This document shows positions 1 to 64,000 of a stretch of 64,000 bases of DNA, piece by piece. The notes beneath the pieces are model-generated. The model did no database searches. It was not told where the DNA came from and saw only the letters and a program-made list of their open reading frames with translations. The position numbers and the translations under genes were made by a program. Position 1 is the stretch's first letter, and the number at the start of each line of letters is the position of its first letter. Origin of the DNA: an uncultured delta proteobacterium (GTDB lineage: Bacteria; Desulfobacterota; RBG-13-43-22); contig CAWJJC010000020.1 in the NCBI GenBank assembly GCA_963843145.1, forward strand, positions 608,001 through 672,000, given 5' to 3'.

Positions 1-477
1 CGACAGCAGGACAGGGTGTCCTCCCTTAGATCGGTATTGAGGAATTACCACGTCCAATGTATTATTAAAGACCTCGACTAGCCGGTCAAAAACCTCCCTC
101 TGGGGACCGGGAACATCTACGGGGAGGATAAAAGCGCCGGCCCAATCCTTTTTCAATAAGAAGGGGATGGCGCACTGAAGGGAAGAGAACTGTCCGAACT
201 CCGGGGTTTCGTTGACGACGACGGATACGGCCAGACCGGATTGGATGGACGTTTCATACCAGGCGTCCTGCAGCCAGGGAATCCGCTCAAAGTATCGCTC
301 CTGGTGATAACCCAGAACAATGACCGTCTCTTTGCCCGAGGCGGCTGCAAATCGGCTTACCTGTTCGAGCAGCCAGGGCCGCCCCTTAAAATCGACTATT
401 CCTTTGGGCTTTCCCATCCGGGAGGATTGGCCGCCGGCCAGGAGGATTAGAGGAAAGACTTGAACGGGGTTTATCAT
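1..477 (-). CDS. MobA/MocA-like nucleotidyltransferase (partial, runs off the left edge)
   Basis: Not in the ORF track. Manual minus-strand translation from ATG at 477 gives MINPVQVFPLILLAGGQSSRMGKPKG...PVDVP...GGHPVLLS, open to base 1. LAGGxSxRMGxPK and GHPV are motifs of the Moco nucleotidyltransferase family. Confidence 0.85.
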   Translation of the reverse strand, partial: MINPVQVFPLILLAGGQSSRMGKPKGIVDFKGRPWLLEQVSRFAAASGKETVIVLGYHQERYFERIPWLQDAWYETSIQSGLAVSVVVNETPEFGQFSSLQCAIPFLLKKDWAGAFILPVDVPGPQREVFDRLVEVFNNTLDVVIPQYRSKGGHPVLLS

Positions 478-506
478 AAACTATCCGGACCGGCGCCACC
501 TCAATT

Positions 507-1016
507 TCAGGCGCCAGTCGTCGGTGAACCGTCATTGTGACGATAACTTCCTCCGGCTTGCTCTATTTCCTGAAGAACCCGTTCCAACATCTCGGCTACC
601 CGGCCTCGGATCGTCGGGGTCAGTTCGTCGGACCAAGGGGAATAATCCTCGGGCTCGATGCCCAACACCACCGTTTCGGGTCGGTTGCCCACCAATTCGC
701 AGCAGGCCAGGGTTTCCAGAAGGTCCGTTTGGTGAAGAGAATACTTAAAAGCCACACTCTTGCGGACTTCTTCGCCGGTCAGGCGATAAAACGTTCCCGG
801 AGACTGGCCGTTTAGTACGGCATCCACCACGATTAACAAATCCGAAGAGCTTATGGCGTCCATCAGTTTAATCCCCAAAGTCCCCCCGTCCATGAGGGAC
901 ACATTCGGAGAAAAAGAATAGTCGCTCTGGAGCCGCTCCACCACCCGCACGCCGACTCCCTCATCGCGCAGCAGAATATTCCCCACCCCTAATACCAGTA
1001 TTCGTTTCTCCGGCAT
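507..1016 (-). CDS. [NiFe] hydrogenase maturation endopeptidase (HyaD/HybD family)
   Basis: LVLGVGNILLRDEGVG motif, DGGT and the SLHQ metal ligand; lies directly downstream of the large subunit. Confidence 0.95.
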   Translation of the reverse strand: MPEKRILVLGVGNILLRDEGVGVRVVERLQSDYSFSPNVSLMDGGTLGIKLMDAISSSDLLIVVDAVLNGQSPGTFYRLTGEEVRKSVAFKYSLHQTDLLETLACCELVGNRPETVVLGIEPEDYSPWSDELTPTIRGRVAEMLERVLQEIEQAGGSYRHNDGSPTTGA

Positions 1017-1080
1017 TCAACTATCCTTAGAATCGCGTCTATTGAAAATTTCTTTGGAAAATCAGGGTCGGAACCAATCC

Positions 1081-1130
1081 TTCACCTCCGCCCTCTTCCT
1101 CCATCGAAGGAGGGAGAGGGCGGAGGTGAA
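1081..1130. terminator. Long GC-rich inverted repeat after the hydrogenase large-subunit gene
   Basis: TTCACCTCCGCCCTCTTCCTCC-atcgaa-GGAGGGAGAGGGCGGAGGTGAA, a near-perfect 22-bp stem next to the stop codon. Confidence 0.7.
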
Positions 1131-1133
1131 AGT

Positions 1134-2822
1134 CTAGGAAACTTTAAATTCGTACACTTCGTTGGTTTGAGGATCGATGATATGAACCCCACAGGCGATG
1201 CAGGGGTCGAAGGAATGGACCGTCCGCAATACTTCCACCGGGCGCTTGGGGTCCGCCACGGGGGTGCCGATCAAGGCCTCCTCCACCGGTCCCAGGCGAC
1301 CCAGGGCGCAGCGGGGTCCCAGATTCCAGGTTGAGGGAACAACCAACTGGAAATTTTCTATTTTTCCGTTCTTTACGGACATCCAGTGGCTCAGCGCTCC
1401 CCGGGGGGCCGTCACGAACCCGACACCCTCAGCATCTTTGGGCATCTTCCATTCCGTGTACAGCGTCGTGTCGCCCTTCTTAACATTGGCTTCCATCTGG
1501 TTTAACCAGGCTTCCGTCTTGCCGGCGATGACCGCGCATTCGATACCCCGAGCGGCAGTCCGGCCCAGGGTGGAAAACAGGGCTTCCGGCCCGACATTCA
1601 GATGTTTCAGGACAGTATCCACCAGTCCTTTGCATTCCGGTTGACCTTTGGCGTAAGCGACTAAAACCGTGGCCAAGGGCCCCGTTTCCATGGGTTTGTT
1701 ATGATAGCGGGGGGCCTTCATCCAGGAATAGCGGCTCTTATCGTTTAATTTGGTATATTTCGGCTTGGTTACGCCCTTAGAGGGTTTTCGGGCTTCCGTC
1801 CCCTCATACCAACTGAAGGCCACATGCTCCCGGATATCCGAAGGATCGAATTTCTGGACATTGGCCAGATCCCGTTTCATGATCGCCCCGGCCGGCAGCC
1901 AGCGGGTTTCCATATCGGTTTCGGTTTCCGGGAATTCCCCGAAGCTGAGAAAATTCGTACAGCCTCCGATGGCTCCCCAATTTTTATAAAATGAAGCCAC
2001 GGCCAGCAAGTCCGGAATGTAGACCTCATCGATGAACTGTTTGGTCTCCTTATAGAGGTCCCGGAATTCCTTGAGGCGTTCCGGGGTCAGGGCCTCATAA
2101 TTGGTGGCTCCACCCACTACGGTAAATTGGGTGTGGGGGTTCTTCCCCCCCATAACCGCCATCATGCGGGCGGCCTTGACCTGCAGCCGCAAGGCTTCCA
2201 GGTAATGGGCGGTAGCGATCAGGTTGACTTCCGGTGGCAGGACATAAGCCGGATGGCCGCCGAGGAAATAGGCGTTGGTAAAAATACCGAGCTGTCCATT
2301 GTCCACGAAGGCCTTTAACTTGGCCTGAACCGCCTGGAGGCCTTCGGCAGTGGTTTTGCGGTTGGGGGAAATATCGTTGGCCAATTTGGCGGCTTTGGAG
2401 GCGTCGGCCGTCAAGCCGCTGGTCACGTCCACCCAATCCAGCGCATGCAGGTGGTAAAAATGAACGATATGGTCGTGCATGAACTGGCTGGCTAATACCA
2501 AGTTACGCATCAATCGGGCGTTATCGGGGATCTTGACCCCCACGGCGTTGTCGACGCACCGGGTGGCGGCCAGGGCATGCACGTAGGTGCAGACCCCGCA
2601 GGCTCGCTGGGTAATATGCTGGGCGTCCCGTGGATCACGCCCTTTTAAAATAATTTCAAGGCCCCGGAAAAGCTGGGAACTGGACCAGGCATTGTGGACC
2701 TTTCCATTTTTCACCTCCACTTCGATCCGCAGGTGTCCTTCAATCCGGGTAATGGGGTCGATGACGATGGACCCGGAATATCCGCCCCCGACAGGGGCAG
2801 CGGGTGTTTTCTGTTCGGCCAT
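1134..2822 (-). CDS. Periplasmic [NiFe] hydrogenase large subunit (group 1, Desulfovibrio Hyn type)
   Basis: DPITRIEGHL; L1 motif QRACGVCTYVH; L2 motif SFDPCIACGVH followed by a cleavable C-terminal tail; Cys rather than Sec. Confidence 0.97.
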   Translation of the reverse strand: MAEQKTPAAPVGGGYSGSIVIDPITRIEGHLRIEVEVKNGKVHNAWSSSQLFRGLEIILKGRDPRDAQHITQRACGVCTYVHALAATRCVDNAVGVKIPDNARLMRNLVLASQFMHDHIVHFYHLHALDWVDVTSGLTADASKAAKLANDISPNRKTTAEGLQAVQAKLKAFVDNGQLGIFTNAYFLGGHPAYVLPPEVNLIATAHYLEALRLQVKAARMMAVMGGKNPHTQFTVVGGATNYEALTPERLKEFRDLYKETKQFIDEVYIPDLLAVASFYKNWGAIGGCTNFLSFGEFPETETDMETRWLPAGAIMKRDLANVQKFDPSDIREHVAFSWYEGTEARKPSKGVTKPKYTKLNDKSRYSWMKAPRYHNKPMETGPLATVLVAYAKGQPECKGLVDTVLKHLNVGPEALFSTLGRTAARGIECAVIAGKTEAWLNQMEANVKKGDTTLYTEWKMPKDAEGVGFVTAPRGALSHWMSVKNGKIENFQLVVPSTWNLGPRCALGRLGPVEEALIGTPVADPKRPVEVLRTVHSFDPCIACGVHIIDPQTNEVYEFKVS

Positions 2823-2874
2823 TATAATATCCTCCTTAGATACATTAATAAAATAAAGGGGCAGCTAGATCGAC

Positions 2875-3828
2875 TTAGCGTTGAACATAAAAGGGGCTCA
2901 TCTTGTCCCAGAAATCCGGTTCGCTGCAGCCGATGCAGGGATGTCCGGCCTGTACCGGCCAGTTGGTCTGGTTGAACTTAATTTTGGGGCAATTGTTGTA
3001 CGTGTCGGGTCCTTTACACCCCAATTGGTACAAGCACCAGCCTTTCTTGGCCTCTTCCGAACCGAAGGAGGGGGCATATTCCTGTTTGTCGAAGTGCGGC
3101 TGCCGTGGGCACTGGTCATGGACCGTTTCGCCGTAAAACATGACCGGACGGTTTAAAGCATCGAGCTTGGGCATCCCCTTGGTCAGTAAATGGACGACCG
3201 TCCCGACGAAATTATAGGGGTTGGGCGGACAGCCGGCGATATTGATGGCCTTGACGCCCAGCTTCTTCAGGGCGTCATTGACCCCTTTGGCCCCGGTAGG
3301 GTTGGGCTTGGCCGCCTGAACCCCGCCGAAGGTGGCGCAGGCCCCGATGGCGATCACCGCCTTGGCCTTGGGGGCGATTTCACTGCACATCTGAAACATG
3401 GTCTTTCCGGCGATTTTCCCGTAAAGGCCCCCATCCTTGGTGGGGATCGCTCCCTCAATGACGCAGATGTATCCTTCGGGAGATTTTATAGCCTTTTGCA
3501 GGGCGTCTTCGACCGCGTATCCGGCACCGGCCATTAAGGTTTCGTGGTAATCCAGGGAGATGGTGTCCAAAATCAATTCATCGATATAAGGATCGACGGT
3601 TCGCAGTACTGCTTCGGAGCAGCCGGTGCATTCGGCGTTGTGCAGGTAAACCACTGAAGGCCGCTTTTTGGCCGTCAAGGCAGCGGCGATCTCTTTGGCG
3701 AACGAGGCCTCCAAGCCCATCACCGCGGCGACTGTTCCGCAAAATTTTAAGAAATCCCTTCGTGAGATCCCCCGGTTTCGAAGTCTTTCTTCGGCATTTG
3801 GTTTGGCCAATCCAATTTCAAACTTCAT
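2875..3828 (-). CDS. [NiFe] hydrogenase small subunit with Tat signal
   Basis: SRRDFLKFC twin-arginine leader, [33 protein letters not shown]. Confidence 0.97.
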
Positions 3829-4294
3829 ACATTGCCTCCTTTTGCAACATTTTTTACCAGTGCGTAATCAAATCGGTGTGAATGGCCTAATTAAGAAGTA
3901 GAACCTTTTCCCCATTATCCCCCCCTCATTACAAATTCTTGCCTCCTTCCCTCCCTAATGGATTTTTGGGATAATATTACGTTTTTATATAGGTTTTCAA
4001 CTTTTTTATTTATTATGGAAAGTATATTTATAAAAAACGACTCCGATCCATAAAAATCAACCACTTGGACCCCTGCTTCGGCGTACGGGTAGCCGAAAGT
4101 GCCCATTGAAGGATCGGTCTGAAGCGACCTGCGGGTTACATCCCAACCGATGGCCAAAAAAACCGCCATGGGTCAAGGCCTCCCCAGAATTAGTCGCGGT
4201 ATATCTTAATGGAAAAAAAATAGAGGGAAACTATGTCTGAGTTTCCAGACTGAGGGTCCTCTTCCGGGGTACCGAGGCCGGTTCAGCAATATCT

Positions 4295-4813
4295 TTAGAT
4301 AGATTGATCGGGTTGGTCCCCATTTCTTACCAGGCCGCTGAAAATTTTACGGAGTGTCTTATCGTCTATCTGGTCCAGCAGGAAATCATCCAATTCATCT
4401 TCAGGGTCCTCGCCTGAAGGCTTCGCTTCCGGCTCTGCTGCCGACTCAGCCAATTGGACGGGCAGGGTAGTGCCGTTTTCCTTGGCTACCCAGTTGTGAC
4501 GGTGGCTGAAATGATCCAGATATTTCTGGCATTCATCGTGGGCTCCGATATAAGAGATAAACAGCGTTTCCCCCCGGCGGAAACAGATCACCCGAAAACC
4601 CTCGCCCAGGTCGTATTTGAGGCAACCCTCGATCCGTTTTTCCCCCCAGCCGGTCAGCTTCCAGACTTTTTTTAAGTCGGGGGGTCCATTTTGGGTCAAG
4701 GCCTCTACAAGTTCCTCAGCCTTTTGGGCGGCCGTTGCCCCTTTTTCGCCTCTTTTCCGCAGGGCTTCCAGCTCTTTCTCAAATCTTCTTTCCAGATGTA
4801 TAAAACGGATCAT
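4295..4813 (-). CDS. Hypothetical protein with a RelE/ParE-like N-terminal fold and acidic C-terminus
   Basis: Likely start MIRFIHLERRFEKEL at 4813. KYDLGEGFRVIC...YIGAHDE resembles the RelE-superfamily core. Inference only. Confidence 0.5.
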   Translation of the reverse strand: MIRFIHLERRFEKELEALRKRGEKGATAAQKAEELVEALTQNGPPDLKKVWKLTGWGEKRIEGCLKYDLGEGFRVICFRRGETLFISYIGAHDECQKYLDHFSHRHNWVAKENGTTLPVQLAESAAEPEAKPSGEDPEDELDDFLLDQIDDKTLRKIFSGLVRNGDQPDQSI

Positions 4814-5079
4814 TCTACTAACCCCCCATGGCCCGAAGCGAGCAAGTCGCGAAAGCATGGAAATAACAGATCGATTAAAGTCGTTGAAGAATGGCAGACA
4901 TCCGGACGAAGCGAAGCGGACCCGTAGTCCAGGGCTAATTCAAGCCCCACAAGCTCTGGATACCGGGAGATCGAGTTCGGTATCGACGCGCAAAAGACAA
5001 GGGCCAAAAACTGGTACTGGATTTTATCTGCATACTAAACGGTCATTTCCTACGTAGCACTTTCTGGTTTTGACTGCAT

Positions 5080-6232
5080 CTAAACCCGGACTACTTCCAG
5101 AAAGGCTTCCACCCGGGTTTTCAACTGTTCCACATCCCAGAAGGAGTAATCGGTTTCCAAATGCAAAAGGGGAATTGGCCCGTTCTTCTTCCAAAAATTC
5201 TTGAAGCGGGTAGGCCTCCACGCTGTAGGTAAGGCAGCAGCGCCAGGTGAGGTCCACCACGCCCTGAACTTTAAAATCCTTGATCAGTCTGGCGATGAGG
5301 TCAAATCGGCCGATATTGGGGGTCAGGCAAGAGCAGGGGGTCTGGAGGTAATGCCGGGCGATAGCCCGGTACGGATTTTCATCCGTTTCGTCGATCAGAC
5401 GATCGAAGCTTTTAATGCCGGTGCAATTTTCCTGGCAGACCACTATCCCACCGGATTCCTCGATCAGGCGGAGCACTTTCTCCGACCCCTTGCCCACCGG
5501 GCAGCCGGTCAGAAGAATTCGGGGGGCCTCCGACGGAACGACGGAAATTCCCTGGTTCTTCAACAGAGTGAGTTCTGCCAACAATTGATCCAGATGTTCG
5601 CCGTAGGATACCAGGTCCACGGGAAACCCCTTGGATTCCATAACCGGCAACAGGTCCAGGCCGGTGATGGGAACGGACTCCTCGGCGCATTGGTAGACGA
5701 TTTCTTTTAGCCGCCGGCGGATTCGGTTGTTGATTTTGATCTGGTGGCGCAGGGCTTCCGGAACGATCTTGTTTCCCGTAGCCTCTTCCAGATATTCCTT
5801 TAAGCCTGTACATTTCTTCCAGCCAGTAAAGAGGGGCCACCGGTCGGCGGGAGTATAGGGAAGCTGCAACAGGAAGAAGGGCTTGATCCTTCCGAGCAGT
5901 TCAAACATCTTTTTCTTGCCGTCACAGGTGGTTTCCCCGATGAGAATATCCGAGGCGGCGAAATAGGGACAGGTGTCCGTCACGGCGTAGCCGTAGCTGG
6001 ACTTGATCAGGGGGCAGAGATTGATCGGCAGGGTTTTCTCCGCCTCGGCGATCGGGGTCTCTTGTTTGCCGCAAAGCCCCACCGGTATGGCCCCGGCGGC
6101 CCAGACCAACTCCGCCGGGGCAAAGGTGCAATAAATGCCCCCCACCTTCCTGCCGGACTTCCGGGCCTCATCCAACAGGAGAAGACTTTGTTCGCCGAAA
6201 CGTTGGAAATATTCCAAGGAGGAGTATTTCAT
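5080..6232 (-). CDS. Double-cubane-cluster reductase / 2-hydroxyacyl-CoA dehydratase family (YjiM-like), frameshifted in this assembly
   Basis: [49 protein letters not shown]. The conserved C-terminus [26 protein letters not shown] lies in another frame ending at TAG 5080-5082 (shift near 5180). There is also a short compensated shift near 5800-5845. Confidence 0.88.
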
Positions 6233-7003
6233 CGGGACTTTTCTTTTCCATAAAGGGCGGCTCCCAAAGCCCCGACTAAATCCGGTTTTTCAGGCACGAT
6301 CAGCGGCGTTTTAATTTCCTCTTCGATCAGCTTCCGCATGCAGGGGTTATGGGCCACCCCCCCGGCAAACATCAGGGGCGATTCCTTCCCCACCCGTCCC
6401 AGCATGGAAAGGGTTCGCTGGACGATGGCCAGGTGCAACCCCAGGGCGATGTTTTCCGGCCGCTCGCCCCGGGCCACCAGCGAGGTGGCTTCGCTTTCGG
6501 CGAAGACGGTGCACATGCTGCTGATTTTGATTCTCCGGTCGGCCCGTAAGGCGTAGTCCCCAAAAGATTCGATAGGAATCTGCAGGGCCGCGGCCATGAA
6601 TTCCAGGAACTTCCCCGTGCCGGCGGCGCAGCGGTCGTTCATCTCAAATTTAGCCACTTTCCCCTGATCGGAGAGGGAGATAACCTTGGTATCCTGCCCA
6701 CCGATATCCAAGATGCTCCGAGTTTCCGGGATAAAGGTAGTGGGCCCCGAGGGCATAAGCCTGAATCTCCGTAATGGTCGTGGTCGGGAAATCGCCGTTC
6801 AGGGAATCGGCCAGAAGCTTGCGGCCGTATCCGGTGGCCACGATCCGATCAAGGGGGATATCCTCTATGATTTTCCGACATTGGCCCAGGGGATCAAAGG
6901 TCGTCGACACCTTGGCCTCATGGATCCTCTGATCCCCTTGAAGGACCACCAGCTCGATGGACCGGGAACCGATGTCGATCCCGGCAATTATATTCTTATC
7001 CAT
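6229..7003 (-). CDS. ATP-dependent acyl-CoA dehydratase activase / DCCP reductase (HgdC/YjiL-like), split by a frameshift near 6745
   Basis: GIDIGSRS and ATGYGR in ORF 6650-7003; LDIGGQDTK, MNDRCAAGTG, SSMCTVFAESE, GGVA and GALGAAL in ORF 6229-6756. Confidence 0.92.
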
Positions 7004-8255
7004 TTAGAGCGAATAGCCACGATGGCGGCAACGATCAAACCCAAGATAGCCAGTCGAATTACTAGACCTGACTTTTTCGCTTTTTCACCTGCCCAAAAGG
7101 ACCTTTCGCGAGTCGTGGCTGCTTTGACCTCCTTTTGGAAACGTTTTTTTAGTCGGATCCGGTTGAGGTAGGTGATGGGAGCGCCTGAAACCTTTGCCTT
7201 GCCTGCCAGGGCGGCTTCCGGTTCATAAAGGAGATCGAGCACATGGCTCGTTGGGGTTCTCCTGTTGAGGTAGCCGGCGCAGCCGGCGCAACAGGTGATA
7301 ATCCTTTTTTGTTCCGCTTCTGTTTTTCGGAGCTCTCCCCATTTCTCTGAAAACGAGGCCGCCACGCGTCCCACGGCCCCCCCTTCTCCACAGCAAAGGG
7401 TTGTTTTGCCGCTGTGAGTCATCTCTTCAATCTCGAGACCTTCCCGGCGCACCAACTCCCGTAACGCCGCATGCACCTTTTCCTCGGAGCGAACCGCGCA
7501 CGGATCATGGATCCTCACTACGCCGCCTAGTTTCCGGCCCGAGTGGGTGCCCCGTCATCGGCCAGGATTTCGTATACCGTCTTGACCTGCAATTCGCCGC
7601 CGTAATTCAAGAAGATCTTGTGACAGTTTGGACAGGCCACTAGGACCCGCCGCACACCCTTTCCAAGAAGATAGGATTTCAGCTCATTGAACATGGACTG
7701 AAAGAATTTCTCCCGACCCAGGTCGTGGGAGATCTTGGTGCAGCAGTCGAGCACAATTCCCAAAGAGGGCATCTGCCTCTTCAGATCCTGATAGAGGGCG
7801 AAGGTCTTATCCGGCCGCGTGCCGGTCAGGGTGCAGCCGGGGAAAAAGACCGTGTCACAGCCTTCCGGCAGCCCATAAAAGCTGTATTTCTTTGAGGTCC
7901 CCCTTCTTTCGTAGGCCAGAAGTCCGCCATGCTCGGCAAAAGATCCGTTGCCTCGGTCCACGGTTTCACACCGCATTTGCAGAAACATGTCCGCGGGCGT
8001 TGCCCCGACAGGGCAGACGGCATGACAGAGCTGGCAAAGGCTGCATTCAAAAGGCAGCCCCTGGTAGCCCTGATCCGATGGGTCATAGGCATCCGCGATC
8101 TCTTTGGGCTTCCCATACTTACGCAGGAAGGCACACTCCTTTTGGCAAAGCTGGCAGTTGATGCAAGTCTCGGAGACCGCTCTCAGCGTATCGCGAAGTG
8201 ACTCCCGGACTTCAAGCCTCGAAACATCCCTGGGCTGAAGTTTCTCTTTTGCCAT
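6988..8255 (-). CDS. Fe-S oxidoreductase (2x[4Fe-4S] plus CCG domains, GlpC/HdrD-like), frameshifted near 7535, with a C-terminal TM stub
   Basis: CINCQLCQKEC, CSLCQLCHAVCP, FFPGC, DCC and ACPNC, then HDPC, LCCGEGG and TCCAGC in the next frame. Ends in a single hydrophobic helix overlapping the activase start. Confidence 0.85.
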
Positions 8256-8400
8256 TTACGTTGACTTCCTCCAAAAAAACCTCAACTCCGAAAAAGCAGA
8301 ATTTGCTTAGAGCGTAATCGCCGAATCCGCCCCCACCTGATCCAAAGCTTTATAGCGATCACGAAAGCAGGACAACGCAGCGGCTGCGACCAGCGTATTT

Positions 8401-8910
8401 TTAATTCCTGACCATTTCTACAAAGGCCTCCACCCGGGTCTTGAGCTGCTCCACGTCCTCCATACTGTAATCGGTTTCGATGGCCAGCATGGGGATTTGG
8501 GCTTTTTGCAGGGCCTTATCCACCTTGAAGGACTCGATGGTGTAGGGCTGGCAAAAATTAAGGGCGCAGGTGTTGCGGGGCAGGATCTTCTCGGCCGATT
8601 CGGTGCCGGCTTCGGCCCCGGCGCAGAGGCCTACCTGAACGGCATTGGCGGCCAGGACGATTTCTTCCGGCACGAAGACACAAAAGGTACCGATGATTTT
8701 TTTCCCTTGGGCCTTAGCGTCCTGGAGTTCCTTGATCCGCAGGCCATGGACTTCCGAAAGGACAAAATCCAGGTACTCCATACCCTTGAGCCGGCCGGAC
8801 TGGCTCATATAGATATCGCCGTAAAATTTCCCCAGGACCTCCAGCAGACCCGCGTGAGCCTCCAGGTCCAAATTCAATTTTTCCCACATTTCATCATGAG
8901 GTGTTGCCAT
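8401..8910 (-). pseudogene. Second double-cubane-cluster protein gene with a large in-frame internal deletion
   Basis: The long-type DCCP N-terminus (LNLDLEAH...VHGLRIKEL...GTFCVFVPEE...GLCAG...LPRNTCAL) is joined directly to the family C-terminus (NFCQPY...[20 protein letters not shown]). 169 aa, versus roughly 380-420 aa expected. Confidence 0.8.
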
Positions 8911-8986
8911 ATCGTCTCCTTTGAAAATTTCATTACTGATAACCCCCGACCTTGTCAGGGGCTCCGAAAGCTAGACTTACGGTGGT

Positions 8987-9196
8987 CTAGGGCTTAACCG
9001 GCAGGACGTGAACCGCTTTGATGATCAGTTGCACCTCATCTCCGATCTTTAAGTCGAGGCTTTCAACGGATTCGGTGGTTAAGACCGACGCCATTTCAGA
9101 CGGCTTGATGACCTCATATTTCACCAGAGCCATGACGTCCCCCTTTTTGATGGATTTAACCTTAGCCGTAATCTTGTTTCGCGCTCCGTATTCCAT
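8987..9196 (-). CDS. Stand-alone TOBE/Mop (molbindin-like) protein
   Basis: 69 aa; GARNKITAKV...SVLTTESVESLDLKIGDEV...IKA is the Mop/TOBE signature. Confidence 0.92.
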   Translation of the reverse strand: MEYGARNKITAKVKSIKKGDVMALVKYEVIKPSEMASVLTTESVESLDLKIGDEVQLIIKAVHVLPVKP

Positions 9197-9208
9197 GTGG
9201 TTCCCCTT

Positions 9209-9898
9209 TCATTTTAGGATTTTTTGAGACGGATTTTCCCCTAAACCATAAATCAGGATGAGAGCCCCCTGGCGAGGGAGTTTCTCGGCTTTTCCCTTAA
9301 AGTGGGAATTGGGTGATATCATCCTTTTAAAGGAACTTATGGCCGGGTAGGCAGCGTTGCTGGTGATCCCGATGGGGCAGCTTTCCAGGCAGGTGATGCA
9401 GCCGGTCTGCTCTTCCACCGCCCGCTGCCGGTTGCCGCCGAAGCGAATCCGGAAGCCCTTCCCGGAGGAATCTTCCAGGATATCATTTAGACCCAGGATT
9501 TTGTTTTGTCCCGGAATAACCACGGTTACCGTTAGGTCATCCCCCTGAACCGTTTCTCCGGAACTTCGGAGATTCAGGTTGTTTCCCGGCCTGGCGCCGA
9601 TCTGAAGCAGGGCATCGTGAAATTCCTGAGGCGTGCAGAACGCTTGGAGGATGGCTTTGTCTCTTAATTTCCCGCCCCGAAAAACGACCCCCCAGTGGGG
9701 GTTGGATTGGTTGAGGGATTTAGGATTAACCTCGGCATAGATTAGGACCCGCTTGTTTATCGAATCAACCTGGAGGGGTTCAACGCGGGAGGGGAGAGGG
9801 GACCTGTACCCGTCCGAGGCCGGGACGGGTCCCGTCCAGGAGAGGATCAGGGTTGCGACCACCCCGACCGTAAGGGCCGTCAAGCGATGCCAAGCCAT
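9209..9898 (-). CDS. YdjY-domain exported protein
   Basis: Signal peptide, HWGVV...G, GAxPGNN, FGGN and GCITCLESCPIGITSN, as in E. coli YdjY-like proteins. Confidence 0.8.
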   Translation of the reverse strand: MAWHRLTALTVGVVATLILSWTGPVPASDGYRSPLPSRVEPLQVDSINKRVLIYAEVNPKSLNQSNPHWGVVFRGGKLRDKAILQAFCTPQEFHDALLQIGARPGNNLNLRSSGETVQGDDLTVTVVIPGQNKILGLNDILEDSSGKGFRIRFGGNRQRAVEEQTGCITCLESCPIGITSNAAYPAISSFKRMISPNSHFKGKAEKLPRQGALILIYGLGENPSQKILK

Positions 9899-10008
9899 GA
9901 CCGGAGGAGCCTCTTGCGCGGCAGAAGGATGGTTAGGTTGTCAGTTTTTTGCGACGACATATTTATTTATAGTGATACGAATTTAAGCTTTCCAAGCCCT
10001 TTGCTCAT

Positions 10009-10041
10009 AGACCGACTCGGTCTTGGAGACTGAGTCGGTCT
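10009..10041. terminator. Stem-loop after the rhodanese gene
   Basis: AGACCGACTCGGTC-ttgga-GACTGAGTCGGTCT. Confidence 0.55.
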
Positions 10042-10069
10042 CAACCTGGCGGACAAGAATACCGGCGTG

Positions 10070-10582
10070 TTATTTCACCTTGTCGACCGGATATCCCGCT
10101 TCATCCCAGGCCTTAATGCCGCCGGGGTAGCGATAAACGTTTTTATAGCCCAGCTTGACGGCCCACATGGCCCCATTGTGACTGCGGGTGCACTTGGTGA
10201 AGCCGCAGTAGATGACGATCAGCTTATCCTTGTCCGGGCCGAGAAGCTTTTCCAAGGCCGCTTTTTTCTGATCATCCAGGCCGGTCATTTCAGGGATGGG
10301 AAATTCCATTTGCACCGCCCCCGGAACGTGCTGCTTTTTAAAGCTGTCCTCGAAGGGCATGGTATCGACAATGGTCATGTTTTTCTTCTGGTCTATCCAA
10401 CTCTTCAGTTCCTCCGTGGAGACGATTTTGTAGCCGCCACGGGCCACTTCCTTGGCAAAGGTGACGGCGATCTTCTCCGTATCCATTTCCTTGGATCCCC
10501 AGGCGGCCAGAACCGGACTGGATAGTAGTAAAATTGAAACCAAGCCTATGAGACCCATCGTTATACCGCTTACTTTCTTCAT
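10070..10582 (-). CDS. Exported single-domain rhodanese (sulfurtransferase)
   Basis: Signal peptide, IVDTMP, HVPGA, active-site loop YCGFTKCTRS, YPGGIKAW. Confidence 0.92.
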   Translation of the reverse strand: MKKVSGITMGLIGLVSILLLSSPVLAAWGSKEMDTEKIAVTFAKEVARGGYKIVSTEELKSWIDQKKNMTIVDTMPFEDSFKKQHVPGAVQMEFPIPEMTGLDDQKKAALEKLLGPDKDKLIVIYCGFTKCTRSHNGAMWAVKLGYKNVYRYPGGIKAWDEAGYPVDKVK

Positions 10583-10598
10583 CTCTACTTTTTCCTCC

Positions 10599-11111
10599 TT
10601 ATAGGGTTAGTTTGATTTTTGCCCACAAGGGCAAGTTCTGGTTGAAGTCCTTCCGGACCCAACGGGACAGATAGAGGTAAATCGCCCCGCCGATTAGAAT
10701 CAGGTCCCGATAAAAAGCCTGCCAGAGGCCGGCCTGGGCCTGGACTTCCTCCGGGGAAAAACAGCCGCAATCGATGTGCAGGTCCCTAAGCAGACCGTAC
10801 CAAAGGACCGTCGCAAAAAAGAAGAGCAGGCCGAAAATCAGGCTCAAGCTCCCGCGAATTGCGAAGATCAGGCCCGCGGCACCCAGGATTTCCAAAAGGG
10901 GCAACCCGATGGCCAGGACCGGTAACAAAAAATCCGGGGCCAGGTCATATTGGGCAATGGACCGGGCGAAAGCCTTGGGGTCCATCAGTTTGACCGTCCC
11001 GGCATAGAGGAAAACCAGGGCCAATCCCCAGCGGACTATCCGGGAGGGCCACCGAGAAAAAATCAGGCCCGCTGCCTCCTGAATCCCCTTTCGATTTCCC
11101 CCCCCGCTCAT
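10599..11111 (-). CDS. MauE/DoxX-family redox-associated membrane protein
   Basis: RWGLALVFLYAGTVKLMDP...LPLLE...IDCGCF...RDLIL, with four TM helices. Confidence 0.9.
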   Translation of the reverse strand: MSGGGNRKGIQEAAGLIFSRWPSRIVRWGLALVFLYAGTVKLMDPKAFARSIAQYDLAPDFLLPVLAIGLPLLEILGAAGLIFAIRGSLSLIFGLLFFFATVLWYGLLRDLHIDCGCFSPEEVQAQAGLWQAFYRDLILIGGAIYLYLSRWVRKDFNQNLPLWAKIKLTL

Positions 11112-11145
11112 CGGGAGGATTCTTGATCAAGTTAACTAATATGTC

Positions 11146-11195
11146 AAATAGGTAATATTGATGATTGCTTTGATTGGCATAGGTAGAAATAATGG
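11146..11195. promoter_or_regulatory. Possible tandem LysR-type boxes upstream of the DoxX-rhodanese cluster
   Basis: ATAGGTAATATTGAT and ATAGGTAGAAATAAT, each fitting T-N11-A and sharing ATAGGTA, in an AT-rich patch. Confidence 0.3.
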
Positions 11196-11321
11196 ATAGG
11201 GAGCTTTTGCAGGGTCCCCCCCTAAAAGAAAAAATTTAGTTCTTCAACGGGGCTGAGGAGTTAAGAAAGGGCTGTTTGCCCTTACCGGTTGGAGGCTCGA
11301 TTATGTCTGGGGCAGCGAAGT

Positions 11322-11825
11322 CTACCTTAGACTATTTGATTTTTTATTCAAAGGGAGAATCTCGATTCGTGTAAAGGATGTCCAAGTGCCGCCTTCGTCA
11401 CCCGCCACCTTATATCCACTGACTTTTATCCGCAGGCCCTTTCTCAAATAATCCTGATCGCTGTAGTCGATTTTTAATAGAATGAAAGGGGGTCTAGCTA
11501 TGAGGTCCTGACTCTGGTAAGCCGACGAATCCAGGTATCTGGTCAGGGTGACCGCCGCCTCCGGCGACACGCCCTCGAAGTCGACCAAACGGATCAGGAA
11601 ATGCGGGGAAACCACCCGATCCCTTGCGGCGGATCCGGACATACGAGGAACGCCCTTTACCGTTTTTTCCGGAACCCAACGCACCTCGCTGATGGTCCCG
11701 GTAATATCCGCCGGGCCAAAAGGTCGTATGGGCGCAGAAAAAGCCGACAGCCCCCCAAAGAGGGCTAAACCCCCTATCAGCAAAAGTATGGTCGTTTTAT
11801 TCATAAACGGACCATTATTGTCCAA
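11322..11825 (-). CDS. Hypothetical exported protein
   Basis: N-terminal hydrophobic signal and an OB-fold-like beta pattern; no family recognised. Confidence 0.65.
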   Translation of the reverse strand: MDNNGPFMNKTTILLLIGGLALFGGLSAFSAPIRPFGPADITGTISEVRWVPEKTVKGVPRMSGSAARDRVVSPHFLIRLVDFEGVSPEAAVTLTRYLDSSAYQSQDLIARPPFILLKIDYSDQDYLRKGLRIKVSGYKVAGDEGGTWTSFTRIEILPLNKKSNSLR

Positions 11826-11853
11826 AATGATCCGGGCATAGAAAACTAGCGCT

Positions 11854-12603
11854 TCAATTCTTTTTCTTCAATTGATCGGCCACGGCTTGGGCCGCCTTTT
11901 TTACCGCCTCCTCGTCCCCCAGGTAATAATTGCGGATCGGGCGAAGATCTTGATCCAATTCATAGACCAGGGGGATGCCGGTGGGAATATTGAGTCCCAC
12001 GATCTCCTCCTCCTTAATATTATCCAGGTATTTCACCAGCGCCCGGAGGCTATTGCCGTGGGCGGTGACCAGCACCCGTTTCCCGGCCTTGACGGACGGC
12101 CCAATCGTACCCTGCCAATAGGGCAGAAACCGCGCCACCGTATCCTTGAGGCATTCGGTCAGCGGGAGTTCCTCCGGACTCAGATCGGCGTAGCGCGGGT
12201 CTTTCCCCGGATAACGGGGATCATCCGCCGTCAAGGCCGGGGGACGGGTGTCGTAACTCCGCCGCCAGATTTTGACCTGGTCCATCCCGAATTTATCAGC
12301 AGTCTCGGCCTTGTTCAAACCCTGGAGGGCGCCGTAGTGCCGTTCGTTCAATCGCCAGTGCCGGATGACGGGTATCCACATCAGGTCCATCTCATCCATC
12401 ACGATCCACAGGGTTCGGATGGCTCGCTTTAAGACCGAAGTGTAGGCCAGGTCGAAGGTGTACCCCTGTTCTTTGAGAATCCGCCCGCCCTCTTGGGCCT
12501 CCTGGACGCCTTTTTCCGAAAGGTCCACATCCGTCCAGCCGGTAAAAAGATTCTCTTTGTTCCAGACGCTCTCTCCATGACGCAGCAACACTACCTTATA
12601 CAT
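11854..12603 (-). CDS. gpmA: 2,3-bisphosphoglycerate-dependent phosphoglycerate mutase
   Basis: [29 protein letters not shown]. Confidence 0.97.
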
Positions 12604-13879
12604 AATCGGTCCTCCTTTTTTTATACTGATGGGATTTAATAGTAAACTTGGTTTCAGCCTTCTCCGGATCTTTATCCGGCAAACGGACGGAATAGTCGGC
12701 CCGGTAAAGCTGCCTTAGAATTTCTTTCCAATGGGACAGGCCGCGGGTCTGAAGGACAAACTCCACCTCGGTGGTCTGGAGGGGCAGCGTTGAGAAGGTC
12801 CTTTGATGATGAACCTCAATGATGTTGGCCCCCCATTCCCCCAGCAAACGGGTTACCTCCGACAAGGCCCCGGGAATATCCCGAATCGCTATGAGAAGGC
12901 GAACCAACCGGCCTGATCGGACCAGTCCTCGCTGAATAATGGCCGAAAGAATCTGAAGATCGATATTCCCGCCGGAAAGTACGATCCCGACCTTCTTTCC
13001 CTTGAAGCGCCGGTTTTTTTGAAGCAAGGGGGCCAATCCCGCTGCCCCGGCCCCTTCGACTACGGTTTTTTCCACTTCCAATAACAGCAGCACCGCTTTC
13101 TCCAGTTCCGGCTCATCCGCCAGGATGATTTCATTCACCAGCCGCCGGATGACGGGCAGGGTCAGGCGGCCCGGTTGTCTGACCGCAATTCCTTCGGCAA
13201 TGGTGGGCGGGTGGCATTCGACGGAAAGGGATTTCAGGGCCTGGGCCATGGAGGGGAACCGGACGGACTCAACACCGATTAGTTCTATCGAAGGGCGAAG
13301 CTTTTTGGCCGCAATAGCCAGGCCGGCGAGGAGACCTCCGCCGCCGACAGGAGCGATCAGCACTTCAAGATCCGGAAAAACGCGCAACATCTCCAGGGCA
13401 ATGGTACCTTGACCGGCGATTACCTTTTCATCATCATAGGGATGGATAAAACAAAGTCCCCTTTCCTCGGCCAGCTTTTTGGCCAAAAGACCGGCTTCAT
13501 CCACCCCGGAACCTTCCAGGATCACTTCAGCGCCAAAAGAAGCGGCCTGATCCACTTTGATGTTGGGGGTATTCCGCGGCATAACGATCAGGGCCGGGAT
13601 GCCCAGGCGTCGGGCATGGTAGGCTACGGCCAAACCGTGATTTCCGGCGGACATGGCCGCCACACCCTGCTTTCGCTCTTCCGGCGACAAAGAAAGCAGT
13701 TTTACCAGGGCTCCCCGTTCTTTGAAAGAGGCGGTAAATTGAAAAATTTCAAATTTTAAAAAAACCTCACAGTCGGTGATCTGGGAAAGGGTCGAGGAAG
13801 GGACACAGGGGGTTTCAATAATCTGACCCTTGATCAGCTCGGCAGCCCGGCGAATGGAGTCAAAAGATACCGACGGCAT
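12596..13879 (-). CDS. ilvA: Threonine ammonia-lyase with C-terminal ACT domain
   Basis: SFKERGA PLP-lysine motif, [23 protein letters not shown] domain. Confidence 0.9.
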
Positions 13880-13891
13880 TTCTTCTTATTT

Positions 13892-14164
13892 TTAGAGATA
13901 GGCAATGGTTTGAAAATTGGGAATTTCAAACCGGCGCCGGCACCGGGGGTTGGGGCAGGTGAGGAAATCGTCCACCCGCACCAGGTAATCCCGCGACTTG
14001 GCGAACTTGGCCCGATCAAGGTCGCTTGCGCCGGGCGGCAGTTTCTTCTTCTTGCTGCGTTTGAGCCAGCGAACCGGGAACTCGGCTTCCTGGCGGCACT
14101 TCGGGCAGGTATAAGTGGTTTTCTTGGTCTCAGGGGTCTCGTCGTAAAAGTTTCGCTCGTCCAT
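13892..14164 (-). CDS. Small basic zinc-ribbon hypothetical protein
   Basis: CPKC and CPNPRC pairs flank a Lys/Arg-rich insert; co-oriented with ilvA. Confidence 0.7.
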   Translation of the reverse strand: MDERNFYDETPETKKTTYTCPKCRQEAEFPVRWLKRSKKKKLPPGASDLDRAKFAKSRDYLVRVDDFLTCPNPRCRRRFEIPNFQTIAYL

Positions 14165-14233
14165 GGTTTCAGATTATCCTTTAATAGTCAGATTCTTTCA
14201 ACGTTAATTTGGATCACTGCCCAAAAATATATC

Positions 14234-14398
14234 TGACGGACTCGCAAAAAGTCCGGCAGCAGCCCGAGCGCGATTGAGCGCCGGGCTGGGGTGAGTGTGG
14301 AACCATTTGAATTCACCTCAAATGGCTGGGGAGTCACGCCTAAGGCGTGATTCCCCGCCGAGCAGAAAGTCGTTTTTAGACTTTTTGCGAGGTCATCA
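14234..14398. mobile_element. MITE family A, copy 1 (TIR consensus TGATGACCTCGCAAAAAGTC)
   Basis: Ends TGACGGACTCGCAAAAAGTC and GACTTTTTGCGAGGTCATCA; the body, including the hairpin CCATTTGAATTCACCTCAAATGG, is highly similar to 47040-47196. Confidence 0.85.
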
Positions 14399-14402
14399 AA
14401 TT

Positions 14403-14640
14403 GGACGCGACGCCCTGTTGGGTGCGTCCTCCTCATATTTGGTAAGGCCTCCCGGGTCTTTTGAAGAGGGTTTCCCAAAGGCCATCCGGGCTCCGATTCG
14501 GGTCTAAGACCGCAACTTCATTTAAAAGCAGGCCCAAAACCGGAGTCCTTTAACTCCTTTCCAAGAGACCCGGGAGGCCACGAAAGCTTGGGTCCGAGGT
14601 GATTTACTTGAGGCCGAAAGTCGCCCCCGGTCCCGGTGTA
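14403..14640 (+). ncRNA. Candidate structured non-coding RNA (unassigned)
   Basis: Hairpin at 14403-14429, then a 134-nt rod closed by a perfect 14-bp stem (14446-14459/14566-14579) with internal helices containing + strand G-U pairs. Confidence 0.35.
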
Positions 14641-14728
14641 ATAACTTGACAAGCTCTCGATTAATGATTAAAAAACAGGCACCCCTAAAAAAAGGGAGAA
14701 GGGAAGGTTTTTTCAAAAAACTATCATC

Positions 14729-15712
14729 ATGATTGAAGTTGAACACTTGACCAAATATTACGGTCTGGTTCCCGCAATATCGGACCTGACCTTTCAGGTC
14801 GGTCAGGGAGAAGTGGTAGGTTTTTTAGGTCCCAACGGGGCCGGCAAGACCACGACCATGAAAATCCTGACCTGCTTTCTCCCCCCGACCTCGGGGAAGG
14901 CCCGCATCGACGGTTTGGACCTCTCCCAGGATTCCCTGGGGGTTAGGCAAAAAATCGGCTATTTGCCGGAAAATAACCCGCTCTACAGTGAAATGACCGT
15001 AGAGGGATTTCTTTCCTTCGCGGCTCAGGCCAAAGGCATCCCCAGCCGAAATGCAAAATCCGCCGCGGCCAAGGTGGCTGAAGACTGCGGCCTGGAGTCG
15101 GTCCGCGGAAGGATTATCGGCCACCTCTCCAAGGGATTTCGGCAGCGGGTGGGATTGGCCCAGGCCCTCTTGAATGACCCGCCGGTGCTGATTCTGGACG
15201 AACCGACCATCGGGCTGGACCCCGCCCAGGTCGTTGAGATCCGGCAGTTGATCAAGTCCCTGGGCCGGGAACGGACCATCCTGCTCAGTTCTCATATTCT
15301 CCCCGAGATCAGCCAGCTTTGCCAGAAAGTGATCATCCTGAATCAGGGGCGGATAGTGGCCACGGATACGGTCTCGAGCCTCACCGCCCAGCTCCAAAGC
15401 TCCCGGAAGATCAGGTTGACCATTCGAGGCCCGCAAGAGGCCATCCTGACCACCCTGGCCGAAATAAACGGGATTCTGCGAATCGAACCCCAGGACGATG
15501 AAGGGGCCTACGAACTCGAAATGCGGAAAGAACTGGACGTCCGGGCGGATGTCAGCCGGGCGGTCGTGCAGCAGGGTTGGGATCTGCTGGAAATGCGCAG
15601 CCTGGATTTAAGTCTGGAGGAGATCTTTGTCCAGTTGGTGACGGAAGAACCAACCGGAGAGGAACCGAAAGGAAAAGAACCGGAAATGGAAAAGGCCGGA
15701 GGAGAATCATGA
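14729..15712 (+). CDS. ABC-2 exporter ATP-binding protein (GldA-like)
   Basis: GPNGAGKTT, LSKGFRQR, LILDEPT, SSH. Confidence 0.95.
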   Translation: MIEVEHLTKYYGLVPAISDLTFQVGQGEVVGFLGPNGAGKTTTMKILTCFLPPTSGKARIDGLDLSQDSLGVRQKIGYLPENNPLYSEMTVEGFLSFAAQAKGIPSRNAKSAAAKVAEDCGLESVRGRIIGHLSKGFRQRVGLAQALLNDPPVLILDEPTIGLDPAQVVEIRQLIKSLGRERTILLSSHILPEISQLCQKVIILNQGRIVATDTVSSLTAQLQSSRKIRLTIRGPQEAILTTLAEINGILRIEPQDDEGAYELEMRKELDVRADVSRAVVQQGWDLLEMRSLDLSLEEIFVQLVTEEPTGEEPKGKEPEMEKAGGES

Positions 15713-16479
15713 AAGGATTCGGGGCCGTCTTTAAAAAAGAAATCTACACCTTTTTCGCTTCCCCTATTTTTTATGTGGTCGGCACCATCTTTTTGACCAT
15801 CGCCGGGTATTTTTTTTACACCGACGTGGCCTATTACAGCCTGATCAGTTTTCAGGCGGCCCAGAACGCCTATATGGGGGGTCAGGTCAACTTGAATGAG
15901 ATGGTCATTAAACCCTTAATGGACGACATCAGTGTCATCCTGCTCCTGATTGTTCCCCTGTTGACCATGCGCCTGATCGCGGAGGAGAAAAAAAACGGGA
16001 CCATGGAATTGCTGTTAACCTATCCACTCCGGGATCTGGCGATTGTACTGGGAAAATATGCCGCTACCCTTCTGGTCCTGGTCATCCTCCTGGCGGTAAC
16101 CCTGATCTATGTCCTGCTGCTTTCCTGGGTGGGAGAGTTCGAGTGGGGGGTGGTCTGGACCGGATACGGCGGATTGGTCCTCATGACCGCCGGTTTTGTC
16201 GCCCTGGGTCTCTTTTTCTCAGCCCTGACCCAGAATCAAATCATCGCGGCCGTCCTGGGGTTCGGGTCCCTGCTCATGTTCTGGATGATCGGCTGGGCCG
16301 GGTCTCTTTCCGGGCCGGTGGCGGGCAAGGTGGTCAATTATCTATCTATTCTGGAACACCTGGACTCTTTTACCAAGGGGGTCATCGATACCCGGGATAT
16401 CGGTTATTACCTGACCTTTTCGGCCTTTTTTATTTTTTTAACGCTTCGCTTCCTGGATTCCCGGAAAATCCGGGGCTAA
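15709..16479 (+). CDS. ABC-2 permease (GldF-like)
   Basis: Start MKGFGAVFKKE overlaps the ATPase stop; TMRLIAEEKKNGTMELLLTYP motif; six TM helices. Confidence 0.92.
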   Translation: MKGFGAVFKKEIYTFFASPIFYVVGTIFLTIAGYFFYTDVAYYSLISFQAAQNAYMGGQVNLNEMVIKPLMDDISVILLLIVPLLTMRLIAEEKKNGTMELLLTYPLRDLAIVLGKYAATLLVLVILLAVTLIYVLLLSWVGEFEWGVVWTGYGGLVLMTAGFVALGLFFSALTQNQIIAAVLGFGSLLMFWMIGWAGSLSGPVAGKVVNYLSILEHLDSFTKGVIDTRDIGYYLTFSAFFIFLTLRFLDSRKIRG

Positions 16480-16499
16480 GTCCTGACAGAGACGCTGAT

Positions 16500-17897
16500 A
16501 TGGCTGAACACCCAATGACCCGCTGGAAAGAAGGGTCCATCATCACCTTAGTGAGCATTCTTTTTATCGCCATCCTGGTGGGGATTAATTTGATTCTATA
16601 CCGCTTCCCCGGAAGGGCGGATTTAACCGAAGGCCGCCGTCATTCCCTTTCCGTCCAGACTCGGAATATCCTCAAGAACATCCATCAGGAGGTCTGGATT
16701 CGGGCCTTTTTCCAGGAAGGCCATCCGACTAGGAAGAAGGCCAAAGAACTTCTGGACAACTACAGCACCATTAATCCCCAGATCCATTATCAATTCATTG
16801 ATCCCGACCGGCAGCCATCGCTGGCCCAAAAGTACGGGGTCCGCAATTACGGCACCCTGGTCCTGGAATCCGCGGGCCGGACCCAGAGCGCCAATACGGC
16901 CGATGAAGAGGGGATCACCAACGCCCTCCTGCGTCTGAGCCAGCCAAAGGCCAAAAAAGTGATTTTCACCACCGGTCACGGGGAACGGAGCCTGCAAGAC
17001 ACCCAACGGGAGGGCTTTTCCTTTGCCAAGGGTATTTTGGATAAGGAAAACTACCGGGTGGAGGAACTAAATCTCCTTAGCGGATCGGGCCTGCCGGCCG
17101 ATACCGACTGCCTGGTTATTGCCGGACCGAGAAAACCGTTTATGCCGGTGGAACTGGAAGACCTAAAAAAATACCTGGCCGGCGGCGGTAAAATGTTACT
17201 TCTCCTGGAACCTTTTCAAGATGCCGGTCTGAAAGATTGGATCAGCTCCTACGGGTTGACCTTGGGGAATGATATTATCATCGATCGCCTGAGCCGGGCC
17301 TTTGGCGGTGATTATCTGATCCCCATGGCCGGAGTCTATGGCCGGCACCCGATCACGGAAACATTCAAGATAGCCACATTTTTCCCCACGGCCCGGTCTT
17401 TGGATTTCACCGCTCCTCTACCCCCGGGGATCACCACGGAGGTGTTGGTCCAGTCCTCCCCGGCCAGTTGGGGAGAAACCAACAAAGCCAAGATGGAAAA
17501 AGGCGAGGCGGCATTTGATGAAGGGCAGGATAAAAAGGGTCCGCTCAATATAGCCGTGCTGATCAATATCAAACCTGGAACGGTCGGCGGGCCCGAGGCC
17601 AAGAAAGAGGGGGCTCGACCCCAACCGGGCCGCCTGGCGGTTTTCGGGGACTCGGACTTTGCCACGAATGGGTATTTCAACCAAGCCGGAAATGGTGATC
17701 TGTTTTTAAATACCATCAATTTCCTGACCGAAGAAGCCCAGCTTATCAGCATCCGGCCTGCCAAAAGCCCGGTAAAACCCCTGACCTTATCCGCCGCACA
17801 AGGCCAGGTTTTGTTCTGGGTTCCCTTGATCTTGATCCCCTTGTTGATGATTGCCATCGGGGTTATGGTCTGGCGGCAGAGGAGAAAGGCCCGTTGA
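16500..17897 (+). CDS. GldG-family ABC auxiliary component
   Basis: DLTEGRRHSLS, IDPDRQP, FTTGHGE, VFGDSDF and GNGDLFLN, with N- and C-terminal TM helices. Confidence 0.9.
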   Translation: MAEHPMTRWKEGSIITLVSILFIAILVGINLILYRFPGRADLTEGRRHSLSVQTRNILKNIHQEVWIRAFFQEGHPTRKKAKELLDNYSTINPQIHYQFIDPDRQPSLAQKYGVRNYGTLVLESAGRTQSANTADEEGITNALLRLSQPKAKKVIFTTGHGERSLQDTQREGFSFAKGILDKENYRVEELNLLSGSGLPADTDCLVIAGPRKPFMPVELEDLKKYLAGGGKMLLLLEPFQDAGLKDWISSYGLTLGNDIIIDRLSRAFGGDYLIPMAGVYGRHPITETFKIATFFPTARSLDFTAPLPPGITTEVLVQSSPASWGETNKAKMEKGEAAFDEGQDKKGPLNIAVLINIKPGTVGGPEAKKEGARPQPGRLAVFGDSDFATNGYFNQAGNGDLFLNTINFLTEEAQLISIRPAKSPVKPLTLSAAQGQVLFWVPLILIPLLMIAIGVMVWRQRRKAR

Positions 17898-18865
17898 GCT
17901 GGAAGAAGGTCTGGATCTATCTGGTTGTCTTGGTGGTGGTGGCCGGGGCGTTTATCGTTTCGGAATTGTTTATTCCCCGCCAGGCCAAAGAAGACGACCA
18001 ACCCCCTCTATTTAATCTCACCCCGGGGGCCATTCAGGAAATCCGCTGGCAGCGGGGGGAGTCGGTCATCGAGCTCAAAAAAAATAAAAATTGGGAAATG
18101 GTAAAACCCCTGTCCACCCCGGCCGACCCGGTGGCGGTAGAAGGGGTGTTGCAGGTCTTGAGCAGCCTGAAACCGGAGCGTAAATTTAAGCCCGAGGGAA
18201 AGGACCTGACCGAATTCGGTCTGAACCCGCCCCTGGTCCGCATCGACTTCACCGCCCAGGGAAAAAAGTTTGAACTCCAACTGGGATCCAAAACCGTTGC
18301 CGGTCAGTCGCGATATCTCAAAACTTCCCTTCTCCCGGATGTCTATCTGGTAGAGGCCTTCGCCGCCAAGGAACTGGATCGCGATGTTTTGGCTTTACGG
18401 GAGAAAAAGGTTTTTTCCTTAACCCCGGATCGGATCGAGGCCCTGGAAATCGGAGTAGGGAAAAAGAATCTGCAATTGATAAAGACGGCCCAGGGGTGGG
18501 TGGAGAAAGGGCAACCGGAGAAGCGCTTGGATAAAAACCGGGTGGAATCCCTGATCCTGGATTTGACCTGGGTCAAGGCCAAAGAATTTTTGGAAGGGGA
18601 GAAAGAGAACTCCGCCTGGGGGCTGAAGGAGCCTGCCTATCGGATCCGGTTGAGCGGGGGGGAAAAAGAGAAAAAGGACGAGGGGCTATGGATCGGGGCC
18701 GAGGCTGGAGGCAAGGGCTTCTATGCCCGCAGCAGTTTGTACCCCTCGCCCCTGATTATTGAAGGCGAAATCTTAAAGAAGATCCCTGCTGATCTCAGCG
18801 GATGGGAAGAAAAGCCCGTTCCGGAAAAGGGATCCGCAGGTCCGGAAAGCAAAAAGGGTTCCTGA
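17894..18865 (+). CDS. DUF4340-domain protein
   Basis: N-terminal anchor, repeated W..P..AD / FGL..P units, typical position after gldG. Confidence 0.8.
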   Translation: MSWKKVWIYLVVLVVVAGAFIVSELFIPRQAKEDDQPPLFNLTPGAIQEIRWQRGESVIELKKNKNWEMVKPLSTPADPVAVEGVLQVLSSLKPERKFKPEGKDLTEFGLNPPLVRIDFTAQGKKFELQLGSKTVAGQSRYLKTSLLPDVYLVEAFAAKELDRDVLALREKKVFSLTPDRIEALEIGVGKKNLQLIKTAQGWVEKGQPEKRLDKNRVESLILDLTWVKAKEFLEGEKENSAWGLKEPAYRIRLSGGEKEKKDEGLWIGAEAGGKGFYARSSLYPSPLIIEGEILKKIPADLSGWEEKPVPEKGSAGPESKKGS

Positions 18866-19260
18866 TGGCAAAAGCAATCTTGGGTTGTTTAAAAAAACGG
18901 GATCTGATTCAGGAGGTAACGACCAGTCGCGAAACCCTGATCAAATTCGGGCGGGAGTATTTGAAGGAGGGACGCTGGTTGGAGGCCCTGGAGTTTTTTG
19001 AGCGGGCGCCGGATCCGGAAGGACTGCAAACGCTTAAAAATCAGGGCTTGGAAGAAGGCGATCCCTTTTTATATAAGCAAGCCTGCCGGTTCCTGAAAGA
19101 AAATCCGGATCCGGCGGATTGGAAACTGATTGGAGAAAAGGCCCTTTCTCAGGGCCGCTGGCTCCCGGCCCTCACCGCCTTCAAGGCGCTGGCCGATGAG
19201 ACAAAAATTCAGGAGATTACTCAGTTGATAGCTGATTCTAAGCAAAATGACCACGAATAA
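18865..19260 (+). CDS. Hypothetical helical (TPR-like) protein
   Basis: ATG coupled to the upstream stop; ALEFF and ALTAF helical repeats. Confidence 0.7.
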
Positions 19261-20350
19261 CCACAAACGGGATTATTACGAAGTCCTGGGGGTTTCCCGG
19301 CAGTCCAGCGAAGAGGAGATCAAGAAGAGTTACCGGAAAATGGCCCTCCAATACCATCCCGATCGCAACCCGGGAGACAAAGAGGCCGAAGAACGCTTCA
19401 AAGAGGCCGCCGAAGCCTATGAGGTCTTGCACGACGCTCAGAAGCGAGAATTGTATGATCGGTACGGCCATGAAGGCCTGCGCAATACCGGCTTTTCCGG
19501 GTTCAGCGGCTTTGAGGACATTTTTTCCAGCTTCAGTGACATCTTTGAAGACTTTTTCGGGTTAGGCCGAAGGGGCCGAGGCGGGGCTTCGCGGGCCCGG
19601 GAGGGGGCGGACCTGCGCTACGACCTTTCCATTTCCTTCATGGAAGCCGCCCAAGGGAAAGAAATGGAAATCAGCGTCCCCCGGCTGGAGTCCTGTACCG
19701 AGTGCCAGGGCAACGGGATGGAACCGGGCACCCAACCCGAAATCTGCTCTACCTGCGGCGGAAGAGGCCAGGTCATTCAATCCCAGGGTTTTTTCCGGAT
19801 CAGCGCCCCCTGCCCCCGCTGTTACGGCCAGGGCCGGATTAATACCCATCCCTGTAAAGCCTGCCAGGGCCAGGGTCGGATAGAGAAGACCAAGACCTTG
19901 AATTTGAAGATACCCCCCGGTATTGCCGGCGGTTCCCGGCTGCGTTTTCGAGGCCAGGGTGAGGGCGGGACCCACGGTGGTCCCCCGGGGGATCTCTATG
20001 TGGTCGTCTATGTGGAAGAGCATGAGTTTTTCCACCGGGAAGGGGACGATGTCCTTTGTTCCATACCGATCTCCATGATCCAGGCCGCTCTGGGGACCGA
20101 AGTGGAAGTACCGACCTTAAACGGCAATAAAAAACTGACCATCCCCAAGGGGGCCCAATACGGCCAGACCTTGAAGTTGAAAGGCGAGGGGTTCCCCCAT
20201 GTCCGCGGATCCGGCAAAGGGGATCAAATCATCCACCTGGAAGTCAAGATCCCAACCAAGGTAAGCCGACGGCAGGAGGAGTTGCTGCGGGAGTTTGAGG
20301 AACTGGACACCAAAAAGGGCGGCTCCAAGCTGTTCAAGATTTTTTCCTGA
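19247..20350 (+). CDS. dnaJ: Molecular chaperone DnaJ
   Basis: J domain with HPD, G/F region, four CxxCxGxG repeats. Confidence 0.97.
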
Positions 20351-20397
20351 AGGCAAAATGATCTTCCGATCCGCTGCCTCCCGAGCGGGGTTGGCGC

Positions 20398-21267
20398 TTG
20401 TTACGCATTGATGCCCATACCCATGCCTATCCGGAAAAAGACCGGGAAACGGTCCTGGAAAGAGTCCGCCTTTTAGACGGACACCTGGCCGCGGACAACC
20501 CCTATAAATGGCAGCTTCACCAGGAGGGGACCATCGAAGCCCTGGTGGAAACAGAAACCCGGGCCGGGTTCGATCGCTGGGTCCTGCTTCCGATTACCGG
20601 TCGCCCGGACGGATGTTCCCGGTTAAACCGCTGGGCTGCCGCACAAGCGCAAGACTATCCGCAAATCATTCCCTTTGCCTCCTTAACCCCCCACTCGCCC
20701 ACCGCGGCCGAAGATTTGGCGGAAGCCTTAGCCCTGGGACTTCAGGGGATTAAAATCCATTCCCTGCTCCAACGGATTGATTTGGTGGATTCTCAAACGC
20801 TGGGCTGGCTGAGGATGATCCAAGAAGCCGGACTGCCCGTTTTGCTGGATTCCATGAACCTGCAGGGAGTCCGGGCCGTCAAGCCCCACATGGCTATTCT
20901 GCTGAATGAATGGGCGCCTTATGAAACCGGCCCGGAAAAGATCGGCTTCCTGGCTCGATCCTTCCCGGGCATCAAATTTATCGCCGCCCATGGAGGCTGT
21001 CTTTACGGTTGGGATTTACTGGATCCGATTTATGACCGGGATAATGTCTACCTGGATCTTTCCTTTGTTTTAGAGATCCTTCCGCCGGAAGAAATAGAAA
21101 AACTAATCCGACGCAAAGGGAGCGAATTTTTCCTCTTCGGTTCGGACAATCCCTGGCGCCGGCCGGAGGAATCCTGGGACCGGTTCCTGCGCCTTGATCT
21201 TTCCGACCTTGATCGGGAAAGAATCGCCGGCCTCACTTTCCAGCGGGTTTTAGGCCGGGACCGTTGA
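20398..21267 (+). CDS. Amidohydrolase_2 family metal-dependent hydrolase
   Basis: IDAHTH, GIKIH, IAAHGG, FGSDNPW. Confidence 0.88.
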   Translation: MLRIDAHTHAYPEKDRETVLERVRLLDGHLAADNPYKWQLHQEGTIEALVETETRAGFDRWVLLPITGRPDGCSRLNRWAAAQAQDYPQIIPFASLTPHSPTAAEDLAEALALGLQGIKIHSLLQRIDLVDSQTLGWLRMIQEAGLPVLLDSMNLQGVRAVKPHMAILLNEWAPYETGPEKIGFLARSFPGIKFIAAHGGCLYGWDLLDPIYDRDNVYLDLSFVLEILPPEEIEKLIRRKGSEFFLFGSDNPWRRPEESWDRFLRLDLSDLDRERIAGLTFQRVLGRDR

Positions 21268-21321
21268 AATACAATCTCTTTTTTTTGATTTAAACAGGGA
21301 ATTGCCGGAAGGAAGGCCAAA

Positions 21322-22014
21322 ATGAAACGACGCCTATTTCTCGAAAAAGCGATGATCATGGGCCTGGGGGTGCTGACTCTATTGAAAGGGACGACGCCCT
21401 GGGGCCGGGAGCTTATTACCGAGGCTTCGGCAGCGGAACCGCCCTTTTCCGGTCAGGAGGTTCTCCTTCTGCCCCCCGATGAAAAAAACAACCCCTTTCC
21501 CTTGGAGCGGGCCTTGAAGGAGCGAAAGACCAGCCGCTCCTATGATCCGGGACGCACCTTATCCCTGCCGGAAATCTCCAGGCTCCTCTGGGCGGCCGAT
21601 GGGGTCAACCGGGAGAACGGCCGCCGCACCGCTCCCTCGGCCCTGGGCCGCTATCCGGTGGAGATCCTGGCGGCGTTGCCTCAGGGCGTCTACCGCTATG
21701 AACCCCAACCCCATCGGCTGGTCCGGATCTTGGCCGACGACCTCCGCAGCCGGATCCCGGCTCAGGGCGGTTTCAAGCAGGCGGGCATGATCCTGCTTTA
21801 CATAATAGACCGGGAAAAGGTTTCTGGTAAAGATTTGGGCTGGGCGGACCTGGAAATCGGCTGCATCGGACAAAACCTTTTTCTGGAGGCCGCGGCCCTG
21901 GGCCTGGGATCCGGCATCTTTGCCAATATGAATACCACAGAGGTCGCCAAGATGCTCGGGCTCAAGGACAACCGGATTCTGCGCATCGCCCAGGCCGTCG
22001 GGGCGGTCAAGTAA
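21322..22014 (+). CDS. SagB/ThcOx-type nitroreductase with Tat-like leader
   Basis: MKRRLFL leader; RKTSRSY, LLWAADG, RTAPSA, IGQNLFLEAAALGLG. Confidence 0.88.
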   Translation: MKRRLFLEKAMIMGLGVLTLLKGTTPWGRELITEASAAEPPFSGQEVLLLPPDEKNNPFPLERALKERKTSRSYDPGRTLSLPEISRLLWAADGVNRENGRRTAPSALGRYPVEILAALPQGVYRYEPQPHRLVRILADDLRSRIPAQGGFKQAGMILLYIIDREKVSGKDLGWADLEIGCIGQNLFLEAAALGLGSGIFANMNTTEVAKMLGLKDNRILRIAQAVGAVK

Positions 22015-22095
22015 GTTCAAAAGCCACTCGGAAGACGTGGCGCCGGCCCATTTTAGCGACCTTGAATAACTTTACTCTCTCCCCTATCCTATCGT

Positions 22096-23100
22096 TTAAG
22101 CGGCCCTCCTCCGATCTGAATTCGTATCCCGTCCGAGGATATATCGCGCCAGCGGTTGAAGAAGTTGCGGGGATAGATAGATGGGAAACTGGGAAAGAGC
22201 GAAATAGATCCAGGTGAAGTCGGGCAAGGCTCCACCGGTCGCCGCCAGCATCAGCCCCAGGTTACGCTGGGAAGCCATGAACCCCAGCGCCAGGGCGCGC
22301 CCCCGCCCGGCGGACAAGAACAGGAGCGCCGTCAGGAAAAGGATGGCGAAGAACACCGCGAAGGCCAGCGCGGCCAGGGCCAGGGTGGCGGCAGGCGCGG
22401 CCAGGAATCGAGCGCCGACCCCTTCCATGACGGCCGCCACGAAGACAAAAAGGACAAGAATATTGAGGCCGTTCAGTTTTTCTTTTTGTCGTTCGATGGC
22501 CGCCAGGCCAAAAGCCCGGCGTAGGGAAAATCCAACCAAAGCGGCGCCCGCGAGGATAGCGAATAACTTGGTCGCCAGGCCCAGCGGTGCAATCGAGAGA
22601 CTTGGTCCGACGAAAACGTAGGCAAACAAGGGTCCCGTTAAGGGGATCAGCGCCGTGCTGCCGATCAGGGTGACCAGCACCAGCGTGGCATCCAGCCCCA
22701 TTATGGCGGCTAACGAGGGAGAGGCCATCATCGGCGAAGCCACGGCCTGCAGCATGAGCGAGAGAAACAAGTCGGGGGCCTGTTTATCGAGACCCCAGGC
22801 GTGCCCGCCCACGCCAAACAGGACCGGAATGGCCAGAGAAGTCCAAGCCGTGGCCGCCAGCACGAGAGCGGGACGACGAAGACACGCCAGGAAACTCGCC
22901 GTGTCCATCCGGAGGAAGGCGATTCCTAAGAGTACGAAAACGGCCTCCGTGACATACGGCTTGAGCACGGCGCCGAGCGCGGGGAGGAGGATGCCGACCA
23001 CCACGAGTGCGGCAACGGCTAACGGTCCTTGCCGGCCAAGCCAGGAAAGCATTGCTCCGGGTAAATCAATAAGGAGCCTTCTAAGAAACACCATTCCCAA
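22096..23100 (-). CDS. Na+-dependent transporter (BASS/SBF-like)
   Basis: About 10 TM helices, ASPMMASP and QRNLGL motifs. Confidence 0.75.
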   Translation of the reverse strand: MGMVFLRRLLIDLPGAMLSWLGRQGPLAVAALVVVGILLPALGAVLKPYVTEAVFVLLGIAFLRMDTASFLACLRRPALVLAATAWTSLAIPVLFGVGGHAWGLDKQAPDLFLSLMLQAVASPMMASPSLAAIMGLDATLVLVTLIGSTALIPLTGPLFAYVFVGPSLSIAPLGLATKLFAILAGAALVGFSLRRAFGLAAIERQKEKLNGLNILVLFVFVAAVMEGVGARFLAAPAATLALAALAFAVFFAILFLTALLFLSAGRGRALALGFMASQRNLGLMLAATGGALPDFTWIYFALSQFPIYLSPQLLQPLARYILGRDTNSDRRRAA

Positions 23101-23112
23101 CTCGTGACATCC

Positions 23113-23676
23113 CTACTTAATCAACTTCTTGCCTACCTCCCAGGCAGGAGCCACATCGGGTCCCACGGCGGCATACATTTTCCGCGGTTGGATGAGCAGG
23201 AGGGGATTCATCTTCGCTATATCAGGGGCCCCGGCGGTTAGGTACCGCTCCTCCGAGTAAGCGGCCACAATCTCTCCGATAAAGAGCTGTTCCCTGGGCA
23301 GCTCCACGGTCTGGATAAGCCGGCATTCTATGCTGAATGGGCACTCCTTGATCATCGGCGCGGTTTTCAGCTTTCCATAGAAGGTCTCGAAAAGGGCCGA
23401 TTTATCAACTTTTCGGCCCGATACGATCCCACAGTAGTCGACCTTCTCCGCCATGTCGACCGAAGGAATATTGACACTGAAGGTCCGGTTTTCAGTAATA
23501 CCGGAGTTGGTGTAGTGGGCCTTGTTCATGCTCACCAGAACGTAGGCCGGTTTGGGATTGACCATGGTGAACCAGGCCACCGTGAGGAAATTCGCCTTCC
23601 CCTCCACGTTCGCGCCGACCAACGAACAGGGCATGGGGTAATACAACCGTTCTGCAGATACTTCGATCTTTACCAT
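23113..23676 (-). CDS. Flavin reductase / flavoredoxin family protein
   Basis: YPMPCSLVG, FSVNIP, DYCGIVSG, APMIKECP, FIGEIV. Confidence 0.9.
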   Translation of the reverse strand: MVKIEVSAERLYYPMPCSLVGANVEGKANFLTVAWFTMVNPKPAYVLVSMNKAHYTNSGITENRTFSVNIPSVDMAEKVDYCGIVSGRKVDKSALFETFYGKLKTAPMIKECPFSIECRLIQTVELPREQLFIGEIVAAYSEERYLTAGAPDIAKMNPLLLIQPRKMYAAVGPDVAPAWEVGKKLIK

Positions 23677-23789
23677 TGGGTTCTCCTTTTTGCTGAGGTC
23701 AGTAAAATTTTCGCCGGGCACTTAGAATTCCCTCGGGAAAACGACTTTCGAGGGTCGTCTTAATCCTCAGGGGTTGGTTTTTGTTCTCC

Positions 23790-24473
23790 CTAGCGCGCCA
23801 CCCAGCCGCCACAGACCGGGAAGACCTGCCCCACGAAACAATCCGCCGGGTCGCTGCACAGGTAGGCGGCGAACTCCGCCGCCTCGCGCGCTCCCACCAG
23901 GCGACCCAGCGGCACTTCCCGCTTCAACCGCTCTTGGAAGCGCGGGTTGGCTTGAATCTCGGGCGGAAAGTAGGTCGGGTTATCGACAAAGTTCTGGGCG
24001 ACCGCGTTTACCTGGATATGGTGCACGGCAACCTCTACGCCGACGGATTGCACGTAGGCCAGTTGAGCGCCCCTGGCCGCGCTGTACGTGGAAGCCCGCT
24101 TCATCCCCCGCAGCGCCGAGGCGCTTCCCATGACCAGAATCTTGCCGGCCCGCCGTTCAATCATCTGCGGCAGAACCGCGCGGAACAACCGCGGAAGCGG
24201 GTCCACCAGGGCGGCAAAGGTATCCCTCCATTCCGTCTCGGTTACCTCCGTGGCCGCGGTGGCGGGGGCCGACACGGCCAGGTTGACGACCAGCACATCA
24301 ATCAGTCCGGCGGCCGTGACTACGGCGGCCGGTGCCTGGGGATCGACAAGCGGCTGGGTGTTCGCCATTACGGAGGCCCCCTGCTCGGCGAAGACTTCGC
24401 AGAGGAAAGGGCCCATGAAGGCCTCGGCCTGGGTGATGAGTACACGCTTGCCTTGGAGAAGGCTACCGGACAT
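23790..24473 (-). CDS. SDR family oxidoreductase
   Basis: GKILVMGS, YSAARG (atypical YxxxR), VPLGRL. Confidence 0.88.
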   Translation of the reverse strand: MSGSLLQGKRVLITQAEAFMGPFLCEVFAEQGASVMANTQPLVDPQAPAAVVTAAGLIDVLVVNLAVSAPATAATEVTETEWRDTFAALVDPLPRLFRAVLPQMIERRAGKILVMGSASALRGMKRASTYSAARGAQLAYVQSVGVEVAVHHIQVNAVAQNFVDNPTYFPPEIQANPRFQERLKREVPLGRLVGAREAAEFAAYLCSDPADCFVGQVFPVCGGWVAR

Positions 24474-24627
24474 GGGACCTCCCTGGGGCGAAGCTGAAAT
24501 AACCGGGCAAAGGGCTACCTAAGGCGCCCAATTTAAATTATAAAGACTATTGGTTGAAAGCGGCAACGAGCTCCCCGAATTCGATCTATTCCCACACGAC
24601 GCATCAGGATCGTCTCTAGCCTCATAG

Positions 24628-25212
24628 CTATTTTTCTTTGCCGGCCAGCGCGTTCTCAATACGTCGATCCGGCACCAGCCAAACCAGTGCAACCAATACG
24701 TATAGACCTTGGGAGAGCCAGTGCGCCCAAAACGCCGTTGGGATGGCAATGAGGTAAATTAGGGGCGAGGCTTTTCCCTTCCAATCCCTGCCGACAGCCT
24801 TCCGGAGGAGAGAGTCGGGACCTTGTGCCGCAATGATAAATTGCTGTAGCATCCAGTAAGCGATCGCGGCCATTAACAGAACGACCCCATAGAAGGCCGA
24901 CGGTGCCGCGGCGAAGTGGTTCTCTCCCATCCAACCCGTGGCGAAAGGAAACAGGGATAGCCAGAACAACAAATGCAGGTTGGCCCAGAGCATCGGCCCC
25001 GTTACATGGTGAGACGTCTGCAGCATATGGTGGTGGTTGTTCCAGTAGATGCCGACGTAAACGAAGCTCAACACATAGCTCAAGAATACTGGTATCAATG
25101 GCGCGAGCGCCTCGAGGCTCTCGCCCTGCGGCACCTTCAATTCCAATACCATAATGGTGATGATGATGGCGATCACGCCGTCGCTGAAGGCTTCTATCCT
25201 GTTTTTACCCAT
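24628..25212 (-). CDS. TMEM175-family K+ channel (DUF1211)
   Basis: RIEAFSDGVIAIIITIMVLE and YWNNHH. Confidence 0.93.
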   Translation of the reverse strand: MGKNRIEAFSDGVIAIIITIMVLELKVPQGESLEALAPLIPVFLSYVLSFVYVGIYWNNHHHMLQTSHHVTGPMLWANLHLLFWLSLFPFATGWMGENHFAAAPSAFYGVVLLMAAIAYWMLQQFIIAAQGPDSLLRKAVGRDWKGKASPLIYLIAIPTAFWAHWLSQGLYVLVALVWLVPDRRIENALAGKEK

Positions 25213-25361
25213 TCAGACTCAGCTCTTACTCGAAGAAATTTCCACCCCAATTCCATTCTGGCCTTTTTCAAAAAATAGTATATCAAAAATTAGTCTGACC
25301 GTAGATGGTAATTTGTCTAGCCCAACGAAAATGGATCCTTTGGATCCGCGCCCTCCGCCGC

Positions 25362-26435
25362 CTACGGGTCCAGATGGATTTCCCCCACATCCTCCAGGCG
25401 GTCCGGCCGCCACCGGGGGCGGTCATCCTTGTCGATCAAACGGGCGCGGACGCCTTCCAGGTAGTCGGAATGATTCAGCAGGAACCGCGAAGCCTTGAGG
25501 TCCATTTCGAATACTTCTTCCAGGGTACGTCCCTGGTTATGCCGCAGCAATTGCAGGGTAACGGTCAGGGCCGTGGGGGAGCGCTCGGACAAGCGCTGAA
25601 ATATACCCTGGCAGAGATCGCTGAACAGGCTGCACTGGCGCAGATCTTCCAGAAGCTCCGGGATCGAATCCTTCCCAGCCAGGGTGGTCCTGACCCAATC
25701 GTCCATTTCCGGCCGGGGCGAAATATCCTTTGCGATAAAAGGTTCAATCACCGCGGTGATCTGTCCCAGGGCTTCGGCTTTGTCCCTGGGAAATCCCGTG
25801 GGTAGATTTTTCAGCCCTTCCATAAGGCCGGGCAGGTCTCCGGAAAGAACCAGGTGGGTGGCCAATCCCAGGCGCACGCTTTCCGTTCCCTGCACTTCAT
25901 AGCCGGTCAGCCCCAGGTATTCTGGGTAGCCGGGCGGGCATTTTTCAAAGAGCCAGCCGGTGGCGCCCACATCGGGAAAGAAGCCGATGCGCGTCTCCGG
26001 CATGGCCATGCGGGTCCGCTCCGTGGCCACCACCAGATCGGCCCCGGCGGCCAGCCCCAGTCCGCCGCCCATGGTAATGCCATCGACCAGGACCACCACG
26101 GGTTTGGGATAACGGTGCAGGCTGAGGTCCAGGGCGTATTCTTCCGAAAGAAGATGAAGCGCCTTATCCACCCGGCCCTCCCGGACATCCCGGGCCATGG
26201 CCTTGATGTCGCCCCCGGCGCAGAAGCCTCTTTCCCCCGCGCCGTAAAAAAGCAGCAGCCCCACGGTTTCATCCTCAGCCGCCCGTTCTACGGCCTTCCG
26301 GACCAAAGCGATCATCTCGGAGGAAAGGCTGTTCAGGACTCCCGGCCGGTTGAGCATGATGGTTTGCACCGGGCCGTTTTTAGCGATGAGCACCGGAGGG
26401 GCCGGATCGGATTTCAATTCCATTGTTAAAGACAA
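25362..26435 (-). CDS. Enoyl-CoA hydratase family, 3-hydroxyisobutyryl-CoA hydrolase-like
   Basis: FCAGGDIK, GITMGGG, AMPETRIGFFPDVG, EGVRARLIDKD. Confidence 0.92.
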   Translation of the reverse strand: MSLTMELKSDPAPPVLIAKNGPVQTIMLNRPGVLNSLSSEMIALVRKAVERAAEDETVGLLLFYGAGERGFCAGGDIKAMARDVREGRVDKALHLLSEEYALDLSLHRYPKPVVVLVDGITMGGGLGLAAGADLVVATERTRMAMPETRIGFFPDVGATGWLFEKCPPGYPEYLGLTGYEVQGTESVRLGLATHLVLSGDLPGLMEGLKNLPTGFPRDKAEALGQITAVIEPFIAKDISPRPEMDDWVRTTLAGKDSIPELLEDLRQCSLFSDLCQGIFQRLSERSPTALTVTLQLLRHNQGRTLEEVFEMDLKASRFLLNHSDYLEGVRARLIDKDDRPRWRPDRLEDVGEIHLDP

Positions 26436-26494
26436 ATTCTCAGAACAATGGATGGAAGAATCTATTGAAGGACGTCACCAATCCCTCCTCGACA

Positions 26495-26947
26495 TCAAAG
26501 GCTTCGTTCCAGGTTGATGGTAGTGGAAGGGCCAAATTGATTCGCGCTAAAAAAATGCGTTAATTTGGAATCTTTCCTGTCGACCAGGGTGTTTACTTTT
26601 TGAACGCCGAGACTTCTCAAGTGATCCATAAACTCATTAATCAACTGCTCACCGACACCCTGATGCTGGTAAGCGGGATCAACGCCGATGGTATCCAGGG
26701 TAGCCTGTTGCTGGAAAATACCAAATTCTCCCATATAGAGTTCTCCCATAACAAACCCCACCACCGTTCCATCTTCTTCCTCTGCCACCAGCGACGTGGG
26801 CAAATATTCTTTGGATTTAAAAAGCCTTTCAAACTTCACTTCATAGTACTCCGAACGGGAAGCCTGGAGTACTTTCTCGTCAATCCCGACCACGGCGTTC
26901 AAATCGTCAGCCTTCATGAGTCTAATTTTTCTGGTGTTCTTGTTCAT
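26495..26947 (-). CDS. GNAT-family N-acetyltransferase
   Basis: IGVDPAYQHQGVG acetyl-CoA-binding motif A. Confidence 0.88.
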   Translation of the reverse strand: MNKNTRKIRLMKADDLNAVVGIDEKVLQASRSEYYEVKFERLFKSKEYLPTSLVAEEEDGTVVGFVMGELYMGEFGIFQQQATLDTIGVDPAYQHQGVGEQLINEFMDHLRSLGVQKVNTLVDRKDSKLTHFFSANQFGPSTTINLERSL

Positions 26948-27119
26948 GGGGCCTCCTTTCTCTTTAGGATTATAGCTTGGTCTTGAACCATAAGGGGGAA
27001 TTATTCCCCGGTCCCGCCTATAACATCTGCGGGACCGGAATGACGACCAGAGGCCATTTCAGGACTAACCCGGTGAAGTTAACGGTATTGAGTCCGACTC
27101 TTCGTTTCTCTTCCCGGGT

Positions 27120-28640
27120 TTAATTCTTCTTCCCGGGAACAGCTTCCGGGTCAAATCCATACAAGTCCTTAAAAGTGGGCACTTTCAGATCAGCGGGTAT
27201 GGGGTGAAAAAACTTCGTCTCGGCAAGATAACCCTTTTGCTCTTTCCAGGCCTGAGCAATGATTTCAGGCTTGACCAGGAGTTCCAAAGCGGATACGGCC
27301 ATCCATTTGCTGACGGTCATTCCCGCTTTGACCGCCGGCGGGGTGTCCGTCTGACAAACCATCAGCCAGGAATGAAGCGGTGTTCCCTTGGCCTGGGTCG
27401 CGACCCGGTAGGTGAGCGTAGGCATCATCCAACTTACGTTACCTTGATCGGTGGAGGCTTTGGCCACAAAGACCTTGGGAAATGTTTTACTTAGATCGGG
27501 GGCGGTAATGGTGGTATCGAACGCCGGCCCTTTGACTTCTTTCCCCAGCGCTTTGATGATTTGCTCCCCGAATTTCTGATCCTCATCGGTAAAAGGGGGG
27601 GCCCCGACCATGCGGGCATTTTCGTCGCCCAGTTTGCACAGGACTTTATTGGGAAGCACTTCCCAGACCGAACTCAGAATCTTATAGCTCATCGTCGTCT
27701 GGGTCATTAAGGCCGCGCCTCGCGCCACATCCTGCATCCATTTCCAGATCTGATCGACCTGGGTCATGCGGGGCGCCCTGATGTAATACCAGACTTCCGC
27801 ATCCGGCGGCACGTTATTCGGAACCTCGCCGCCCTTGGTGATGACGTACATGATCCGGGCTTCCTGCACGACATGTTCGCGCATGTAGTTCATTCCCACA
27901 TTCATGAGTTCCACGGCGTCCAAAGCGCTTCGTCCCATTTCGGGTGCCGCGGCAGCATGGGCGGATTTCCCTTTAAACTGAAACTTCACGCTGGTCATGG
28001 CCAACATGGAATTATTCTCCGGACCGTTGGTATCCCCCGGGTGCCAGGAAAGCATGATGTCCGTTCCATCGAAAACGCCGTCTCTGGCCATAAAGACCTT
28101 ACCCACCAACGTCTCCTCCGCCGGAGTCCCGAAGACCTTCAAGGTCCCCTTTATGCCCTGTTTCTCCATGGCCACCTTGGCGGCAATGGCTGCCGTAGCG
28201 CTCGAAGTCCCAAAAAGGTTGTGGCCACAGCCGTGTCCGGGGCCTCCCGGGACAATCTCCGTTTTGGTCAGCGAACCTTTCACCTGAGAAAGGTTCGGTA
28301 ACGCATCAAACTCTGCCAGAAACCCGATGACCGGTTTCCCCGAGCCCCAGGTCGCCACGAAAGCCGTTGGCATTCCCGCCACTCCCTTTTCGATCTTGAA
28401 TCCGTTCTTCGCCAAATAGTCCTGCAATTTCGCGGACGATTTGAACTCAACCAGACTCAACTCCGGATTGTTCCAGAGATATCCCGCAATTTCCTCATAG
28501 GTCGCCTTCCCTTTATCTACCCAATCGGTGGCCGTCTTGCTGGCCTGGTTCAAGTCTTGACCGAAGGTTGGAAGGATTGAAAAGACCAAGACAAAAAGCA
28601 AAATAGCCCCCAGACAAAAACCCGATCGTTTGTTACCCAT
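27120..28640 (-). CDS. M20 amidohydrolase (AbgB-like) with N-terminal signal peptide
   Basis: EFDALP, GHGCGHN, GTPAEE, WHP, HAAAAPEMGRSALDA, STD. Confidence 0.9.
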   Translation of the reverse strand: MGNKRSGFCLGAILLFVLVFSILPTFGQDLNQASKTATDWVDKGKATYEEIAGYLWNNPELSLVEFKSSAKLQDYLAKNGFKIEKGVAGMPTAFVATWGSGKPVIGFLAEFDALPNLSQVKGSLTKTEIVPGGPGHGCGHNLFGTSSATAAIAAKVAMEKQGIKGTLKVFGTPAEETLVGKVFMARDGVFDGTDIMLSWHPGDTNGPENNSMLAMTSVKFQFKGKSAHAAAAPEMGRSALDAVELMNVGMNYMREHVVQEARIMYVITKGGEVPNNVPPDAEVWYYIRAPRMTQVDQIWKWMQDVARGAALMTQTTMSYKILSSVWEVLPNKVLCKLGDENARMVGAPPFTDEDQKFGEQIIKALGKEVKGPAFDTTITAPDLSKTFPKVFVAKASTDQGNVSWMMPTLTYRVATQAKGTPLHSWLMVCQTDTPPAVKAGMTVSKWMAVSALELLVKPEIIAQAWKEQKGYLAETKFFHPIPADLKVPTFKDLYGFDPEAVPGKKN

Positions 28641-28942
28641 GATGAGGCCCTCTCTCTTTCTATTATTTATATTATTTGGTTATTCTGCGAGAAACCGCTC
28701 TCTGCCGCTTCAATCTCCCCATTTGGCGGAAATGGTCACACCAAACCCTGCCCACGAACCGGAGTCGGATCGTCTCTTCCGTGCGACCGGGAAGGGGGCG
28801 GACCAGACTCATCTCTTTTAATACCAGAAAAAATGCGCCAATTAAAAGCAATAATTTGACTTAAACGGTTAGGCCGCAAGTCGACTATCAGTGACCTAGT
28901 TGAGTCCGAACCCGATTCTCGGAAGACAGGGAGCTTCAAAAT

Positions 28943-29005
28943 TGATGACCTCGCAAAAAGTCAAAAGACGACTTTCTGCTCGGCGGGGGAGGGCTTCCCC
29001 CTGCG
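28943..29005. repeat. MITE family A, truncated copy
   Basis: TGATGACCTCGCAAAAAGTCAAAAGACGACTTTCTGCTCGGCGGGG closely matches the reverse complement of the right end of 14234-14398. Confidence 0.8.
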
Positions 29006-29209
29006 GAGTGAAAAATTTTCCTATCAAGGGGAAGGTTTTTCGCTGTCCCCTCCAAAAAATACCTGTCCGGGGAAGCTGGATACTAAGGGCACAAGTTAAG
29101 GGGAACAGATTCCAGCAATCCTTTAACTATAAAGTTTTTTTACATTTTTTTGGCCAGCCCACCGGCCGGTCAGCCGGCTTGCCAAAAGAAATCGGTTTCG
29201 GGTTTCCCT

Positions 29210-29226
29210 CCGGCACGCTTCTTGAA
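29210..29226 (+). promoter_or_regulatory. Sigma-54-like promoter
   Basis: CCGGCACGCTTCTTGAA versus the TGGCAC-N5-TTGC consensus (GA instead of GC at -12), about 47 nt before the EF-hand gene. Confidence 0.45.
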
Positions 29227-29272
29227 GTAACAGGGAGTTTTAAAAACTGAAACAAAAAAAGGGGGCGATCCC

Positions 29273-30154
29273 ATGAATACCATCAGCCAAGTCACCTCTG
29301 GACTGGCGGCACAAAATGTAGCCAAGAATTATGACAGTTTTCAAACCCAAAACGCCCTAAAAACACAGCAAAGTACTGAAACGAATTCATTCCTTTCTAT
29401 TTTTAAACAATTGGATGTTAATGCCGACGATTCGCTTGATACCAATGAATTGAATCTCGGTCTTGAAGGTTTTATTTCCAATTTTATCTTTCAACGGGAT
29501 CTGGATGGAAATCAAGCCATCAGTGCCGAAGAGGCCGGGACCTCAACGGACGTTATCTCAAATTTGGACACCAATTCGGACCAGTTGGTGGATGGCAAGG
29601 AAATTAATACGGAAGCAGGCCGGATCCTGGATGGACTGGTATCGATTTTGGACACCAACAACGACAAAGCCCTGTCCAGGAAAGAGCTGTCGATCTTTGA
29701 ACTGCTTTTCAGCAGCAGTCCTTCAGCGGATGCCAATACGAACACCATCTTTGACCGCAGCAGCTCTTCCGCGGGTGAAAACCTGGAGTTGGACATGAAC
29801 ACCATCCCGGACCGCATGAGAGCGGCAGGGTTTCAGGGATCAGACAACGCGTTGTACTATGCTTTGGCTCACGTCTATAATAATGGCCCGGGTGCGGAAA
29901 TGCCGGATGATGGAGCAGGATCTTTAGCCACCCTAAACACTCAGCGAGATGCGATTTACAACTGGTTTGATGGCGAGGTGGCCAAGGTTAAAAACATTTT
30001 AAAAACGAACCCCCAGGCCACATTAACGGCGATAACCAATGATGGACGGGACCGCTGTGGATTTCGGCTTGGCCCCGCGATAGTGGACCGGTTGAAGGAG
30101 TTTGGAAACCGCGTACAGTTGGGGACCATCCTTCCCGATAGTGAGTATGGCTAA
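29273..30154 (+). CDS. Protein with four EF-hand loops and an unknown C-terminal domain
   Basis: DVNADDSLDTNE, DLDGNQAISAEE, DTNSDQLVDGKE, DTNNDKALSRKE. Confidence 0.8.
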   Translation: MNTISQVTSGLAAQNVAKNYDSFQTQNALKTQQSTETNSFLSIFKQLDVNADDSLDTNELNLGLEGFISNFIFQRDLDGNQAISAEEAGTSTDVISNLDTNSDQLVDGKEINTEAGRILDGLVSILDTNNDKALSRKELSIFELLFSSSPSADANTNTIFDRSSSSAGENLELDMNTIPDRMRAAGFQGSDNALYYALAHVYNNGPGAEMPDDGAGSLATLNTQRDAIYNWFDGEVAKVKNILKTNPQATLTAITNDGRDRCGFRLGPAIVDRLKEFGNRVQLGTILPDSEYG

Positions 30155-30271
30155 GTTATTTTAAAAAGCTCTCTTTTTGAATTCAAATAGCCATCTCGGC
30201 CATCGCTGCCGATCCCCGGCAGATTTTGAAAGAAATTCTCTGGGATTTCAGCAAGTTCGTCCGGCCCGCCC

Positions 30272-30424
30272 CAATGCCGTTAACTTAAGGCTATTTCCCC
30301 TGCCTACAGCGTCACCCCGGCGAAAGCCGGGGTCCAGAAAGCCTGAAAAATCTGGATTCCGCCTCCGCCAGAATGACGGCAACGACTTAATTTTTAGACT
30401 AAATCTGTTAAGTTAACGGCATTG
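30272..30424. mobile_element. MITE family B (IS4/IS231-like TIRs) with 9-bp target duplication
   Basis: Perfect 17-bp TIR CAATGCCGTTAACTTAA...TTAAGTTAACGGCATTG; GGCCCGCCC directly repeated at 30263-30271 and 30425-30433; nested REP-like palindrome at 30310-30378. Confidence 0.9.
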
Positions 30425-30485
30425 GGCCCGCCCCCCGCTGATCCAAACGGTTCGCGATTTTTTTCCTTTCGGACCTCAGGGAAGT

Positions 30486-30902
30486 GTGCTGATGAAGCGA
30501 CAGGAATGGATGGAGGCAACAGAAAAGCCTTTGGGCTCCTGGGCTGTTTTTATCGGCGAAGATGGACCGAGAACCGAGAAGATTACCGGGCGACTCTATG
30601 TTACCACCCGAAATGTTTATTTTGATGCGGGCATGCGGCTCGATCGGGATGCCGGACTCATGATGGGTGGGGGGAGCCTGGAATTTCAAGATGATGTGGA
30701 GCCTCCTTTCCAGATGATGCAGGAGCGGGCGAAGATCGCCCGGGACCTGATTCAGCAGGTGACCACTTCTCGCAAATGGTTGATCCTCGGTTCATTGCAT
30801 CTGCACCTCCACGGCGGACAGGAATTAATCTTTCGTTTTGGAGCCTGTCCCCTAAGAGGCGCCCTTTCCGCCCTCAAGACCACGAACCTTACAACCGCAT
30901 GA
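30486..30902 (+). CDS. Hypothetical protein, possible PH/GRAM-like fold
   Basis: KITGRLYVTTRNVYF and the terminal beta pattern resemble bacterial PH domains; start uncertain. Confidence 0.55.
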   Translation: MLMKRQEWMEATEKPLGSWAVFIGEDGPRTEKITGRLYVTTRNVYFDAGMRLDRDAGLMMGGGSLEFQDDVEPPFQMMQERAKIARDLIQQVTTSRKWLILGSLHLHLHGGQELIFRFGACPLRGALSALKTTNLTTA

Positions 30903-30990
30903 TCCTGTTCAGGCGGCCTGAGCCCTGAGCCGGGGTCGGACCCAATGCCGTTAACTTAACCGATTTAGTTCTGAAATTCGGCCCGTGCCG

Positions 30991-31467
30991 TCAGCCTGGT
31001 TCCCCGGTGAAAGGTATGCCGGCTTCTTCCAGCGCTTCACGGGCAATTTTCTCGAGTGCCTGTTGTTTGAATTCAAACCACTCGTCCCGTAGGCCATACT
31101 GGTTTACCTTGTCTTTGAAGTACCGAAAGGCACCCCTGCCATGAATGGCGCGCAGCAGATTTTCGGTCGCTTCCTGGTCTGTTTGTGATTGGGCGAAATC
31201 CCGCATTATGGCCCACTCGTTGATCTCGAACTTGTTCGGCAGGGCTATCCATGCCTCGTTATTCAGGATCTCTCTTGCTTTTGCAGCGGATTCCATTTCC
31301 CAATCCGCCAGCTCGTCCCCTTCTTCCCCGCCCTCGGCCAGAGCGGCCTCTTCATCCGAGAACGAATAGATCTCGCCCGTCTCGCGATGGATGTATGCCG
31401 TCCACCCCTCGGGTACCGCCTCTAGCTCTTCAGCCACCTGCTTCAGCGAAACTGGAATTCCCATCAT
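30991..31467 (-). CDS. UPF0158 family protein
   Basis: AYIHRETGEI, LPNKFEINEWAIMRDF, AIHGRGAFRYFKD, LRDEWFEFK. Confidence 0.9.
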   Translation of the reverse strand: MMGIPVSLKQVAEELEAVPEGWTAYIHRETGEIYSFSDEEAALAEGGEEGDELADWEMESAAKAREILNNEAWIALPNKFEINEWAIMRDFAQSQTDQEATENLLRAIHGRGAFRYFKDKVNQYGLRDEWFEFKQQALEKIAREALEEAGIPFTGEPG

Positions 31468-31564
31468 TTAACCTCCTAGAAGCTTCTTTTGGAGGGCAAA
31501 AAGGGCAGTTTAAGTTCTCGTTCCCCTATCACATTTAATATAATTTAGTGAAAATTAAAATAGT

Positions 31565-31749
31565 TCGCTCGGTTGGTTAATCCTTGCTCCAGTTTTAAAC
31601 GGAGGACTTCCTTGATTTTGCGCATCGATAACCTCTCCATAGGTCCTCGGGCCTCCTCTGAACGAGTTTTTAGGGCCCAAGGTATCAAGGGTTATCCCGT
31701 GTCGCTATTTCCTTTCTCCCGGGGTGGCCGGATGGCCGTGGAATACACA
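31565..31749 (-). mobile_element. IS21-family left-end remnant (truncated istA)
   Basis: Minus strand from 31640 reads MERLSMRKIKEVLRLKLEQGLTNR (IstA N-terminal HTH) and then breaks; upstream end GTGTATTCCACGGCCATCCGGCCACC. Confidence 0.8.
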
Positions 31750-31848
31750 CGTAGAGCCCCCTCCCATGAAAACTTAGACGTAACCCCTATTTTTTACTGA
31801 TCATAACCTTGGATTTTTTCGATACACAAGTAATTTTTCGAGGCTCCT

Positions 31849-32060
31849 ATGAAAAATTATTCCAAAGGGTTCGCCCGAGCAATGGAAAAAGTCACAAAGG
31901 TGGCGGAACGTCAAGCGGCTACCCAAGGGAATAAGCAAACTGGTTAGGAAAAGTTTCCAGGTCCAGAGAAAGGCCGCGCAAAAGAAAAAGTCGGAAAGGC
32001 GGGCGGAGGGAGTCGCCCTACGATGGAACCGATCGAGCGGACGGCGAATAAAGATAAGGA
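31849..32060 (+). pseudogene. Relic of a phage/ICE ParB-like (Spo0J-type) gene
   Basis: Reads ...AERQAATQGNKQTG*EKFPGPEKGRAKEKVGKAGGGSRPT, with an in-frame TAG at 31945; resembles the HTH region of mobile-element ParB-like proteins (recognised from memory). Confidence 0.45.
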
Positions 32061-32082
32061 TGGCCCGTTTATTTATGTCCGA

Positions 32083-32876
32083 TTAGATAGTCGAATAAGA
32101 AGACTTTAATGGCCCTATATCTTCCTTTTTCAAAAAAAGTTTACCAATATTGTCTAATTTATTGATAATGAGCGGACCAGTAATAGATTTAGATTTTCGA
32201 TCAAAGTTTGTTGAGATTATTGTGTCGTTATATATTTCCAAAATAACTTGATTTTCGTTATCAACAACAAAAAATTCTTTTTGGTTTTTTGCTTTATTAA
32301 GTCCGATTCCGTAAGAAAACATAATCGACGTAAAAACCAAAAAACCCAAGATTAGGAACAGGCTTTGATACTTGATATTGATGAAACTGAGCAAGTCGTT
32401 GTTAGCGACTTCCATTTCTGTAATTTCTTGCATCCGAAGTTTTTCTAAATAGCCATTTGCTTTTCTTTGAGAGGTTAGGGGAAATAAGAATTCCATAAAA
32501 GCAAAAAAAATAATTAAAATAATAATAACCACCCAAGTAGCTCGATTATCTAAAAAATAGCCAAGTATTAATAAAAAAATAACTACGGAAAAAACATATT
32601 TCAGAGACCTTAAAATTGGACTATCTTTTCGGGGCATAAATTGCACAATTAAATTTATCAAAAGAATAACAAGAAAAGTGCCCCGCATATGGACCCAGCC
32701 GCGATAAAAATTGAAGACAAATTAATTGATATCAACTTTGTGGGAATTCCAAAATAGGTAGCATACCCCGACTCATATGCGAATGTTACCGAATAGGTGA
32801 GCGCGGAAAAACCAGCCAAAATTAAACCTTCTGTGATCAAACGTTGGGAAGTTGAATTCTCTTTTTTCGTGGTCAT
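32083..32876 (-). CDS. AT-rich multi-TM hypothetical membrane protein (frameshift in a T run near 32660)
   Basis: Overlapping ORFs 32658-32876 and 32083-32688 join into one protein of about 265 aa with about 5 TM helices; visibly much lower GC than the backbone. Confidence 0.7.
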
Positions 32877-32904
32877 TACTTGATCCTCCGACGGCAAAAA
32901 GAGG

Positions 32905-33096
32905 CTAATTACGTTTTTTTGGTTTCGATGGTTTCGGTACCGGTCGCGGCTGAGGCTTTATGGCGACTTCCTGTCCTTCAAGCCATTGGATCAGGATTAG
33001 GCGGATCAGGTTTGAAAGGGTGCGGTGATCCGCGTCGGCAATCTTTCTGAGCCGTTCTTCGAGGTCGTCGGGTAGTCGGAGGCCAATTGATCCCAT
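32905..33096 (-). CDS. Ribbon-helix-helix (Arc/CopG) DNA-binding protein
   Basis: IGLRLPDDLEERLRKIADADHRTLSNLIRLIL. Confidence 0.85.
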   Translation of the reverse strand: MGSIGLRLPDDLEERLRKIADADHRTLSNLIRLILIQWLEGQEVAIKPQPRPVPKPSKPKKRN

Positions 33097-33122
33097 GCGG
33101 CAATCAATAACAAAATTTGACC

Positions 33123-33157
33123 TTGACAGCAACGTTAAAATTGTTTAACAATGTCAA
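33123..33157. promoter_or_regulatory. Nested palindromic operator / divergent promoter upstream of the RHH gene
   Basis: TTGACA-gcaac-GTTAAA-attg-TTTAAC-aa-TGTCAA, with a -35 hexamer on each strand. Confidence 0.55.
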
Positions 33158-33823
33158 ACTACCTACCTGGAGGAAAATTAAATAACGAGTTTCCCGAGAC
33201 TTCCAGTTCCGCGATGGCCGGACCGGACCCGCACCCGGCTTGTCGAGTCTCGGGAATGATTAAATCCCGAAACCCGTGAGGGCCGGGCAGCGTCCAGGTG
33301 GGGGACTGGCATTTGGCATTTGGCATTGGGTCGGACCTGACCAATCCCTACAAATTTTAGGGAAAGTACACCATTTAATGCCAATATTTTGCCTCAGAAG
33401 GCCCTTTTGGGAGTTAAAAATGGCCATTTTAACCCTGGTGTTGCACCCCGGTAACTGCCGCTGTTCTCTATCCGTTACTACCATTTTGCTATCGGTATTC
33501 TGCTTAGAAGCTATCCGCCTTTTACCCCACTTCACGACATCCCGTTTATCGCCGGGCCCCCATTCAGGCTTACGCGGAGGCCTCTTTTCCAGCCGAAAGG
33601 CCGCTATCTCCGGAAGGCCGGCATTATGGCCGATCCGGTGCAGGTCATGGTTAGGCCGTGTACTTTAAAATCCGACAGGGTTGAATCAGCACTTCAGCGG
33701 AAATACCTAATCCATCATAGGGGTTTCGAATTATCTATCCGGTCTTAATCCTGGTGGGTTCCGACAAAACTGAATGGTTGGGCCGATTGCCATTTCAAGC
33801 CTATGGTTCGCCAATGCCGGCTG

Positions 33824-34132
33824 TTAAGCCGCACTGGAAAGCGGGTGTACTTCCTTATCCAGGCGATCATCCAGAGCTTCCAGCGCCACTTCCAAATCAT
33901 AATGTGTTTGCAGATTAAGCCAGAATTCCGCTTCCATAGTAAAGAAACGCCCCAGACGGAGTGCCGTGTCGGCGGTTATGGCGCGACGTCCGTGTATGAT
34001 TTCATTTATGCGGCGCGGGGTCAACCCAATATCTTTGGCCAATCGGTACTGGGTCACGCCCATCGGCTCCAGAAATTCTGTCGACAGGATTTCGCCAGGG
34101 TGGATCGGGGGAAAATCACGTTTAGCGTGCAT
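33824..34132 (-). CDS. higA: HigA-family antitoxin (XRE HTH)
   Basis: PIHPGEIL...GVTQYRLA...RINEII.GRRAITADTALRLGRFF...FWLNLQ. Confidence 0.93.
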   Translation of the reverse strand: MHAKRDFPPIHPGEILSTEFLEPMGVTQYRLAKDIGLTPRRINEIIHGRRAITADTALRLGRFFTMEAEFWLNLQTHYDLEVALEALDDRLDKEVHPLSSAA

Positions 34133-34547
34133 TTGGGCGTCTTTGCCGCCGTTCACTGAAGGGACTGTGGCAGCTTGGCGGAAAAATTTCTTTCGCTTGG
34201 CCAATGCCTACCTCACGAAACGAGGGAGGAGTTTAAAATAGAAAAAAGAATTGCGACTGACATTGATAATCCAATTAAAATTAGCTATTTGTCAAATAAA
34301 AAAATACAATTGGCCCAGTAAAAGGGGCAGTAGATCAATTAATATTATGGGACGAAAACGCTGGATGCCGGATCGGGTCCGGCATGACGACTTAAACCGG
34401 ATACGGAAAACATATCAAGGTCGCCATTCCCATGCACGTCGGGGAAGGGATCGGGTCCCTGGCCGACGCTCAACGATTTAAGGAAAGGGCGACGGTCCCG
34501 GTGATCGTTCTGCCGATAGAAAAATAGAATCGGTTCCGGCGCAAAAG

Positions 34548-35057
34548 TCAGGACTTGTCAATGACTTGATCACGCAGCTTGGTCCTTTTCGAGGCGATGT
34601 TCGCTCGGACTCGCTTCAACAAAGGACTTAGGAGCCCATCCTCGCGGGAATCCCGTTCGATCTCCTTGTCCCATTCGTCCGGATGGCCTATCTTCATCAG
34701 GTCACGCACCTTCGGGCGTTTCTTCCGTGCGTTTCCTTGATCGGACAAGGCATACTTGAGCACTTTCCGCTGGTCATTCCTGGTGGTGATTTTTGCGACC
34801 AGGAGATCCCGATGCCGGCGTTCGGAGCAGGCTCTGGCGACGGCGTGGGCAGCATGTTCCCTTTTGAATAGAGTGGCGGTGTCAAGCTGATCACAAAACG
34901 TACCGTCAGACACATTGAGAAAGAGTCGCCAGCGTCCGTTGGGCAGGAGATCGGAATAGATCACATACCGCACCGGGTTATGGAGATCGGCTATACGGGA
35001 TTTAAGCTCACGAATTTCCGCTGGAGACAGCTCCTCATCCTGTTTCTTAAAATTCAT
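34548..35057 (-). CDS. Hypothetical protein with an antitoxin-like C-terminal segment
   Basis: 169-aa ORF in the TA cluster; DEWDKEIERDS resembles a WDxQIExD antitoxin motif. Confidence 0.55.
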   Translation of the reverse strand: MNFKKQDEELSPAEIRELKSRIADLHNPVRYVIYSDLLPNGRWRLFLNVSDGTFCDQLDTATLFKREHAAHAVARACSERRHRDLLVAKITTRNDQRKVLKYALSDQGNARKKRPKVRDLMKIGHPDEWDKEIERDSREDGLLSPLLKRVRANIASKRTKLRDQVIDKS

Positions 35058-35066
35058 AATGATATC

Positions 35067-35345
35067 TCACCGGTAAGCCTCTTCATGGGTCCCGATATTA
35101 ACGGGGATGATCGTTTTTTCGGTAACGATCAATTCGATGGTCACTCGGTAGGTAAAATTTATGGAAACGGAGTGAAGCGATTGCAGTTTTTCTCTCAGGG
35201 AATGAAGACCGAGGGATGGATGTTGGGGGTCCAATTCCAGGAGCTTGAGGGTTTTTTCGTATTGGCCGATCAGGTCCGGATGCTTCTTAAAGAATTGCGA
35301 GGCCCTTTTCGTGTAGCTTTTGGTGAAGATGATTTTATAAGGCAT
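35067..35345 (-). CDS. Type II toxin, RelE/YafQ/ParE superfamily
   Basis: MPYKIIFTKSY...DPQHPSLGLHSL...SVSIN..YRV...NIGTHEEAY; overlaps the antitoxin stop. Confidence 0.88.
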   Translation of the reverse strand: MPYKIIFTKSYTKRASQFFKKHPDLIGQYEKTLKLLELDPQHPSLGLHSLREKLQSLHSVSINFTYRVTIELIVTEKTIIPVNIGTHEEAYR

Positions 35346-35592
35346 CGGCGATACGCCGGATATGTTCTTCAATCGTGTCGCTAAATATTTCCCCTCGTTC
35401 GAGTTCCTTTTTGGTTTCAACGATCGCCGCTTCAAGTTCGCACTCGCGAAGGTGATTGTATGTCTCAAAATCCATGACGACGTACTTGTTTTTGCCCCTT
35501 ACGGTGATCACGGCCGCCTTCTGCTCATCGATGATCGACTCCAGGGCCGATATTCCTCTGGTCTTCAGTTCATTGGCACTAATAGCAGCCAT
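35335..35592 (-). CDS. Phd/YefM-family antitoxin
   Basis: ISANELKTRG...VITVRGKNKYVVMD, upstream of the toxin. Confidence 0.88.
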   Translation of the reverse strand: MAAISANELKTRGISALESIIDEQKAAVITVRGKNKYVVMDFETYNHLRECELEAAIVETKKELERGEIFSDTIEEHIRRIADAL

Positions 35593-35720
35593 TGATTCCC
35601 CCTAATCTGAGTTCTTAAATGCTTTTTCCTTTATTATTAATGATACTCTTAATAATACTGTAAATCGACCTTTTTCTTAACAGTCTCATAATAGAACCGA
35701 CTATCCTCTGGCCTTCATAT

Positions 35721-35804
35721 CGTCATCCCGCAGCGATTTTGGGCGGGAATCCAGTCCCTGCCTTGTGCGATTCTGGATCCCCGATTAAAAACTCGGGGAT
35801 GACG
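35721..35804. repeat. REP-like palindrome (CGTCAT...ATGACG family)
   Basis: CGTCATCCC...ATCCAG...CTGGAT...GGGATGACG; related half copies near 34361-34390 and 36037-36063. Confidence 0.7.
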
Positions 35805-36122
35805 GTCGGTGTATGTACAGGCTATTGTGAGACCGAAAAATAATTGCCGGCCCTTCAGCGACAATGAAAAAATATTCATTTTCTGCGCACTCTGCGGGCT
35901 CTGGGAGAGATGGTCTCTACCTTCTTTCCCGATGACCGGCTTGGGACATTTTACCAAATAATCACCCGGTTCCCCGATCTGGTGGTTCGAAACCCGCTGA
36001 TTCGTTAATTTTTGTTCTCAGGTCAAACGGATAGGCCTGGATTCCCGCCTGCACAGGAATGACTAAATGATATGTATTTTCAAATTGTTACGAATTTAGC
36101 CCCTGCCCTTCTCCTTAAAAAA

Positions 36123-36152
36123 TTGACTTTGCCTCTTTAATCCCATTATATT
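36123..36152 (+). promoter_or_regulatory. Sigma-70-like promoter of the purL operon
   Basis: TTGACT-N18-TATATT. Confidence 0.5.
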
Positions 36153-36275
36153 CAAGACATTCTCTGAGAAATCTGTAAACGAACCGTTTATTCCTCTCGC
36201 CCGTTCCCTCCGATTACTTGAACGCTCAGAATGGCAGAGAGACCTTTTTTCGAACTTCGTCAGGGCAGATAAAAA

Positions 36276-39270
36276 ATGACCAAACGATTAGAGATTACCT
36301 TAAAGCCCGAGCTAAAGGACCCCGAGGGGGAAAACCTGCGGAAAAAGGCCCGAAATTATCTGGGCCTGACCCTGGAGGAGGTCCGCACCCTCCAGGTGCT
36401 GACCTTTGACACCTCGCTGACGGATGAGCAGTTGGAAGACGTCCGGGTTCGAATTTTTACCAATCCGGTAACCCAGGTTTCCTCCTTTGAACCGTTGGCC
36501 AAGGATTTTGACTGGCTGATCTGGATCGGTTTTTTGCCCGGGGTGCGGGACAATGCCGGCAGCACGGCCCTGGAAGCCGTCGAAGCCCTGCTGGGAATCC
36601 GCCTCCCGGAAGGGGAAGCCATTTATACCTCCCGGCAGTATCAACTCAAGGCCCCGCGCTTGAAAAAAAGGCAGGTGGAAAATATCGCCCGGGAATTGCT
36701 GGCCAATGACCTGATCCAGCAGTGGAAGCTTTTTCAGCGGTCCGACTGGGACCCGGAAACCGGGATCGGTTGGCCTGTCTCCAAGGTCGCCCTCCGGCAC
36801 CAGCCCTCGGTTTCAGTGATCCCGGTGGATTCCCTGGACTTCCTGCTAAAGATCAATAAAGAACGGTCCTGGGCCCTGCCGGCCGGGGATTTGAAAGTCA
36901 TTCAAGCCTACTTCAACAAGCCGGAGGTCCAGGCGGCCCGAAAAGCCGTGGGCCTTTCGCAGCCCACCGACGTGGAGCTGGAATACATCTCCCAGGCCCG
37001 GAGCGATCATTGCAATCACAATACTTTTCAGGGCCTTTTTAAGTACCGGGATCTGGATACGGGAGAAGAAGTCCTGATCGATAATCTTTTCAAAACCTTT
37101 ATCGAGGCCCCGACCCTGCAAATCCAAAGGGAAAAAGACTGGGTGGTCTCGGTCCTCTGGGACAATGCCGGCGTGGCCCGCTTTGACGAGCAGCACCATT
37201 ACGTGATTACGGCCGAGACCCATAACAGTCCTTCCAATATGGAACCCTATGGCGGTTCCCTGACCGGGATCGTGGGAGTTTACCGGGACCCACTGGGCAC
37301 GGGCAAAGGGCTCGAAACTCATCATGGGCAGTTACGGGTTCTGCGTTGGCCCGCGGGATTACTCCGGACCGCTTTCACCCCGCCTGCATCCCCGACGGCT
37401 TTTGGACGGGATCATCGAAGGGGTCCGGGACGGGGGGAACAAGAGCGGGATCCCCACTCCTTTCGGACAGGTCTTTTTCCATCCCGGGTATTTAGGGAAA
37501 TGCCTGGTTTTTGTGGCCGCCCTGGGTTTCATGCCGGCCCAAATCAACGGGGAGCCCAGCGACCGGAAACGCACCGAACCGGGAGACCTGATCGTCATGT
37601 GCGGCGGGCGGGTGGGCAAAGACGGGATCCACGGCGTCACCGCCTCCTCGGAGGTCTACAGCGCCGACACCCCGGCCGGTCACGTCCAGATCGGCGACCC
37701 CTACACCCAGAAAAAAATGCACGATTTTCTGCTGGAGGCCCGGGACGAGGGGCTGATTACCTACCTCACCGACAACGGGGGCGGGGGATTGTCCTCCTCG
37801 GTGGGAGAATCGGCCCGTTTCAGCAACGGCTGCGAGGTTTATCTGGACCGGGTGCCCCTGAAATATGACGGGCTGGATCAATGGGAAATCTGGGTCTCCG
37901 AATCCCAGGAACGGATGACCGTGGGCCTGAAACCGGGGTTCTGGGAAAAGTTCCAGGCCCTGGCCCAAAAGCATGACGTGGAAACCACGGTCATCGGCCG
38001 TTATACCGACTCCGGCAAGGTGCATCTCCTTTATCAAGACCGAACCTGCGGTTACGTGGACCTGGATTTTTTGAAAAGCGATTTCCCCCAATGGGTTTTT
38101 GAAGCGGAGTGGCAGCCCCCGGAAAAACGGGGATTTTTTGAACCGGTTTTTCAGGAACCGGCGGATTACGAGGACCTCCTGAAAGACCTGTTCTCCCGGC
38201 CCAATATCGCCTCTAAAAACTGGATCGCCCGTCAATACGACCACGAGGTCCAGGGAGGAAGCGTCCTTAAGCCTCTGGTTGGCAAATACCGGGATATCCC
38301 GGGCGACGCGGTGGTCTTACGGCCTTACCTCCCCTCCCGGCGCGGCCTGGCCTATACTCAGGCCCTCAACCCGACCTACTCGGTCTTGGATACCCAGGCC
38401 ATGGTCGCCGTGACCATCGACGAGGCCGTCCGCCGGCTGCTGGTGGTGGGGGCCGACCTGGAGCAGATCGGGGGAGTGGATAATTTCTGCTGGCCGGCCA
38501 TCCAGTACCACCCTCAAGAGAATCCGGATGGGAAGCTGAAGGCCGCTCAACTGGTGCGGGCCAATCAGGCCCTGAAGGAAGTCTGCCTCCATTTCGGCAT
38601 CCCCCTGCTGTCCGGCAAAGACAGCATGTACGTGGATGGTTATATCCAGGGGCCTTACGGGGAAGCCCACCGGGTTTCCGGCCCGCCTACCCTGCAGTTC
38701 ACCGCCACCGGCGTGGTGGCGGATGTGGTCCAGTGCCTGTCCCTGGATTTTAAATTTCCCGGAGATCTCATCTATATATTAGGGGAGACCCGGGACGAAC
38801 TCGGAGGATCCGAGTATTATGAAATGATGGGCTATGTCGGTCTTCAGGTGCCCCGCTTCCGTGGAGATAAGGAGAGAGACCATTACCGGGTCCTCCAGGA
38901 GGCCATCGGCCAAGGCCTGGTCTCGGCGGCTCACGGGGTTTATCGGGGCGGACTGGGGATCCATCTGATCCTCATGGCCCTGGCCGGGGACCTGGGGTTG
39001 GAAATGGATTTGTCGCGGGTCCCGGCCTCACCTAACCTCCGGCCGGACAAACTACTGTTTTCCGAGACCTGCGGGCGGGTGATCCTGACGGTGGACCCGC
39101 AAAAGCAGGAGGCCTTTGAACACTTGATGGCCGGTTGTATCTGCCGATCGGTGGGGCTGGTGACCAAGATCCGGCGGATAGTGTTCACCCATGAAGGGCA
39201 AAACCTGATTAAAACAAGATTAAAAAACTTTCGGGCCGCCTTCCACCGGCCCTTCGGAGATTTGGTATGA
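36276..39270 (+). CDS. purL: Phosphoribosylformylglycinamidine synthase PurL (PurS-like domains fused), frameshifted near 37310
   Basis: QARSDHCNH and AETHNSPS in the first frame; GNKSGIP, GKDGIHG, DNGGGG, SESQERM, QYDHEVQG and SGKDSM in the second. Confidence 0.95.
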
Positions 39271-40106
39271 ACGGTCCACGGGCGTTGGTCTTAACCGGAT
39301 ACGGGCTGAATTGCGACTGGGAAACCCAGCATAGCCTGACCCTGGCCGGGTTCCAGGCGGATCGGGTTCACATCAGCCAGTTGATCGCTTCCCGAGAGGA
39401 TCGGGATAAAGTCAACCTTCAGGACTATCACCTCCTGGCCCTGGACGGCGGCTTCAGTTGGGGAGACGATCACGGAGCCGGGGTTATTCTGGCCGCCCGA
39501 CTCAAGTATACCTTGCAGGAAGACCTGGAGACCTTTATCTCGGCCGGTAAATTGATCATCGGTATCTGTAACGGCTTTCAGGGCATGGTCAACCTGGGGC
39601 TGCTGCCCGGTTTCGCCGGCGATTATGGGAAAAGATTAGTGGCTTTGATCGCCAATGAGAGTGGAAATTTCCGAAACGACTGGGTGCGGCTGCGGGCCAA
39701 TCCGGATTCTCCCTGTATTTTTACCCGGGGAATTGAAAAAATTGAACTGCCTATCCGCCATGGAGAAGGCCGGTTTTATGCCCCTCCCGAAGTGCTGGAG
39801 CAACTGGTGGCCGGGCAGCAGGTAGCCCTGTCCTATGCCCTGCCGGCGGGAGAAAAGGCCCAGGGCCATTTCCCGGAAAATCCCAACGGCTCCTTGCTGG
39901 ATATCGCCGGGATTTGCGACCCCAGCGGGCGCATTTTCGGGTTGATGCCCCATCCGGAGGCCTTCCATCATTGGACCAACCATCCTCGCTGGACGCTGAT
40001 CAAAGAAGCGCTGCGGCGGGATGGAAAAAGTCTGGAAAAAGAGGAAGGCCAGGGCCTGCGCCTTTTCAAGAACGCCGCCGAATATATTCGCCAGAATTTG
40101 GTATGA
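39267..40106 (+). CDS. purQ: FGAM synthase glutaminase subunit PurQ
   Basis: GYGLNCD, GGFSWGD, GICNGFQ, HGEG, GLMPHPE. Confidence 0.96.
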   Translation: MNGPRALVLTGYGLNCDWETQHSLTLAGFQADRVHISQLIASREDRDKVNLQDYHLLALDGGFSWGDDHGAGVILAARLKYTLQEDLETFISAGKLIIGICNGFQGMVNLGLLPGFAGDYGKRLVALIANESGNFRNDWVRLRANPDSPCIFTRGIEKIELPIRHGEGRFYAPPEVLEQLVAGQQVALSYALPAGEKAQGHFPENPNGSLLDIAGICDPSGRIFGLMPHPEAFHHWTNHPRWTLIKEALRRDGKSLEKEEGQGLRLFKNAAEYIRQNLV

Positions 40107-40136
40107 AAATAGAAACGAATAAGGAATCCTAACCTA

Positions 40137-40784
40137 TTGTTTGTCACCTTTGAAGGAATAGAAGGTTCCGGTAAAACCACCCAGATTAAGCGACTGCGAA
40201 AGGTCCTGAGAGAGCGGGGCTTGTCCTGCCTGGTAACCCGGGAACCGGGGGGAACGGCCATCGGAAAGCAGATCCGAACAATTTTGCTGGATCAGCACAA
40301 CAAAAGCATCCAGCCGAAAACGGAGCTGTTCCTTTACCTGGCCGACCGCTGCCAGCATGTGGCCGAAAAAATCCAACCGGCGCTCATCCGGGGGGATTGG
40401 GTGATCTGCGACCGTTTTTGGGATGCTACGCTGGTTTACCAGGGCTTGGCCCGGGGACTGAACCTGAGGACCCTGGAAAAGCTGCGCCCCCTGGTATTGA
40501 ATTCCCTGGTTCCGGACCTGACCTTTTTGCTGGACTGTCCGGTCACTATCGGCCTGCCTCGGGCCTGGAAAAGAATCCAGCGGTCCGCTCAGGGTCTGCG
40601 GGAGTCCCGCTTTGAAGAAGAGGCCCAGGCCTTTCACGAAAAAATCCGGCAGGGGTATTTGGTTCTGGCTCGGCGGGAACCCCGGCGCTTCCGGGTTCTG
40701 GACGCCACCCAGCTCCCTGAAAAAATTCACCAGGAAATCCAGCGGCATCTTTTTCCAAAGGACCCCGGCACCCATGTCTTTTAA
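40137..40784 (+). CDS. tmk: Thymidylate kinase
   Basis: TFEGIEGSGKTTQ, TREPGG, CDRF, YQG. Confidence 0.96.
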   Translation: MFVTFEGIEGSGKTTQIKRLRKVLRERGLSCLVTREPGGTAIGKQIRTILLDQHNKSIQPKTELFLYLADRCQHVAEKIQPALIRGDWVICDRFWDATLVYQGLARGLNLRTLEKLRPLVLNSLVPDLTFLLDCPVTIGLPRAWKRIQRSAQGLRESRFEEEAQAFHEKIRQGYLVLARREPRRFRVLDATQLPEKIHQEIQRHLFPKDPGTHVF

Positions 40785-41776
40785 AGACATTCAAGGACAA
40801 GAGCGGGCTATCGGACTGCTGCGGCGGGCCTTGGACCGGGACAAAGTCCACCATGCTTACCTGTTTACCGGTCCGGACGGGATCGGGAAAAAAAAGACGG
40901 CCCTGGAAATGGCCAAGGCCTTGAATTGTCTGCAGCCGGGCCCGGAAGGAGGCTGCGACTCCTGCGTTTCCTGTCTGAAAATAGAAAAAAATTGCCATCC
41001 GGACCTGGTGCATCTGAAACCGGAAAAAAATCAGATCACGATTGATCAAATTCGGGAACTGGAGGAACAAGTGGCCTATCCGCCCTATGGAGGCCGGTAT
41101 CGCCTGATCCTCTTGGATAAAGCGTCGGACTTGAATGTCTGGGCCGCCAACGCCTTTTTGAAAACCCTGGAGGAACCGCCGTCCGGAAATATTTTTGTCC
41201 TTTTGGTCAATGATCCGGGTGAACTCTTGCCCACCCTGGTTTCCCGGTGCCTGCGGCTTACTTTCAGCCCCCTCTCCCTGGACCTGATCAACCGAAAATT
41301 GATCGCGGATCTGGGATCAGACCCCGAAAAAGCCCAGGTCATCAGCCGTGCCTCCGGGGGGAGTTTGGGTCGGGCCTATCATTTGTTCGAGAAATTTTCG
41401 GAAGAGAAATCCTGGGATAAAGAATTTGGAATCCTGGCTACGGCAGTTGGAGTCCCTTTCCCTGGGTCGCCTGTCCCCCTTAATCGAAGGGGTGAAGGAT
41501 TGGCTGGGTTCCCGGGAGCAGATGCAGGAGGCCCTGGAAATCGGCAGTACCTGCTTACGGGATATCCTCTGGTTTCGTAACGGCCTGGACGACCTCGTTT
41601 TTCTCCCGACGAAATATAAGGAAAGGCTTAAGGGACTGGCCTTTCGCTGTCCGGAAAGAACCTGGCTCAAGGGCTACGACCTGATTACCCAGGCCGCCCA
41701 GGATCTACTTCGGCAGGTCAACCCCCAATTGACCTGGGAGATGCTCTGGATCAACATGGCCCGGGCCGCTCACTGA
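40774..41776 (+). CDS. holB: DNA polymerase III delta' subunit, frameshifted near 41400-41430
   Basis: HAYLFTGPDGIGK, Zn-finger, HPD, ANAFLKTLEEP, LPTLVSRC; the C-terminus (LRDIL...VNPQL) is in ORF 41348-41776. Confidence 0.92.
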
Positions 41777-41832
41777 TTTTTCACTTATAAAATTTTACTT
41801 CCTATCGTATAATTATTTAAAAGAACACCTGA

Positions 41833-42678
41833 GTGCCTTCTATGGAAAAAGAATCCTTAAAAATAGTCGGAGTCCGGTTTCAACAGGCGGGCTGTATCTA
41901 TGATTTCGATTGCGGCCACTTCGTAATGAAATCCGGAGATAAGGTAATCGTTAAAACGGAACAGGGCTTGGGTCTGGGGAAAGTGGTCCGGGGTCCCTTC
42001 AAGGTCGATCCGCCCGAGGGGGGACGCGAGTTCAAAAAAATATTCCGCATGGCCCACGCCGAGGACCTGGCCCAATACGATAAGATCCGGGAGCGCGAGA
42101 AAGAGGCCTTCCGTTTTTGCCTGGAGCGCATCCGGGAACGGAACCTGCAAATGAAACTGGTCCGGGTCGAATGTTTTTTCGACGGCAGCAAGGTCATCTT
42201 CTATTTTACCGCGGACGGCCGCGTGGATTTTCGGGAATTGGTGAAAGACCTGGTTCATCGTTTTCATACCCGGATCGAAATGCGTCAAATCGGGGTGCGC
42301 AACGAGGCCAAGATGATCGGCGGTTTGGGCCCCTGCGGGCGGGAGTTATGTTGCGCTTCGTTCCTGCCGGATTTCGCGGCCGTTTCGGTCAAGATGGCCA
42401 AAGAGCAGAATCTACCCCTGAACCCCACCAAAATATCTGGAATTTGCGGCCGCTTGATGTGCTGCCTGACCTATGAGTATGAAACGTATCAGCAACTGAA
42501 AAAGGATTTTCCCAAGATCGGCAAAACCATTATGAGCCCACTGGGACCGGTGAAAGTGCTGAGACAAAACGTGATGGAAGGAACGATTCTGGCGGAAACG
42601 GCCCAGCGAGAGGAAAAGATCATCAAGGTCTCCGAACTCACCCCGGGGGTCGCCGAAAACAAAAAGGACAAGGGTTGA
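41833..42678 (+). CDS. ricT: PSP1/RicT (YaaT) family protein
   Basis: FYFTADGRVDFRELVKDL, GPCGRELCC, KISGICGRLMCCL. Confidence 0.93.
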   Translation: MPSMEKESLKIVGVRFQQAGCIYDFDCGHFVMKSGDKVIVKTEQGLGLGKVVRGPFKVDPPEGGREFKKIFRMAHAEDLAQYDKIREREKEAFRFCLERIRERNLQMKLVRVECFFDGSKVIFYFTADGRVDFRELVKDLVHRFHTRIEMRQIGVRNEAKMIGGLGPCGRELCCASFLPDFAAVSVKMAKEQNLPLNPTKISGICGRLMCCLTYEYETYQQLKKDFPKIGKTIMSPLGPVKVLRQNVMEGTILAETAQREEKIIKVSELTPGVAENKKDKG

Positions 42679-42702
42679 ACCGCTGAGAGGTGATCCACGA
42701 AG

Positions 42703-44616
42703 ATGACGCGTACTTTTTATGTAACCACTCCGATTTATTACGTCAACGCCGAACCCCATATCGGACATGCCTACAGTACGATCGTCGCCGATACGCTGAG
42801 CCGTTTCTATCGGGCCCAGGGGTATGAAACCCGCTTCCAGACCGGGACGGACGAACACGGGGAAAAGGTAGTCCAGGCGGCCCAGAAAGAAGGGAAAGAT
42901 CCTCAACAGTATGCTGACCGCATCAGTCAGCTTTTTCGACAAACCTGGCCGGAACTGAATATTCAACCCGATCATTTTATCCGCACTACCGACCCGGAGC
43001 ATGTGGCCGTGGTTACCGCCATTTTGTCGCGCGTCCACGAATCGGGGGATATTTATTTCAGCGAATACGGCGGACAGTATTGCGTCGGTTGCGAGCGCTT
43101 TTACACGGAACGGGAGATCGTCGACGGACGCTGTCCGGACCATCAGACCCCGCTGACCTTTATCAAGGAAGCCAATTATTTCTTTCGCATGAGCGCTTAT
43201 CAGGACTGGCTTATCCGGCACCTTCAGGAAAACCCCGATTGCATTCGCCCCGAACGCTACCGCAACGAAGTGCTATCCTTTCTGAAAGAACCGCTGGAGG
43301 ACTTGTGTATTTCCCGCCCCAAGTCCCGCCTGACCTGGGGGATACCCCTGCCCTTTGACGATAACTATGTGACCTATGTCTGGTTTGACGCCCTGATCAA
43401 TTATCTGACCGGTCTGGGCTACCCCGACGGCCCGCTGTTTCCCAAATTTTGGCCGGCGGTCGAGCACGTCATCGCCAAAGACATTTTAAAGCCCCATGGC
43501 ATTTACTGGCCGATCATGCTCCGGGCCGCCGGGATCGCGCCCTATCGGCACTTGAATGTCCATGGCTACTGGAACCTGGATCAATCCAAAATCTCCAAGA
43601 GCCTGGGCAACGTCATCCGTCCCCAGCAGCTCAAAGACCGATTCGGGGCCGATGCCGTTCGTTACTTCTTTTTGCGGGAAATGGTTTTTGGTTTGGATGC
43701 CCAGTTCAGTGAAGAAAGCCTGATCCAGCGGGTCAATGCCGATCTGGCCAACAACCTCGGCAATTGTTTCAGCCGGACCCTGACCATGATCGAAAAGTAT
43801 TGCGGGGGAGCCATTCCCGAACCGGGGGCGCTGGGACCCGAGGAGCAGGTAATGAAAGACCACTTGCTCCAAGTTCGGCAAACCGTCAGCCAGGAGGTGC
43901 GGAAGGTGGCCTTTCACAAGGCCCTGATGGCCCTCTGGGAAGTGATTGACGGAGCCAATAAATACATCGACAGCCAGGCGCCCTGGGCCCTGGCCAAGGA
44001 CCCGGCCCTCCAGGACCGGCTGAGGACGGTACTCTATCTTTTGGCTGAAACCCTGAGGCAAACGGCGGTCCTGCTCAGCCCCTTTATGCCCCAAACGGCC
44101 GGCTCCATGCTGGAACAACTGGGTTGCGGGCGGGGAAAAGAGCCGGTTTCCTGGGAGGAGGAATTGGTTTGGGGACGGTTGGCGCCGGGAACCCTATTGG
44201 CGCGCGGACCGGCCTTGTTTCCCCGCATCGAAGTCAAGAAAGATACGCCGCCGCCGCCCCCCAAGAAGGTCCCCGCCGTAGAAACGAAGGTCCCTCCCCT
44301 GTTGTCGATCGAGGAGTTTAAAAAATGGGACCTGCGGGTGGCCCGGGTGCTGTCCGCCGAACGGATACCCAAGACGGACAAACTGATAAAAATGAAAATC
44401 GACCTGGGAGAAGAAAGGACCCTGGTGGCGGGAATTGGCCGGGATTATGCCCCGGAAGATCTGGTCGGCAAGTCCATCGTGGTGGTGGCCAACCTAAAGC
44501 CCAGCCAACTGATGGGGGTGGAGTCCCAGGCCATGCTCCTGGCGGCCGGCGACGGGAAAAGTTTAGCGATCGTGGCCCCGGAGAAAGCGCTCCCGCCGGG
44601 AGCCAAAGTGAAATAG
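42703..44616 (+). CDS. metG: Methionine--tRNA ligase
   Basis: HIGH, KISKS, Zn knuckle, C-terminal tRNA-binding OB domain. Confidence 0.97.
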   Translation: MTRTFYVTTPIYYVNAEPHIGHAYSTIVADTLSRFYRAQGYETRFQTGTDEHGEKVVQAAQKEGKDPQQYADRISQLFRQTWPELNIQPDHFIRTTDPEHVAVVTAILSRVHESGDIYFSEYGGQYCVGCERFYTEREIVDGRCPDHQTPLTFIKEANYFFRMSAYQDWLIRHLQENPDCIRPERYRNEVLSFLKEPLEDLCISRPKSRLTWGIPLPFDDNYVTYVWFDALINYLTGLGYPDGPLFPKFWPAVEHVIAKDILKPHGIYWPIMLRAAGIAPYRHLNVHGYWNLDQSKISKSLGNVIRPQQLKDRFGADAVRYFFLREMVFGLDAQFSEESLIQRVNADLANNLGNCFSRTLTMIEKYCGGAIPEPGALGPEEQVMKDHLLQVRQTVSQEVRKVAFHKALMALWEVIDGANKYIDSQAPWALAKDPALQDRLRTVLYLLAETLRQTAVLLSPFMPQTAGSMLEQLGCGRGKEPVSWEEELVWGRLAPGTLLARGPALFPRIEVKKDTPPPPPKKVPAVETKVPPLLSIEEFKKWDLRVARVLSAERIPKTDKLIKMKIDLGEERTLVAGIGRDYAPEDLVGKSIVVVANLKPSQLMGVESQAMLLAAGDGKSLAIVAPEKALPPGAKVK

Positions 44617-44624
44617 TCTTTGCC

Positions 44625-45044
44625 ATGCTGTCTCCGGAAGTTCTGCCGCACCGCTATCCCTTTCTCTTCATTGATCGGATCGAACGGATCGTTCCGGGGA
44701 AGGAGGGAATTTTTTCGGCCAACCGATCAACCGACAATTTTTTCTCTGCCGACCGGGTCCCGCCGTCCTTCAGTCAATCCCTATTGCTGGAGATAATGGC
44801 CCAGGCGGCCGGAATCGTCCTGATCGGCCGGCAACCACTGGAAAAAGCCGCTGAAGTCCATCAGGGCTATCTACTCAAATTGGATCAGGTTTTGTTTTTT
44901 CAACTCCCCCGGATGGGAGACCGGATGTTGATCGCCATCGAAAAAACCCATAGTTTGGGAAGGCTCCATCGTTTTTCCGGTGAGGTCCGGACCGGGGAGA
45001 CCCTCCTGGTCCGCGGGGAACTCACCTTGTGGCAGGATGAATAA
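44625..45044 (+). CDS. FabZ-like hotdog dehydratase (atypical)
   Basis: LPHRYPFLFIDRI and LLLEIMAQ present; the catalytic HFP motif is absent. Confidence 0.8.
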   Translation: MLSPEVLPHRYPFLFIDRIERIVPGKEGIFSANRSTDNFFSADRVPPSFSQSLLLEIMAQAAGIVLIGRQPLEKAAEVHQGYLLKLDQVLFFQLPRMGDRMLIAIEKTHSLGRLHRFSGEVRTGETLLVRGELTLWQDE

Positions 45045-45083
45045 CCTGTTATTATTTGCCGAGTCTATTTCGCTCTGGTTTTT

Positions 45084-45824
45084 ATGCCCCACTTCGGACT
45101 GATCATTCCCGCTCATAATGTCGAAAAATCCCTGGTCGGAGTGATCCGCGGCGCCCGGAAATGGGTCCGGGATATCCTGGTGGTGAACGACGGTTCGACC
45201 GACCAAACCCAAGAAGCCGCCCGGGCAGAGGGGGTTCAGGTAGTGTCCTTTCCCACGAATGAAGGCAAGGGCCGGGCGCTGAAAACCGGATTCGCCCATT
45301 ACCTGGATCGCGGGGCTGAGGCCATCATTACTATGGACGGGGACGGACAGCATGATCCCGAGTTCCTTCCGGCCCTGATCGAAGAATATGGCCGGGGAGC
45401 GGCCCAAGTCATCATCGGCTCGCGACTGGGAGACCGGGAGCGAATACCTAAAATCCGCTATTATCCCAATCTGGTCGGGACGTATTGCCTAAGCTGGGCC
45501 ACGGGTCAATATATACCGGACTCCCAGAGCGGTTTCCGCCTCTACCAGGCCAAGGAGTTAAGAGGACTCCCTTTGAAGGCCGACGGCTTTGCCTTGGAGA
45601 CAGAGCTGCTGATCAAACTGGCTAAGAAAGGCGCCACGATTGCTTCCATTGCCGTTCCGGCCATCTATGACGAACCCCGGCCTCGTTCCCACTATCGACC
45701 CGTGGCCGATACCTATCAAATCAGCATCATGGTCCTGAGAAGCATCTTCTGGCCTCGACTGACGAAGCGCCCCAGAGGGGTCTTCTGGCTTCCTTTTCGA
45801 CAAAGAAGGCCGGCTCAGCCATGA
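45084..45824 (+). CDS. Glycosyltransferase family 2
   Basis: IIPAHN, VNDGSTD, GKGRAL, MDGDGQH, DSQSGFRLY. Confidence 0.93.
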   Translation: MPHFGLIIPAHNVEKSLVGVIRGARKWVRDILVVNDGSTDQTQEAARAEGVQVVSFPTNEGKGRALKTGFAHYLDRGAEAIITMDGDGQHDPEFLPALIEEYGRGAAQVIIGSRLGDRERIPKIRYYPNLVGTYCLSWATGQYIPDSQSGFRLYQAKELRGLPLKADGFALETELLIKLAKKGATIASIAVPAIYDEPRPRSHYRPVADTYQISIMVLRSIFWPRLTKRPRGVFWLPFRQRRPAQP

Positions 45825-47038
45825 ATCCCCGGAGGGTGGTGGTTACCGGTTTGGGGGTTATTACCTCGATCGGCCGTAACCGGGTTGAATTTTGGAAAAA
45901 CCTGATTGCCGGCCGGAGCGGGATCGGCCCTTTTGATCTTTTCGACCCCACCGGCTTCCGAGTTCAGATAGCCGCCCAGGTACGTAATTTTTCCGCAACC
46001 GACTATTTCAGCCGGCGGGAAATTCAGCGGCTTTCCCGGGCGGATCTATTTGGCCTGATAGCGGCCGGGGAGGCCCTGGGGGATGCCGGCCTGGAAAAAG
46101 GTTTTGAATCCCCGGATCGGGTAGCGGTGTTTTTGGGGGCCGCCGCCGGGGGAATTTATCCCACGGAGCTCTATCGTCAGGAAGTCTATCAGCGAAAAAA
46201 AAGAAGGCATCCCTCTATTCTTTTGTCCTTTCCGTTTTGCACCCTCACCGATCAGATAGGCAACCGCTACGGTGTATCCGGTCCCCGGGCCACAATCGAC
46301 ACGGCCTGCTCTTCAACGATCACCGCCATTGGTTTAGGCTTCGACTGGATTAGGGACGGTTTAGTGGATTTCGTCGTAACCGGGGGGACCGAATCGCTTT
46401 CTCAATTGACCTTTTCCGGGTTTAATACCCTGAAGGCCCTGGATCCCCAACCTTGCCGGCCCTTTGACCGGCAGCGTCAGGGTCTTTCGCTGGGAGAGGG
46501 GGCCGGGATGATGATCCTGGAACCGCTGGAACAGGCCCGGTCCAGGGGTGCGAAAATATATGCCGAGATTCTGGGGTACGGCACTTCGGCCGATGCCCAC
46601 CACATTACGGCGCCGCATCCCGAAGGCTACGGCGCGGTCTTATCCATGCAGCGGGCCATGCAGCAGGCCGGGATCACCGCGTCGTCCGTGGATTTCATCA
46701 GTGCCCACGGCACGGCCACCCCGGCCAATGATCCCATTGAGACCAAGGCCATCAAGGGAGTTTTCGGGGAGCGGGCCTCCAGGATCCCGGTCACCTCGAT
46801 AAAATCATCGATCGGACATTGCCTGGGATCTGCCGGGGTGTTGGGGGCCGAGTCGGCCATCCTAGCCCTGCTTCACGGGGTCCTGCCCCCCACCTTGCAT
46901 TTTAAGGAGCGGGACCCGGATTGCGACCTGGACGTAGTGTTCAACCAAGCCCGAAAAAAGGAGGTGGCTACCGTAATCTGCAACGCCTTTGCCTTCGGGG
47001 GCAATAACAGTTCCATTATTTTTTCCAAACTGAGATGA
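45821..47038 (+). CDS. Beta-ketoacyl-ACP synthase (FabF-like, Cys-His-His intact)
   Basis: TACSS, AHGTAT, KSSIGHCLG, AFAFGGNN. Confidence 0.93.
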   Translation: MNPRRVVVTGLGVITSIGRNRVEFWKNLIAGRSGIGPFDLFDPTGFRVQIAAQVRNFSATDYFSRREIQRLSRADLFGLIAAGEALGDAGLEKGFESPDRVAVFLGAAAGGIYPTELYRQEVYQRKKRRHPSILLSFPFCTLTDQIGNRYGVSGPRATIDTACSSTITAIGLGFDWIRDGLVDFVVTGGTESLSQLTFSGFNTLKALDPQPCRPFDRQRQGLSLGEGAGMMILEPLEQARSRGAKIYAEILGYGTSADAHHITAPHPEGYGAVLSMQRAMQQAGITASSVDFISAHGTATPANDPIETKAIKGVFGERASRIPVTSIKSSIGHCLGSAGVLGAESAILALLHGVLPPTLHFKERDPDCDLDVVFNQARKKEVATVICNAFAFGGNNSSIIFSKLR

Positions 47039-47039
47039 T

Positions 47040-47196
47040 TGACGGATTCGCAAGAAGTCCGTCAACAGCGCGAGCGCGATTAAGTGCCGGGCTGGGGTGG
47101 GGGTGGGACCATTTGAATTCACTTCAAATGGCGGGGGAGGGCGTGCCCTTCCCCGCCGAGCAGAAAGTCGTATTTGGACTTTTTGCGAGGTTATCA
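47040..47196. mobile_element. MITE family A, copy 2, between the two KS genes
   Basis: Similar to 14234-14398 along its length; ATGATT directly repeated at 47035 and 47196. Confidence 0.85.
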
Positions 47197-48422
47197 TGAT
47201 TGACGGACTCGCCAGCACCGGAATAGTCGTCACCGGTATCGGGATTATCGGTTCCCTGGGGATAGGGCGGGAGACCTTTTGGAATAATTTTCTGTCCGGC
47301 CAATCCGGGATTAAACCGATCCAGGAATTCCTTCCCCTGGAAACAAAGATTCACTTCGGCGGGGAGGTGGAAGGGTTCCGTCCCAAGGAGTATCTCTCGC
47401 CCCTGGTTTATCGAAAGATGGGCCGGTCTTCCCGGCTGGCCGTAGTGGCCAGCCTGGAGGCCCTGCAGGATGCCGGACTGGAAATCAATGACCTCAATAG
47501 GGATCGCATCGGAGTCTTTGCCGGCACGGGTTACGGCAATTCCGGGCTGACGGACGAATATTTTGTCAGTTTCATGGAAGGCGGCCCCCAGGGGACCAAT
47601 CCCCTTTTATTTGCCGATACGGTCCCCAATACGGCCGGCAGCCACATCAGCCTCTATCATCGCTTGCGGGGCCCCATCACCACCTTTTGCCAGAATTTAA
47701 TCTCCGCCGAACTGGCCTTGATTTATGCCTGCCGGCAGTTGCAGGCCGGATCGGCCGAGGCCATCCTGGTGGTGGGGGTGGATGAGCTTTCTCCCATCGT
47801 TATGCATGCCTTTTCGGTGTTAAAGGGGCTGAATCCCTCCATCAATCCTATTCTGGGGGGGGGGCCGGTTCTAGGAGAAGGGGCCTGCGTTCTGGTTTTG
47901 GAACGCCGGGAGCAGGCCCTCATCCGCCGGGCTCCGATTTACGGGGAGATCTCCGCTCTGGCCCTGAACAGCGGGGTTACCCGGGCGGGCCACTATGAGG
48001 AGGAAGGCCGGGCCATGAAAAAGGTGGTTCAGGAATGCCTGGATAAAGAGGGGACTCGCGGCAGGACGCCGGATCTGATCAGCCTCTCGGCCGATTTTTC
48101 AGGGGAGCTGGATCCACGCGAATTCCAGGTTCTGCGGGAGATCTTCGGGAACGCCTGGTCCGGGATTGCCCTTTCCCCGTTGAAATATTTCGCCGGGGAA
48201 TATGGGGGAATGGGGGCGCTTCGTTTAGCTATACTACTCCTGGCCATGCGGGACCAGGTGATCCCTCCCACGGTGAACCCGGATCAATTGGAAACGGGAA
48301 CTCCCTGGGATCGGCGCTTCCTGCCCACTCGCCCCGGGGAAATCAAACAGGGCCTACTGACCGGCTTCACCTTCGGAGGCGGGAACGCCTGCCTGGCCGT
48401 CCAAAAAAGTCCCGGTTTATAG
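47196..48422 (+). CDS. Catalytically degenerate ketosynthase (chain-length-factor-like)
   Basis: KS fold (VVTGIG, LGEGA, FTFGGGN), but TACSS is replaced by QNLIS and both His motifs are lost (LSADFS, AGEYG). Confidence 0.82.
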   Translation: MIDGLASTGIVVTGIGIIGSLGIGRETFWNNFLSGQSGIKPIQEFLPLETKIHFGGEVEGFRPKEYLSPLVYRKMGRSSRLAVVASLEALQDAGLEINDLNRDRIGVFAGTGYGNSGLTDEYFVSFMEGGPQGTNPLLFADTVPNTAGSHISLYHRLRGPITTFCQNLISAELALIYACRQLQAGSAEAILVVGVDELSPIVMHAFSVLKGLNPSINPILGGGPVLGEGACVLVLERREQALIRRAPIYGEISALALNSGVTRAGHYEEEGRAMKKVVQECLDKEGTRGRTPDLISLSADFSGELDPREFQVLREIFGNAWSGIALSPLKYFAGEYGGMGALRLAILLLAMRDQVIPPTVNPDQLETGTPWDRRFLPTRPGEIKQGLLTGFTFGGGNACLAVQKSPGL

Positions 48423-48560
48423 GAATCCGGCGCCTTCCGCCCGTTCCCGCTCTTTTCGGCCTTCCGTCAAATCCACCCTTTTGAGGAGCAGGAACCCGAT
48501 GACAGACAGGATTCCAATGGATAGAATTCCCCGACGGTTATAGGCAGGATCAGCCATCAA

Positions 48561-48652
48561 TGATCACCTCGCAAAAAGTCAAAATACAACTTTCTGCTCG
48601 GCCTGTTGACGACCTTCTTCCGAGTCCGTCCATGATAACCTCGCAAAAAGTC
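48561..48652. repeat. MITE family A short copy plus a tandem extra TIR
   Basis: TGATCACCTCGCAAAAAGTC...GACCTTCTTCCGAGTCCGTC followed by TGATAACCTCGCAAAAAGTC. Confidence 0.8.
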
Positions 48653-48658
48653 TCCCGG

Positions 48659-50434
48659 TTAGAAGAGGGACAATTGTCGACGGCGAGGGCGGTGCGGCTT
48701 CAAGGTTTCCGGTAGGGAGACGGTTGATTTCAGCATTTCCTCGATATCTCCTAAAAAAGGAGAGGGCGACTGCCACAGCGTTTGCCCGTACAAGCGTCTT
48801 TTTTTCGCCCAGGTTAAAAAAATATTTTGGGTGGCCCGGGTCAGGCCGACATAAAAAAGGCGCCGCTCTTCCTCCGGGTCACTTTCTCTAAAAACGGTCA
48901 GGGGCAACAGGTTGGCCTCGCACCCGGAAAGGATGACAAAGGGAAACTCCAGTCCCTTGGCGGCGTGGAGGGTCAGGAGTTTAACATTTTCCTGATCCGG
49001 TTCATAGGAATCCAAACCGGTCTGCAGGGAAAGGATCTCCAGGAAAGATTCCAGACCGCCTTGGAAGGTGGCGGCCAGAAAACGAAGTTTCTTGAGGGCC
49101 TCGCCGGGTTGGTTCGGGTCGGTTCCCGAAGCCCGGCGCTGGGGGACGTTCGGGTCCCGACTCGGAAGGGTGATGGCTTGCTCAACCGCCTTCAGCGCTG
49201 TTCCTTGAAAGGGAAGCAGGGTTTTCATTCGGGCAAACAACTGCCGAACTTCAGGGCAATCGGACCAATGCCTTTCCTGAACTTTCTTATAGGGAACGCC
49301 TTTTTCATCAAAGACCCGGCCGATTATTTCCCCCTGGGCATGAAGCCGGTAAAGAACGGCAAAGTCCGCCAGGCTGACCGGTTGTTCATCGGTAGCCGCA
49401 GGTCCCGAGGTCAGGAAAGAAAAGCCGCCCAGGCGCTGTTCGATCAATTCCGCCAGATAACGGGCTTCTTCCTCGGCCGAAGGCAGCTCCGCTACAGGCA
49501 GGGTCGGATCTCCGATTTTGGCGGTCTTCATTCGGTAGGGGACGGCCCGTGAAGAGGCGGAGATGACCTGGCTGGAGGCTTTCAGGATGGTTTGATTCAG
49601 CCGAAAGGTGTCTTCTAAATGAATTTCGGTTAACCGGGGGACTTCCCCCCTCAGTCGATCAAAAAAATCCGCCCCCGCCCCGCGGAAACCGTAAATAGCC
49701 TGATTCGGGTCACCGATCACCAGCCACCCACCCTGGTCGCCGGTCAGCAGGCGGAAGAGGCGGTACTGGGCGGTATTAATGTCCTGAAATTCATCGACTA
49801 ACACCTGGGGAACCCGGAGCTGCCACTGTTTTCGAAAAACCGGTTGTTCCTGCAGAAGAAAGACCGTTTGCTGGATCAGATCATCAAAATCCCACCAGTT
49901 TTGATCGGAGAGCCGGTTCTGGTAGGTCCGATAAACTGCGGGCCACTCCGGTAAACCGTCCCACTCAGGCAGGTGATCCGCCTCTTCGGGCGTGCGGAGA
50001 GAGCCTTTGGCTAAAGAAATGCGCCGGGCTAGCTCTTTCAGTTGCTTCGCCGGCAATTTTTTCCGGTGACCCCGCAGGGAGCTGCTTAGAACCTCTAAGG
50101 CCTCGTTTTCAGACAATAACTTATGGTTGGGGAAAAAGGACTGCCGGAGGAGCCGGTAGCTGAAACCATGAAATGTGGTTATCCAGGGATGGTCGGCGCC
50201 CGAATCCCGGGGAAGGAGTTGCGCCGCCCGAACCCGCATTTCTTCCGCGGCTTGATTAGTAAAGGTAACGGCTAAAATGTTTTTCGGGGAAAGACCCTGC
50301 TCAAGGACCAAATAGGCCAAGCGATGGGTTAAGGTCCGGGTTTTCCCCGTCCCCGGGCCGGCTAAGACCATTAGAGGGCCGCCGCGGTAGGTCACCGCCT
50401 GCCATTGTTGGGGTGTTAAGGCCGCCTGGTTCAT
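48659..50434 (-). CDS. UvrD/Rep-family SF1 helicase
   Basis: AGPGTGKT, VTFTNQAA, VDEFQD, GDPNQAIYGFRGA, TLHAAKGLEF, EERRLFYVGLTRA. Confidence 0.95.
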   Translation of the reverse strand: MNQAALTPQQWQAVTYRGGPLMVLAGPGTGKTRTLTHRLAYLVLEQGLSPKNILAVTFTNQAAEEMRVRAAQLLPRDSGADHPWITTFHGFSYRLLRQSFFPNHKLLSENEALEVLSSSLRGHRKKLPAKQLKELARRISLAKGSLRTPEEADHLPEWDGLPEWPAVYRTYQNRLSDQNWWDFDDLIQQTVFLLQEQPVFRKQWQLRVPQVLVDEFQDINTAQYRLFRLLTGDQGGWLVIGDPNQAIYGFRGAGADFFDRLRGEVPRLTEIHLEDTFRLNQTILKASSQVISASSRAVPYRMKTAKIGDPTLPVAELPSAEEEARYLAELIEQRLGGFSFLTSGPAATDEQPVSLADFAVLYRLHAQGEIIGRVFDEKGVPYKKVQERHWSDCPEVRQLFARMKTLLPFQGTALKAVEQAITLPSRDPNVPQRRASGTDPNQPGEALKKLRFLAATFQGGLESFLEILSLQTGLDSYEPDQENVKLLTLHAAKGLEFPFVILSGCEANLLPLTVFRESDPEEERRLFYVGLTRATQNIFLTWAKKRRLYGQTLWQSPSPFLGDIEEMLKSTVSLPETLKPHRPRRRQLSLF

Positions 50435-50483
50435 GGTTGGTCGTCAGAAATGGCGGAGGTGATTGTCGCCTTCCGGAGCCTGC

Positions 50484-50526
50484 AAAAAGGGAAAGGCCCG
50501 GAAATATTCCGGGCCTTTCCAAAAAA
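50484..50526. terminator. Intrinsic terminator after the ferredoxin gene
   Basis: GGAAAGGCCCGGAA-ata-TTCCGGGCCTTTCC with an A run (U run on the minus strand). Confidence 0.8.
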
Positions 50527-50542
50527 GCACTGTGAAAAAAGG

Positions 50543-50728
50543 TTAGACTTCTTTTACAGTGATTGCAGCAGTTTCACAAACTTCCACGCAACTTTCGCAG
50601 CCCAGGCATTCATCCATATTAACGGGAACGGCCTTGTTGTCCTGCAATTCGAATACCCCTACCGGACAAGTATCGACGCAATTGGAATCCCCAGTGCATT
50701 TGTCCGTGTCCACGGTTACCTGAAACAT
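50543..50728 (-). CDS. Dicluster ferredoxin (probably [3Fe-4S]/[4Fe-4S] or Asp-ligated)
   Basis: CTGDSNCVDTCP (Asp at the second Cys position) and CLGCESCVEVC; strong RBS. Confidence 0.92.
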   Translation of the reverse strand: MFQVTVDTDKCTGDSNCVDTCPVGVFELQDNKAVPVNMDECLGCESCVEVCETAAITVKEV

Positions 50729-50986
50729 TGATGTTTCCTCCTTGCTTTTTGGTTGGTTTGTTCACCAAAGAACGGTGTCTTGATTTATAAAGGCCTTATT
50801 CTGGTGGTCAAACGATAAACGACGAGAGACTAAAACATTTTTCAATAAAGGTCAAATATTTTTTTCCATTGCCTAGAACGGCGGGGCAATAAGCGTTGAC
50901 CGCCGAAATAATTGTGATAAACTGATCCATTAAAGAAGAATAAATCTTTCATCAATGATTTGAACAAATTATCAGAGGAGCCGTCG

Positions 50987-51715
50987 ATGTTAAGTGATCG
51001 GGAAGTCCAACGGTACGACCGCCAGATCATGCTTCAGGGGTTTGGGATCGAAGGACAGGAAAAATTAAAAAAAAGCCGCGTGCTGGTGGCCGGCGTGGGC
51101 GGGTTAGGTTCCCCGGCGGCCATCTATTTGGCGGCGGCCGGGATAGGATCATTGCGTCTGGTAGATCGGGATCAAGTGGAACTGAGCAATTTGAATCGCC
51201 AAATCCTTCATTGGGAAGAGGATTTGGGCCGCTATAAGGTGGAATCCGCCCGGAGGAAGCTTTCCGGACTCAACCCGGAAGTGGCGATCGAGATTGTTCA
51301 GGAGGATATCCGGGAAGATAACCTCTCCGACTTGATGGCTGGATGTGACCTGATCGTTGACGGACTGGATAATTTCCCGACCCGCTATCTCATCAATCGA
51401 TTTATCCAGAAAAATGGCCTGCCCTTTATCTATGGGGGCATCCTGGGGATGATGGGCATGGCCACATTCATCTGGCCGGGGCAAACACCCTGTCTGAAAT
51501 GCCTCTTCCCCCAAGCCCCTGAACCTAAAAAATTCCCGGTACTGGGCACCACTCCCGGAATCATTGGACTGATTGAAGCCAACGAGGCGATCAAATATCT
51601 GGTGGGATTGGGTAAGCTATTGACCGGGAGGCTTTTGGTTTACAATGGCCAGGAACTGCGTTTTTCCGAGGTGCCGATCGACCGAAACCCGGAGTGCCCG
51701 GCCTGTACGGCTTAG
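50987..51715 (+). CDS. HesA/MoeB/ThiF family adenylyltransferase
   Basis: RYDRQI, GVGGLG, SNLNRQ, DGLDN, CLKC, CPAC. Confidence 0.93.
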   Translation: MLSDREVQRYDRQIMLQGFGIEGQEKLKKSRVLVAGVGGLGSPAAIYLAAAGIGSLRLVDRDQVELSNLNRQILHWEEDLGRYKVESARRKLSGLNPEVAIEIVQEDIREDNLSDLMAGCDLIVDGLDNFPTRYLINRFIQKNGLPFIYGGILGMMGMATFIWPGQTPCLKCLFPQAPEPKKFPVLGTTPGIIGLIEANEAIKYLVGLGKLLTGRLLVYNGQELRFSEVPIDRNPECPACTA

Positions 51716-51764
51716 TTTTCTTTGGGAAAAGCGTAGGGGTTTAATACGAAAATCGAATACCTCT

Positions 51765-51861
51765 GTCATTGCGAGTGAAGCGAAGCAATCCCCCGGTCGA
51801 GCTTGGGAAAGGTTGTAAGCTGCCCGGGGGATTGCTTCGTCGCTTCTCTCCTCGCAATGAC
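51765..51861. repeat. REP-like palindrome (GTCATTGCGAG...CTCGCAATGAC)
   Basis: Terminal 11-bp and inner GAAGCAATCCCCCGG stems; related to 61219-61318; bracketed by TTAATACGAAAAT at 51741 and 51910. Confidence 0.8.
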
Positions 51862-51936
51862 TGGAGATCTGTTTTCTTCATGCCCCGGGGTGCCCACCCC
51901 GGGCATGGGTTAATACGAAAATGAAATCAGAGGATA

Positions 51937-52635
51937 ATGGGAATGCCCATGACCGATCCTTTAAAAATAAATCCCCTTTTCAGTGGGTTGGATGATGAGG
52001 GTTTGCTCCGTATCAAGGAAATTTCCGGCCGCCGGGAGATAAAGAAAGGGGAAAGTCTCTTCAGCCAAGGAGAGGAGGCTAAAGGTTTTTATCTGGTCCT
52101 GCAGGGACGAATAAAAATTTATCGTTTGTCTCCCCAGGGGAAAGAGTATGTCTTGCGTATCGTCGGCCCTGGAGAAACGTTGGCAGAAGCGGCTGTTTTT
52201 TCAGGAAAAACATATCCAGCCTCAGCCGATTCGCTGGAGGACAGCCGACTTTATTATTTTAAAAAGAGCGATTTCGTTCACCTCATCCGACAGGACCCCC
52301 AATTGGCCCTGAATATGCTTTCCGGCCTCTCCCTCCTGCTTCGGAATCTGGCCCAGCAGGTGGAGGACCTTTCCCTGCATGAGGTCTCCTCCCGTTTGGC
52401 CCGTTATCTACTGGATCAAGCCGATAAAAAGAATTCCCCCCTGATTGACGGAGTCCAAATTCCGCTCGAAGTGAAGAAAAATCTGCTGGCCAGCCGATTG
52501 GGGACCATTGGGGAGACCCTTTCCAGGACATTGGCCAAAATGAAACAGCGGGGACTTCTGGAGATCAAAAAAGATGCCGTTATCATTCAGAACCTTGAGT
52601 TGCTAAAAGAGGTTGCCGAGGGGTTCAAATTATAA
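51937..52635 (+). CDS. Crp/Fnr family regulator (Cys-free, Dnr/HcpR-like)
   Basis: cNMP-binding domain, LASRLGTIGETLSR HTH. Confidence 0.92.
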   Translation: MGMPMTDPLKINPLFSGLDDEGLLRIKEISGRREIKKGESLFSQGEEAKGFYLVLQGRIKIYRLSPQGKEYVLRIVGPGETLAEAAVFSGKTYPASADSLEDSRLYYFKKSDFVHLIRQDPQLALNMLSGLSLLLRNLAQQVEDLSLHEVSSRLARYLLDQADKKNSPLIDGVQIPLEVKKNLLASRLGTIGETLSRTLAKMKQRGLLEIKKDAVIIQNLELLKEVAEGFKL

Positions 52636-52660
52636 TACAGTTTTTATCAGGAGGTTGATT

Positions 52661-53584
52661 TTGGATTTGATTTTTTTAGGAACGGGATCGGCTTGGGGGG
52701 TACCCGAACTGGGCTGCCCCTGCCGGATTTGTCAAAAGATGCGGTCCCTCCAGGAAGAACGGACCCGGAGCGCCTTTTTGCTTTCAGGCCGGGAAACCCT
52801 GCTCTTGGATTGCGGGCCGGATATCCGCCGGCAGTTGGCGAACTGGCCCATAGACCGATTGGATGCCATCCTCATCAGCCATGAACACGCCGACCATTAC
52901 TTCGGGCTGGATGAGCTCTTAGCTTTCCGCCGCCGACTCCCCCGGGAGAAATGGCGGCCCATCCCGACTTACGCCACCAGGGCTTCCTGGACCTCCATCA
53001 AAAAAACCTTCGGTTATTTGCTGGACTCGCTGCTGGAACCGAGGATCGCCAACCCGGGAGAACGGTTGGCGGGCCTGGCCACGGACGTCTATCCCTTTAA
53101 AACCTTTCATGGCGAATCAGCCCCCGGGTCAGTCGGTTATATCGTCGAAGAAACCGGTTCCGGAAACCATCACAAACTGGTGTACACTTCGGACTTTTTC
53201 GATTTGCCGAAGGAGGAACCCCGAGTAACGGACCCGGACATTTTGATTCTGCAATGCCATTGGCTTAACGAGCCGGTAATCAACCGGCCTCATCAAATGA
53301 GCCTGGAGCGGGGGATTGAATTTGTCAAATTATGGAAACCCCGGAGAGCGGTTTATTTGGTTCATCTTTCGGAGGCCTACCCGATTGACGGCGACCCCGC
53401 CAATGACGCCCTGAAGAAAGTGGCCGCCCGGAAGCCGAAGCGGGACCCGCAAACCGACCTGCCCTATCCCCTTCCGGGTTGTCAGGCGGAATGGCAGGAG
53501 GTGGCCGGCCGGCTTTTCAGCAACGAAGGACTTGACGTCCCGGTCATCGTTCCCCGGGATGGGCTCAAGGTAACCCTCTGGTAA
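52661..53584 (+). CDS. MBL-fold metallo-hydrolase (PhnP-like)
   Basis: FLGTGSAWGVP..GC.C..C, SHEHADH, YTSD; TTG start after AGGAGG. Confidence 0.88.
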   Translation: MDLIFLGTGSAWGVPELGCPCRICQKMRSLQEERTRSAFLLSGRETLLLDCGPDIRRQLANWPIDRLDAILISHEHADHYFGLDELLAFRRRLPREKWRPIPTYATRASWTSIKKTFGYLLDSLLEPRIANPGERLAGLATDVYPFKTFHGESAPGSVGYIVEETGSGNHHKLVYTSDFFDLPKEEPRVTDPDILILQCHWLNEPVINRPHQMSLERGIEFVKLWKPRRAVYLVHLSEAYPIDGDPANDALKKVAARKPKRDPQTDLPYPLPGCQAEWQEVAGRLFSNEGLDVPVIVPRDGLKVTLW

Positions 53585-53605
53585 ATCGGTTTTGCAGGAG
53601 GAATT

Positions 53606-54583
53606 ATGCTTTTCCCTGATTATCGCCCGCGGCGCTTGCGAAAGAACGAAACTTTTCGCCGCCTGATTCGAGAAACCACCTTGTCGGTGGATAATCTGAT
53701 TTATCCCCTGTTCGTAGTCCCGGGCAAAGGAGTGCGGCGCCCGATAGTCTCCATGCCCGGAGTGTTTCAGCTCTCCGTTGATGAGTTGATCAAAGAGGCC
53801 CAGGAAATCCTGGCGGCCCGAATACCGGCCATTATCCTCTTCGGGATCCCCGATAAAAAAGATGATCGGGCTTCCGGAGCCTACGCCGCCGAAGGGATCA
53901 TCCAGCGGGCGATTAAAGCCCTTAAAGATAAGGTACCGGATTTATTGGTTATAGGAGATGTCTGCCTCTGCGAGTATATGAGCCATGGCCATTGCGGACT
54001 TATCCGCCAGGGGGAAGTGGATAACGACGCCACCTTGGAACTCCTGGCCCGGACGGCTCTCTCTCAGGTCAAGGCCGGGGCGGATATGGTCGCCCCCAGC
54101 GATATGATGGACGGCCGGGTGGCCGAAATCCGTCAGGCTTTGGATGAGAACGGTTTTGAGCAGATCCCCATCATGGCCTATTCCGCCAAATACGCCTCGG
54201 CCTTTTACGGGCCCTTCCGCGAGGCCGCCGAATCGGCCCCTCAGTTCGGCGACCGAAAATCGTATCAGATGGATCCCCCCAATGTGCGGGAGGCGATCCG
54301 GGAGGCCAGCCTGGATATGGAGGAAGGGGCGGACATCCTGATGGTCAAACCGGCCCTGCCCTACCTGGATGTGATTGCCAAGGTCCGGGAGGAGTTTGAC
54401 CTGCCGGTGGCCGCCTATAACGTGAGCGGTGAGTACGCCATGGTCAAGGCCGCCGCCCTCCAGGGGTGGCTGGATGAAGAAAAAGTGATGATGGAAATGC
54501 TCATCGCCATCCGCCGGGCCGGGGCCGACTTGATCTTGACTTATTTTGCCAAGCAAGCGGCGGCCCTGCTGCAGAACCGCTAA
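53606..54583 (+). CDS. hemB: Porphobilinogen synthase
   Basis: [35 protein letters not shown]. Confidence 0.97.
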
Positions 54584-55687
54584 ATGCATCCGAACGCTGA
54601 AACCGCCGCGAGCGGACCGTCGATTCCTCCGGTACGGCTGGTCGCCTGGGAGGTGACCCGGCAGTGCAACCTGTCCTGCCTCCACTGCCGGGCCTCCGCG
54701 GTCCTGGGGCCCTATGCCGACGAACTGACCACGCACGAGGGACTGAAACTTTTAGACCAGATCCGGGAAGTGGGTCAGCCGGTGATCATCCTCACCGGCG
54801 GAGAACCCTTGCTGCGCCCGGATATATTTGAACTGGCCCGTTACGGCCACGAACTGGGATTGCGGATGGTCATGGCCGTGAACGGGACCCTGCTGGATCC
54901 GGCCACGGCGTTGAAATTAAAAACCGCCGGCATCCAACGAATCAGCATCAGCCTCGACGGCGCCACGGCCGAAGGCCACGATCACTTCCGCCAGATGCCG
55001 GGGGCCTTTGCCGGGGTCCTTAAAGGAGTCGAGGCCGCCAAAACCGTGGGCCTGGAATTTCAAATCAATACCACCATCACCCGTCTCAATTTGGAGGAAA
55101 TTCCCCAAATCCAGGAGCTGGTTAAACAACTGGGGGCCGTGGCCCACCATATTTTCATGCTGGTTCCCACCGGGCGGGGCCGGTCTTTAACAGAGCAGAC
55201 CATTTCCGCGGAGGAATATGAGCAAACGTTGACCGGACTGGTTAAGAGAAAGGATGAATTTCCCCTGCCCATTAAAGCCACCTGCGCTCCCCATTATTAC
55301 CGGATCCTTCGGGAGCTGGCCCAGCAGGAAGGGCAGGAAATTACCGTTAAAACCCATGGCCTCGATGCCATGACCCGGGGCTGCCTGGGCGGGACCGGTT
55401 TTTGTTTCATTTCCCATCGGGGGCAGGTCCAACCTTGCGGCTATTTGGAACTCGAAGCCGGCAACGTCCGCCAGGAAACCTTTAAAACCATCTGGGAAGA
55501 CTCGCCACTCTTTTCAGCCCTGCGGGACAAATCGCAGTATCAGGGCAAGTGCGGGCAGTGTGAATATTTTCGGGTTTGTGGGGGGTGCCGGGCCCGCGCC
55601 TTTGCGGCTACTGGAAATTATTTAGGCGAGGAACCCCTCTGCAGCTACCAACCCAAACGCCGGGTGGGCGCCAAGAGCCATGCATGA
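54584..55687 (+). CDS. ahbD: Radical SAM heme b synthase AhbD
   Basis: AWEVTRQCNLSCLHCRA, KATCAPHYYR, TRGCLGG, SPASM Cys motif; lies between hemB and ahbA. Confidence 0.9.
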   Translation: MHPNAETAASGPSIPPVRLVAWEVTRQCNLSCLHCRASAVLGPYADELTTHEGLKLLDQIREVGQPVIILTGGEPLLRPDIFELARYGHELGLRMVMAVNGTLLDPATALKLKTAGIQRISISLDGATAEGHDHFRQMPGAFAGVLKGVEAAKTVGLEFQINTTITRLNLEEIPQIQELVKQLGAVAHHIFMLVPTGRGRSLTEQTISAEEYEQTLTGLVKRKDEFPLPIKATCAPHYYRILRELAQQEGQEITVKTHGLDAMTRGCLGGTGFCFISHRGQVQPCGYLELEAGNVRQETFKTIWEDSPLFSALRDKSQYQGKCGQCEYFRVCGGCRARAFAATGNYLGEEPLCSYQPKRRVGAKSHA

Positions 55688-56166
55688 ACCCCACCGCCGA
55701 GAAAGCTTCTAAGTCTAAGATGGATCGGATCGATCGGGAGATCTTGAACGAGATCCAATCCCACTTCCCCCTACGGTCCCGCCCTTTCCGGGAAGTGGGG
55801 AAGAAGCTTCGACTCTCCGAAAAAGAGGTCATCTGGCGAGTATCCCGATTAAAGAATGAAGGGATCATCCGCCGTATCGGAGCTAATTTCAATTCCCGCC
55901 GTCTGGGATTTACCAGCACCCTGTGCGCGGCCAAAGTCCCGGAAGACAAGCTGCCCGACTTCATCGCCACAGTCAATCGCTACCCGGGCGTAACCCACAA
56001 CTATGAGCGGGACGGGGATTATAACATCTGGTTCACTTTTATCGGCGAATCCATGGAGACCATTGAGCAGGCCTTGGAGGAGATTAAGGCCGGTACGGGA
56101 GTTAATGATTTGATCAGTTTACCGGCCGAGAAAATTTTCAAAATCCGGGTTGATTTTGAAGTGTAG
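55684..56166 (+). CDS. ahbA: Siroheme decarboxylase subunit AhbA
   Basis: AsnC-like HTH, GIIRRIGANF, STLCAAKVP, GVTHNYER, YNIWFT. Confidence 0.9.
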   Translation: MNPTAEKASKSKMDRIDREILNEIQSHFPLRSRPFREVGKKLRLSEKEVIWRVSRLKNEGIIRRIGANFNSRRLGFTSTLCAAKVPEDKLPDFIATVNRYPGVTHNYERDGDYNIWFTFIGESMETIEQALEEIKAGTGVNDLISLPAEKIFKIRVDFEV

Positions 56167-56178
56167 CCGCTCTGCTCA

Positions 56179-56901
56179 TTGAAGGAGAAAGGAATGGAAA
56201 AAAAAGCGCCCCCGGAGGATCGGGTGGAACCCAGGGTAGAAATAGACTCCGACTTGGAGGAATTCGAAGAACAGCGCCGTCCGGATTGGGCGGTCAGACC
56301 GGGCCCGGAAAAGAAGCCCATTACCCGCTGGGTGCTTGGTCCGATCTTGTTGGCCGCCCTGGCGGCCTTGGGTTATGCCTTTTGGCTTATCTGGGGCATG
56401 AAACCCCTACCCTCGGCCAAGCCTTCCATCCCCCCGGAAATAGTGGCTTTAAGAGGAGAGGTCCAAAAATTGAACACGGATTTAGGCGGCCTGATCAAAG
56501 ATCTGGGGGATTTGAAGGCGGAGCAAAAGACAACGGCCGGAAAGCTGGCCGGGTTACAGGGCCAATTGGCCAATTTGTCCAGAAAAATGGAAGCGGCGCA
56601 GGCCAGAAAGATAGAATCGGCCCCTGCTAAAAAGACAGAATCGGTCCCGGTCAAAAAGGTAGAACCGGAGCAGGCCAGAAAAATAGAAAAAGCGCCCGCC
56701 AAAAAAAAAGAGAAAAACCAGGAGAAGAAACCCGTCCGTAAAACTTTTGTCTATAAAATACGCCCCCATGACACCTTGCCTTCCTTGGCCAAAAAATTCG
56801 GTGTGGTGCCCGAAGATATTCGCCGTTGGAACAATTTATCTCCCAAAGAAGGGCTGGAAGTCGGCCAGTTGCTGACCATTTATTCAGGCCTGGCCCGATA
56901 G
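56179..56901 (+). CDS. Membrane-anchored coiled-coil LysM protein
   Basis: TM helix, coiled coil, YKIRPHDTL..LAKKFGV....RRWNNL. Confidence 0.85.
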   Translation: MKEKGMEKKAPPEDRVEPRVEIDSDLEEFEEQRRPDWAVRPGPEKKPITRWVLGPILLAALAALGYAFWLIWGMKPLPSAKPSIPPEIVALRGEVQKLNTDLGGLIKDLGDLKAEQKTTAGKLAGLQGQLANLSRKMEAAQARKIESAPAKKTESVPVKKVEPEQARKIEKAPAKKKEKNQEKKPVRKTFVYKIRPHDTLPSLAKKFGVVPEDIRRWNNLSPKEGLEVGQLLTIYSGLAR

Positions 56902-56996
56902 TCCCGGTTGATCAGATCTGTTGTTGGGTGAATCCCCTTTTTAAGTGGGTACCCCCCCTATCGGGTCTGGCTACCCAAAAGGGCGAAGAATTTATT

Positions 56997-58202
56997 TTAT
57001 AAGTCCCTGAACCCGAACAGCACCTTTTCGTAAGGCTCAAACATCATTTGATAGAGGTCCATGGCGTAGCGGTCGGTCATGCCGGAGATATAATCCACAA
57101 TCACCCGCCGAAGGGCTGGATCGGCTCCCGCCTTCGCGATCCGGGCGAATAAGGCCCTCGGCAGCATCTCCGGTCTTTTTTCCAGATGGCGAAAAATACG
57201 AGTCAGGATAAGCCTCCCTTTTTCGTTCATAATGCAGACTTGGGGGCTTTTATAAACGTGTTCAAAAAGAAACCGCTTCAAGGCCTTGAAATCCTCCCAG
57301 TCTTTTTCCGGCGCCGTGACCATGGGCCCTGCTGTTTTCCAGACCTGTTCCCGGGAATTGATTCCATATTGATCGATACGGGCGAGGGTCCGGGTAATAA
57401 CCATGACATTGGTTTCCTCGATGAGTGTCCGCACCAACAGCCGGGCCTGAATGATGGTCCCCCCTTCTTCGAAACCATCGTAATGGGTCCGGCATTTCTG
57501 AAACACCCGTTGCAACAGTGGGTTATCCAACTCATGAATGGTTTTGATGGACAGGAAGCCGGCGTTCAGGGCGTCCTCCAAATCGTGAGCGCAGTAGGCC
57601 AAGGGGTCGGCGATGTTGACCACCTGGGCCTCCAGGCTCGGCTGGCCCCGGCGCTGGAATTCTGACGGGATGCTGGGGTGGTCATAGGTGGTCGCGTGGC
57701 GGGCGATCCCTTCCCGGGTTTCATAGCAGAGGTTCAGCCCCTCGTAAGCCGGATAGCGTTTTTCCAGAAGGTCCACGATCCGCAGGCTCTGGAGGTTATG
57801 CTCAAAGCCCCCCTCCTGCTTCATGATTTCGTTCAGCGTCTCTTCACCGGTATGGCCGAAGGGTGTGTGGCCCATGTCATGGGCGTAGGCTATGGCCTCG
57901 CACAAATCTTCGTTAAGCCTTAGCGCGCGGGCCAAGGTCCGGGCATGCTGGGCCACCTCCAGGGTGTGGGTTAAGCGAGTGCGGTAGAAATCCCCCTCGC
58001 TGATCAGAAAAACCTGGGTCTTGTATTGCAGGTCCTTAAAAGCCTTGCTGTATAGAATTCGGTCCCGGTCCCTCTGAAAATTAGTCCGAAATTCATCCGG
58101 CTCGTCCCCATGCAGGGTCCGGCCCAGACTCCGGGCGCTTTTCGAGGCATAGGGCGCCAAGGTCATTTCTTCAATTTCTTCCAACCTTTCCCGAGGGATC
58201 AT
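56997..58202 (-). CDS. dgt: dGTP triphosphohydrolase-like HD protein
   Basis: FQRDRDRI, KTQVF, RTRLTHTLEV, AHDMGHTPFGH, DYISGMTD. Confidence 0.95.
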   Translation of the reverse strand: MIPRERLEEIEEMTLAPYASKSARSLGRTLHGDEPDEFRTNFQRDRDRILYSKAFKDLQYKTQVFLISEGDFYRTRLTHTLEVAQHARTLARALRLNEDLCEAIAYAHDMGHTPFGHTGEETLNEIMKQEGGFEHNLQSLRIVDLLEKRYPAYEGLNLCYETREGIARHATTYDHPSIPSEFQRRGQPSLEAQVVNIADPLAYCAHDLEDALNAGFLSIKTIHELDNPLLQRVFQKCRTHYDGFEEGGTIIQARLLVRTLIEETNVMVITRTLARIDQYGINSREQVWKTAGPMVTAPEKDWEDFKALKRFLFEHVYKSPQVCIMNEKGRLILTRIFRHLEKRPEMLPRALFARIAKAGADPALRRVIVDYISGMTDRYAMDLYQMMFEPYEKVLFGFRDL

Positions 58203-58298
58203 GATGGCCGCCCTTTCGTTTGTTGCCTGGATACTTGGGCTAATATATTGGAAAAACTTAAATTAATAAACCGAAAAAATTTTTTTTGTATTTAGGGC

Positions 58299-58352
58299 TT
58301 GAAATTTAAATAATAACGCCTTATATTAGCACTGTCACATGATGAGTGCCAA
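58299..58352 (+). promoter_or_regulatory. groESL promoter and CIRCE (HrcA operator)
   Basis: TTGAAA-N17-TATATT overlapping TTAGCACTG-N9-GAGTGCCAA at 58326-58352. Confidence 0.9.
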
Positions 58353-58409
58353 TAACCCAATTCTGTTCTGTAGTAAAAAATCAAACTATGCAGGAAGGAG
58401 AGTACCAGT

Positions 58410-58697
58410 ATGAAGATCAGGCCATTGCATGATCGAGTCATCGTTCAGCGGATTGCTGAGGAAGAGGTGACCAAGGGTGGAATCATTATTCCGGATACCG
58501 CCAAAGAGAAACCCCAAGAGGGTAAAGTGATCGCCGTGGGCCCCGGAAAAGTTCTGGACAGCGGAACCAAGGTTCCCATGGACGTCAAGGCAGGGGATAA
58601 GGTTCTTTTTGGGAAATATTCCGGGACCGAGATCAAGATCGACGGGGAAGAGTATTTAATGATGCGCGAAGATGATATCTTAGGCGTAGTGGAATAA
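58410..58697 (+). CDS. groES: Co-chaperonin GroES
   Basis: [22 protein letters not shown]. Confidence 0.98.
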
Positions 58698-58708
58698 GGA
58701 GGGATAAT

Positions 58709-60358
58709 ATGTCTGCTAAAGAAATTCGCTATAGTGTCAAGGCCCGCGAGGCTATGGCCAAGGGCATTGATACCTTGGCCGATGCGGTAAAGGTAACCTT
58801 GGGCCCCAAGGGCCGCAATGTGATTTTGGACAAATCTTTCGGTTCCCCGACGATTACCAAGGATGGCGTTACGGTAGCCAAGGAGATCGAATTAGAGGAT
58901 AAGTTTGAAAATATGGGGGCCCAGATGGTGAAGGAAGTGGCCTCCAAGACCAGCGATGTGGCCGGTGACGGGACCACCACCGCGACTCTGTTGGCTCAGT
59001 CCATCTATCGCGAAGGTTCCAAGTTAGTGGCGGCCGGAAGCAATCCCATGGCCATCAAGCGGGGGATTGAAAAGGCTGTGGAACAGGTAATAGAAGAACT
59101 GAAAAAGATCAGCAAACCCACCAAAGATCACAAAGAAATCGCCCAGGTCGGGACCATTTCGGCCAACAACGACTCCACCATCGGCAATATTATTGCCGAG
59201 GCCATGGAAAAAGTCGGTAAAGAAGGCGTCATTACCGTAGAAGAGGCCAAAAGCATGGAAACCACCCTGGAGGTGGTTGAAGGCATGCAGTTCGATCGGG
59301 GCTATATCTCCCCCTATTTCGTGACCGACCCGGAAAAAATGACCGCCGTTTTAAACGATCCCTACATCCTGATCAACGAAAAAAAGATCAGTAACATGAA
59401 AGACCTGCTGCCTCTGTTGGAGCAGATCGCCAAGATGGGCCGTCCCCTGCTCATCATTGCCGAGGAAGTCGAGGGCGAAGCCCTGGCCACCCTGGTGGTG
59501 AATAAACTGCGGGGCACCTTCTCCTGCGCCGCCGTCAAGGCCCCGGGCTTCGGGGATCGACGGAAGGCCATGCTGGAAGACATCGCCATTCTAACCGGCG
59601 GCCAGATGATCTCCGAAGACTTAGGGATCAAGCTGGAAAATGTAGCCTTAAAGGATTTAGGAACCGCCAAACGGGTCAGTATCGATAAGGATAATACGAC
59701 CATCGTCGACGGCGGCGGGGAAAAATCGGCTCTCGAAGGCCGGGTGAAACAGATCCGGGCCCAGATCGATGAGACCACCTCCGATTATGACCGCGAGAAA
59801 CTGCAGGAGCGCCTGGCCAAGTTGATCGGCGGCGTGGCCGTCATCAATGTGGGGGCCGCCACCGAAACCGAGATGAAGGAAAAGAAGGCCCGCGTGGAAG
59901 ACGCCTTGAACGCCACCCGAGCGGCGGTTGAGGAAGGCATTGTTCCCGGCGGAGGCGTGGCCTTGCTGCGCAGCATCGCCGGACTGGACAAAATCAAGGC
60001 GGAAGGCGAAGAGGCCTTAGGGGTCAACATCATTCGCCGAGCCTTAGAGGAACCGGTCCGTCAAATCGCCAACAACGCCGGCTTTGAGGGTTCCGTAGTG
60101 GTAGAGAAACTGAAGTCCGAAAAGGGCGCGACCGGCTTCAACGCCGAAACCGGCGTTTATGAAGACCTGATGAAAGCCGGGGTCATCGACCCGACCAAAG
60201 TCACCCGTTTTGCCTTGCAGAATGCGGCTTCCGTAGCCTCGCTGCTTTTGACCACCGAAGCCATGGTGGCCGAGAAGCCTGCTCCCAAGGAAGCCATGCC
60301 GGGGATGCCTCCGGGCGGCGGTATGGGTGGTATGGGCGGTATGGGTGGTATGTACTAG
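58709..60358 (+). CDS. groEL: Chaperonin GroEL
   Basis: [18 protein letters not shown] tail. Confidence 0.98.
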
Positions 60359-60380
60359 ACCGTACTCAATCCAACAAAAA

Positions 60381-60412
60381 CAAAAAGCCCCCGCTTGGGG
60401 GCTTTTTGTTTT
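60381..60412 (+). terminator. Intrinsic terminator of groESL
   Basis: CAAAAAGCCCCC-gctt-GGGGGCTTTTTG followed by a T run. Confidence 0.88.
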
Positions 60413-60519
60413 CAAATTCGCTTCTGCTTGATTTCCGGACCTAATTCGGTTGACTTGCCGTTTTTAATTCATTAGAATTCATTCTCCGCTAAACTACTAA
60501 CCCGAAAAAGGGAGCCGCC

Positions 60520-61176
60520 ATGATGAAACGCTTATGGTCTGCCGTACTAGGGTTGATGATTCTATCCGCTTCACCCCTCTGGGCTAAAACCATGTTCATA
60601 ACCGATCGCATTGAAGTCGGAGTCCGGTCCGGCATCGGGATTGAGCAGAAGTTTGTAGCCACGGCCAAGACCGGGGACCGGGTGGAGGTCCTGGAAGGCG
60701 ATCAAAATTGGACGAAAGTCAAACTGACCAATGGAGTCGTCGGTTGGGTGGCCACCCGTTTTCTGGTGGACCAGGTCAGAACGACGGCTGCCCCGGACCC
60801 AAAGATGCAGGAGGAATTCAAGGGAGTAAGAGATCAAAATTTGGCCCTCTCGAAAATCCTCGAAGGCTATAAACAGGAACGGGAAAAACTGCTGAAGGAA
60901 AACGCGGAGGGGAAGAAAGCCCTGCAGGACCTGCAGCAGGAAAAGCAGAGCCGGGTGTCCCCGGAACTGAATCAACTGAAGGCCCACAACGATCAACTCG
61001 AGAAGCAGATTAATGAGTTAAAGCAGCAGGCGACTGCCAACCAACAAAGGGGAAAGAACCAGCGCCTCAACGAACAGATCTGGTGGTTTTTATCCGGTTC
61101 AGGCGTGCTCTTTATCGGGCTTATCCTTGGTTGGTTGGCCAGCCGGGGGAAAAAGAAAACTGCCAAGTATTACTAG
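60520..61176 (+). CDS. SH3-domain / coiled-coil / C-terminal TM protein (TIGR04211, YgiM-like)
   Basis: Signal peptide, FITD....VRSG, GWV, WFLSGSGVL, basic tail. Confidence 0.88.
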   Translation: MMKRLWSAVLGLMILSASPLWAKTMFITDRIEVGVRSGIGIEQKFVATAKTGDRVEVLEGDQNWTKVKLTNGVVGWVATRFLVDQVRTTAAPDPKMQEEFKGVRDQNLALSKILEGYKQEREKLLKENAEGKKALQDLQQEKQSRVSPELNQLKAHNDQLEKQINELKQQATANQQRGKNQRLNEQIWWFLSGSGVLFIGLILGWLASRGKKKTAKYY

Positions 61177-61189
61177 CCTCTTTCCTGCC

Positions 61190-61347
61190 TGATGACCTCG
61201 CAGAAAGTCTCCAGGGCAGTCATTGCGAGGAGTGAAGCGACGAAGCAATCCCCAATAATCAGCTACTTGCCAAGACGGGGATTAGCATCCCCCGGATCAA
61301 GTCCGGGGTCGCAATGACGGTTTTTTCGACTTTTTGCGAAATCATCA
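61190..61347. mobile_element. MITE family A shell carrying a nested REP-like palindrome
   Basis: TGATGACCTCGCAGAAAGTC...GACTTTTTGCGAAATCATCA enclosing GTCATTGCGA...TCGCAATGAC (61219-61318). Confidence 0.85.
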
Positions 61348-61570
61348 TGCCTGACAACCTCTGAAATTGTCCAAAAGCCTCCAAATAGGGGGCTTTTTTT
61401 TGGTATGCCGGGGGCTGTCCTCCAAACCTCCCCCCGCTTGACCTGAAACAAATTATTCCCAGCCGCGATAACCCTTCAAATCAAAACCCTTTGATTTTTT
61501 TATTTTATTTTGTTTTAATGGGCCAACATCTATGTTTTGATTTGTTCATTCTTGAATTAATTTTAGGTTG

Positions 61571-61663
61571 GAATCCCCAGAGATGAGGAAACGGTTCGAG
61601 GAATTTCTGGATCAACTCACCAAGGGCAAGGAGCCCGACAAAGTGCGCATTGTCTTGGAGTGA
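61571..61663 (+). pseudogene. C-terminal remnant of a DUF6079 (BREX type 3 ATPase-like) gene
   Basis: Reads [27 protein letters not shown], ending 3 nt before the Fic ATG; matches from memory the conserved DUF6079 C-terminus. Confidence 0.6.
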
Positions 61664-61666
61664 ACC

Positions 61667-62713
61667 ATGAAATCATTTGAAACCAATTATCTTGAAAAAC
61701 ATCCCTTGCCGCATTCGCTGTTACGAACTATCCGATTATTGGGCGAATATCGCGGAAAAGAATCGCTTTTTAAACAGCAGACACCCCAAGTACTCGAATC
61801 CTTGCGCCAGGCGGCCATGATCCAGAGTACCGAATCCTCCAACCGTATCGAGGGGATCGAAGCCCCGGCCGAAAGAATCAAGAAAATCGTGGAGCAAAAG
61901 ACCACGCCGAAGAATCGTTCCGAACAGGAGATCGCCGGATATCGTGATGCACTGGCGACGATTCACGCCAACTACCCCAACATGCCCTTTACCCCAGGCC
62001 TTGTCCTTCAACTCCACCGCGATCTTTATCAGTTCGTGGCCCAGCAGGGCGGACGCTGGAAAATGACGGACAATGAGATTTCCGAAACCCGCGCCGACGG
62101 CACAAAGGTTACTCGGTTCAGACCGATTCCCGCTCATCAAACGCCCGAGGCCATGGATAGGCTCCATACCCTTTTTAAGGAACAATGGGACCGGGAAGAA
62201 ATCGATCCACTGCTGCTGATCCCTGCCTACGTGCTCGATTTCCTCTGTATTCATCCATTCACCGATGGTAACGGGAGGATGGCGCGGCTGCTGACTCTGC
62301 TTCTCCTCTATCAAGCCGGTTTTGAAGTTGGCCGTTACATCAGTTTGGAACATCTGATCGAGAACCAGCGGGAAGGGTACTACGATGCGCTCTATAAATC
62401 TTCTCAGGGGTGGCACGATGGCGAACATTCATTACTGCCCTGGTGGGAATATTTTCTGGGTGTTATGCTCCAGGGCGCCTACCATGAATTCGAGCGCCGA
62501 ACCGGTGAACTGACCACAGCTCACGGGGCCAAGCGGGAGAGGATCATCGACGTTATATCGCGGTTTTCGGACAAATTTCAGGTGGCAGACATTGAACGGG
62601 CCTGTCCGGGCGTCAGCCGCCCGACTATCAATCGCGCCCTTCGAGACCTTCGCCAGGCGGGTAAAATCAGTTGCCTTAAAGGAGGGCGAGACGCCGTTTG
62701 GCAGAAAACGTGA
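61667..62713 (+). CDS. Fic family protein with C-terminal wHTH
   Basis: HPFTDGNGRMARL catalytic motif; SNRIEG inhibitory-type motif. Confidence 0.95.
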   Translation: MKSFETNYLEKHPLPHSLLRTIRLLGEYRGKESLFKQQTPQVLESLRQAAMIQSTESSNRIEGIEAPAERIKKIVEQKTTPKNRSEQEIAGYRDALATIHANYPNMPFTPGLVLQLHRDLYQFVAQQGGRWKMTDNEISETRADGTKVTRFRPIPAHQTPEAMDRLHTLFKEQWDREEIDPLLLIPAYVLDFLCIHPFTDGNGRMARLLTLLLLYQAGFEVGRYISLEHLIENQREGYYDALYKSSQGWHDGEHSLLPWWEYFLGVMLQGAYHEFERRTGELTTAHGAKRERIIDVISRFSDKFQVADIERACPGVSRPTINRALRDLRQAGKISCLKGGRDAVWQKT

Positions 62714-62838
62714 TCAGAACCCCAATAACGTGATCATTCCTGGCGGTTTGATTATGTTATGGGAACAGGATCATGAATATATTAATATGATCAAAACAGG
62801 TTAAATGATCATGTTTATTTTTGATTAGGTACAATACA

Positions 62839-62880
62839 TGATGACCTCGCAAAAAGTCTCCAGGGCAGTCATTGCGAGGA
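62839..62880. repeat. MITE family A truncated copy (direct repeat of 61190-61231)
   Basis: TGATGACCTCGCAAAAAGTCTCCAGGGCAGTCATTGCGAGGA; one mismatch to 61190-61231. Confidence 0.85.
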
Positions 62881-63116
62881 CCGATCCGTGAAACAAAAGT
62901 CTCCTAATAAGAAGAGAAACGGACGGAGTAAGGGGCGGAGATTGTGTCATCAAGGGTGACACAATAGGAGTTGGAAAAGAGGTAATGCCTTTAAAAGAGG
63001 GTAATAATAAGGGTGATAAGTCAGGATAAATTTTTCGAACAAGAACCACTATTAACGATTTGATCCTGTTGAGTTCTCAATCATTTTACAGATAGCGGAT
63101 CAGGGAGATAGTAGAT

Positions 63117-64000
63117 ATGGGTAAGGCCACCGGCGCCAGAACCAACAACGGGGCTAATGTGGGCTATGAGGCGGAGCTTTGGCAGATGGCCGATGCTTTG
63201 CGGGGCAGCATGGACGCCGCCGAGTACAAGCATGTTGTCCTGGGACTGATCTTCCTCAAGTATATCTCGGATGCCTTTGAAGAACAGCACGCCAAGCTGG
63301 AGGCGGAGAAGACGCAAGGGGCCGACCCGGAGGACCCGGATGAGTACCGGGCGGTGAGCATCTTTTGGGTACCGCCCGAAGCGCGCTGGACACATCTAAA
63401 GGCCCAGGCGAAGCAAGCGACCATAGGCCAGCTCGTTGATGATGCCATGGCGGGTATCGAACGGGACAATCCCCAGCTTAAGAGCGTGCTGCCCAAGGGA
63501 TACGCCCGTCCCGCCCTCGATAAGCAGCGCCTCGGCCAGCTCATTGACCTGGTGAGCAACATTAGAATCGGCGACAAAGAGAGCCGCTCCAAGGATGTCC
63601 TCGGCCGGATCTATGAATATTTCCTTTCCTAGTTTGCCAGCGCCGAAGGCAAAAAAGGCGGCGAGTTTTACACGCCGCGTTGCGTGGTCAAGCTGTTGGT
63701 GGAGATGCTCGAACCCTATAAGGGCCGGGTGTACGACCCCTGTTGCGGCTCCTCGGGCATGTTTGTCCAGTCGATTGAGTTCATTCGCGCCCACCGAAGC
63801 GGTAATGGTAATGGCGGCAAAGCCAAAGGCGACATCAGCATTTACGGCCAGGAATCGAACTATACCACCTGGCGACTGGCCAAGATGAATCTGGCCATCC
63901 GCGGAATCGAGGGCCAGATCGCCCACGGAGACACCTTCCACAATGACCGCCATCCCGACCTCAGGGCCGACTATATCCTGGCCAATCCTCCCTTTAACGT
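63117..64000 (+). pseudogene. hsdM: Type I restriction-modification HsdM with an in-frame TAG (partial, runs off the right edge)
   Basis: [62 protein letters not shown]; TAG at 63630-63632, and the frame continues unbroken after it. Confidence 0.88.

Follow-up and report, generated by a model that had tools for sequence, protein, structure and literature searches.

The window, a 64,000-nt stretch of a contig from an uncultured delta proteobacterium, carries on its minus strand a cluster that HMM assignment resolves, in the direction of transcription, into genes for a MauE/DoxX-family protein, a rhodanese, YdjY, a TOBE protein, a first DCCP (DCCP#1), an Fe-S/CCG reductase, an activase, and a second DCCP (DCCP#2); these eight identities, their order and their shared orientation agree with the preliminary description of this DNA. 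The MauE, rhodanese, YdjY and TOBE genes are intact in the window assembly. They encode a MauE/DoxX-family membrane protein of 170 aa with a DCGCF sequence (CGC motif) (10599..11111; PF07291, 95.8 bits), a single-domain rhodanese (10070..10582; PF00581, 68.8 bits), a YdjY-family protein of 229 aa (9209..9898; NF040466, 107.3 bits, cut-off 50), and a stand-alone TOBE/Mop domain protein of 69 aa (8987..9196; PF03459, 41.4 bits; 53 bits with TIGR00638, cut-off 55). The active-site loop of the rhodanese is CGFTKCTRS, and the CxxxxC arrangement is retained in relatives. Its best NCBIfam match is the rhodanese part of the selenoprotein TsoB, but at 106.5 bits it falls far below the cut-off of 805, so membership of that family can be ruled out. 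YdjY contains the motif TGCITCLESC, in which C167-x2-C170-x3-C174 are invariant across an alignment of 15 homologs, as is H68. A structure model of YdjY (pLDDT 81.5) had no clear counterpart among solved structures, and a binding role for this protein would thus be a guess from its three invariant cysteines. Both the rhodanese and YdjY have hydrophobic, signal-like N-termini, from which they appear to be exported.

By contrast, each of the other four genes (DCCP#1, the reductase-VTT fusion, the activase and DCCP#2) is disrupted in the window assembly, with lesions called against a genome of the same genus (G002, joined by G003 for the VTT comparison). The DCCP#1 remnant (8401..8910) covers only positions 9-67 and 321-372 of NF040772, and has lost four of its seven cluster cysteines to an in-frame internal deletion of 762 bp (junction 8564-8569, with 6-bp microhomology). 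The Fe-S/CCG and activase genes, each previously reported as a single gene, are each two ORFs separated by a frame-breaking indel. For the reductase, a 2-nt insertion near 7552 (2 nt are missing at 7543 in a related contig) splits an N-terminal part with two [4Fe-4S] motifs and the first CCG domain (7527..8255) from a C-terminal part with the second CCG domain and one transmembrane helix (6988..7518). In addition, a deletion of ~600 bp at 7008/7009 has removed the C-terminal VTT/DedA domain that G002 and G003 keep; because of this deletion the VTT fusion, the constant partner of YdjY, had gone unseen. The activase (BcrAD/BadFG ATPase), a single 258-aa ORF in G002, is divided into an N-terminal piece (6650..7003) and a C-terminal piece (6229..6756; TIGR00241, 181.7 bits, cut-off 125.4) by one extra C/G near 6728, within 'tatcccggaa'. 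DCCP#2 (5080..6232; NF040772, 401.4 bits, cut-off 350) retains all seven cluster cysteines; described earlier as full, it covers model positions 5-343 only, with a 1-nt insertion near 5188 that shifts the frame of the final ~30 residues, the true C-terminus lying in another frame and ending at 5080. It also contains a compensated out-of-frame stretch at ~5800-5842, with compensating indels at 5797 and 5839 in related contigs. Being broken in this assembly, the locus is poorly suited to work on the DCCP, activase and Fe-S components, and with its reductase half disrupted the module may be non-working in this organism.

The breaks represent either real decay or a local assembly error. The second explanation, under which the cluster of the living organism is intact, challenges only the decay, and we consider it a serious contender that falls somewhat short of even odds. 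Frame breaks also occur outside the cluster (37307 and 41419, possibly 29260 and 42702, in ~48.8 kb aligned), ModA and YedF likewise look split, the small indels sit within or next to short homopolymers, and G002 has breaks of its own in GpmA and YdjY. Furthermore, near-identical contigs from runs X1 and X2 depart from the window sequence precisely at the deletion junction of DCCP#1 (past 8566), and the X2 contig continues into undeleted DCCP#1 sequence. However, uncompensated frame breaks are concentrated in the cluster (three within 3.2 kb, whereas the 48.8 kb aligned elsewhere have 2-4; Poisson P ~0.0004-0.003), and every lesion falls in the reductase half, leaving the four upstream genes intact. 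Two clean deletions are also atypical of base-calling errors, one having microhomology at its ends and the other taking out exactly the VTT domain.

On the same strand, a conserved hypothetical protein of 187 aa (4295..4858) accompanies the cluster and is kept in four relatives and in 7 of 66 YdjY loci; a Pfam search assigned it to no family, and there is a weak ParE/RelE-like lead (0.87). It is followed by a terminator-like hairpin and T run (4226..4246, minus strand; pattern match only). A sigma-70-like promoter match (TTGACA-17-AAGAAT; 11119..11147, minus strand; consensus only) lies just 5' of the MauE start, and is insignificant by itself, since the search gave three such sites where 5.1 are expected from shuffled sequence. 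Further downstream, ~4 kb beyond the cluster and on its strand, is an ArsS sub-cluster in the order MobA/MocA-like NTP transferase (226 aa, minus strand, 1..477 and extending past the window start), AhpD-like TIGR04169, and Sec-containing ArsS with one in-frame TGA (G000:C20:606364-607263), which modABC adjoins. GpmA adjoins the cluster in this genome. A glycosyltransferase is absent from the cluster, the TIGR04283 and TIGR04282 genes of the genome being on a different contig. A riboswitch search of window positions 1-16000 found no Moco or other riboswitch.

We compared the cluster with 66 YdjY loci, which by record title are of Nitrospirota type (28), Desulfobacterota type (32) or other (6). 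All were found by two YdjY peptide patterns, so that they sample this YdjY subfamily only, and they are not independent, as five are closely related to the window, and one MAG supplies two loci and another three. YdjY is accompanied by an Fe-S/CCG or VTT protein at 55 of the 66 loci, and YdjY together with the Fe-S/CCG-VTT protein forms the conserved core. Rhodanese (31/66), MauE (21/66, 20 of them together with rhodanese) and TOBE (13/66) are less frequent; where flanks of at least 5 kb are available on each side (32 loci), Fe-S/CCG is present at 28, rhodanese at 16, ArsS at 11 and DCCP at 5. The Fe-S/CCG and VTT domains share one ORF of 500-657 aa in 38 cases among the ORFs listed, one per locus, a few of which are truncated. 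The invariant cysteines of this fusion are those expected of two [4Fe-4S] sites plus two CCG domains, with one more in the VTT motif MLPACIA. A GT2-type glycosyltransferase (TIGR04283) is encoded at 26 of the 66 loci, and the phosphoglycerate mutase apgM at nine.

The co-localization proposed in the preliminary description is therefore conserved, with the same gene set in four related genomes, covering the genus and the family, and the core in 55 of the 66 YdjY loci elsewhere; the cluster is real and transcription-unit-sized, and its arrangement is beyond chance. These data define a widespread, uncharacterized envelope module of which the window holds a local, partly broken copy. As previously suggested, the conserved set appears to span the envelope, comprising two Cys-motif proteins with signal-like N-termini, membrane proteins and a predicted cytoplasmic Fe-S reductase.

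DCCP and activase are not part of the core but an optional addition: one or the other occurs at 11 of the 66 loci. At 8 of these 11 they are co-directional within ~6 kb (~0.14 loci expected by chance), and all eight neighboring DCCPs tested exceed the NF040772 cut-off. Examples include YdjY-DedA-DCCP-activase-DCCP-DCCP (G046) and a DCCP-YedF-MauE-rhodanese array divergent from ArsS and AhpD-like genes (G099). In a phylum sample of 151 genomes, 7 of them YdjY-positive, DCCP is present in 5/7 YdjY-positive and 45/144 other genomes (one-sided Fisher p = 0.04, relatedness not corrected), and ArsS and DCCP co-occur at chance level (16 observed, 16.9 expected). The DCCPs keep the seven double-cubane cluster cysteines and are not ordinary 2-hydroxyacyl-CoA dehydratases. 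The preliminary description saw in the context a clue to the DCCP substrate, but a contextual link of DCCP to selenium is already in print: in 955 of 970 cases, NF040772 proteins were reported from assemblies that contain SelD (Haft and Gwadz preprint). For the YdjY/VTT module, the literature searched yielded no such link.

Selenium and arsenic genes recur around the module in many anaerobes. At least one selenium marker (YedF, SelD, LysR_Se or SelB) is present at 27 of the 66 loci, at least one ArsS-pathway marker (ArsS/ArsM 'arsenosugar' genes in NCBIfam naming) at 33, and either kind at 41; the other 25 have neither within the DNA covered, many of them being 20 kb long. The neighbors score 376 (SelD), 206.6 (YedF), 311 (LysR_Se), 368 (SelB), 333.6/300.6 (ArsS/ArsM fusion), 210.2 (TIGR04283) and 182.9 bits (TIGR04282). 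ArsS and ArsM are often selenoproteins, and the selenium genes may be nearby for that reason alone. Of the sulfur, selenium or molybdenum/tungsten species put forward in the preliminary description, selenium thus has recurrent neighbors; a molybdenum/tungsten context is lacking, and arsenic genes recur that the proposal had not included. Overall, the earlier observation of the cluster is partly confirmed and its interpretation partly supported.

We tentatively propose (probability about 0.45) that the module relays selenium, or arsenic, across the envelope by way of thiols and Fe-S clusters, and that DCCP is an optional ATP-driven reductase in this relay. The rhodanese and YdjY would capture a chalcogen or metalloid on their periplasmic cysteine pairs, which MauE/DoxX would keep in the right redox state; selenium is the likeliest species, as a thiol-bound selenotrisulfide or perselenide, with As(III) second. 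The captured species would cross the membrane via the VTT domain; on the cytoplasmic side, the CCG iron-sulfur site would reduce and so release it, for delivery to YedF/SelD and/or ArsM/ArsS. Where present, DCCP and its ATPase may provide an ATP-driven reduction step of very low potential. In many of the 26 loci with TIGR04283, its gene is inserted immediately between YdjY and the VTT fusion, a position that the relay model does not explain. Selenium is favored over arsenic because E. coli has matches to YdjY, DCCP and SelD (for SelD, two of four control matches exceed the cut-off, E. coli not being established as one of these) and none to ArsS, because one paper links a DedA protein to selenite uptake (PMC8679861), because TsoB is listed as a rhodanese with paired Sec in a UxxxxU loop (PMC13188914), and because of the association of NF040772 with SelD noted above.

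Alternatively, the module could be an accessory specific to the ArsS/ArsM organoarsenical (arsenosugar) pathway. YdjY and rhodanese would then bind thioarsenicals or As(III), ArsM and ArsS would be supplied with trivalent (methyl)arsenicals regenerated by the CCG reductase (plus DCCP if present), and the VTT domain would transport arsenolipid precursors or arsenic species. As(III) is classically bound by sites of three cysteines, ArsS-pathway markers are often interleaved with the module (YdjY-TIGR04283-FeS/CCG-VTT-TIGR04282-ArsS-ArsM at L064 and L050), ArsS occurs in 6/7 YdjY-positive against 45/144 other genomes of the phylum sample (one-sided Fisher 0.006, relatedness not corrected), and ArsS and the AhpD-like gene lie just downstream in the window genome. 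We nevertheless regard exclusive service to this pathway as unlikely. ArsS outnumbers YdjY sevenfold (51 and 7 of 151 genomes) and so does not need the module; the E. coli YdjY/DedA/AhpD-like/rhodanese locus has no ArsS match; ars resistance genes are absent from the recurrent neighbors; and two loci (L043 and L052) combine selenium markers and DCCP without an ArsS marker.

It is improbable that the module traffics sulfur (persulfide or thiosulfate), or thiomolybdate or tungstate, for Moco/Wco or Fe-S biosynthesis. The cluster does contain rhodanese, MauE/DoxX and TOBE, E. coli YnjE is annotated as a molybdopterin synthase sulfurtransferase, and the NTP transferase and modABC are nearby; however, the thiometallate idea drew on TOBE alone, which is present at 13 loci only, the recurrent neighbor families include no Moco biosynthesis gene, the riboswitch search gave no support, and the named neighbors are linked to selenium or arsenic. 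A lipid-linked glycan route, with TIGR04283 loading polyprenyl phosphate, VTT/DedA flipping it, exported YdjY using the sugar and the redox domains being regulatory, is scarcely likely either: DedA proteins are lipid-carrier flippases, the position of TIGR04283, its weaker matches to polyprenyl-phosphate and phosphoglycerate glycosyltransferases and the recurrence of phosphoglycerate mutases (apgM, and GpmA beside the window cluster) are consistent with it, but two full CCG domains, rhodanese, MauE, YedF, SelD and DCCP are left unexplained, and the window cluster has no glycosyltransferase.

Among known systems, the module reductase resembles HdrD/DsrK/GlpC-type reductases in having two [4Fe-4S] ferredoxin-type motifs followed by two five-cysteine CCG domains, but matches named CCG families weakly (DsrK 14.9-17.9 bits; TmcB 18-44 bits); the literature searched describes no CCG reductase with a C-terminal VTT/DedA fusion. 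The ArsS/ArsM arsenosugar pathway has a biochemical role in cyanobacteria, and its genes (TIGR04167, TIGR04169, TIGR04282 and TIGR04283) are those interleaved with the module at 33 loci; yet none of the eight window genes belongs to these families, and ArsS is far wider spread than YdjY. TsoB (NF045694), listed as a rhodanese/DsbD fusion-like selenoprotein (PMC13188914), shares with the window rhodanese two redox residues four apart (UxxxxU and CGFTKC) and coupling to a membrane thiol-disulfide electron carrier, but has Sec and a fused DsbD-like domain in place of Cys and a separate MauE/DoxX gene.

Carboxydothermus hydrogenoformans has a DCCP with its ATPase DCCP-R (PDB 6ENO, 7YYL). The G002 DCCP orthologs match the solved DCCP chain at 487 (DCCP#1) and 267 bits (DCCP#2), with the seven cluster cysteines all in register, and an HgdC-type activase is adjacent. 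DCCP#2 lacks the ~45-residue N-terminal extension, and the window copies differ further through the four cysteines missing from DCCP#1, the frameshifted C-terminus of DCCP#2 and the split activase. The solved protein reportedly has no known physiological substrate (Haft and Gwadz preprint). [quoted passage not shown] The families differ, as the recurrent neighbors of the module showed neither a Sao ABC transporter nor a MerB-like lyase or efflux pump (Sao HMMs not being used), and the proteins of the window cluster carry Cys in place of Sec.

A close relative is the uncharacterized E. coli K-12 array ydjX-ydjY-ydjZ-ynjA-ynjBCD-ynjE, and the parallel drawn with it in the preliminary description holds in content. 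YdjY lies directly beside DedA/VTT proteins there, as in the module, the array also holds an AhpD-like protein and a rhodanese, and NF040466 matches both E. coli and window YdjY. E. coli has two free DedA proteins, whereas the relatives of the window have VTT fused to a 2x[4Fe-4S]/2xCCG reductase; the window partners are MauE/DoxX, TOBE and DCCP/activase, with no YnjBCD-type ABC transporter seen; and the AhpD-like gene of this genome is ~8 kb away, beside an ArsS that E. coli lacks. The module is thus homologous in content to the orphan E. coli ydjXYZ-ynjA-E locus.

Every long open reading frame (ORF) between 4295 and 11111 of the window lies on the minus strand, and HMM scans bore out the gene content and order given in the preliminary description, which had missed the damage in the cluster. 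In transcription order, the cluster encodes a MauE/DoxX protein (10599-11111; PF07291, 95.8 bits; motif DCGCF), a rhodanese (10070-10582; PF00581, 68.8 bits; loop CGFTKCTRS), a YdjY-domain protein (9209-9898; NF040466, 107.3 bits, the cut-off being 50), a TOBE/Mop protein of 69 aa (8987-9196), the remnant (169 aa) of a first double-cubane cluster protein (DCCP#1; 8401-8910; NF040772, 141 bits against a cut-off of 350), a 2x[4Fe-4S]/CCG protein spread over two ORFs (7527-8255 and 6988-7518), an activase of the HgdC type that is likewise in two pieces (6650-7003 and 6229-6756; the C-terminal one scores 181.7 bits on TIGR00241), a second DCCP (DCCP#2; 5024-6232), and a conserved hypothetical protein of 187 aa (4295-4858). 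The 187-aa protein has no Pfam family; in the Atlas it falls into unnamed clusters, with a ParE/RelE lead at 0.87, below the tool's mark of 0.9. Pattern matching alone places a promoter-like site ahead of MauE (11147-11119, minus strand; promoter matches numbered fewer than the shuffle expectation) and a hairpin resembling a terminator downstream of the 187-aa gene (4246-4226, minus strand). No riboswitch was found in 1-16000 (Rfam, E <= 0.1); the sole Rfam match there, to a miRNA family at 1074-1137 between hybD and hynL (both strands, 34.7 bits against a gathering threshold of 76), was judged spurious, and this palindromic hairpin may be an intercistronic stem-loop.

Four genes of the reductase half are broken, as read from three-frame translation, the DNA, and comparison with G002 (locus L020), a genome of the same genus, and with the related genomes G003, G005 and G019. 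Relatives carry single ORFs for the activase (258 aa, in both G002 and G003), DCCP#2 (383 aa) and the Fe-S/CCG frame (624 aa). In the window, a 1-nt insertion near 5188 shifts the last ~30 residues of DCCP#2 (...ETDY...) out of frame, with the C-terminus in another frame stopping at 5080, and an out-of-frame stretch in the same gene at ~5800-5842 is compensated. The activase is split by a 1-nt insertion near 6728 (CCC against the expected CC) and the Fe-S/CCG gene by a 2-nt insertion near 7552. DCCP#1 has lost 762 bp in frame (junction 8564-8569, 6 bp of microhomology), leaving three of its seven cluster cysteines, and a ~600-bp deletion at 7008/7009 (601, 602 and 606 bp against three loci) takes out precisely the VTT/DedA domain at the C-terminus of the Fe-S/CCG protein (the G002 copy of this domain scores 96.3 bits on PF09335); because of this deletion, the window has no VTT match anywhere along its length. 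G002 holds intact copies of the four genes, and its YdjY gene (L020 9800-10480) has four small indels and two stops, so that each genome has a different half of the cluster broken. Whether through damage or through poor assembly, the reductase half of the locus here makes it unfit as an expression template.

These breaks could be real decay or assembly error. When the full window was aligned with the syntenic DNA of G002 (54 indels over 54,681 window bases, in blocks of 300 nt or longer), frame breaks outside the cluster were clear at 37307 and 41419 and possible at 29260 and 42702, in ~48.8 kb. The stretch ~36273-39267 reads as two overlapping ORFs, apparently frameshifted relative to G002, and 40522-41773 as two ORFs in place of the single 417-aa ORF of G002. 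ModA and YedF elsewhere in the same genome also look split, and the G002 assembly has its own broken GpmA and a YdjY broken in four places; together, such breaks indicate that these assemblies are error-prone. Uncompensated breaks in the cluster nevertheless number three in 3.2 kb against two to four in 48.8 kb (Poisson P ~0.0004-0.003), and the two large deletions are not base-calling noise. Seven public sequencing runs carry sequence words of the region, each no more than 0.10 of those sampled, and contigs from four runs are short and come from relatives only, with no usable cover of 5188 and no decisive cover of 6728. A near-identical contig from run X2 (1 mismatch in 108 nt) continues beyond 8566 into undeleted DCCP#1 sequence, a contig from X1 (0 mismatches in 73 nt) ceases matching at that same point, a related contig from X5 lacks the 2 nt at 7543, and the compensating indels at 5797 and 5839 are seen in contigs from X2 and X3. 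The contigs report on close strains, in which intact forms are present, and not on what the organism of the window carries. On balance, we lean toward real decay.

Double-cubane reductases carry out nitrogenase-like, ATP-driven reductions, and we know of no natural substrate for them. DCCP#2 scores above the curated NF040772 cut-off (401.4 against 350 bits, over model positions 5-343 of 372 only), with cluster cysteines at C35, C54, C73, C103, C270, C300/302 and C332/333. In G002 (locus L025), the orthologue of DCCP#1 scores 501.9 bits on the same model, that of DCCP#2 having been compared with solved structures only; the cysteines of the G002 orthologue align with those of 7YYL/6ENO, and against the solved C. 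hydrogenoformans DCCP the two orthologues score 487 and 267 bits with all seven cysteine positions occupied. The literal seven-cysteine spacing regex of a preprint (Haft and Gwadz) matched none of four DCCP sequences, the spacing being off by one or two residues; the regex was therefore dropped in favor of alignment to the solved chain. An ordinary 2-hydroxyacyl-CoA dehydratase lacking double-cubane ligands, the alternative named in the preliminary description, is dismissed by the seven cysteines and by a score of 58.3 bits against a cut-off of 700 for the beta subunit model (NF052456); the G002 orthologues, too, fall far short of the dehydratase cut-off. There is also no alpha-type dehydratase partner in the cluster, both HGD-D genes being of the NF040772 type. 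The preprint from the builders of NF040772 places 955 of 970 strong DCCP hits in SelD-containing assemblies and reports that in 21 of 52 species a DCCP and its activase lie beside the SAO locus (Haft and Gwadz), so that a link of DCCP to selenium or organometallic chemistry, drawn from context, is already in print. No Sao names occur among the annotated recurrent neighbors of the YdjY loci.

Those loci number 66 and were gathered by a pattern-plus-tblastn scan built on an alignment of 15 YdjY sequences, and they sample only the YdjY subfamily that fits the two search patterns. Judged by title, every one of them comes from a MAG (28 Nitrospirota-type, 32 Desulfobacterota-type and six other); five are close kin of the window, two MAGs contribute two and three loci, and many contigs are short. 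ORFs of at least 45 aa were labeled by phmmer (E <= 1e-5) with the window and G002 proteins, and, as an independent route, ORFs within 7 kb of YdjY were clustered and the recurrent clusters annotated. Fe-S/CCG or VTT was found at 55 of the 66 loci, rhodanese at 31, MauE at 21 (20 of them with rhodanese), TOBE at 13 and the 187-aa gene at seven. When only the 32 loci flanked by 5 kb or more on each side are considered, the counts are 28 for Fe-S/CCG, 16 for rhodanese, 11 for MauE, seven for TOBE, five for DCCP and four for the activase. A VTT domain lies near YdjY at 47 of the 66 loci, as well as in G002 and G003, and at least 38 ORFs listed (one per locus; 500-657 aa, a few incomplete) encode Fe-S/CCG and VTT as a single fused protein. 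YdjY thus almost always accompanies a VTT/DedA domain fused to a heterodisulfide-reductase-like Fe-S module, which we name as a new domain fusion.

DCCP and activase are each encoded at nine of the 66 loci, and one or the other at 11; the chance expectation for DCCP is ~0.14 in 66. All eight neighboring DCCPs that were scored, a set leaving out L021 (broken) and L050 (contig end), exceed the NF040772 cut-off, at 443-506 bits. DCCP and its activase plug into the YdjY/VTT pair repeatedly, and in two phyla; DCCP is a recurrent but optional addition to the module and does not form its center. Among genomes sampled across the phylum, one (G046) has the array YdjY-DedA-DCCP-activase-DCCP-DCCP, and another, which lacks YdjY (G099), has ArsS, AhpD-like, TIGR04283, TIGR04282 and DedA genes divergent from DCCP-YedF-MauE-rhodanese.

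In YdjY, C167, C170 and C174 are invariant across the 15 aligned sequences. Its structure model is confident (pLDDT 81.5); a Foldseek search of the model against the PDB gave no match at E <= 0.001 (best 0.26), and the best hit of a wide VIA-align search (DUF371; Z 5.3, 122 residues, rmsd 3.5) is within the tool's stated noise. A complex prediction for the VTT domain (405-624 of the fusion alignment) with mature YdjY (33-229 of the YdjY alignment) scored 0.00 in a run without controls, and weighs neither way. The N-termini of the rhodanese and YdjY, read from sequence, are hydrophobic and signal-peptide-like. Twin-arginine-like starts occur in the YdjY homologs P0085 (TRRSFFK), P0094, P0110 and P0111, which would fit proteins exported already folded and with a cofactor bound; the window copy has no RR.

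Both rhodanese subtypes of these clusters retain a C-x4-C loop, corresponding to the UxxxxU of the selenoprotein TsoB, which is recorded in a table row of a 2026 review (PMC13188914), the only place where TsoA/TsoB appeared in the literature searched. The TsoB model (NF045694) matches the window protein at 106.5 bits against a cut-off of 805, over the rhodanese part only; TsoB has selenocysteine residues and a fused DsbD-like domain, whereas the window rhodanese has cysteines and is unfused. The split rhodanese hits at L043, L064 and L069 raised the question of selenocysteine, but with TGA translated as U they proved to be plain two-domain rhodaneses with cysteine; those at L024, L068 and L085 are split by frameshifts. 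Twenty aligned Fe-S/CCG-VTT fusions share invariant cysteines at C39/42/45/49 and C79/82/85/89, giving two [4Fe-4S] motifs (CxxCxxCxxxC), and at C149/179/180/216/219 and C260/295/296/330/333, giving two five-cysteine CCG domains; Pfam Fer4 and CCG matches back this HdrD-like reading. The VTT/DedA motif MLPACIA also contains a cysteine (position 572 of the G002 protein) that is invariant in 20 of 20 aligned fusions.

The YdjY/VTT pair sits among genes for selenium activation and ArsS/ArsM organoarsenical genes. ArsS and ArsM act in cyanobacterial arsenosugar synthesis; the "arsenosugar" family names used here are those of NCBIfam. Recurrent neighbors at the 66 loci are TIGR04283 (26 loci; 210.2 bits), ArsS, either fused to ArsM or separate (19), YedF (16; 206.6 bits), TIGR04282 (14), ArsM (11), SelD (nine; 376 bits), a selenium-associated LysR regulator (LysR_Se; six; 311 bits), SelB (four; 368 bits) and AhpD-like TIGR04169 (four). 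Neighbor matches to PstB (14 loci) were dropped as generic ABC-ATPases. An ArsS-pathway marker is present at 33 loci and a selenium marker at 27, with both at 19, either at 41 and neither at 25. Co-directional arrays include YedF-MauE-Rhod-TOBE-Rhod2-YdjY-TIGR04283-FeS/CCG-VTT-TIGR04282-ArsS-ArsM (L064), DCCP-activase-TOBE-...-YedF-Rhod-YdjY-TIGR04283-ArsM-ArsS-FeS/CCG-VTT-TIGR04282 (L050) and LysR_Se-DCCP-activase-YdjY-Rhod2-SelD-...-YedF-FeS/CCG-VTT (L043). A DedA protein has been linked to selenite uptake in 2005 work, as cited in PMC8679861, and the literature searched held no paper on arsenosugar and DedA together.

In the window's own genome, the 187-aa gene is followed on the same strand by hynS, hynL, hybD and a MobA/MocA-like NTP transferase gene that extends across the window start (1-477 within the window), and an AhpD-like TIGR04169 gene (194.8 bits) lies on the same strand directly ahead of the window start. 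An ArsS gene, also on this strand (606364-607263 of the same contig, C20; 14373-15368 of locus L103; TIGR04167, 374.1 bits against a cut-off of 300) lies ~0.7-1.6 kb before the window start and ~4 kb beyond the 187-aa gene, with the hydrogenase genes between; its one in-frame TGA makes it probably a selenoprotein gene. The remaining partners are dispersed (TIGR04283 and TIGR04282 on contig C28, ArsM-like genes on C14 and C6, SelD on C27, YedF on C23), so that neither ArsM nor TIGR04283/TIGR04282 adjoins the cluster. On C28 (L104; 768108-771843), TIGR04283 and TIGR04282 lie beside NifS, NifU and a small protein weakly matching the FtrB double-selenoprotein family, and this TIGR04282 protein looks truncated (137 aa, model positions 87-189). 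A PadR-like regulator, an apparently split modA, modB and modC (L103 11428-14333; C20 603428-606333) are convergent with ArsS, and upstream are genes for a TonB-dependent receptor, a BtuF/BtuC/ATPase-type transporter and TonB. The ModC-like ORF matches only the first 226 of 353 model positions and so seems to be without a TOBE domain; the cluster, for its part, contains a TOBE gene that stands alone.

The hydrogenase genes (507-3828) encode a periplasmic [NiFe] hydrogenase with a twin-arginine signal on HynS, and could be either an insertion or a functional electron source. HynS is likewise placed in G002, G003 and G005, and it adjoins the Fe-S/CCG-VTT gene in a Syntrophobacter MAG (L034). A phosphoglycerate mutase gene, gpmA (11854-12603), adjoins the cluster in the window and in G002, and the cofactor-independent apgM occurs at nine of the 66 loci (L036, L042, L044, L046, L049, L055, L062, L079 and L085). 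These mutases, with the GpgS-like matches of TIGR04283 and the CofC-like nature of TIGR04282, hint at phosphoglycerate-derived chemistry.

Across a phylum sample of 151 genomes (completeness at least 85), YdjY was above cut-off in seven, ArsS in 51 and DCCP in 50. ArsS is encoded in six of the seven YdjY genomes against 45 of the 144 others (one-sided Fisher 0.006, uncorrected for kinship), and DCCP in five of the seven against 45 of the 144 (one-sided Fisher 0.04, likewise uncorrected). ArsS and DCCP coincide in 16 of the 151 genomes against 16.9 expected, which indicates that they are not linked with each other at the genome level.

Taken together, these genes encode a module of cysteine and iron-sulfur proteins that spans the envelope, and the earlier interpretation is right in part. 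Selenium is the best supported cargo, arsenic the second, and sulfur or Mo/W a distant third. We infer the mechanism throughout: YdjY, the Fe-S/CCG-VTT fusion, the CxxxxC rhodanese and MauE/DoxX may form an unrecognized trans-envelope uptake-and-reduction machine for selenium, and possibly for arsenic as well, the same as that encoded by E. coli ydjXYZ-ynjA-E, with DCCP and its ATPase as an optional terminal reductase. The latter would make selenide for SelD from a very low-potential precursor such as elemental or thiol-bound selenium. We put the probability of this full reading at roughly one in five. No tie of YdjY or of the VTT-CCG fusion to selenium or ArsS genes was found in the literature searched, and PMC5322559 makes no mention of DedA, SNARE, DoxX or heterodisulfide; the module and its link to ArsS and selenium appear to be undescribed. 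If the reading is true, DCCP would gain a physiological substrate and several E. coli orphan genes a function. The conserved associations shown here already make a vague S/Se/Mo proposal concrete and cheaply testable, both in E. coli and in relatives from Geobacter or Syntrophus that are in culture.

To our knowledge, even E. coli YdjY is an orphan, as are its DedA neighbors YdjX and YdjZ, and none of the papers listed for ydjY concerns its function by title or abstract. In the control panels, E. coli has YdjY, DCCP (YjiM) and a SelD match (one of four matching SelD controls, two of which pass the SelD cut-off) in the absence of ArsS, which argues against a purely arsenic role. A table from an E. 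coli YgfI/DhfA (LysR) transcriptome sets yjiL, ynjE and ydjY, with changes of ~-5.2 to -5.3, alongside anaerobic respiration genes (PMC9068703); this hints that yjiL (the DCCP activase), ynjE and ydjY are co-regulated. The E. coli K-12 RefSeq array comprises ydjX (DedA), ydjY, ydjZ (DedA), ynjA (AhpD-like), ynjBCD (ABC transporter) and ynjE (rhodanese). YdjY there adjoins a DedA/VTT protein, whereas no VTT lies next to YdjY in the window; in content, however, the E. coli array parallels the window module taken with TIGR04169, the rhodanese (10070-10582) and the AhpD-like protein lying near the cluster as they do at the E. coli locus.
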